Source: Megasphaera elsdenii DSM 20460 | Lineage (GTDB): Bacteria > Bacillota > Negativicutes > Veillonellales > Megasphaeraceae | Length of the DNA stretch: 32,000 nt | Direction of reading: 5' to 3' | Assembly: GCF_003010495.1 (NCBI RefSeq) | Contig: NZ_CP027570.1 | Coordinates: 270,001-302,000 of the forward strand | Shown here: in pieces, positions 1 to 32,000 of the stretch | Layout: each line of letters starts with the position of its first letter | Numbering within the stretch: the first letter of the stretch is position 1 | Made by a program: the position numbers and the translations under genes | Notes under the pieces: model-generated | The model's database searches: none | What the model saw: only the letters and a program-made list of their open reading frames with translations | What the model was told of the DNA's origin: nothing

Positions 1-526
1 CGGGAACGAGCGTTTTCGGGGAACAATCCGGCGGCAAGGGCAATTCCCGCGCTTCATAGGGGTGCTGCAGGCCATAGGCGAACTGTTCTTTCGTATATTC
101 CGAAGCATCGCGTCCGAGGGACATGACCATCGTCCCGTGGATGGGACAGAAGCCGCAGCGCTGGAGGAAGGCCGTATGCAGGGCCGTAATGTCGCTGAAA
201 CCGACGAACAGTTTCGGGTGCGCCGCAATGAGGTCATAGTCCAAAAGCGGCAGGATGCGCGTCGCGCCGTAGCCGCCGCGCAGGCAGACGATGGCCTTGA
301 CGGTGTCGTCGGCAAAGGCGTCGTTGATATCGGCGGCCCGCAGCCTGTCGGGGCCGGCCAGATAGCCGTCAAAGGCGGATACGGATTTCCCGATTTTCAA
401 TTCATAGCCGAGAGAGCGCAGAAAGACGAGGCCCTTGGTCACATCGGCGCCGGCCAGGGTCGAAGACGGGGCGACGACGGCGATAGTGTCGCCAGGCTGT
501 AAGGGGACTGCATAGGTATACTCCAT
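1..526 (-). CDS. ldcA: LD-carboxypeptidase (peptidase S66, LdcA-like); the C-terminus runs off the left window edge
   Basis: It is absent from the ORF track because it is open at the window edge. My reverse-strand translation from the ATG at 526-524 reads MEYTYAVPLQPGDTIAVVAPSSTLAGADVTKGLVFLRSLGYELKIGKSV...KAIVCLRGGYGATRILPLLDYD...HPKLFVGFSDITALH. The VVAPS strand, RGGYG and the GFSDIT nucleophile-serine motif are S66 hallmarks. An AAAGGAAG SD lies about 8 nt upstream, and the start is 5 nt after the oppA stop. Confidence 0.8.
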   Translation of the reverse strand, partial: MEYTYAVPLQPGDTIAVVAPSSTLAGADVTKGLVFLRSLGYELKIGKSVSAFDGYLAGPDRLRAADINDAFADDTVKAIVCLRGGYGATRILPLLDYDLIAAHPKLFVGFSDITALHTAFLQRCGFCPIHGTMVMSLGRDASEYTKEQFAYGLQHPYEARELPLPPDCSPKTLVP

Positions 527-530
527 AAGG

Positions 531-2119
531 CTACTTCCTTTCTGTTTCATCGATATAGGCTTTCTTGAAGTCGACCAGTCCCAGCGGCGACCAGTGATAG
601 CCTTTGATGTACGGCTGGACTACATAGGGCTGCGTCGTGTAATACAAAGGGATGATGACGCAGTCATCGAAAAGCATCTGCTCGGCTTCATGGAGATAGG
701 CCATGCGCTGGGCTTCGTCGTTGCTGGCTTTCGCCTTGGCAATGAGGGCGTTGTACGCCGGATTGTGATACTGGGCGTCATTTTCCTCATCGGCAAAGAC
801 GTCGAGGAAGGTCATTGGGTCGATGTAGTCGGCGATCCACGAAGCCCGGGCCAGCTGATAGTCGCCTTGGGCACGAGTGGCCATGAAGACTTTCGATTCC
901 TGGTTGGTGATATGGACGTCGACGCCGAGATTTTCTTTCCACATGGCCTGCAACGCTTCGGCGACGGCCTTGTGCATTTCATTGGTGTTGAAGAGGAGCG
1001 TCACTTCCGGCAGAGGATGCGAGTCGTCGTAACCGGCTTCTTTCAAGAACTGCCGGGCTTTAGCCGGGTCCTCGCTGATGAGGCTGCCCCCTTCCTTACG
1101 GAAATCGCGGCCTGTGGCCTTATTCTTCAGTCCCGGCGGGACCCAGGCATAAGCCGCTTCCTTTTCGCCGCGGACGATGTACTTCATCAGGCTTTCCCGC
1201 TGGACGGCCAGGGCAAAGGCTTTGCGGACGCGGACGTCGTCAAAGGGCTTTTTCTGGACATTGAAGACGTAATAATAGGCACCGAGATAAGGGGCGATCT
1301 TATAGAGGCCCAGCTTTTCCAGCCGTTCCTGGTCAGCCGGCGGCGGTTCGACAGTCATATTGGCCTGATTGCTTTCGACCAGGGTCAGGCGTGTCGCCTG
1401 GGAGTCACTGATGGGGAAGTCGATGTGGTCCAGGATGACCGAATCGGCATCCCAATAGCGGTCGTTCTTGACCAGCTTGATTTCGCTGGAATGGTTCCAG
1501 GATACGATTTTATAAGGGCCATTGCAGATCATGCCGTCGGCATCGGCAGCCCACGTATTGGGCTTGGCTTCGACGAGCTGGCGCGGCACGGGATAATAAC
1601 AGTGGAAAGCCGTCAGGTTGAGAAAATATGGCGTCGGTTCTTTCAGATGGACGACCAGGGTCTGGTCATCGACGGCTTTGACGCCGACTTCATCGGCTGA
1701 GGCTTTCTTGTTGAAATAGTCTTCGGCCTTGTCGATGCAAAAGAGCATATAGGCATTTTCCGAAGCCACGTCAGGATCGACGACGCGCTTCCAGGAATAT
1801 TCCAGGTCGCCTGCCGTAATCGGCGTGCCATCGCTCCATTCGATGCCTGGACGCAGGTGGAAGGTATAGGTCTTGCCATCGGGTGAAATGTCCCAGCTTT
1901 CGGCCAGGGCCGGCTGAGGGACATCGTCATCATCGAGGCGGGTCAGGCCTTCAAAAATCTGCAATTCCGTATTGCTTTCGACGAGAGCCGTCGTCATGGC
2001 CGGGTCCAGCCGCGACGGTTCCGCTTCCAGGACATAGCTGACCGTATCGGGATGCTGGATGCCGCAGCCACTGAACAGGACGACCACCAGCAGACAGGTC
2101 AGGAGCAAGCATAACTTTT

Positions 2120-2123
<4 letters not shown>
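531..2123 (-). CDS. oppA: Peptide ABC transporter substrate-binding lipoprotein (SBP family 5, OppA/MppA-like)
   Basis: The 530-aa ORF has an N-terminal lipoprotein signal, MKKLCLLLTCLLVVVLFSGCG, with an LFSGC lipobox. Its length and sequence style are typical of family-5 peptide-binding proteins. A GAGGAGG SD is present, and the ATG overlaps the oppF stop (ATGA). Confidence 0.9.
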
Positions 2124-3084
<961 letters not shown>

Positions 3085-3088
<4 letters not shown>

Positions 3089-4077
3089 GGCAATGCCTCC
3101 TTTGCCGCTGCGGCCTGGGCCAGCCAGCACCGGTAGTAATGGCCCGGCCCGGCTTCTTCCCGCGGCGGGGCCGCTTCCATGCAGGCTTTCATGGCCCGGG
3201 GGCAGCGCGGATAGAAGCGGCAGCCCTGGGGCATGTGGAATAAGTCCGGTGCCTGGCCGGGAATCCCGGTCAGGGCCTTGTCTTTCTGGGATGGATCCGG
3301 CAGAGACGCCAAGAGGCCCTTCGTATAGGGATGGGCCGGACGATAAAAGATATCGTCTGCCGTCCCCTCTTCGACGACGACGCCGGCATACATGACGTAA
3401 ATGCGGCGGCACATCTGGGCGATGACGCCGAGATTATGGGAGATGAGGACGACGGCCATGCCCAATTCGGCCTGGAGGCGCTTGAGGACATCCAGGACCT
3501 GGGCTTCGGTCGTCACGTCGAGGGCCGTCGTCGGTTCGTCAGCAAAGAGGAGCCGCGGCGAACAGGACAGAGCCATGGCGATGAGACAGCGCTGGCGCAT
3601 GCCGCCCGATAATTCATGGGGATACTGGTGGAGCCGCTTTTCCGGCGACGTCAGGCCGACGGCTTTGAGCAGTTCCAGGGCCTTGGCCTGGCAGGCTTTG
3701 CGCCCCAGGTGCTGGTGCAGGGCAATGCCCTCGCAGAGCTGGGTCCCGATGGTCAGGACGGGATTGAGCGACGTCATGGGGTCCTGGAAGATCATGGCCA
3801 TGTCGCGGCCGCGCAGGTGGTTCATCTTCTGTTCCGACAAGGGGATGACGTCGCGGCCATCCCAGAGAATCTGGCCGCTCGTATATTCCGTCGCTTCTGC
3901 CGGCAGCAATTTCATGGCCGCCTGGGATGTGACGGATTTGCCGCAGCCCGACTCGCCGACGATGCCGACGGTTTCGCCGGGATTGACTGTGAGCGACACG
4001 TCATGGATGGCTTCCAGCAGGCCCCGGTAGGTATGGAAAAAAATGGTTAAATGGCGAACCTCTAAGAGTGCTTGCAT
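3085..4077 (-). CDS. oppD: Oligopeptide ABC transporter ATP-binding protein (OppD-type)
   Basis: Walker A GESGCGKS, signature LSGGMRQRCLIAMAL and Walker B LFADEPTTALD are present, with a C-terminal HPYT...CRFYPRCP motif. The start is taken at MQALLEVRHL (ATG at 4077), which shares one nucleotide with the oppC stop (TGATG). Confidence 0.9.
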
Positions 4078-4985
4078 CAGCGTCCCTCCTTCTGATTCTG
4101 CGGATCCAAGGCGTCGCGCAGGCCGTCGCCGAGGAACATGAAGCCCAGCATGGTAATGCACAGGGCCAGGGCCGGAAAGACGAGCTGGAACGGGAAGGAA
4201 CGCATACTGTTGATACCTTCAGACGCCAGGACACCCCAGCTGGCCATGGGCGCCGAGACGCCGAGGCCGATGAAGCTCAAAAAGGCTTCCGTAAAAATGG
4301 CATCGGGAATGGACAAGGTCAGGGTGACGATGATCGGCCCGACGCAGTTGGGGATCATGTGGCGGCAGAGGATGTGCCACGTCGACGTCCCGCAGGACCG
4401 GGCGGCCATGACGTATTCCTGCTGCTTCAGGCTGAGAATCTGGCCGCGGACGATGCGGGCCATGTTGAGCCAGTAGGCAATGCCCAAGGCCAGGTAGATA
4501 TTGAGCAGGCCCGGTTTAAAGACGACCATGAGCAAGATGACATAGAGCAGCATGGGAATGGAATAGAGGATATCGACAATGTGCATCATGATCTGGTCCG
4601 TCCGACCGCCAGCCAGGCCGGCAATGCCGCCGTAGATGACGCCGATGAAGACGTTGATCAAGCTGGCCACGAGGCCGATGGACAAGGAAATGCGGGCGCC
4701 ATAGAGGACGCGGACCAGGAGATCCCGGCCCAACGAATCGGTGCCGAACCAATGGGCAGCCGACGGCCAGGCATTGGCAGCCGTCAAATCCTGGTCGGCA
4801 TAGGTATACGGTGCCAGCCAGGGACCGGCAATGGCCAGGATGCTCATGATGACGACGATGGCCAGGCCCCATAAAGCCAGGCGGTTCTTCTTCATCTGCC
4901 GCCAGCCCCGGTCGCGCAGGGTCTGCGGCGGTACATACGGTTCCGTCCGGTCCGCAGCCGTAAGCGGTGTAAAATCCATCATCAT
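4077..4985 (-). CDS. oppC: Oligopeptide ABC transporter permease (OppC-type)
   Basis: This is a multi-TM protein of BPD-transporter permease type, with an N-terminal OppC-style extension. Three consecutive ATGs lie at 4985, 4982 and 4979, directly after a GAAGGAGGG SD, so the third ATG (4979) may be the real start. The first ATG overlaps the oppB stop (ATGA). Confidence 0.88.
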   Translation of the reverse strand: MMMDFTPLTAADRTEPYVPPQTLRDRGWRQMKKNRLALWGLAIVVIMSILAIAGPWLAPYTYADQDLTAANAWPSAAHWFGTDSLGRDLLVRVLYGARISLSIGLVASLINVFIGVIYGGIAGLAGGRTDQIMMHIVDILYSIPMLLYVILLMVVFKPGLLNIYLALGIAYWLNMARIVRGQILSLKQQEYVMAARSCGTSTWHILCRHMIPNCVGPIIVTLTLSIPDAIFTEAFLSFIGLGVSAPMASWGVLASEGINSMRSFPFQLVFPALALCITMLGFMFLGDGLRDALDPQNQKEGR

Positions 4986-5914
4986 CCCTCCTTCTTTCCA
5001 TCTATGGTAATCCGCGGGTCCAAGAGCGGATAAATGACATCGATGAGCAGATTCATCATCATAATGAGGAAACTGTAAAAAATCGTAATGCCCAAAATGA
5101 CCGTATAGTCGCGGTTATAGATACTGGTGACGAAGTGGCGCCCCAGGCCGGGAATGGCAAAGATCGTCTCGACGATGAAGCTCCCCGTCAAGAGAGCCGC
5201 CGCCAAAGGGCCGATGTAGCTGACGACGGGCAGCAGGGCGTTGCGCAAAGCATGGCGGCAGATGAGGGACCGCGTGCCGATGCCCCGCGACCGGGCCGTG
5301 CGGATATAGTCCTGTCCCAGGGCATCGAGCAGGCTCGACCGGGTCAGGCGCATGATGAAGGCCGTCGGCTGGGCTGCCAGGGCCAGGGCCGGCAGGATGA
5401 CGTAAGCCGGCCCCTTCCACAACGCCGCCGGCAGGATGGGCCAGGTAAAGGCGAAGAGCTGGATGAGGACGGCCGCCAGGATGAAACTGGGTACGGAGAC
5501 GCCCAGCGTGGCGCCGATCATCATGGCATAGTCTATCCAGGTATTCTTGTACCAGGCCGCCGCCATGCCGGCCAGGACGCCGGCGCCGATGGCCAGGAGC
5601 AGGCTGATAATCCCCAGCTGAGCCGACACGGGGAAGGTTTCGGCAATGATATCGTTGACGGTCTTGCCGGGATACTTATAAGACGGGCCCAAATCGAGGA
5701 CGGCCGCATGGCGGACGTAGTCGACATACTGGGACCACAAGGGTTCGTCGAGGTGATATCGGGCTTCGACGGTCGCCATGACGGCCGGCGGCAGCTTTTT
5801 TTCCTGGGTAAAGGGACCGCCCGGGATGGCGTGCATGAGGCCAAAGGTAATGGTAATGATCGCCCATAAGACGACACAGGCGCCGAGGAGGCGCTTTGCA
5901 AGGTAAATGGCCAA
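4982..5914 (-). CDS. oppB: Oligopeptide ABC transporter permease (OppB-type)
   Basis: This is a six-TM-type permease of the ABC BPD family. The track starts it at the ATG at 5938. I prefer the TTG at 5914 (MAIYLAKRLLGA...), because a strong GAAAGGAAGGAA SD lies 6 nt upstream and the predicted promoter -10 is only 11 nt from the 5938 ATG. Confidence 0.88.
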   Translation of the reverse strand: MAIYLAKRLLGACVVLWAIITITFGLMHAIPGGPFTQEKKLPPAVMATVEARYHLDEPLWSQYVDYVRHAAVLDLGPSYKYPGKTVNDIIAETFPVSAQLGIISLLLAIGAGVLAGMAAAWYKNTWIDYAMMIGATLGVSVPSFILAAVLIQLFAFTWPILPAALWKGPAYVILPALALAAQPTAFIMRLTRSSLLDALGQDYIRTARSRGIGTRSLICRHALRNALLPVVSYIGPLAAALLTGSFIVETIFAIPGLGRHFVTSIYNRDYTVILGITIFYSFLIMMMNLLIDVIYPLLDPRITIDGKKEG

Positions 5915-5949
5915 TTCAGGTTCCTTCCTTTCCAACATAGATACTATTC

Positions 5950-5978
5950 ATTATAAGGCTCCCCTTCTGTCATGACAA
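5950..5978 (-). promoter_or_regulatory. Putative sigma-70-type promoter of the opp operon
   Basis: The minus strand reads TTGTCA (5978-5973), a 17-nt spacer, then TATAAT (5955-5950). Confidence 0.55.
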
Positions 5979-5979
5979 G

Positions 5980-6008
5980 TTGTAATCCCTAAAAAGGCGG
6001 CGTATAAT
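5980..6008 (+). promoter_or_regulatory. Putative sigma-70-type promoter of the MFS transporter gene
   Basis: The plus strand reads TTGTAA (5980-5985), a 17-nt spacer, then TATAAT (6003-6008). It sits back to back with the opp -35 box. Confidence 0.55.
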
Positions 6009-6028
6009 AAGAAGTTAGCACGTTAACA

Positions 6029-7243
6029 ATGAACACGAGAAAGGTGATCGATGTGAACTGGAAATTCTGTTTAGCCATTCTAACCTGCAATGTCATCTTC
6101 ATGTCTTCGAGCTATACCATGCTCATCCCCTTCCTGCCCATGTATCTGACCCGGGAATTAGGCGTCGATGCCGCTTCCGTCAATATCTGGTCAGGCGTCG
6201 TCTTTTCATCGACCTTCCTGGTCAGCGCCGTCATGGCACCTATCTGGGGGCGCATGGCCGACCGGCGGGGCAAGCGGCTCATGGCCATCCGGGCCAGCCT
6301 GCTCTTATCGATCAGCTACTTCCTCGGCGGCATCGTCACGTCGCCGCTGCAGCTGACCTTCATGCGCATGTTCCAGGGCTTCGCCTCGGGCCTGTGGCCG
6401 ATGGAACTGGCCATCATGACCATTTATGCGCCGCCGAAGAAACTGGGCATCTGCCTGGGCATCATGCAGGGCGCCCTGACGGCAGGCGGCATCATCGGCC
6501 CCCTCTTCGGCGGTATCCTGGCCGAAGTCTTCGGCATGCGCATGTCCTTCTTCCTGGCCGCAGCCGCCCTGTTCCTGAACTTCATCGTCCTGGTCTTCTT
6601 CATCAAGGAACCGCCGACGGATACAGCCGGCGCAGACAGCGCCGCCGACAGCGAAGGGGATAAGGTCAGTCTCTGGAAGATTCCCGTCATCCGCCTGATG
6701 CTGGTCAGTGCCGCCCTGGTCCAGGTCGTCATCCTCATCGTCCAGCCCATCTTGACGACGTACATTTCCCACCTGGCCGGCGACTTGGACAACCTGGTCT
6801 TCATTTCCGGCCTCATCTTCTCGATGAGCGGTTTTTCCAGCGCCATCACGGCGCCGCTGTGGGGCCGCTTCGGCCAGCATCACGGCTTCGTCAAGGCCCT
6901 GCGATTGTCCCTGGTCCTGGCGGGGATTTTCTTCTTCGTCCAGGCCCTCCCGGACACGCTGTACACCTTTGCCGCCAGCCAGTTCGCCATCGGCCTCTTC
7001 TTCTCCGGTATCTATCCGTCGATCAACGCCATTTTAGCCGAAAAGACCAGTGCCAGCATCAAAGGCCGCGTCTTCGGCCTCATGTTCTCAGCCCAGCAGA
7101 TCGGCGCCATGGGCGGTCCCATCCTGGGCGGCGTCATCGCCACCTTCCTGGGCATGAAATACGTCTTCTTGGCCGCCGGCGCCCTGCTGCTCTTCATCAG
7201 CCTCGCCGTCCAGCGCAAAGCCCGCCAGCTCCACGAAGCCTAG
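6029..7243 (+). CDS. MFS transporter (DHA1/multidrug-efflux-like, 12 TM)
   Basis: The protein is hydrophobic over its whole length. MFS motif A is present between TM2 and TM3 (GRMADRRGKRLM). The ATG at 6029 has no SD. The in-frame GTG at 6053 is preceded by AAAGGTG and would give MNWKFCLAILT..., so it may be the true start. Confidence 0.85.
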   Translation: MNTRKVIDVNWKFCLAILTCNVIFMSSSYTMLIPFLPMYLTRELGVDAASVNIWSGVVFSSTFLVSAVMAPIWGRMADRRGKRLMAIRASLLLSISYFLGGIVTSPLQLTFMRMFQGFASGLWPMELAIMTIYAPPKKLGICLGIMQGALTAGGIIGPLFGGILAEVFGMRMSFFLAAAALFLNFIVLVFFIKEPPTDTAGADSAADSEGDKVSLWKIPVIRLMLVSAALVQVVILIVQPILTTYISHLAGDLDNLVFISGLIFSMSGFSSAITAPLWGRFGQHHGFVKALRLSLVLAGIFFFVQALPDTLYTFAASQFAIGLFFSGIYPSINAILAEKTSASIKGRVFGLMFSAQQIGAMGGPILGGVIATFLGMKYVFLAAGALLLFISLAVQRKARQLHEA

Positions 7244-7250
7244 GACGGGC

Positions 7251-8861
7251 TCAGCCCCGCGTGCCGCGGTTATGGGTGTAATTGGGCAGTAGCTTCGGCG
7301 ACAAGATATCGTCGTGTATCCCAGCTGCTTCCCGTTCCTGGTCAAAACGGCGGACGTGGTCGAGGGTCCCCTTGCCGGGCTGGGCCGTCTGGCTGTAAGA
7401 AGCCGCTTCCATGCCGGCAATGCGGCCGAAGACGATGATGTCCAGGAGGCTGTTGCCCATGAGGCGGTTCGTCCCGTGGATGCCGCCGACATCCTCGCCA
7501 GCTGCATAGAGGCCGGGGATCTTCGTTTCACTCTTGGCACCGATGCAGATACCGCCGTTCTGGTAGTGCAGGGTCGGATAGACCAGGATAGGCTGCTTGC
7601 GGATATCGATGCCGAATTTTTCGTACATGTGGATCATGGCCGGCAGGCGTTTTTCCATGGTCCCTTCGCCATTGATGAGGTCGACCATGGGCGTATCGAG
7701 CCAGACAGCCGGACCGTGGAGGGCGTAGATGCCCTTGTCCCGTTCCTGACATTCGCGGATGATGGCTGCCGCTACGACATCACGCGTTTCCAAGGGATGG
7801 AGGAAGGCTTCGCCGTTCTTATTGACCAGCATGGCTCCCAGGGAGCGGACCTTTTCCGTCACCAAGGCCCCGTAGATCTGCGGCGGGTAAGCCGCCCCGG
7901 TCGGATGATACTGGATGGCATCGGCATAGATGAGGGGCACGCCGGCGCGATAGGCCATGACCAGGCCGTCTGCCGTCGAGCCGTAGTGGTTGGACGTGGG
8001 GAAGCCCTGATAATGGAGGCGCCCGGCACCGCCCGTGGCTATGATGACGCTCTTGGCCCGGACGACGTGGTATTCGTGCGTATCGAAGTCGTAGAGGACG
8101 GCACCGGCCGCCTGCCCTTCCCCATCGAGGAGGAGTTCGACAGCCGGCGAATATTCGACGACGTCGACACCAGCATTGCGCACTTCATCGCGGAGGACGC
8201 GCATGATTTCGGCACCGGTATAGTCGCCGCAGGCATGCATGCGCTTGCGCGACGTGCCGCCGCCGTGGGTCGTGACCATGGAGCCGTCGCTGTCCTTGTC
8301 AAAGAGGACACCCAGCGAACTGAGCCAGTGGATGGCTTCCGGCCCGTGGAGGACGAGTTCGGCCAAGAGTTCCGGTTTATTCTTATAATGACCTCCGCCA
8401 ATGGCATCGAGATAATGGGCCGCCGGCGAATCGTTTTCTTTGTCCGCCGCCTGGATGCCGCCTTCAGCCATGCCCGTATTGGCATCGCCCAGGCGCAGTT
8501 TCGTCGCCATGAGGACCCGGGCGCCGTGGCGGGCCGCTTCGATAGCCGCCGCGGCACCGGCACCGCCGCCGCCGATGACCAGGACGTCCGTCTCGAACTG
8601 GATGTGGTCCAGGTCGACATCGGCCGTATCCATGCGGCTCTTGCCCTGCAGGAGGGCTGCCAGTTCTTTCGGCACTTTATCGCCTTTGTTCGGGCCCGCC
8701 GTGAGGACGGCAAAACCTTCTTCATGGTAATCCGGGTGGTACTGGCGCAGGAGTTCCCCCTTTTCTTCAGCCGTGAAGCGCGGCAATTCTTCAGACAAAC
8801 GGATATTCCGCGTAGCTTCGACCCGCGCCTGGGAAGCCCGCATTTCTTCTGTATAGATCAT
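7251..8861 (-). CDS. FAD-dependent flavoprotein of the fumarate reductase/succinate dehydrogenase/L-aspartate oxidase family
   Basis: The dinucleotide fold DVLVIGGGGAGAAAAIEAA begins near residue 92. Family active-site motifs are present: QYHPTG, VTEKVRSLG (TE..R) and HGTNRLMGNSLLD. The position of the covalent-FAD histidine (RSHTVAAEGG in E. coli FrdA) reads DANTGMAEGG. An AGGGGGA SD is present. Confidence 0.85.
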   Translation of the reverse strand: MIYTEEMRASQARVEATRNIRLSEELPRFTAEEKGELLRQYHPDYHEEGFAVLTAGPNKGDKVPKELAALLQGKSRMDTADVDLDHIQFETDVLVIGGGGAGAAAAIEAARHGARVLMATKLRLGDANTGMAEGGIQAADKENDSPAAHYLDAIGGGHYKNKPELLAELVLHGPEAIHWLSSLGVLFDKDSDGSMVTTHGGGTSRKRMHACGDYTGAEIMRVLRDEVRNAGVDVVEYSPAVELLLDGEGQAAGAVLYDFDTHEYHVVRAKSVIIATGGAGRLHYQGFPTSNHYGSTADGLVMAYRAGVPLIYADAIQYHPTGAAYPPQIYGALVTEKVRSLGAMLVNKNGEAFLHPLETRDVVAAAIIRECQERDKGIYALHGPAVWLDTPMVDLINGEGTMEKRLPAMIHMYEKFGIDIRKQPILVYPTLHYQNGGICIGAKSETKIPGLYAAGEDVGGIHGTNRLMGNSLLDIIVFGRIAGMEAASYSQTAQPGKGTLDHVRRFDQEREAAGIHDDILSPKLLPNYTHNRGTRG

Positions 8862-8870
8862 AGTGTCCCC

Positions 8871-9542
8871 CTATTTCTCGATATCCCGCGATTCATACAA
8901 GCGGTGCAATTCGGCGTCATCGGCTTCCATCAGATGCCGGACGTCGGCTGCGAACTGGCCTTCCTCGATGGCCTGGACGCGCTGTTCCAGATGCTTGCTC
9001 TTCTTGGCGATGTACTTGCCCATGAGGCGCCGCGCCAGGAGGCCGACGGCACCGTGACTGATCTTGGCCGGACAGCTGGCCGCACAGATATTGCAGCAGA
9101 CACAGCGGAAGGATTCCTTGGCACAGCCGGCATAGTCACCGCGCTGGGCCAGGGCGATGTATTTCATGACCTGGATGCCTTGAGGGCAGTTCCGCGTACA
9201 GGCATTGCAATGGATGCAGTTGTAGATTTCCGGATAGAGCTGGCCGACGACGTTGCCGGCAACGGGCAGGTCTTCCATATCGTAATCCCGCTTCTTGATG
9301 GGGAACGATTCCAGGCGGCCGACGCACATGCCGTCTTCGACTTTCGTCTGACAGGCCAGGGCCGAATGGGTCTCCGTCTGGCCCTGCAGGCGGTAGACGA
9401 CGGCACAGGCCCCGCAGAACCCGCTGCGGCAGCCGCAGCCCCGGACGAGGCGGAAGCCGGAATATTCCATGGCCCGCATGATCGTCAGATCTTCAGGGAC
9501 CGAAAATTTCTTGCCTAATAAATAGACCGTTACCATTTTCAT
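8871..9542 (-). CDS. Iron-sulfur subunit (SdhB/FrdB-like; a 2Fe-2S-type N-terminal motif plus two CxxCxxCxxxCP motifs)
   Basis: The start is chosen at MKMVTVYLLGKKF (ATG at 9542), which has an AAGGAG SD. Cys motifs are CGCRSGFCGACAV, CIHCNACTRNCP and CVCCNICAASCP. The gene ends 10 nt before the flavoprotein start. Confidence 0.8.
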   Translation of the reverse strand: MKMVTVYLLGKKFSVPEDLTIMRAMEYSGFRLVRGCGCRSGFCGACAVVYRLQGQTETHSALACQTKVEDGMCVGRLESFPIKKRDYDMEDLPVAGNVVGQLYPEIYNCIHCNACTRNCPQGIQVMKYIALAQRGDYAGCAKESFRCVCCNICAASCPAKISHGAVGLLARRLMGKYIAKKSKHLEQRVQAIEEGQFAADVRHLMEADDAELHRLYESRDIEK

Positions 9543-9573
9543 GATGAGAAAACTCCTTTGTGAATGAATGGCA

Positions 9574-9603
9574 AAAGGGCTTGTCGTACACGACAAGCCC
9601 TTT
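9574..9603 (-). terminator. GC-rich hairpin, the likely pyc terminator or attenuator
   Basis: The hairpin is AAAGGGCTTGTCG-TACA-CGACAAGCCCTTT, a 13-bp stem. On the minus strand it is followed by TTTTG. It lies about 90 nt after the pyc stop and only 31 nt upstream of the FeS-subunit start codon. Confidence 0.6.
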
Positions 9604-9619
9604 TTAAGTTTGACGTTGA

Positions 9620-9686
9620 AAGTATGATGTTTGATGTAGAAGGGGCTAATTTAAAACCATCACTTCAAACATCAAACATCATACTT
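9620..9686. repeat. 18-bp perfect inverted repeat built from 7-nt-periodic units
   Basis: Positions 9620-9637 (AAGTATGATGTTTGATGT) are the exact reverse complement of 9669-9686, with a 31-nt loop. Both arms are heptad-periodic. The right arm reads CTTCAAA|CATCAAA|CATCATA|CTTCAAA and abuts the pyc stop (9693-9695). Confidence 0.8.
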
Positions 9687-9692
9687 CAAACA

Positions 9693-12600
9693 TTATTCCA
9701 GTACTTCCAACAGGCAGTCGCCACTGATGATGGCCTGGCCTTTGGTAGCATAGATTTCGCCGACTGTACCGTCGATAGGAGACGTAATGGTCGTTTCCAT
9801 CTTCATGGCTTCCGTAACGACTAACGGTTCGCCTTTCTTGACTTTCTGGCCCTTGGTGACCAGGACTTTGACGACAGAGCCGGACAAGGTAGCCCCGATA
9901 TCGCCGGCTTTGTCCGGATCGGCCTTGCGGCGGGTGACGGTCTTCATGTCGACGCTCTTGTCCTGGACCTGGATTTCACGTTCGGCGCCGTTGAACATGA
10001 AGGTAATGGTGCGGACGCCGCTGTCATCAGGATCACTGATGTTGATGAGGGTGATGATGAGGTCCTTCCCTTCTTCGATTTCAACGTGGACTTCTTCGTT
10101 TTTCTTCATGCCGAAGAAGAACGTCGGCGTATCGAGAACGCTGACATCGCCGTATTTCTTGACCGTTTCGTTGAAGTCCTTGAAGACTTTCGGATACTGG
10201 CAGTAGGCGTTGATGTCTTCATCTTCGTGCTTATAGCCGGCATCGGTCAGTTTCTGGCGGATCGCTTCGAAATCGACAGGAGGCAGGCTCTTGCCCGGGC
10301 GTTCCGTCAAGGGTTTCTTGCCTTTCAGGACGATCTTCTGGAGTTTTTCCGGGAAGCCCTGGTAAGGAATACCGATGCGGCCTTCGAAAAATTCGACGAC
10401 GGACTGCGGGAAGTCGAGGACGTCGCCTTTATCGTAAACGTCCTGTTCGGTCAGGTTGTTCTGAACCATGAACAAGGCCATGTCGCCGACGACTTTCGAC
10501 GACGGCGTAACTTTGATGATGTCGCCGAACATCATGCTGACCGTGTGGTACATCTTCTTGATTTCATTCCAGCGGTCACCGAGGCCGACGGCTTTCGCCT
10601 GCTGGCGCAGGTTGGAGAACTGGCCGCCCGGCATTTCATGCTGGTAGACTTCCGTATTCGGATAAGCATCGGCTTTGTCGACGCCTTTGTAGTACGGACG
10701 GACCGTAGCCCAGTAACGGGATAGTTCTTCCATGGCATCGACGTCGAGGTCCGGCTGGCGGTCCTTGCCGCTCAAGGCGTAGTACAAGGTGCTCATGCTC
10801 GGCTGGCTCGTGCCGCCGGCAAAAGCGGAATAAGCGACGTCGACGATGTCGACACCGGCGTCGATAGCGCGGTTATACGTGTAGATGGCATTGCCCGAAC
10901 CGTCATGGGTATGGAGATGGATTGGCAGGTCGACGGCATCTTTCAAGGCCGATACCAAGCGGTATGCCGCTTCCGGTTTCAAGAGGCCGGCCATATCCTT
11001 GATGGCGATGATGTTGGCGCCGGCGTTCTGCAATTCTTTCGCCATGTTGACGTAGTATTTCAAATCGTATTTATCCCGGGACGGGTCGAGGATATCACCC
11101 GTGTAGCACAGGGCGACTTCGGCCAGTTTGTTGTTTTCCCGGACGGCCTGGATGGTGCCGTACATGTTGTCCAAGCTGTTGAGGCTGTCGAAGACGCGGA
11201 AGACGTCGATGCCGTTCTTAGCCGACAAGTCGATGAAGTTCTTGACGACGTTGTCGGGATAGCTCGTATAGCCGACGGCATTGGCGCCGCGGACGAGCAT
11301 CTGCAAGAGGATGTTCGGCGCTTTCTTGCGCATCTGGCGCAGGCGGACCCAAGGGTCTTCATAGAGGAAGCGATAAGCTACGTCGAAGGTAGCGCCGCCC
11401 CAACATTCATAGGAGAAGAGATTCGGAAGTTTCTTGGAAGCCGTTTCCAGGACGCGGAGCATATCGATGGAACGGACGCGCGTAGCGAACAGGGACTGAT
11501 GGGCGTCGCGCATGGTCGTATCGGTGAAGAAGACCTTCGGCTGTTCCTTGATCCACTGGGAGAATTTTTCCGGTCCCATGGCATCGAATTTCTGTTTCGT
11601 CCCGTCCGGATAAGCGCCTTCGACAGGTGTCGGCAGTTCCAAGGCTTCAAAAGCCGGTTTATCCTGATGGCCGGCGTCGGCATAGCCATTGATGGTCGTA
11701 TCGCCGATATATTTGAGGAGCTTCGTGCCACGGTCCTGGACGACGGGCAGGTTGAACAGTTCCGGATGGTCATCGATGAAGTTGACGTTGTACGTACCAG
11801 CGATAAATTCCGGACTCTTGAGGACGTTGATCAAGAAGCCGATGTTGGTCTTGACGCCGCGGATACGGAATTCCTTGAGGACGCGGAGCATCTTTTGGGC
11901 TGCTTCTTTATGGGTCAGGCCATAAGTCGTCGTCTTGACCAGCAGCGAATCGTAGTACGGCGTGATGATGGCGCCGGTATAGGCATTGCCGCTGTCGAGG
12001 CGGACGCCGAAGCCGCCGCCGCTGCGGTATACCATGATCTTGCCCGAATCAGGCATGAAGTTGTTCATCGGGTCTTCTGTCGTGATACGGCACTGGATGG
12101 CATCGCCCAGGCAGCGGACGTCGTCCTGGGATTTGATGCCGATTTCATCGCTGTCCAGGGCATAGCCTTCAGCGACTTTGATCTGGGTCTGTACGATGTC
12201 GATGCCCGTAATCATTTCCGTGACGGTATGTTCGACCTGTACGCGCGGGTTGACTTCGATGAAGTAAAATTCACCGTCCGGCGTGACCAGAAATTCGACA
12301 GTACCGGCATTGACGTAATGGACGTTCTTCATCAATTTCAAGGCTGCGTTGCAGATCTTCTGGCGCAATTCGACAGGCAGGGCCGAAGCCGGAGCCGTTT
12401 CGACGACTTTCTGGTGACGGCGCTGGATGGAGCAGTCGCGTTCAAAGAGGTGGATGACATTGCCGTGTTCGTCGCCCATGATCTGGACTTCGACGTGTTT
12501 CGGATTGACGATGCATTTTTCCAAATAAATTTCATCGCTGCCAAAAGCCAGTTTGGCTTCCGATTTAGCACGGTCGTAGGCATCGCGGAGATCAGCCATG

Positions 12601-13127
12601 CGGTCGACCATACGCATACCGCGGCCACCGCCGCCGTTGACAGCTTTCAGCATGATCGGGAAGCCGACCTGTTTGGCAAATTTTTCGACTTCTGCATAGT
12701 TCATGACCGGGCCGTCGCTGCCGGGGATGTACTGGATACCGGCCTTCTTCGCCTGGATGCGGGCATTGATCTTATCGCCGAACATGATGAGGTGTTCGAC
12801 TTTAGGACCGATGAAGATAATGCCTTCTTCTTCACAGCGTTTGGCCAGGTCCGCATTTTCAGACAAGAAGCCGTAGCCCGGATGGATGGCATCGACGTCA
12901 TGTTCATGAGCAATGCGGATAATATCTTCAATATCTAAATATGCATCTACCGGTTTTTTGCCTTCACCGACGAGATACGATTCATCTGCACGGAAACGGT
13001 GCAGGGACAGCGAATCTTCTTTGGAATAAATAGCTACGGTACGGATTCCCAGTTCATTACAAGCCCGGAAAACACGAATAGCGATTTCTCCGCGGTTGGC
13101 AACTAAAACCGAACGAATTTTTTTCAT
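9693..13127 (-). CDS. pyc: Pyruvate carboxylase (single-chain, biotin-dependent)
   Basis: The 1144-aa protein has an N-terminal biotin carboxylase/ATP-grasp region (MKKIRSVLVANRGEIAIRVFRAC...), a central carboxyltransferase region and a C-terminal biotinyl domain with the EAMKMET attachment motif. An AGGAGGG SD is present. Confidence 0.97.
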   Translation of the reverse strand: MKKIRSVLVANRGEIAIRVFRACNELGIRTVAIYSKEDSLSLHRFRADESYLVGEGKKPVDAYLDIEDIIRIAHEHDVDAIHPGYGFLSENADLAKRCEEEGIIFIGPKVEHLIMFGDKINARIQAKKAGIQYIPGSDGPVMNYAEVEKFAKQVGFPIMLKAVNGGGGRGMRMVDRMADLRDAYDRAKSEAKLAFGSDEIYLEKCIVNPKHVEVQIMGDEHGNVIHLFERDCSIQRRHQKVVETAPASALPVELRQKICNAALKLMKNVHYVNAGTVEFLVTPDGEFYFIEVNPRVQVEHTVTEMITGIDIVQTQIKVAEGYALDSDEIGIKSQDDVRCLGDAIQCRITTEDPMNNFMPDSGKIMVYRSGGGFGVRLDSGNAYTGAIITPYYDSLLVKTTTYGLTHKEAAQKMLRVLKEFRIRGVKTNIGFLINVLKSPEFIAGTYNVNFIDDHPELFNLPVVQDRGTKLLKYIGDTTINGYADAGHQDKPAFEALELPTPVEGAYPDGTKQKFDAMGPEKFSQWIKEQPKVFFTDTTMRDAHQSLFATRVRSIDMLRVLETASKKLPNLFSYECWGGATFDVAYRFLYEDPWVRLRQMRKKAPNILLQMLVRGANAVGYTSYPDNVVKNFIDLSAKNGIDVFRVFDSLNSLDNMYGTIQAVRENNKLAEVALCYTGDILDPSRDKYDLKYYVNMAKELQNAGANIIAIKDMAGLLKPEAAYRLVSALKDAVDLPIHLHTHDGSGNAIYTYNRAIDAGVDIVDVAYSAFAGGTSQPSMSTLYYALSGKDRQPDLDVDAMEELSRYWATVRPYYKGVDKADAYPNTEVYQHEMPGGQFSNLRQQAKAVGLGDRWNEIKKMYHTVSMMFGDIIKVTPSSKVVGDMALFMVQNNLTEQDVYDKGDVLDFPQSVVEFFEGRIGIPYQGFPEKLQKIVLKGKKPLTERPGKSLPPVDFEAIRQKLTDAGYKHEDEDINAYCQYPKVFKDFNETVKKYGDVSVLDTPTFFFGMKKNEEVHVEIEEGKDLIITLINISDPDDSGVRTITFMFNGAEREIQVQDKSVDMKTVTRRKADPDKAGDIGATLSGSVVKVLVTKGQKVKKGEPLVVTEAMKMETTITSPIDGTVGEIYATKGQAIISGDCLLEVLE

Positions 13128-13210
13128 GAAAATACCCTCCTGCTTAGAAAAATTAAGTCAAGACCGGTAAACGCACAGATGTCCACTCCCATACATTCAC
13201 CGCTTTCTTC

Positions 13211-13238
13211 ATTATAACAAAATAGGAAAACATTACAA
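13211..13238 (-). promoter_or_regulatory. Putative pyc promoter
   Basis: The minus strand reads TTGTAA (13238-13233), a 16-nt spacer, then TATAAT (13216-13211). This implies a leader of about 80 nt. Confidence 0.45.
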
Positions 13239-13297
13239 GGGACGCACCCTGCGGATTTATAAAAATACTGTATACACGTCATGTTTTTCTGGCCTTT

Positions 13298-14011
13298 TCA
13301 GTCCTTCCCGCTGCTTTTCCTTTCTGTCATCCCGATGACGATAATTGTTCCTTCGTACAGTACAATCATTGGGATGGCAATGCACGTCTGGGTGAACATG
13401 TCCGTCGTCGGCGATACGACGCCGGCAAAGATGAAGGCCAGGAGGATGAAGACGCGGCGCTTGGCTTTCAGCATGGCCGCCGTCACCAGCCCCAGGCGGG
13501 ACAGGACCAGGAGGACCAGGGGCAGTTCGAAGCCCAGGGCGAAAGGCAGGAGAAAGGCGATGAAAAACGATAGATACGCCGAGAGAGAGAACATGGGCTG
13601 CAACGACACCGTGGCAAAACCCATGAAGAACTGGATTGCCGCCGGCAGGACCCAGAAAAAGGCAAAGGCCGAACCGCCGTAAAATAAGAGCAGGGCCGAC
13701 GGGATGAACCATAAGGCCGTCGTCACTTCCCCACCGCGCAGAGCCGGCCGCAGGAAGCGCCAGAATTCATAACAATGGATGGGCAGGGTGCCGAGAAAAC
13801 CCGTAAAGGCAGCGACTTCTAAATAAGAAAAAAAGACTTCTGCCGGATTGAGGAAATACAATTTCCCGGCCGGAGCCGAAAGGACGGCGATGATATCTTC
13901 GGCGTATATATAGGAAATAATACTGCCCAGGAGCCAGGCTGCGAAGCAAACGATGAGGCGCCGCCGCAATTCCTCCAGGTGAAAAGTAATAGGAGCTCGT
14001 TCTTCAGACAT
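13298..14011 (-). CDS. tatC: Twin-arginine translocase subunit TatC
   Basis: This is a six-TM protein with a typical TatC N-terminus (FHLEELRRRLI). The start is chosen at MSEERAP (ATG at 14011), which has an AAAGGAA SD. The track ORF starts 7 codons earlier, at 14032. Confidence 0.9.
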   Translation of the reverse strand: MSEERAPITFHLEELRRRLIVCFAAWLLGSIISYIYAEDIIAVLSAPAGKLYFLNPAEVFFSYLEVAAFTGFLGTLPIHCYEFWRFLRPALRGGEVTTALWFIPSALLLFYGGSAFAFFWVLPAAIQFFMGFATVSLQPMFSLSAYLSFFIAFLLPFALGFELPLVLLVLSRLGLVTAAMLKAKRRVFILLAFIFAGVVSPTTDMFTQTCIAIPMIVLYEGTIIVIGMTERKSSGKD

Positions 14012-14033
14012 GGGATTTCCTTTCAGGTGCATA

Positions 14034-14064
14034 AAAGGGCTTGTCGCACGACGACAAGCCCTTT
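14034..14064 (-). terminator. GC-rich hairpin with the same stem sequence as 9574-9603
   Basis: The hairpin is AAAGGGCTTGTCG-CACGA-CGACAAGCCCTTT. On the minus strand it is followed by TTTTAT, and it ends 22 nt upstream of the tatC start codon. Confidence 0.55.
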
Positions 14065-14068
14065 AAAG

Positions 14069-14246
14069 TTGTTAGTGGCTAGCAGTTAGTTGTTAGAGGG
14101 TGGCTTTAAATTTGAAGTTTTTCTCTGCAAACTACAAACTCTGTGCTACAAACTATAAAGTAAACGGGGCCTCGCATGATGGCAAAAACCTTCGTGCGAC
14201 AGCCCCATCTGCTACAAACTACAAACGCTGTACTACAAACTAATTA
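14069..14246. repeat. Composite intergenic repeat region with three heptad-periodic arrays and an internal hairpin
   Basis: On the plus strand, TAG triplets occur at 14073, 14080, 14087 and 14094, an exact period of 7. In the opposite orientation, CTN triplets occur at 14125, 14132, 14139, 14146 and 14153 (CTGCAAA|CTACAAA|CTCTGTG|CTACAAA|CTATAAA). A further set occurs at 14212, 14219, 14226, 14233 and 14240 (CTACAAA|CTACAAA|CGCTGTA|CTACAAA|CTAATTA), and its last unit contains the nitroreductase stop. The last two arrays are about 30-nt direct repeats that flank an imperfect hairpin at 14166-14206. Confidence 0.75.
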
Positions 14247-14747
14247 TACATAATGTACGCGGGACGGATCGTAGCGGTCTTCGCGTGGTTTGTCTTCGGC
14301 TGTGGCCTGGGGATACCCCATGGCTACGATGGCGAAAGGCGTCAGGCCTTTGGGAACGCCGAGGGACCGGCGGACGAGGACTTCACGGGCCTTATACGGG
14401 GCGACGCCGAGCCATACGGCACCAAGGTCGAGGTGGACGGCTTCGAGCAGGATGTTTTCAACTGCTGCGCTGAGGTCGAGATTGACGAAAGCCGGGAAAC
14501 GCATGTTTTCATCGCGGGAACAGACGACGATGGCCAAGGAAGCACCGGCAGCACAGCCAGCATAGGGACTGCAGTGGGATAAGTCCTGGATGACCCGTTT
14601 GTCGCGGACAACGTAAAATTCCCAAGGCTGCTGATTCCCAGCCGAAGGAGCGGCCATACCGGCGCGCAGTAACTGTTCTATCTTTTCATCTTCTACCATG
14701 GTCGGTAAAAATTTACGGATACTCCGTCTGGCAAAGATTTCATTCAT
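14244..14747 (-). CDS. Nitroreductase-family FMN oxidoreductase
   Basis: The 167-aa protein has the N-terminal RRSIRKF motif and the PSAGNQQPW motif typical of the nitroreductase fold. Confidence 0.85.
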   Translation of the reverse strand: MNEIFARRSIRKFLPTMVEDEKIEQLLRAGMAAPSAGNQQPWEFYVVRDKRVIQDLSHCSPYAGCAAGASLAIVVCSRDENMRFPAFVNLDLSAAVENILLEAVHLDLGAVWLGVAPYKAREVLVRRSLGVPKGLTPFAIVAMGYPQATAEDKPREDRYDPSRVHYV

Positions 14748-14784
14748 GTGAATCGACTCCCTCCTATAATCATATGTCTATTCT

Positions 14785-14793
14785 ATTATAACA
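14785..14793 (-). promoter_or_regulatory. Possible extended -10 promoter of the nitroreductase gene
   Basis: The minus strand reads TGTTATAAT (TGnTATAAT) about 40 nt upstream of the ATG at 14747. There is no convincing -35 box. Confidence 0.35.
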
Positions 14794-14842
14794 TATATAG
14801 ATAGAAAGAAAAAGAAGTTGGATAGGCTTCCATCACGAATGA

Positions 14843-14875
14843 TAAAAAAAAGCTTGTCGCGTATGCGACAAGCCT
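14843..14875 (-). terminator. Rho-independent terminator after tRNA-Leu
   Basis: A 9-bp stem, GCTTGTCGC/GCGACAAGC, has a 4-nt loop (14852-14873) and is followed on the minus strand by eight T. The stem shares the CTTGTCG/CGACAAG core with the hairpins at 9574 and 14034. Confidence 0.8.
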
Positions 14876-14882
14876 CTTTGCT

Positions 14883-14966
14883 TGGTGCCGAGGGAGGGAC
14901 TTGAACCCTCACGGTGTTACCCGCCTGATTTTGAGTCAGGTGCGTCTGCCATTCCGCCACCCCGGC
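14883..14966 (-). tRNA. tRNA-Leu (anticodon CAA), type II with a long variable arm and an encoded CCA
   Basis: The reverse complement reads GCCGGGGTGGCGGAATGGCAGACGCACCTGACTCAAAATCAGGCGGGTAACACCGTGAGGGTTCAAGTCCCTCCCTCGGCACCA (84 nt). It has a 7-bp acceptor stem with one G-U pair, an anticodon stem CCTGA/TCAGG with loop CTCAAAA, and a T arm GAGGG-TTCAAGT-CCCTC. Confidence 0.93.
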
Positions 14967-15015
14967 ATATCTCTTGTGCCGGGCACTTTGTGTTTCAGTG
15001 CTTGGCACAAGAAGA

Positions 15016-15043
15016 ATTATACCATAACTAGCAGAATCGTCAA
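15016..15043 (-). promoter_or_regulatory. Near-consensus promoter for tRNA-Leu
   Basis: The minus strand reads TTGACG (15043-15038), a 16-nt spacer, then TATAAT (15021-15016), with TG at the extended -10 position. An A-rich UP-like tract lies upstream (AAAAAAGTTCAAAAAAATAC). Confidence 0.7.
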
Positions 15044-15066
15044 GTATTTTTTTGAACTTTTTTAAC

Positions 15067-16452
15067 TTAGTGGCCAGCCGGGACTTTTTCTTCCGAATCT
15101 TCGGCTACGACCATTTCTTCTTCCTTCAGATGAGCGAAGTATTTCTTCGTTTCGGCTACGACGACGCCCGAGAGGCCGATGAGGGCGATGAGGTTCGGGA
15201 TAGCCATGAGGCCGTTTACGATATCAGCCAGGACCCAGATGACGTCGAGTTTGATGAAAGCGCCGCAGGCGACGAGGGCGATGAAGATGATGCGGTACGG
15301 CAGGATGCCTTTGACGCCGACGAGGTATTGGACACAGCGTTCACCGTAATAGTTCCAGCCGAGGATGGTCGTAAAAGCGAACAAGGTCAGGCCGACGCAG
15401 AGGATAATGCTGCCGTAAGCCGGGAACGCCATGTTGAAAGCAGCATTAGTCAGGGCTGCGCCATTGACGTCGCCCATCCAGGCACCGCTGACGACGAGGA
15501 CCAGGCCCGTCAAGGTGCAGATGATGATGGTATCGATGAAAGTACCGGTCATGGAAATGAGGCCCTGTTCAGCCGGCCATTTCGTCTTGGCAGCAGCGGC
15601 TACGATAGGCGCACTACCCAAGCCCGATTCATTGGAGAAGACGCCGCGGGCGACGCCGTTACGCATAGCGACTAAGACCGTAGCGCCGAGGAAGCCGCCA
15701 GCTGCGGCAGTCGGCGTGAAGGCGCTGACGATGATCTGTTCGACAGCGGCCGGGATCTGATCGGCAAAGATGACCAGGAAAGCGACGGTAGAAACGACAT
15801 AGATGACAGCCATGGCCGGGACGATCTTGGAAGCGACGCGGGCGATGGACTGGAGGCCGCCGATGGTGATGGCAGCGACGAGGATGGTCAAGACGATAGC
15901 CGTGTATTCGACGGGGATGCTCGTCGTCAGGCGCGTGATTTCAACGATGGAGTTGACCTGAGCGAACGTCCCGATGCCGAAGAAGGCGACGAGGACGCCG
16001 AAGAAGGCGAACAAGAAAGCCAAGGGCTTGTATTTCTTGCCCAAGCCGTTTTCGATGTAGTACATCGGGCCGCCGGCGATGTCGCCGTTCTTATCGACCG
16101 TACGGTATTTGACAGCCAGACAGCCTTCGGCGTATTTCGTGGCCATGCCGACAAAAGCAGCCATCCACATCCAGAAGATAGCCCCAGGACCACCAGCATG
16201 GACAGCCGTAGCGACGCCGACGATGTTGCCCGTGCCGACCGTAGCAGCCAAAGCCGTGCACAAAGCCTTGAAGCTGTCTACGTCGCCTTCACCCTGGTTC
16301 TTAGCCGTGAAGATGAGCTTCAGCGCTCTCGGCAGACGGAAGACTTGCAGCAAATGGAGACGGACAGTCAGCATCAGGCCGGTTCCGATGAGCAGGACCA
16401 GCAACGGCGGCCCCCAGACAAAACTATCAATGGCATTCAACGTTTCTAACAT
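15067..16452 (-). CDS. Alanine/glycine:cation symporter (AGCS family)
   Basis: The 461-aa polytopic membrane protein has an N-terminus (MLETLNAIDSFVWGPPLLVLLIGTG) and overall pattern typical of sodium:alanine symporter family proteins. A GGGGAG SD is present, and a glycine riboswitch lies upstream. Confidence 0.92.
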   Translation of the reverse strand: MLETLNAIDSFVWGPPLLVLLIGTGLMLTVRLHLLQVFRLPRALKLIFTAKNQGEGDVDSFKALCTALAATVGTGNIVGVATAVHAGGPGAIFWMWMAAFVGMATKYAEGCLAVKYRTVDKNGDIAGGPMYYIENGLGKKYKPLAFLFAFFGVLVAFFGIGTFAQVNSIVEITRLTTSIPVEYTAIVLTILVAAITIGGLQSIARVASKIVPAMAVIYVVSTVAFLVIFADQIPAAVEQIIVSAFTPTAAAGGFLGATVLVAMRNGVARGVFSNESGLGSAPIVAAAAKTKWPAEQGLISMTGTFIDTIIICTLTGLVLVVSGAWMGDVNGAALTNAAFNMAFPAYGSIILCVGLTLFAFTTILGWNYYGERCVQYLVGVKGILPYRIIFIALVACGAFIKLDVIWVLADIVNGLMAIPNLIALIGLSGVVVAETKKYFAHLKEEEMVVAEDSEEKVPAGH

Positions 16453-16494
16453 CTTTTCATACTCCCCTTTTGTTATGGTAATTATAATGACATG

Positions 16495-16531
16495 AAAAAA
16501 AGACCTATCATCATCACTCTGAAGATAGGTC
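16495..16531 (-). terminator. Intrinsic terminator forming the riboswitch expression platform
   Basis: On the minus strand, GACCTATC (16531-16524) pairs with GATAGGTC (16509-16502) and is followed by a run of seven T. It lies between aptamer 2 and the symporter SD. Confidence 0.7.
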
Positions 16532-16569
16532 CTAAGGGTCGCAGAAAAAAAGAAAGGTCATTCTGCCAG

Positions 16570-16722
16570 CTCTGTCCTTTTGCCTGAGAGATTAGGAATC
16601 ACTTCCTTGCACCTTCGGCGCCCAAACGGGACTCTCCAGAGTCGTGTCCACACACGGTCCCACCCCCTGAGGGGCACCTGAGAGTTTGACTCCGTCGGTA
16701 GGCCAGGCCTTCTCCCGTGTGT
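16570..16722 (-). promoter_or_regulatory. Tandem glycine riboswitch (two aptamers)
   Basis: Minus-strand aptamer 1 (16722-16650) reads ACACACGG-GAGAAGGCCTGGCCTACCGACGGAGTCAAACTCTCAGGTGCC...GGGA-CCGTGTGT. Aptamer 2 (16641-16570) reads CTCTGGAGAGTCCCGTTTGGGCGCCGAAGGTGCAAGGAAGTGATTCCTAATCTCTCAGGCAAAAGGACAGAG. Both carry the conserved GGAGA...ACCGAAGG.GCAA...CTCAGG...GGAC core with closing P1 helices. Confidence 0.87.
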
Positions 16723-16754
16723 TTCGTTCACGCAATATGTATGATGTGATTGTT

Positions 16755-16783
16755 ATTATAAACCGGCTTCTTAAAAATTGCAA
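16755..16783 (-). promoter_or_regulatory. Promoter of the riboswitch-symporter transcript
   Basis: The minus strand reads TTGCAA (16783-16778), a 17-nt spacer, then TATAAT (16760-16755), about 30 nt upstream of aptamer 1. Confidence 0.65.
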
Positions 16784-16823
16784 GCCCTTTACGGAAATTT
16801 GTCCGTATTCAGCGCACTTTTTT

Positions 16824-17222
16824 TTATAAATCAGTATCCGAAAAGGCATAGGGCAGGAGCTGGTCCAAAGTGACGACGCACCATTCCCCTTTCAGGTTGG
16901 CCATGATGACCTTGGGGATGTGAAATTCGGCCATAACCTGCCGGCAGGCGCCACAGGGTGAACAAGGGCCGGGCGTATCGGCGACGATGGCGATGGCCGC
17001 CAGGTCCCGCTCCCCTTCGGATACGGCCTTGAAAATAGCCGTCCGTTCGGCGCAGTTGCCCAGGGGATAACTGGAATTTTCGATGTTGCAGCCGCCATAG
17101 ACTTTCCCCGACGCCGTCAGGACGGCGGCGCCGACGGGAAAATGAGAATACGGGCTGTACGAATGAGCGCGATATTGTTTCGCAATTTCAATGAGGGCTT
17201 CATCGGTCATACGGACAGACAT
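16824..17222 (-). CDS. cdd: Cytidine deaminase
   Basis: The zinc-binding motifs CAERTAIF and PCGACRQVMAEF are present, and the roughly 130-aa size fits the homotetrameric type. An alternative start at ATG 17210 (MTDEALIEIAK...) overlaps the surE stop as ATGA. Confidence 0.93.
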   Translation of the reverse strand: MSVRMTDEALIEIAKQYRAHSYSPYSHFPVGAAVLTASGKVYGGCNIENSSYPLGNCAERTAIFKAVSEGERDLAAIAIVADTPGPCSPCGACRQVMAEFHIPKVIMANLKGEWCVVTLDQLLPYAFSDTDL

Positions 17223-17965
17223 CCTTTCAAGTGATCTATGACCCGGTCAGCCGTCTGCTGCCATTTGAGCGGCGTCAAAGCGATATGGCCCTGGCGGATG
17301 CAGGCGACGTCGCTGTCCTCAGGAGCCGTCGTCATGTCGATATCGCCGACGATGTGATAGCAGACACTGCCGTCGAGGTCGCGTTTCTCAGCGATGACGT
17401 TGTGATAGATCTGAACCGTCTGGGGCACGACGCGGACATTGTCCAGGCTGATATCGCCTTCAGGCGGCACGTTGACGTTGACGATGCCCGGGAAGCGGCC
17501 TTTCACGATGAGCTTCTGGACCAGGTCCCAGACGAGGTGAGCCGTCTGGACACAGCGTTCGTCCGTCATGCCCAGCATAGATACGGCAAAGGCCGGCAGA
17601 CCGTAGTAAGGCCCTTCCATGGCGGCCGAGACGGTACCGGAATAGAGGACGTCGCTGCCCAGGTTGTAGCCGTCGTTGATGCCGGAAATGATGAGGTCCG
17701 GCTTGTCGTCTTTGAGGAAGTATTCCATGGCCATCTTGACGCAGTCGACAGGTGTACCGGACACGGCGATTTCCCGGATTCCCGGTACCGTCGATTCGTC
17801 ACGGCAGTAGAGGGCCTTATTGATCGTCATGGAATGAGACGCCGCACTGCGCTGGCCATTGGGCGCAACGACAGTCAGGCGGCAGTCGTGGGATGCCAGC
17901 TCCCGTTTCAGCGTCTGAAGGCCCGGGGCCTTCAAACCGTCATCATTGGTCAACAAAATATGCAT
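17207..17965 (-). CDS. surE: 5'/3'-nucleotidase SurE
   Basis: The N-terminal MHILLTNDDGLKAPGL motif and the SGINDGYNLG motif are present. An AAGGAG SD lies upstream. Confidence 0.93.
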   Translation of the reverse strand: MHILLTNDDGLKAPGLQTLKRELASHDCRLTVVAPNGQRSAASHSMTINKALYCRDESTVPGIREIAVSGTPVDCVKMAMEYFLKDDKPDLIISGINDGYNLGSDVLYSGTVSAAMEGPYYGLPAFAVSMLGMTDERCVQTAHLVWDLVQKLIVKGRFPGIVNVNVPPEGDISLDNVRVVPQTVQIYHNVIAEKRDLDGSVCYHIVGDIDMTTAPEDSDVACIRQGHIALTPLKWQQTADRVIDHLKGCLSV

Positions 17966-17976
17966 AGTCGAACTCC

Positions 17977-19227
17977 TTACTTCTTGTTTTCTTTCCGCAA
18001 TAAGGCCGCGCTTTCATAAGACAGGGCCCGCGTATGCAGCGTGTGACTCCATTTCATCTTATGCCGGTCTTTGAAACCGAGGAAGTTGACGGGAATCCAG
18101 CTGTACATGAAAATCGGATAAATAATGAGATAAGCCCATGATTTCGGCGGCACTTTGATCTGCAAGAGGACGATGACCGGGATGAGGTACTGTCCGACGC
18201 CGATGATCGTCCAAATCTGGACGGGCACGATGGCATTGAGGATATTGGTGTAAAAAGGCAGGTAGGAATTGATTGAAGCCAGGACGGCATAAATCGTCGA
18301 AGCCATCATGAAGAACGGCTGGGACAAGGTAATGATGCCGTCGAGCATGCGGATGTTGCCGGTCTTGATGCCCCGGGCGAAGAGCTTGGGAATGAAGCGT
18401 TCGCCACAGTCACACTGGCCCTGGGCCCAGCGCTTGCGCTGGCGGCAGGACTGCATGAAGCCGACGACCTTTTCGTCATAAATGATGGCGTCGTGGGCCC
18501 AGCAGGTGCGGACGCCTTCCAGGAGGACTTTCATGGAAAATTCCATATCTTCCGTCAGGCAGTCACAGCCCCAGCCGTACTTGCGGACGATTTCCGTGGC
18601 GATGCACATGCCCGTGCCGCCCAGGGCCGTCGACAAGCCGATGTTGTACTTGGCCAAATGCCACATGTGGTTGATGAGCCAGAAGGCGATGGAAAAGGTG
18701 CCGGCAATCCACGAGTCCGTCGGATTCTTAGAATCCATATAGCCCTGGATGACCTTTTCCCCCTTGCAGAGGTGGTTGTTCATTTCCCGCAGAAATTCCG
18801 GATGGACCAGATTATCCGCATCGAAGACGACGAAGGCGTCGTACTGCTTTTCCTGGGCCAGCATCTGCGAGAACATCCAGTCCAGGGCATAGCCCTTGCC
18901 GACTTGTTCCTTATTGGTCCGCACTTTGACGATGGCCCCGTGTTCACGGCAGATGTCGGCCGTATGGTCCGTGCAGTTATCGGCGACGACGTAGATGTCA
19001 TACATATCCTTAGGATAGTTGAGCTGCTTCAGGTTGTCGATGAGCTGCCAGACGACTTTTTCTTCGTTATGCGCGCAAATAACGGCAGCGAAGGTATTCT
19101 TAGGCGCTACCGTAATGCGTTCCCGCCGCTTCATGAGGCCGAAGCAGGCCAGGATGAAATAATACAGGGAATAAAAAACGATGATGACCTGTATGGGTAT
19201 CATGATGATATCCAAGATGTGTTCCAT
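17977..19227 (-). CDS. Integral-membrane family 2 glycosyltransferase (processive type, with DxD, TED and QxxRW motifs)
   Basis: An N-terminal TM segment is followed by a GT-A domain with VVADNCTD, FDADN, TEDMEF and QRKRWAQG motifs, then about four C-terminal TM segments. The acceptor and sugar cannot be read from the sequence. Confidence 0.85.
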   Translation of the reverse strand: MEHILDIIMIPIQVIIVFYSLYYFILACFGLMKRRERITVAPKNTFAAVICAHNEEKVVWQLIDNLKQLNYPKDMYDIYVVADNCTDHTADICREHGAIVKVRTNKEQVGKGYALDWMFSQMLAQEKQYDAFVVFDADNLVHPEFLREMNNHLCKGEKVIQGYMDSKNPTDSWIAGTFSIAFWLINHMWHLAKYNIGLSTALGGTGMCIATEIVRKYGWGCDCLTEDMEFSMKVLLEGVRTCWAHDAIIYDEKVVGFMQSCRQRKRWAQGQCDCGERFIPKLFARGIKTGNIRMLDGIITLSQPFFMMASTIYAVLASINSYLPFYTNILNAIVPVQIWTIIGVGQYLIPVIVLLQIKVPPKSWAYLIIYPIFMYSWIPVNFLGFKDRHKMKWSHTLHTRALSYESAALLRKENKK

Positions 19228-19247
19228 ATGCGACTCTCCCTAAAGAC

Positions 19248-19922
19248 TTAGCGAGCAGCTGCGACGTTCATGGCCGTATTGACTAACCCGAAGACGATGT
19301 ACAGTAAGAAGGGCATGGTGATGACCAGATGCCAGTCGACAAAGGCCAGGACCAGGGCACCGAAGACCAGGGCGATAGCCAGGGCCGATTTGTGGAGTAC
19401 GTCCGGGCTGGCCCCTTTGAAATCGGGGTTGTGGACCTTGCTGACCAGATGATAGCCCAAGAGGACGACGAAAATGGCCAGCAGCCAGGCCGGCAGGACG
19501 GCTCCGGAAATGACATACGTCGCGATGAGGCAGCCGCCGTTCGGGATAGGCATGCCCTGGAAATAGCCATGGATGACGCCGGTATTCAAGTTGAACCGGG
19601 CCAGACGGATACCGCCGAGGGCGGCATAGATGATGGCCGGGATGGCGCCGATCCAGCCCAGGGACTGCAGCGAATAGGAATAAATCAAAAAGGCCGAAGC
19701 CGCCCCGAAGGATACGACATCGGACAAGGAATCGAGTTCCTTGCCAAAATCACCGGCGACGCCCAGAGCGCGGGCCGAACGGCCGTCGCAGGCGTCGCAG
19801 ACCATGGCCAGCAGGATGCAGACACCGGCCCAGGTATAGAGCCCGTGGAGGGTCATGATCATACTCAGGACCCCGAAACTGAGGTTCCCTGAGGTAAACA
19901 GACACGGTATTACATTTTTCAT
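19248..19922 (-). CDS. pssA: CDP-diacylglycerol--serine O-phosphatidyltransferase (CDP-alcohol phosphatidyltransferase family)
   Basis: The motif DACDGRSARALGVAGDFGKELDSLSDVVSFG matches D-G-x2-A-R-x8-G-x3-D-x3-D. The protein is polytopic. The ATG overlaps the psd stop (ATGA). Confidence 0.88.
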   Translation of the reverse strand: MKNVIPCLFTSGNLSFGVLSMIMTLHGLYTWAGVCILLAMVCDACDGRSARALGVAGDFGKELDSLSDVVSFGAASAFLIYSYSLQSLGWIGAIPAIIYAALGGIRLARFNLNTGVIHGYFQGMPIPNGGCLIATYVISGAVLPAWLLAIFVVLLGYHLVSKVHNPDFKGASPDVLHKSALAIALVFGALVLAFVDWHLVITMPFLLYIVFGLVNTAMNVAAAR

Positions 19923-20572
19923 TGGACAATCCTCCCTATGACTGATTCACCGCCGCGGACTTTATCGCCCTTCTTGACCGTGATTTCCACATTGTCGCGG
20001 ACATAGATTTCCGCACAGGAACCGAATTTGATCATACCGTACAGCTGGCCGTGCTGCAGTTCGTCGCCCAAGGTGACCCAGGAGACGATGCGCCGCGCCA
20101 GGATGCCGGCAATGATGGTGACCAGGATATCCGTATGGGCTGAATGGATGCCGATGGAATAGCGTTCATTTTCATAGCCGACGCCTTCTTTATAGGCCGG
20201 ACGGAAGCGGCCGCAGGTATATTGCTGGAAATCGATGGTCCCGGCCAGCGGTGCCCGGTTGACATGGGCATCGAAGATGGACAGGAAAATGATGATTTTC
20301 CGGCACTTCTGGTTGAGGTACGAATCTTCTTCTACGTCTTCGACGCCGACGACAGTCCCATCTGCCGGCGACACCAGGAGCCGTTCATCAGCCGGTATGG
20401 TCCGGCTGGGATTTCGGAAGAAATAGGTAAAATACCCGGCCAGCAGCAACGGCAGGACCGCTACATAGGCATTGAGGAAATATCCGGCGGCGACAGCCAG
20501 CAACAGGGGCACGATAATGAAGGGGTATCCGTCTTCTACGATATAAGGTTTGTTCAAGACATCACTTTTCAA
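19919..20572 (-). CDS. psd: Phosphatidylserine decarboxylase proenzyme (short, membrane-anchored form)
   Basis: The 217-aa protein has two N-terminal TM segments and a C-terminal KFGS self-cleavage (G-S) site. It uses a TTG start with a GAGGTGA SD and is adjacent to pssA. Confidence 0.85.
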   Translation of the reverse strand: MKSDVLNKPYIVEDGYPFIIVPLLLAVAAGYFLNAYVAVLPLLLAGYFTYFFRNPSRTIPADERLLVSPADGTVVGVEDVEEDSYLNQKCRKIIIFLSIFDAHVNRAPLAGTIDFQQYTCGRFRPAYKEGVGYENERYSIGIHSAHTDILVTIIAGILARRIVSWVTLGDELQHGQLYGMIKFGSCAEIYVRDNVEITVKKGDKVRGGESVIGRIVQ

Positions 20573-20584
20573 CTCATCACCTCA

Positions 20585-21316
20585 TCACTTAGCCCGGCCG
20601 CCCAGCTTGACAGCCGCGACGAATTTCGGCAGCGCCAGCATGCGCTTGAACCGGGTCGGCTCTTTCAACAGGCGATAGAGCCATTCCAGGCGGTTATCCT
20701 GCATCCACTTCGGAGCCCGGCCGGCTTTGCCAGCCAGGACGTCGAAAGTTCCGCCGACACCCATGCAGACGCAGGGGCCGAGTTCATAAAGATGCTCGGA
20801 TATCCATTTTTCCTGTTTCGGCACGCCTAAGGCGACCAAGAGGATGCGCGTCCCCTGGCTGCGGATATCTTCGATGATATCCTTTTCTTCATCGGCCGAA
20901 AAGAATCCCGAATGAGTCCCGGCGATATGAAGGGACCCGATTTGCTGCTGCACATTGGCCGCAGCCTGTTCAGCGATGCCCGGAGCACCGCCAAAGAGGT
21001 AGACAGGAGTTTGGCGTGCGGCTGCTTCTTGGAGCAGACTGCACGCCAAATCGACACCTGTCACGCGTTCTTTAAATTTCTTGCCCTGCTGTTCTGCAGC
21101 CCACAGGACGCCGGCCCCGTCGGGAACTACCAGGTCGGCATGCTGGAGGATATGGGCCAGTTCGCGGTCCGTCTGGGCCCGCATGACCATTTCTGCATTG
21201 GCCGTCGCAATGGAAGCGGCCCGGCCTTCGTCGATGCACTTAAAGGCCAGGTTACGAGCTTCTTCCATAGTGACGTTCCATATAGGGATGGACAAGATAT
21301 CGATGGTACTAATCAA
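20585..21316 (-). CDS. WecB/TagA/CpsF-family glycosyltransferase (GT26)
   Basis: The 243-aa protein has typical GT26 strings: VPDGAGVLWA, LVALGVPKQEKWI, GVGGTFDVLAGK..RAPKWMQ..LEWLYRL..EP.R. It uses a TTG start with a GGAGGGA SD. Confidence 0.87.
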   Translation of the reverse strand: MISTIDILSIPIWNVTMEEARNLAFKCIDEGRAASIATANAEMVMRAQTDRELAHILQHADLVVPDGAGVLWAAEQQGKKFKERVTGVDLACSLLQEAAARQTPVYLFGGAPGIAEQAAANVQQQIGSLHIAGTHSGFFSADEEKDIIEDIRSQGTRILLVALGVPKQEKWISEHLYELGPCVCMGVGGTFDVLAGKAGRAPKWMQDNRLEWLYRLLKEPTRFKRMLALPKFVAAVKLGGRAK

Positions 21317-21334
21317 CGTATCCCTCCGCCCTGC

Positions 21335-22840
<1,506 letters not shown>

Positions 22841-22908
22841 CTAAATAGCTTATCCCTTATTATAACTGAAATCAACTCGTATGTACATATATTACAGAAA
22901 AATTTCTG

Positions 22909-24948
22909 TCAGTTATTTAAAAGTCCGGCAAAAGTCTGGCCAAAACGCCGCTTCAAGGGCGCCTCGGCCTGGGCCGTATCCTCGTGGTCCAGCCACCACT
23001 GCCGGGCTGCATCGCGGGCTGCCGCCAGGATGGGCACATCGCTCAGGATGTCGGCGGCCTTCAAATCGGGCAGTCCGTGCTGCATGTAGCCGAAGAGCTG
23101 GCCCGAACCGCGCAGGAGCAGATCTTTTTCGGCTAGCGTGAAGCCGTCATGTATCTGTTCCATCCATTTCAGGCGCTGCCGCGTCTCGTCGCTGCCGCCC
23201 TTGGCCATGAGGATGCAATAGGCCTGCTGGTCGCCGCGGCCGACGCGGCCCCGCAGCTGATGGAGCTGGGCCAGGCCGAAGCGTTCGGCGCCGTCGATGA
23301 ACATGACCGTCGCGTTAGGGACGTTGACGCCAACTTCGATGACACTCGTCGCGACCAGGAGCTGTATATCCCCTTTCTGGAAGGCTTCCATGACGGCTTC
23401 TTTTTCTTTGCCGGCCATGCGGCCGTGGACGAGGCCGCATGGCCGCTTGGTAAAGACCTGGGTCCGCAGCTGTTCATAGAGTTCCGTCGCCGCCTGCAAG
23501 TCGACTGTCTCCGACGCTTCGACGAGGGGACAGACGACGTAACACTGCTGGCCCTGGGCCATGAGCTTGTCCATGAAAACATAGACCCGCCGGCGCAGAG
23601 CTTCGCCGACGGCATAGGTCTTGACCCGTTTCCGGCCCGGCGGCATCTCGCGGATGGACGACACGTCCAGGTCACCATAGAGGGACAGGGTCAGCGTCCG
23701 GGGAATGGGCGTGGCCGTCATGAACAGGGCGTGCGGCTCTTTTCCCTTCTGTTCCAGGGCTGACCGCTGGCGGACGCCGAAGCGGTGCTGTTCGTCCGTG
23801 ACGACCAGTCCCAGGCAGCGGAAGGCCACGTCGTCCTGGATGAGAGCATGGGTCCCGATGAGGATGTCGATCCGGCCGTCAGCCAGGTCTGCCAGCAGCT
23901 GTTTCCGTTCTTTTGCCGTCGTCCGGCCGGTCAATAAGGCGATGCGCACGTCCAGGCCCTGGAAGAGGCGGCAAAATTCGTCGTAATGCTGGGCCGCCAG
24001 GATACCCGTCGGCGCCATGAGGGCCCCTTGGTAGCCATTCTCGACGATTTTCGCCAGGGCCAGGGCGGCGACGACGGTCTTGCCCGAGCCGACATCGCCC
24101 TGGACCAGGCGCTGCATGGGGACTTCGCTTTCCATGTCGGCCTGGATATCGAGGAAGGCCTGGGTCTGGCCTTTCGTCAGGGTAAAGGGCAGGTGCTCAT
24201 AAAAGGTCTTGAGCAGCTTGCCATTGGGACTGCATTTGAGGCCTTGGCGCTTGCCTTCATGGCGCCGACGCAGGAGCAGGCCGAGCTGCATGTCGAAGAG
24301 CTCTTCAAAGGCCAGCTGGCGCCGGGCCTGTTCCCGTTTCTCCATAGAATCGGGAAAGTGTATCTGCTCATAGGCTTCGAGCGTCGGCATGGTGGCAAAG
24401 GGCGACTGGCGGCAGCCGTCCCAGCCCGGCAGGATGTCCAGATGCTCCCTGGCCAGGTCCAGGGCCTGGCGCACGGCTTTGCGGATATCCTGCTGGCGCA
24501 GGCCATCGGTCAGGCCGTACAGGGGGACGAAGCCCTCGCCTTCGGCCCGCCCTTCTTCCGTGTCAGGCCCATTCATCTGACGGCGGCCATAAGCCCATTC
24601 CAGCTTGCCAAAAGCCGTCAAAGTCATGCCCACGCGTAACTGGCGTTTCTTGAAAGCCTGGTTGAACCAGACCAGCTCGACCGCCCCCGTCCCGTCGCTG
24701 ACCCTGACTTTCAACAGCGACAGGCCCCGGCGGGGCCGCATTTCCTGGACTGACGCGACGGTCCCGCAGAGGACCAGGGACTTCCCCGTCCCGCACGGGG
24801 CCTGGCCGATGGGCCAGATATGGCTGCGGTCTTCGTAGTCGCGGGGAAAATATTGCAGCAAGTCGGACACCGTCGCCAGATGAAGCCGGGCAAACAGGGC
24901 TTCTTTGCGCGGTCCGATGCCTTTTAAATCGCGAATAGAAAAATTCAT
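22909..24948 (-). CDS. recG: ATP-dependent DNA helicase RecG
   Basis: The 679-aa protein has an N-terminal wedge/OB region, Walker A GDVGSGKT, a DEQHRFG box and the helicase C-terminal motif QLRGRVGRG. An AAGGAG SD is present. Confidence 0.95.
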   Translation of the reverse strand: MNFSIRDLKGIGPRKEALFARLHLATVSDLLQYFPRDYEDRSHIWPIGQAPCGTGKSLVLCGTVASVQEMRPRRGLSLLKVRVSDGTGAVELVWFNQAFKKRQLRVGMTLTAFGKLEWAYGRRQMNGPDTEEGRAEGEGFVPLYGLTDGLRQQDIRKAVRQALDLAREHLDILPGWDGCRQSPFATMPTLEAYEQIHFPDSMEKREQARRQLAFEELFDMQLGLLLRRRHEGKRQGLKCSPNGKLLKTFYEHLPFTLTKGQTQAFLDIQADMESEVPMQRLVQGDVGSGKTVVAALALAKIVENGYQGALMAPTGILAAQHYDEFCRLFQGLDVRIALLTGRTTAKERKQLLADLADGRIDILIGTHALIQDDVAFRCLGLVVTDEQHRFGVRQRSALEQKGKEPHALFMTATPIPRTLTLSLYGDLDVSSIREMPPGRKRVKTYAVGEALRRRVYVFMDKLMAQGQQCYVVCPLVEASETVDLQAATELYEQLRTQVFTKRPCGLVHGRMAGKEKEAVMEAFQKGDIQLLVATSVIEVGVNVPNATVMFIDGAERFGLAQLHQLRGRVGRGDQQAYCILMAKGGSDETRQRLKWMEQIHDGFTLAEKDLLLRGSGQLFGYMQHGLPDLKAADILSDVPILAAARDAARQWWLDHEDTAQAEAPLKRRFGQTFAGLLNN

Positions 24949-25087
24949 ACCAAAAACTCCTTGTCAAATATTCGTTTTTATTGTATCATATTTCGTAGGC
25001 TTTTTATAAAAAATAAAACTTGCTTTACCTAATAATCTGTGATAAGATTTATATGTTGTACTGTGATGGTGCAGGGAGGTGTAACCA

Positions 25088-25279
25088 ATGGCAAACTTTT
25101 GCGAAATCTGTGGTAAAGGAACAATGAGCGGCATGAATGTCAGCCATTCCCACTTGAAAACGAAAAAAACCTGGAAACCGAATATCCAGCGTGTCCGCGC
25201 TGTCGTCGACGGCGAAGTAAAACGAGTTAATGTTTGCACTCGTTGCCTTCGTTCCGGTAAAGTCCAGCGTGATGTTTAA
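25088..25279 (+). CDS. rpmB: 50S ribosomal protein L28
   Basis: The 63-aa sequence MANFCEICGKGTMSGMNVSHSHLKTKKTWKPNIQRVRAVVDGEVKRVNVCTRCLRSGKV is classic L28. A GGGAGGTG SD is present. Confidence 0.95.
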   Translation: MANFCEICGKGTMSGMNVSHSHLKTKKTWKPNIQRVRAVVDGEVKRVNVCTRCLRSGKVQRDV

Positions 25280-25285
25280 GGATGA

Positions 25286-25322
25286 TAAAAAAAGCGTTGT
25301 CTGTGAAGACAACGCTTTTTTT
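25286..25322. terminator. Bidirectional rho-independent terminator
   Basis: The stem AGCGTTGTC (25292-25300) pairs with GACAACGCT (25307-25315) around a 6-nt loop. It is flanked by an A-run on the left and a T-run on the right. It can therefore serve both rpmB (+) and the convergent minus-strand operon. Confidence 0.8.
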
Positions 25323-25396
25323 AGTGGCTCGTGGCGCCCCTACATGCGGCCCGCAAACGGCGAACGGCGAACGGCGGGACGCCCTTTGGGCGTCCC

Positions 25397-26476
25397 CTAC
25401 ATGCATATGTATCTTGCCAGGCGGGCCGCCCGGTCTTCGATTCCTTCGTTCTGGAGGATGCTCTTGGGGGCATTGGCCGTTTCGATGAGGGCGAAGTACG
25501 GCGGCAGGATGAAGTTCTTGTTGCAGTTCATGGCGTCGATGACCTGTTCGGCTACGATGTCGCCGCCGCTGTAGCCGGAAACGACCAGGGCATAGACTTC
25601 CTTTCTGGCAAAGGCCGCTTCTTCCTTGCGGAACAAGGCCGTCAGCCTGTTGAAGAAAGCCATAATGTTGGCGCTGACGGCGTCGTTATAATTCGGACAG
25701 ACAAGGACGATGACATCCCCTTTGCGGACAGCGGGATAGACTTTTTCCACCATGACGCCGCCGTAGAAACAGTCCCCTTTTTCACCGAAATGGAGGCACG
25801 TTTCATAGCTGCAGCCCCGGCAGTCGACGACAGTCCCATTGCGCAGGGAAATTTCCGTGACCCTGGCCTTCCCCTGTAAATGGCGCTGCACCATTTCCCA
25901 GAGGAGGAGCGTGTTCGACGTGCGGCGGCTGCTGGCGTGGAGGACGACGACGTCCTTAGTCTTCCCGGTCCCGTCGGGCCGGGTGAAAGCCAGCAGTTTA
26001 CTGACCAGGCGGCCGGCACTGACGGCGTAGGCTTCCTCATTGGAAAGGCCCTGGATCTGAGCCTGGGTATTAAAATTATAAAGGGATCCCGTAGCCTCGA
26101 CAAGGGGCTTGCCGGGAAAGACACAGCCGGCCTGATTGGCAAAGAAAATCAGCTCCCGGCCTATTTTTTTTGTAAAAAACTCCCCCTGCCCGTCGACGAG
26201 GACGGCACCGCGGCAGCCGGCCAGACAATGGCGGTGGCGGACCAGACAGGATACGAGGTGGACATAGGACAGGCTGACGCCGGCCTTGGGCAGGGCGACG
26301 GCGAAGAGGACAGCTGTCCCCTCTTTTTCGGCCCGCGTCCGGACGCACCAGCGCAAGAAGGCCTTTTCCCGTTCGATGACCTGATACGTCCGCCCTTCCA
26401 GGGCCCGGCTGAGAACGCGGCCGATGCGCTCCGTATGACCGGCTTCGTCCCAGCCGACCTTCACGACTAACAGCAT
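25397..26476 (-). CDS. Two-domain flavodoxin-fold protein; the C-terminal half resembles NADPH-dependent FMN reductase or iron-sulfur flavoprotein
   Basis: The protein is 359 aa. Residues from about 175 to the end carry the FMN-reductase-type pattern VVLHASSRRTSNT...VIVLVCPNYNDAVSANIMAFFNRL. They also carry a Cys motif, C219-x2-C-x4-C-x8-C236. Residues 1-170 look like a second beta-alpha-beta domain with no recognised motif. A GGAAGGGGG SD lies upstream, 15 nt after the upstream gene's stop. Confidence 0.65.
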   Translation of the reverse strand: MLLVVKVGWDEAGHTERIGRVLSRALEGRTYQVIEREKAFLRWCVRTRAEKEGTAVLFAVALPKAGVSLSYVHLVSCLVRHRHCLAGCRGAVLVDGQGEFFTKKIGRELIFFANQAGCVFPGKPLVEATGSLYNFNTQAQIQGLSNEEAYAVSAGRLVSKLLAFTRPDGTGKTKDVVVLHASSRRTSNTLLLWEMVQRHLQGKARVTEISLRNGTVVDCRGCSYETCLHFGEKGDCFYGGVMVEKVYPAVRKGDVIVLVCPNYNDAVSANIMAFFNRLTALFRKEEAAFARKEVYALVVSGYSGGDIVAEQVIDAMNCNKNFILPPYFALIETANAPKSILQNEGIEDRAARLARYICM

Positions 26477-26491
26477 AGAACAGCCCCCTTC

Positions 26492-27487
26492 CTAGACGAG
26501 ACGGCTCAACGCCGTATAGGCCCGCTTCCAGCGTTCGTACAGGGCCGGGCAGGCACAGACGTCTTCATAAGTCACCTGGCCGCCGGCGACGCGGTTCTTG
26601 ACGCCGAAAAAGGCTCCCTTCGATGCATCGCCGAGATAGACTGAGCCATAATGCCACTGGCCCCGAAGGGTCAGGATGATCGACAGGGCCGCTGACGACA
26701 GGGCCGGCGCGATATAGGGCTTATAGCCCAGGTCGCGGACGGCGATGTTGGCATGGACGACGAGGTCCGTCAGCTCCCGCGACAAGGCGTCGTCGTAGTC
26801 TTCCATGCTGTCGGCGATGACCAGGTCCGCCCCATGGGGGCCAAAGGCCCGGCCTTCCGTCAGGTAGTGGGCAAAACGCGGATTTTTCTTGGCGTAATAG
26901 CAGGCCCGGGCATGCATGACGCCCAGGCCATAGCCCTGGATCTGGGCCGGATGGAGGCCCGATTCCGTCAAGAAGGCCCGGCACAAGGGGTCGACCGGAT
27001 CCGATACGATACAGACCTGGCCGCCGAAGCCCGCCTGGCGGGCCAGGCCGGCATAGTGGGCGATGAGGCTGCGGTTGGCTTCGAGCTGGGCCATGCGTAC
27101 ATCGCCGCCGGCTCCGACAGGCGGCACGCCCTTGCTGGCACAGAAGATAAAGACGTCGCAGTCGAAGACGTCTTCTTCCCCGACGACCGTCACGGCTGGC
27201 AGGACCGGGTCCGGACAGCCTTCCTGGCCGGCAAAGGGATAGCGAATCTGGTTCATTTCCATTTCCAGACGGGCCAGGTTCTTCTCATTGATGTCGCACA
27301 TGCCGACGGAAGCGATGACGTCCTGCCCGGCCAGGAGCAGTCCGATGAGCATGGTCGTCCCCACATCGCCTAAGGCGACGATGTGGACGCGGGCTTTCCG
27401 GGCCAGCTGCGGCGCCCTGTCGAGAGGCATGGCAGACGCCCCGATGTCAGCGGGTAAATCGTGGATCCATTTATTCAAAGTCTTCAT
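26492..27487 (-). CDS. L-lactate/malate dehydrogenase-family 2-hydroxyacid dehydrogenase (divergent)
   Basis: The Rossmann start VHIVALGDVGTTM is present. The strings GLGVMHARA (LDH GT.LD.AR position, Arg kept) and FGPHGAD (GEHGDS position, catalytic His kept) are also present. The start is chosen at MKTLNKWIHDL (ATG at 27487), which overlaps the end of the giant gene by 17 nt. The track ORF starts 25 codons earlier. Confidence 0.72.
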   Translation of the reverse strand: MKTLNKWIHDLPADIGASAMPLDRAPQLARKARVHIVALGDVGTTMLIGLLLAGQDVIASVGMCDINEKNLARLEMEMNQIRYPFAGQEGCPDPVLPAVTVVGEEDVFDCDVFIFCASKGVPPVGAGGDVRMAQLEANRSLIAHYAGLARQAGFGGQVCIVSDPVDPLCRAFLTESGLHPAQIQGYGLGVMHARACYYAKKNPRFAHYLTEGRAFGPHGADLVIADSMEDYDDALSRELTDLVVHANIAVRDLGYKPYIAPALSSAALSIILTLRGQWHYGSVYLGDASKGAFFGVKNRVAGGQVTYEDVCACPALYERWKRAYTALSRLV

Positions 27488-30400
27488 CTCCTTCTCCCCA
27501 GCGCAGGCGGATGAGCCGTTCGATATCGTTCTTGATGAACCGCGTCGGGTCCATGTTCTCATCGAACTTAACGCCGACGTCGATATCGGGGATGCGCGGG
27601 TACGTAATAACTTCGCCGAGCCGCTTCAGGGTCAGGCGCTTTTCAAACGTTTCCTGATAGACGTCCTGCAAGGTTTCCATGATGGACGCGGCGTTCTGCA
27701 GGCACGTCAGGGAATAGAGGTAATCGGCTTCGCTCTTCCCCTTGCCGATGAAGGCCGGCTTGACATAGGGAAGGACCAGGTTGATCGACGGGTTGCGGCC
27801 GTAACCGCTGTAGTTATGGGCATTGTCCAGGCTGTCGCCGCCGATGAAAGGATAGCAGTCCCTTTCATTGAGCCAGACTTCCAGGCTGGGCAGGAAATAA
27901 GCGCTTTCGGCACGGATGTTCTTTTCTTCCATCATATCCATGGCCTGACCGGTCATGACGCCGACCAGGACTTCTTTGATCTCTACGTCGTTCTGTTCCA
28001 GATAAGGCGTCAGCATGCGCATGCGATGGCCCTTGTGCAGGAGGTCGTCAATGAGGATGACCGGCCGGTTGAAGGACTTGATGGTCTTGACCTGGTTGTC
28101 GACGGACGAATAATGCTGACACTCTGCAATGGTAAAGCCCTTGACGGTGCGGTTGAAATACTTGTCGATATGGAGGCCCTTAGTGACCGTATTGGGCACG
28201 AGGACATCGCTCAGGGCCTTGCCGAAGGGGACCGACATGTACGGCCCGCGGCGCTTCTTCTTATCTTCGACGATGGAGACACCGTTGATTTCAGCCACCT
28301 TCTTGATGATCTTGTTGTAAAAGGCACTCATGTTGAACGACAAGATGAGCTGGCCCGGATAAATGTGGTTCATGACCGACAGTAAGTTGTTGTGAGCCTC
28401 ATAGATAGCCCGGCGGACGCGGGGATTCTTATTGAAGGGGTTCTTGATGGTCGTCTCGACGTCGCGGAAAATGACGATAGGCGACTTCATATTGACAGCA
28501 TAAATCGGCTGTTCCCCAGACGGAGCAATGTTGACGAAGCCCTGGCGGCGCAAAGCGTCGATGACGGTCGCTTCATAGCCGGCCGGATCGACGGGATGGT
28601 AGACGGCATAAGCGAAGTCGCGGGCAATGAGTTCCGTCAGGATTTCCGTAATGATGATCTGGCTGACGTTGGCAATGCCGGCCATATCATCGGCATAGAG
28701 GAAGCCGATGCAGGCAATGCCGCCGTCGGCCGCGTCGCGGATGTGGGAGGCAATGGCCGAGTCGTGAAATTCGCGCAGCAAATCGCGGGAGCCGACGCGA
28801 TGGACGGCGGCATAGGCGATCATCTTCCGTTCCTGACTGGCGTCGTCGATGTACAAGGTCCAGACGTAATCCTTTTCGACATAGCTGTCGACGGTTTCCG
28901 TATGGTAGCCCTTGTCCCAGAGGGCACTGCAAATGGGCCACAAGCTTTCGGCGCCGCGCGGCTTGAAGGAACCGATGCCGATTTCCCGGGCTTCCAGGAC
29001 GTGCTTATAGGCCGGTTCGCGCAGATAAAGGTTATTGTCGTAAATGAAATTCTGGGCCACGGCGTCGATGAGGTTGGAAATATCCCGGTTGAGGTCGATG
29101 TTCTCGCGTATCTTCGTCGAACTGATGTCTTCGTAGAATTTGTCCAGAGTCAGGCGGATGACCTTGCCCTGGATGCCGTAAGTCTTTTCCGGCTGGTCCG
29201 TTTCCGGGTTTTCCCGGGTCTCCCGGGCAAAGGCGATGTGGTTCACCGTATGGATCGAATCGGGAGTCGGCACGGCCCGGTAGGCCGAGGCATTCTCGAT
29301 GACGTCCGTCCCGACGGCGATGTACAGGTCCCGGCCGGCAAAGATTTCCTTGAGCTTCTTGATGTCCGCCGGATTGGCGATGTTGATGGGGATATCATCG
29401 GGGAAAGGATACATATTCTCTTCATCGGCGACGGACATATTCATGATCTTGCGGCGCATGAGCCGCGGCTGGGTATGCTTGGACCAGGAAAATTCATCGA
29501 GGGCCAGGTAAATATCGAAGCCCAGGTCGCGTATCTTGCAGGCCACGGCCTTATGGCCCAGGCTGAAGGGGTCGAAGGTCCCCGGATAGAAGCAGGGCTT
29601 GCGGCCCTTTTCGAAGGCAAAGGAACCGCAGGCAAATTCATGCTGGCTGATATAGCGGTAGATGTGGTTGAGCACGGCCGAATTGCTGTAGAAATCCAGG
29701 TTCTCTTCACTATTTTCATCGAGGAGGACCAGGAGCTTCTTATAGCAATGGCTGAACAAGAAATCCTTCCGCTCTTCCGGCATGATCGGGCTGTGGAAGA
29801 TGAATTTCCCCAAATCGCGGAAGGCGTCGCGGCTCAGCTCCTTATTGTAATGGGCGTAGGCCTTGATCATGATGTACAACAGCTGGCGCTGACGTTTGTC
29901 GTTGACTGCCGGGTCCTGGGAAAATTCCTTGGCAAATTCATCGAAATGTTCCAAAATGATGCCGACCGTCTGGACCATGGACGAAGCCAGGGGGATATTG
30001 ACATTGAGTATCTGCCCTTCGATGGTCTTGACAAATTCGTCAAATTCCCGCGGCGGCAGCTTGAGGATCATCTTGCCCAGAAACTCCGGCACGTACTTGG
30101 ATATCTGCGGGTCGCCGATTTCCAGGCCGTTGAACAGTTCCACCGTCAATTCATTCCGCTGGGCATAGGTCATGGTGGAAGCGATCTTGAGCAGGCTGTC
30201 GCCGGCGGCGCGGCGGACGAAAATGGATTCGCTGACCTTGAGGAGGTTGGTCAGATGCGTCCCCAGGTGCATGACGCTGCCGGCGTCGCTCTGGCCGTCG
30301 ATATAGCGCAGCATGAGTTCCAGGTTGGCCACCTTGACGACCCAATGGGTCCCCATCTTGAGGTCGACCAGGAAGAGATTGCCTTCCCGTTCAAAAAAGG

Positions 30401-32000
30401 CATCCCGCCCTTCGGGCAGGTCCATGACCGTCAGCAGGTCTTTATAATACAAATCGTCGGAATAGTCGGCGAAGACGTGGCGGGCACAGTTGAGGGCAGC
30501 GACGCGCAGGTTGAAGGAATCGCTTTTCCTCGCCGTTTCGACGAAAGGTGCCGCTGCCGCCATGAATCCGTCATCCAGATAAATCCGGTCCATATCGGCC
30601 AGGACCTTCAAGAGGATGATATACTCTTCTTCACTGTAGTTGCGCCGCTCGTAGTACGGCCCCATGATGGCCGTATAGCGGCAGCACTGGGACGGGGCGC
30701 AGCGCTGCAGAACGGCTGAGATGAATGTACTCAGGCAATAGCCGATCCACAATTTATGCTGTTCTGTGAAGCGGATGTCCGGACAGATGATGCGGTCCAG
30801 GTAGGTCGTAAACAAGGACAGGTTGGTCACGGATTTCGCCGGCAGGGAGACGCCTTCGGGCAGTTCCTTCGTATACGTATCGTTGAAGTTGGCAATGATG
30901 CGCCCCATGAGAGCGGCTGCCTGCAGGCGGATATCCCCTTCGCGGTGGGACAAGAGCTCGTAGAGGAACTTCAAGGTCATGAGTTTCTGATGTTCCGTCA
31001 TGTACGTCGAATATTCCTCGAAAATGCCGATATACGTGCGGACATTCTTCCACAGCCGTTCGCTTCGGGCCGCTTCGATGAGGTTGCCGAAATCGCTTTC
31101 ATCGCGGAAGATGCTCATGAGGCGGATATTGTGGTCGATGGCGGCATATTTGAGCTGGTCAATGACGTCGTTGCCTTCGAGGAGGACCTTTTCCCGATGG
31201 ACGGGCTGCGGCGGGTCGGCCGGCTGCCAGGCAAAGTCCGCCGGCAGTTCCGTGACGACGCCGTGTTCTTCCATAAAGGCTTCAAAATCCGCCAGTTTGG
31301 CATAGACTTTCTGGTAACGCTGGCGCTTGGCTTCATCGACATTATCCAGTTTGCCTAAGATGACATCGAAGGCTTCGGCCAGGGAATAGAAATGGACGAT
31401 TTCCTTGCCCTTATCATTGCGGCTGCTCTTGACGCGGAAGTCGGCATAGATGAGGAGCAGCGATTCGACGGACAAGTTTTCCAGCTCCAGGTCCCATACC
31501 GAATGGTTCGCCGCGATGTGACCGATAGCCGGCAGGCCCAGGCGGCGGCAGCACATGCCCGTATAATAATAATGTAAATAAGGGACGCGCTTTTCTTCAT
31601 TCTTCTTGCAGCCATATTTGCCGATATCGTGGCAGGCGGCGGCGCCGGAAATGAGGGCCACGTCGACGGGGATGCCGTTCCGGGCCAGCTGGCGGGCCGC
31701 ATAGACGGCGACGTAATGGACGCCGCCGACATGACCGAGCGTATTGAACGGCGTAATATCGATGCCGATGCGCATAAATTCATAAATATAATCATCAGTG
31801 GCCAGCATCCGCAGGCGGAGGTATTCCTTGATGTAGCCTTTACGGGCGATTTCTTCCGCTGGAATGAGTGGCATGTCCTTTTTCGGATCAAAAGGCAATA
31901 CGTTCCGTTCATAGTGATAGAGGCCGCGAAGGAGCTGCATAAAAATGAGGCAGCCCTGGCGATAGATATCCCCTTGGGCCCCGCGGCCTACAGCCGCTTC
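27471..32000 (-). CDS. Giant multidomain protein of at least 1489 aa: HD phosphohydrolase, HEAT-like helical repeats, NadD-type nucleotidyltransferase, possible GNAT-like region, type I phosphoribosyltransferase
   Basis: A single uninterrupted ORF. The reading frame stays open from the first ATG (31940) to the window edge (EAAVGRGAQGDIYRQGCLIF precedes the M), and there is no SD before 31940, so the true N-terminus may lie outside the window. Domain motifs are listed in the three sub-features and in the findings. Confidence 0.8.
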   Translation of the reverse strand, partial: EAAVGRGAQGDIYRQGCLIFMQLLRGLYHYERNVLPFDPKKDMPLIPAEEIARKGYIKEYLRLRMLATDDYIYEFMRIGIDITPFNTLGHVGGVHYVAVYAARQLARNGIPVDVALISGAAACHDIGKYGCKKNEEKRVPYLHYYYTGMCCRRLGLPAIGHIAANHSVWDLELENLSVESLLLIYADFRVKSSRNDKGKEIVHFYSLAEAFDVILGKLDNVDEAKRQRYQKVYAKLADFEAFMEEHGVVTELPADFAWQPADPPQPVHREKVLLEGNDVIDQLKYAAIDHNIRLMSIFRDESDFGNLIEAARSERLWKNVRTYIGIFEEYSTYMTEHQKLMTLKFLYELLSHREGDIRLQAAALMGRIIANFNDTYTKELPEGVSLPAKSVTNLSLFTTYLDRIICPDIRFTEQHKLWIGYCLSTFISAVLQRCAPSQCCRYTAIMGPYYERRNYSEEEYIILLKVLADMDRIYLDDGFMAAAAPFVETARKSDSFNLRVAALNCARHVFADYSDDLYYKDLLTVMDLPEGRDAFFEREGNLFLVDLKMGTHWVVKVANLELMLRYIDGQSDAGSVMHLGTHLTNLLKVSESIFVRRAAGDSLLKIASTMTYAQRNELTVELFNGLEIGDPQISKYVPEFLGKMILKLPPREFDEFVKTIEGQILNVNIPLASSMVQTVGIILEHFDEFAKEFSQDPAVNDKRQRQLLYIMIKAYAHYNKELSRDAFRDLGKFIFHSPIMPEERKDFLFSHCYKKLLVLLDENSEENLDFYSNSAVLNHIYRYISQHEFACGSFAFEKGRKPCFYPGTFDPFSLGHKAVACKIRDLGFDIYLALDEFSWSKHTQPRLMRRKIMNMSVADEENMYPFPDDIPINIANPADIKKLKEIFAGRDLYIAVGTDVIENASAYRAVPTPDSIHTVNHIAFARETRENPETDQPEKTYGIQGKVIRLTLDKFYEDISSTKIRENIDLNRDISNLIDAVAQNFIYDNNLYLREPAYKHVLEAREIGIGSFKPRGAESLWPICSALWDKGYHTETVDSYVEKDYVWTLYIDDASQERKMIAYAAVHRVGSRDLLREFHDSAIASHIRDAADGGIACIGFLYADDMAGIANVSQIIITEILTELIARDFAYAVYHPVDPAGYEATVIDALRRQGFVNIAPSGEQPIYAVNMKSPIVIFRDVETTIKNPFNKNPRVRRAIYEAHNNLLSVMNHIYPGQLILSFNMSAFYNKIIKKVAEINGVSIVEDKKKRRGPYMSVPFGKALSDVLVPNTVTKGLHIDKYFNRTVKGFTIAECQHYSSVDNQVKTIKSFNRPVILIDDLLHKGHRMRMLTPYLEQNDVEIKEVLVGVMTGQAMDMMEEKNIRAESAYFLPSLEVWLNERDCYPFIGGDSLDNAHNYSGYGRNPSINLVLPYVKPAFIGKGKSEADYLYSLTCLQNAASIMETLQDVYQETFEKRLTLKRLGEVITYPRIPDIDVGVKFDENMDPTRFIKNDIERLIRLRWGEGDEDFE
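27741..28238 (-). other. Type I phosphoribosyltransferase-fold region of the giant protein (residues about 1235-1400)
   Basis: A PRPP-loop-like string, NRPVILIDDLLHKGHRMRML, is followed by VEIKEVLVGVMTG. This parallels the PurF-type pattern (VVLVDDSIVRGTT...EVHVRISSP), but the loop after DD (LLHKGHR) is atypical. Confidence 0.6.
29100..29590 (-). other. Cytidylyltransferase-fold (NadD/NMNAT-like) nucleotidyltransferase region of the giant protein (residues about 783-947)
   Basis: CFYPGTFDPFSLGH (residues 783-796) is the GxFxPxHxGH motif with the first His replaced by Ser. ISSTKIR (residues 939-945) matches the ISSTxIR motif of nicotinate/nicotinamide-nucleotide adenylyltransferases. Confidence 0.7.
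31416..31763 (-). other. HD-domain region of the giant protein (residues about 60-175)
   Basis: The H...HD...H...D pattern is present: GHVGGVHYVAVYAARQL, AACHDIGKYG (HD at residues 104-105), HIAANHSVWD and LLIYADFRV. Confidence 0.7.

Follow-up and report, generated by a model that had tools for sequence, protein, structure and literature searches.

Analysis of the window, the whole 32,000-nucleotide stretch of Megasphaera elsdenii DSM 20460 DNA that was analyzed, indicated with high confidence that its minus strand carries most of a giant gene whose product combines an N-terminal helical region and HD domain, a HEAT solenoid, a NadD-paralogous nucleotidyltransferase (NTase), a GNAT-fold module, and a C-terminal type-I-PRT-like domain, and that this gene is the first of a conserved three-gene operon with an LDH/MDH-like dehydrogenase and a Cys-rich FMN_red flavoprotein (Table 1). 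The five folds named in the initial annotation, which had been made from the letters alone, all hold, with a strength that differs from domain to domain, and the strings that it quoted (IRLQAAALMGRI, LRVAALNCARHV, VRRAAGDSLLKI, GTFDPFSLGH, ISSTKIR, and VILIDDLLHKGHR...VLVGVMTG) were all present in the translation. No characterized relative, solved structure, or paper was found for the giant protein, in agreement with the remark made there that the architecture was not recognized as a characterized enzyme.

Table 1. Features of the giant gene and its operon in the window.
Feature	Position	Strand	Remarks
Giant gene, 3' 93%	27471..32000	-	full-length residues 106-1615 of about 1,615, plus stop
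N-terminal helical region, end	31746..32000	-	full-length about 106-190; poorly conserved
HD metal-dependent phosphohydrolase	31266..31748	-	full-length about 190-350
HEAT/ARM-type alpha-solenoid, about 515 residues	29628..31172	-	full-length 382-896
Cytidylyltransferase-fold NTase, NadD paralogue	29034..29600	-	full-length about 905-1095
GNAT-fold module	28464..28982	-	full-length about 1112-1284; poorly conserved
Type-I-PRT-like domain with helical extension	27474..28460	-	full-length about 1286-1615
Gene 2, divergent LDH/MDH-superfamily NAD-type dehydrogenase, 312 aa	26492..27430	-	PDB phmmer
Gene 3, flavoprotein, 359 aa	25397..26476	-	Pfam FMN_red E = 9e-19, over gathering score

Within the window, 1,509 sense codons of the giant gene precede a TAA stop at 27473–27471, and translation confirmed that the ORF is stop-free as far as the window edge. 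Its length is about 1,615 codons, however, and not the minimum of 1,489 counted earlier: P0001, a full-length relative with 99% identity, has 1,615 residues, which leaves 105 codons outside the window and places the start codon about 315 nt past its edge, upstream of the first in-window ATG, which is not the true start. The gene occupies 10001–14848 in locus L001. Because the window starts at P0001 residue 106, residue numbers of the initial annotation are converted to full-length numbers by adding 125. AF2 models of both protein halves (pLDDT 92–93; pTM 0.91 each) predicted a single compact arrangement. Motif conservation was counted over 77 relatives, and Pfam and NCBIfam domain searches covered 30 relatives.

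Clustering at 90% identity gave more than 7,700 clusters with this architecture, and clustering at 50% identity gave 257 (E <= 1e-30); on these counts the feature is far outside chance. Hundreds of independent genomes and metagenomes, among them those of isolates, encode full-length proteins of 1,550–1,650 aa, the hosts being gut and sediment anaerobes; databases name them "phosphohydrolase" or "nicotinate-nucleotide adenylyltransferase" (NadD). The operon loci span Negativicutes, Oscillospiraceae, Lachnospiraceae, Anaerovoracaceae, and Atribacterota MAGs. In 63 of 70 loci, genes 2 and 3 followed the giant gene immediately and in the same orientation, and any other neighbor recurred in at most eight, so the three-gene operon proposed earlier is conserved across Negativicutes and Clostridia. 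The three genes are separated by 40 and 15 nt, with a ribosome-binding site (GGAAGGGGG) before gene 3. The giant gene is not mobile; it is placed in varied housekeeping contexts across whole families, its sole "plasmid" match is a 2.6-Mb replicon bearing obg-nadD-yqeK, and neither a phage homologue of the protein nor a mobile-element or variable-island signature among the neighbors was found. Short variants of about 1,075 aa keep the HEAT, NTase, and PRT-like parts and have lost the HD domain and most of the GNAT module (as in P0227), which points to joint action of the transferase and the PRT-like domain.

The N-terminal region was modeled as all-helical, with pLDDT mostly above 90. In the HD domain that follows, the columns of the signature noticed previously (H195, H229-D230, H271, and D292 in P0001 numbering) were conserved in at least 90% of the relatives, and so were two further ligand residues, H248 and D275. 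The window protein matched Pfam HD at E = 0.012, as did 17/30 relatives at E <= 0.1 (best 3e-6), and all three PDB matches of an HD-only profile were HD proteins (1xx7, E = 0.0033, with H and HD aligned). The HD assignment is therefore judged good, with conserved putative metal ligands. The HD dyad was lost in three of 23 sampled divergent members, suggesting that the hydrolase step is not universal, and no similarity to YqeK was detectable. The HEAT-style repeats proved solid: the solenoid was modeled at pLDDT 93.1 and pTM 0.91, Pfam HEAT matched 10/30 relatives, and Foldseek against the PDB returned the PP2A A subunit, TOG, CAND1, and importins (E from 1.7e-4). Its single conserved patch is centered on an invariant H687.

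The NTase, with the motifs YPGTFDPFSLGH, DEFSWSK, GTDVIENASAY, and ISSTKIR, was a solid call. Pfam CTP_transf_like matched over its gathering score (E = 1.5e-8), the top 50 Foldseek matches were all NadD/NMNAT (E = 6e-9; TM 0.75–0.80), and hhalign paired the domain with canonical NadD over its full length (probability 98.5%; E = 1.8e-15). Alignment with E. coli CoaD covered the first 44 residues only (E = 2.7e-7), and coaD models matched 21/30 relatives (best 3.5e-9). Conservation was high at F30 (77/77), D31 (75/77), S/T34 (77/77), H37 (70/77), the I and R of ISSTxIR (73–74/77), and a Tyr at the ring-stacking aromatic position of NadD (76/77). The Ser of SLGH, suspected earlier of marking degeneracy, does not mark it: this residue is Ser or Thr in every relative and aligns with the Thr of TNGH in E. 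coli CoaD. NadD equivalog scores were far under every cut-off (e.g., 31.5 vs. 112.45 bits), and the NadD-specific PPHK motif is replaced by SWSK, comparable to SPSKK of CoaD. Acetoanaerobium noterae carries the giant-gene module (L088) together with a canonical obg-nadD-yqeK-rsfS operon, whose NadD scored 240.5 bits against a cut-off of 150. This coexistence indicates that the domain is not simply an NaMN/NMN adenylyltransferase.

The region described previously as loosely GNAT-like does have the fold, with the AF2 element order b-a-a-b-b-b-a-b-a-b and many GNAT acetyltransferase matches in BFVD (E = 1e-4 to 4e-3; probability 1.0; TM 0.5–0.66), but it is without the acyl-CoA cofactor motif: the Q/RxxGxG/A loop is absent and its position is not conserved among the 77 relatives, and Pfam GNAT matched 0/30.

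For the C-terminal domain, several weak but concordant lines collectively support the PRT-like fold that had been proposed, and no curated threshold was reached. They comprise Pfam Pribosyltran (E = 0.086; 5/30 relatives, best 0.004), NCBIfam Apt (0.0011), BFVD (E = 2.8e-3), PDB profile matches of which 7/8 were PRT-fold proteins on the PRPP-loop region (best HPRT, 0.019), and hhalign with E. coli Apt (E = 0.0016), which paired DDLLATGGT with DDLLHKGHR. The domain is among the best-conserved parts of the giant protein, with several invariant motifs; CVPFG, VPNTVTK, VILIDDLLHKGHR, YPFIGGD, and PSINxILPY were recognized. The Asp-Asp pair was present in 74/77 and 70/77 relatives, and the HKGxR loop, regarded initially as possible decay, was itself conserved (H 55, K 52, G 65, and R 71 of 77) and thus looks like an adapted rather than a decayed site.

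The gene 2 product matched L-LDHs in the PDB by phmmer (3pqd, 8.4e-5) and lies far under the LDH and MDH equivalog cut-offs. In 67 orthologues, conservation extended to the Rossmann GDVG, to the Asp that follows strand 2, and to the positions equivalent to R109, R171, and H195, so that the LDH catalytic His and both Arg are retained; N140 is replaced by Asp and D168 is lost. The gene 3 product, named "flavodoxin family / WrbA" in databases, begins with an uncharacterized domain of about 175 aa, which is followed at the C terminus by an FMN_red (flavodoxin-like) domain with an invariant C-x2-C-x4-C-x8-C motif (Cys219, 222, 227, and 236); the protein had no PDB relative by sequence.

As to the role of the trio, we tentatively infer, with a probability of about 0.3, that the three proteins assemble on one scaffold into a multi-enzyme for making or recycling an adenylylated phosphoribosyl compound, an NAD-like dinucleotide other than the cell's ordinary NAD or NaAD. 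The HEAT solenoid would be the platform on which the PRT-like domain couples an acceptor, a base or similar, to phosphoribose. The NadD-like domain would then move AMP from ATP onto the resulting phosphate, the HD domain would hydrolyze a phosphoester or a phosphoanhydride, serving turnover, editing, or release, and the dehydrogenase and flavoprotein would act as redox enzymes on the acceptor moiety or the finished compound. Such a putative relay from base to mononucleotide to dinucleotide is plausible and fits the domains kept in the short variants. The conserved changes in both phosphate-recognition motifs (PPHK to SWSK; TGxT to HKGxR) would also match a shared, non-standard intermediate. 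Rfam found nothing upstream of the operon and an NiaR-like gene was nearby in only 2 of about 80 loci, so riboswitches and regulators gave no clue to the metabolite. Several points count against the multi-enzyme. Those PRTs known to act on nicotinate and nicotinamide belong to type II rather than type I. Lacking the canonical 5'-phosphate loop, the PRT-like domain might, like other PRT-fold regulators, bind a ligand without catalyzing transfer. HEAT solenoids of 500 residues occur more typically in scaffolds that bind proteins than in enzymes acting on small molecules, and the resemblance of the N-terminal NTase half to CoaD would be in keeping with a phosphate acceptor that is not a nucleotide.

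It is also possible, but improbable, that the trio is a regulatory machine directed at macromolecules. The solenoid, closest to protein-binding scaffolds and bearing a conserved patch with an invariant His, would dock a protein or an RNA, for which the products of genes 2 and 3 are candidates, while the NadD-like domain would write and the HD domain erase a nucleotidyl group. GlnD, in which one polypeptide holds a transferase and an HD hydrolase of opposite action, offers an analogy. The GNAT-like and PRT-like domains, without a catalytic cofactor loop and with a non-canonical loop, respectively, would be sensors for acyl-CoA-like and PRPP- or nucleotide-like signals. However, no cytidylyltransferase-fold enzyme is known to nucleotidylate proteins, the PRT-like domain is conserved more strongly than a simple sensor usually needs, and the short variants drop the supposed eraser while keeping this domain.

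Chemistry of the CoA or phosphopantetheine type appears quite unlikely. Here the NTase would adenylylate a 4'-phosphopantetheine-like phosphate as CoaD does, the GNAT fold directly after it would hold pantetheine or CoA, the PRT-like domain would add a phosphoribosyl group, as in 2'-(5''-phosphoribosyl)-3'-dephospho-CoA, and the flavoprotein and gene 2 product, which keeps the catalytic set of 2-hydroxyacid dehydrogenases, would supply or tailor an acid part. The CoaD alignment, in which TNGH/SLGH and SPSKK/SWSKH are paired, and the coaD model matches favor it, but the NTase over its full length is much nearer NadD in sequence and fold and keeps the stacking Tyr, the GNAT pyrophosphate-binding loop is not conserved, and CitG, CitX, and ACP genes were not found among the neighbors.

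That the database names are correct, the protein being the organism's NadD and/or a generic phosphohydrolase whose further domains are decorative, is very unlikely. The NadD homology is real, but the equivalog shortfall, the absence of PPHK, and an HD domain without YqeK similarity oppose it, and the strict three-gene conservation would stay unexplained; the co-occurrence with canonical obg-nadD-yqeK in Acetoanaerobium noterae also speaks against a housekeeping NadD, and this reading is largely refuted. Equally slight is the chance of a conflict or defense system, although HD, NTase, PRT, and GNAT domains recur in nucleotide-centered conflict systems: none of the three proteins matched PADLOC, and together with the housekeeping contexts and the lack of phage homologues and mobile-element signatures this rules out a known defense system. 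An assembly chimera, considered in the initial annotation, or a fused pseudogene is suggested by the unusual length alone and is refuted by the recurring full-length architecture and the AF2 models, leaving it a negligible chance.

Compared with known systems, the solenoid resembles eukaryotic-type HEAT scaffolds (PP2A A subunit, TOG, CAND1, importins) as stacked helical hairpins, but the likeness is structural only (about 10–12% identity; low TM), and here enzymes flank it on the same chain, in a bacterial protein. The NTase is homologous to NadD/NMNAT in fold and sequence over its full length and has the same ATP-binding motifs (GxFDPxxxGH and ISSTxIR) and an aromatic residue at the ring-stacking position; it differs in having Ser or Thr for the first His of HxGH and SWSK for the NaMN-phosphate motif PPHK, in scoring far under the equivalog cut-offs, in being embedded in a 1,615-aa protein, and in coexisting with canonical NadD in at least one genome. 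With CoaD/PPAT it shares YPGTFDP-x-(T/S)-x-GH and the S-x-S-K phosphate motif in the N-terminal 44 residues (CoaD alignment; PDB profile matches), a likeness confined to the first quarter, whereas the rest is NadD-like, C-terminal helical part included. An NTase is likewise paired with an HD phosphohydrolase in the nadD-yqeK operon, NadD-YqeK fusions (NCBIfam PRK07152), and the DVU_1551-family NTP transferase, whose HD part weakly matched the giant-protein HD region in 20/30 relatives (best 5.4e-8); in the giant protein, however, HD is N-terminal and a 515-residue solenoid lies between the two. The transferase part of DVU_1551 is MobA-like, a different fold class. CitC (GNAT-like and cytidylyltransferase-like domains), NadR, and NadM-Nudix likewise carry, in a single polypeptide, an enzyme of the cytidylyltransferase fold and either a GNAT-like or another nucleotide-handling module, but their domain order and partners differ and none has HEAT, HD, or PRT; Pfam Citrate_ly_lig, Nudix, and kinase models matched neither the window protein nor the 30 relatives. 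What the C-terminal domain has in common with type I PRTs (Apt, Hpt, PyrE, Prs) and PRT-fold regulators (PurR, PyrR) is an Asp-Asp pair after a hydrophobic strand, in alignment with the PRPP loop, and its weak PDB and Pfam matches are almost exclusively PRT-fold proteins. It differs from them in that the 5'-phosphate loop T-G-x-T has become a conserved H-K-G-x-R and in its about 330 residues, with the extra conserved motifs VPNTVTK, YPFIGGD, and PSINxILPY and a helical tail.

Translation of the giant minus-strand gene yielded 1,509 sense codons with no stop up to the window edge. All peptide strings quoted in the initial annotation were present in the product, and the uninterrupted open frame described there was borne out. 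Among 5.8 billion clustered proteins, over 7,700 relatives were recovered, and the top match was P0001, a protein of 1,615 residues with 99% identity; residues of the giant protein are given in P0001 numbering below. Because the window product starts only at residue 106 of P0001, the first ATG in the window is internal; an SD sequence is indeed missing before it, as the initial annotation had remarked, but this is uninformative at an internal codon. The missing start was supplied by full-length P0001 and by a near-identical metagenome contig (L001), in which the gene occupies 10001-14848 and is preceded by a PPDK-regulator (Kinase-PPPase) gene at a distance of 86 nt. When 1.84 billion representatives were scanned exhaustively with HMMER, 781 clusters (50% identity) reached E ≤ 1e-3 and 257 of them E ≤ 1e-30; nearly all of these relatives were 1,550–1,650 residues long. 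These results demonstrate that the giant ORF is a real, widespread, full-length gene.

At the protein level, the window protein was 96% identical to that of an uncultured human-gut Megasphaera MAG and 79% identical to WP_048514290.1 of Megasphaera cerevisiae. In the JGI assembly of M. cerevisiae (878-kb contig), the gene is annotated in two parts (P0392 and P0393; 453 and 1,210 residues), possible causes being a frameshift, an error in sequencing, or a split introduced by gene calling. A GTDB scan with one genome per species gave 198 confirmed relatives, the best 80 of which were retrieved. Carriers among these best 80 of 198 were Negativicutes (Megasphaera, Acidaminococcus, and Colibacter), two Atribacterota MAGs, and Clostridia, the last comprising Anaerovoracaceae/Mogibacterium/Emergencia/Hornefia, Oscillospiraceae (Oscillibacter and Dysosmobacter), Lachnospiraceae (Anaerotignum, Tyzzerella, and Clostridium fessum), Peptococcaceae, Sedimentibacter, Alkaliphilus, and Geosporobacter.

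AlphaFold2 (AF2) models were built on a 77-sequence alignment for the two halves separately, with pLDDT 93.1 and pTM 0.91 for residues 1–904 and pLDDT 92.4 and pTM 0.91 for the C-terminal 730 residues. Searching the PDB with the whole sequence gave nothing beyond a marginal NadD match; with the whole-family profile, matches to PPAT, NMNAT and helical-repeat proteins also appeared, and none to PRT. Because Foldseek results for the half-models were dominated by NadD and HEAT proteins, the HD, GNAT, and PRT modules were tested through BFVD, sub-profiles and hhalign, with E. coli Apt, PurF, and CoaD and clostridial NadD and YqeK as hhalign references.

The nucleotidyltransferase (NTase) module at residues ~905–1095 was strongly supported. 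Its cytidylyltransferase fold, read from motifs in the initial annotation, was confirmed by Pfam CTP_transf_like above threshold, by the 50 best PDB structure matches in Foldseek, all NadD/NMNAT with TM 0.75–0.80, and by full-length hhalign alignment to the canonical NadD of Acetoanaerobium noterae (probability 98.5%, E = 1.8e-15, 182 columns). The catalytic motifs are near-fixed across 77 relatives, both in S/T-x-G/S-H (S in 58 and T in 19 of 77; H in 70/77) and in I-S-S-T-x-I-R (I in 73/77; R in 74/77). At position 1 of (H/T)xGH, the family has S or T in place of H, which agrees with CoaD. The first 44 residues also aligned better with E. coli CoaD (E = 2.7e-7) than with NadD, with TNGH opposite SLGH and SPSKK opposite SWSKH. 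Given this alignment and the near-fixed motifs, the substituted first His, earlier considered a possible sign of degeneracy, is instead a conserved CoaD-type variant. Compared with canonical NadD, the giant protein lacks the NaMN phosphate-binding PPHK (canonical QPPHK), and DEFSWSKxTQP stands in its place.

A comparable replacement was observed in the C-terminal domain (residues ~1286–1615), for which a type I PRT-like fold had been proposed. In the 77 relatives, a V-I-L-V/I-D-D strand carries an acidic pair (D in 74/77 and D in 70/77) that aligned to VLVVDD of E. coli Apt, but the 5'-phosphate loop x-x-T/S-G-x-T is not present and a conserved L-L-H-K-G-x-R is found instead. The odd PRPP loop HKGxR seen in the window is thus a family feature, and the motifs CVPFG, VPNTVTK, YPFIGGD, and PSINxILPY are conserved as well. 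The fold itself was supported by NCBIfam Apt (E = 0.0011), by hhalign with E. coli Apt (E = 0.0016, placing DDLLATGGT on DDLLHKGHR), by a PDB search with the C-terminal profile, in which 7/8 matches were PRT-fold proteins, each aligned at the PRPP-loop region, and by a BFVD match to a PRT-domain protein (E = 2.8e-3). Pfam Pribosyltran remained below gathering in the window protein (12.6 bits vs. 26.3; E = 0.086) and was found in 5/30 relatives at E ≤ 0.1. These lines of evidence are individually weak yet concordant with a putative PRT-like fold whose standard phosphate loop is replaced. A PurF-like C-terminus was a weak candidate (E = 0.058 over 30 columns by hhalign).

The HD metal-ligand signature (H...HD...D) recognized in the initial annotation was upheld: in the domain at residues ~190–350, H195, H229-D230, H248, H271, D275, and D292 are kept in at least 90% of the 77 relatives. 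Pfam HD scored 16.3 bits in the window protein, below its gathering threshold of 22 (E = 0.012), and was detected in 17/30 relatives at E ≤ 0.1 (best 3.1e-6). An HD-only profile matched only HD proteins in the PDB, among them 1xx7 (E = 0.0033) with both its H and HD aligned. Weak similarity links the domain to TIGR00295 and to the HD portion of the DVU_1551 family; a YqeK-type HD was rejected by hhalign against clostridial YqeK. The hydrolase is probably inactive in some lineages, because the HD dyad is replaced by HF or HI in 3 of 23 sampled divergent members (P0194, P0202, and P0221), all of them full-length. In both the HD and the NTase module, the catalytic signatures are generally conserved and intact.

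Residues 382–896 were modeled as all-helical with pLDDT >90, and Foldseek matched them to the PP2A A subunit, TOG arrays, CAND1, and importins (E from 1.7e-4). Together with Pfam HEAT in 10/30 relatives, this substantiates the HEAT-style repeats described initially and makes the giant protein a rare bacterial instance of a long HEAT solenoid joined to enzymes. The solenoid sequence is poorly conserved apart from a patch at residues ~649–760, where H687 is invariant amid otherwise variable sequence and N690, S695, R701, A704, G705, E726, P743, G747, and E760 are also conserved. The patch could be a partner- or ligand-binding site.

The region loosely likened to GNAT (residues ~1112–1284) has a strand and helix order that fits this fold in the AF2 model, and BFVD Foldseek gave many GNAT acetyltransferases (probability 1.0, TM 0.5–0.66). 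The fold therefore stands, but the acyl-CoA pyrophosphate loop Q/R-x-x-G-x-G/A is absent, its columns being unconserved in the 77 relatives, and no Pfam GNAT family matched in 30 relatives. Variants of ~1,065–1,100 residues (P0227, P0231, P0255, P0259, and P0269) are without HD and the greater part of the GNAT module. They retain the HEAT, NTase, and PRT-like modules, a trio that appears to make up the functional core of the family.

The giant gene is followed by two genes in the same orientation, an LDH/MDH-like dehydrogenase gene (gene 2) and an FMN_red flavoprotein gene (gene 3), as listed in the table.

Features of the window, with positions on the forward strand
Feature	Position	Strand	Remark
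Opp-type peptide ABC transporter	531-5938
MFS transporter	within 531-13127
FAD_binding_2 flavoprotein and 2Fe-2S partner	7251-9596
Pyruvate carboxylase	9693-13127
Ordinary housekeeping content	531-13127
tRNA gene (Rfam RF00005)	14886-14966	-	58.3 bits; between symporter gene and 167-aa ORF
Sodium:alanine symporter ORF	15067-16452	-
Glycine riboswitch aptamer (Rfam RF00504)	16562-16649	-	68.3 bits, E = 9e-12; directly upstream of symporter ORF
Gene 3	25397-26476	-	start 15 nt past gene 2; strong ribosome-binding site before it
Gene 3 Cys motif	25715-25822	-	residues 219-254
Gene 2	26492-27430	-	start 40 nt past giant-gene stop
Giant gene	27471-32000	-	TAA at 27473-27471
Solenoid patch around H687	~29940-30260	-

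The co-occurrence of the three genes, suggested for examination in the initial annotation, was observed in 63/70 loci with enough downstream sequence, where genes 2 and 3 lie directly downstream in the same orientation. The other loci (L026, L043, L050, L051, L053, L066, and L070) have unrelated or opposite-strand genes there. No other gene family neighbors the giant gene in more than eight loci; recG, next after a 448-nt gap downstream of gene 3, is unlinked to the module in other taxa.

Alignment of gene 2 to 3pqd and 4q3n identified its Rossmann NAD site, NAD-binding Asp, and equivalents of Arg109, Arg171, and His195, all of which are kept in 67 orthologues; in gene 2, D168 is changed to M and N140 to D. 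It falls far below the TIGR01771 equivalog cut-off (28.8 bits vs. 303.55), and its product is a divergent LDH/MDH-superfamily dehydrogenase. Gene 3 exceeds the Pfam FMN_red threshold (68 bits vs. 24) with a flavodoxin-like domain; its N-terminal ~175 residues form a separate domain with no assigned family. Searches of the PDB with gene 3 by sequence and by profile gave nothing usable. A C-x2-C-x4-C-x8-C motif (DCRGCSYETCLHFGEKGDCFYGG) lies ~25 residues upstream of a conserved CPNYND (residues 260–265), is invariant in 18 relatives and is at least 90% conserved among 67 orthologues. This motif suggests an Fe-S cluster site, in which gene 3 would resemble iron-sulfur flavoproteins. Genes 2 and 3 are co-inherited with the giant gene and have kept their predicted catalytic or cofactor residues.

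No Rfam element, riboswitch or other, was detected upstream of the operon in the window or in six loci, the 5' leader being too short in many loci. In four Negativicutes loci (L007, L008, L011, and L017), a terminator-like hairpin and T-tract of the preceding gene end ~15 nt or less from the giant-gene start codon, leaving no obvious room for a promoter or leader. Two loci from Clostridia have a NiaR-like gene (HTH_11 + 3H) 1–5 kb past the downstream end of the module (L003, 18207-20803, where it adjoins nadC and nadB; and L013, 11382-11888), and it was absent from all the others (~80). Its proximity is probably coincidental, and an NAD-regulon link through NiaR was set aside.

We infer, with a probability of roughly 30%, that the giant protein is a scaffolded multi-enzyme yielding an adenylylated NAD-like product distinct from ordinary NAD. 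The HEAT solenoid would organize the complex, while the PRT-like and then the NadD-like module would act in sequence on a phosphoribosyl intermediate. Turnover or editing would fall to the HD domain, through hydrolysis of a phosphoester or anhydride, and the dehydrogenase and flavoprotein may work on either the acceptor part or the product. In both phosphate-recognition motifs a conserved replacement is seen, SWSK for PPHK and HKGxR for TGxT, and this parallel is consistent with a non-standard intermediate common to the two modules.

It is possible, with less probability, that the same modules form a regulatory or macromolecule-directed writer/eraser machine. CoA- or phosphopantetheine-type chemistry, to which the CoaD-like motifs in the NTase and the adjoining GNAT fold would point, is very doubtful; over its full length the NTase matches NadD, and the acyl-CoA loop is not conserved. 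The database annotation is an unlikely reading. Source records name the protein "phosphohydrolase", "nicotinate-nucleotide adenylyltransferase" or "hypothetical protein", but it falls below the NadD equivalog cut-offs TIGR00482 (31.5 bits vs. 112.45) and NF000840 (29.8 bits vs. 150). A housekeeping NadD or YqeK was rejected on the one genome examined, A. noterae, whose 2.63-Mb replicon contains all three genes of the module (L088) and a separate obg-nadD-yqeK-rsfS operon, with canonical NadD and YqeK both clearing their equivalog cut-offs.

This record, NZ_CP154629.1 (L088 and L090; "plasmid pTPELB2"), is listed in PLSDB as a plasmid; because both the module and obg-nadD-yqeK-rsfS are on it, it looks like a mislabelled chromosome. 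It was the sole "plasmid" match, no phage homologues were found, and the giant gene is predicted not to be mobile. A defence role is unlikely, and a known defence system was rejected as the module proteins had no match in PADLOC. Chimerism is also unlikely, an assembly chimera being excluded by the widespread full-length relatives of near-constant length.

The NAD-like multi-enzyme reading can be extended to a bolder form, which we regard as quite doubtful. In strictly anaerobic Firmicutes, among them common human-gut genera, the module might make, and perhaps also use, a dinucleotide cofactor or signal that contains adenine and has not been described before. Such a module would form a HEAT-scaffolded metabolon in which the phosphate sites of the PRT-like domain and NadD paralogue are co-adapted to a non-standard phosphoribosyl intermediate, with the LDH-like enzyme and Fe-S flavoprotein as dedicated redox partners. 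The carriers are abundant gut and sediment anaerobes, with hundreds of 50%-identity clusters, and the NadD and phosphohydrolase labels are misleading for NAD-pathway reconstruction in microbiomes. A conserved six-module protein whose catalytic motifs are intact in two or more enzyme domains, with apparently co-adapted, non-canonical loops for phosphate binding and two apparently obligate redox partners, is a well-defined, tractable target for new nucleotide or cofactor chemistry.

Full-text literature searches found nothing on the giant-protein architecture, and no characterized counterpart was found for this architecture, the three-gene operon or the conserved active-site variants. The modules all belong to known superfamilies, and sequence databases already contain the family, with names that are uninformative or misleading; what sets it apart is the distinctive architecture, the strict three-gene operon and the conserved non-canonical active-site variants.
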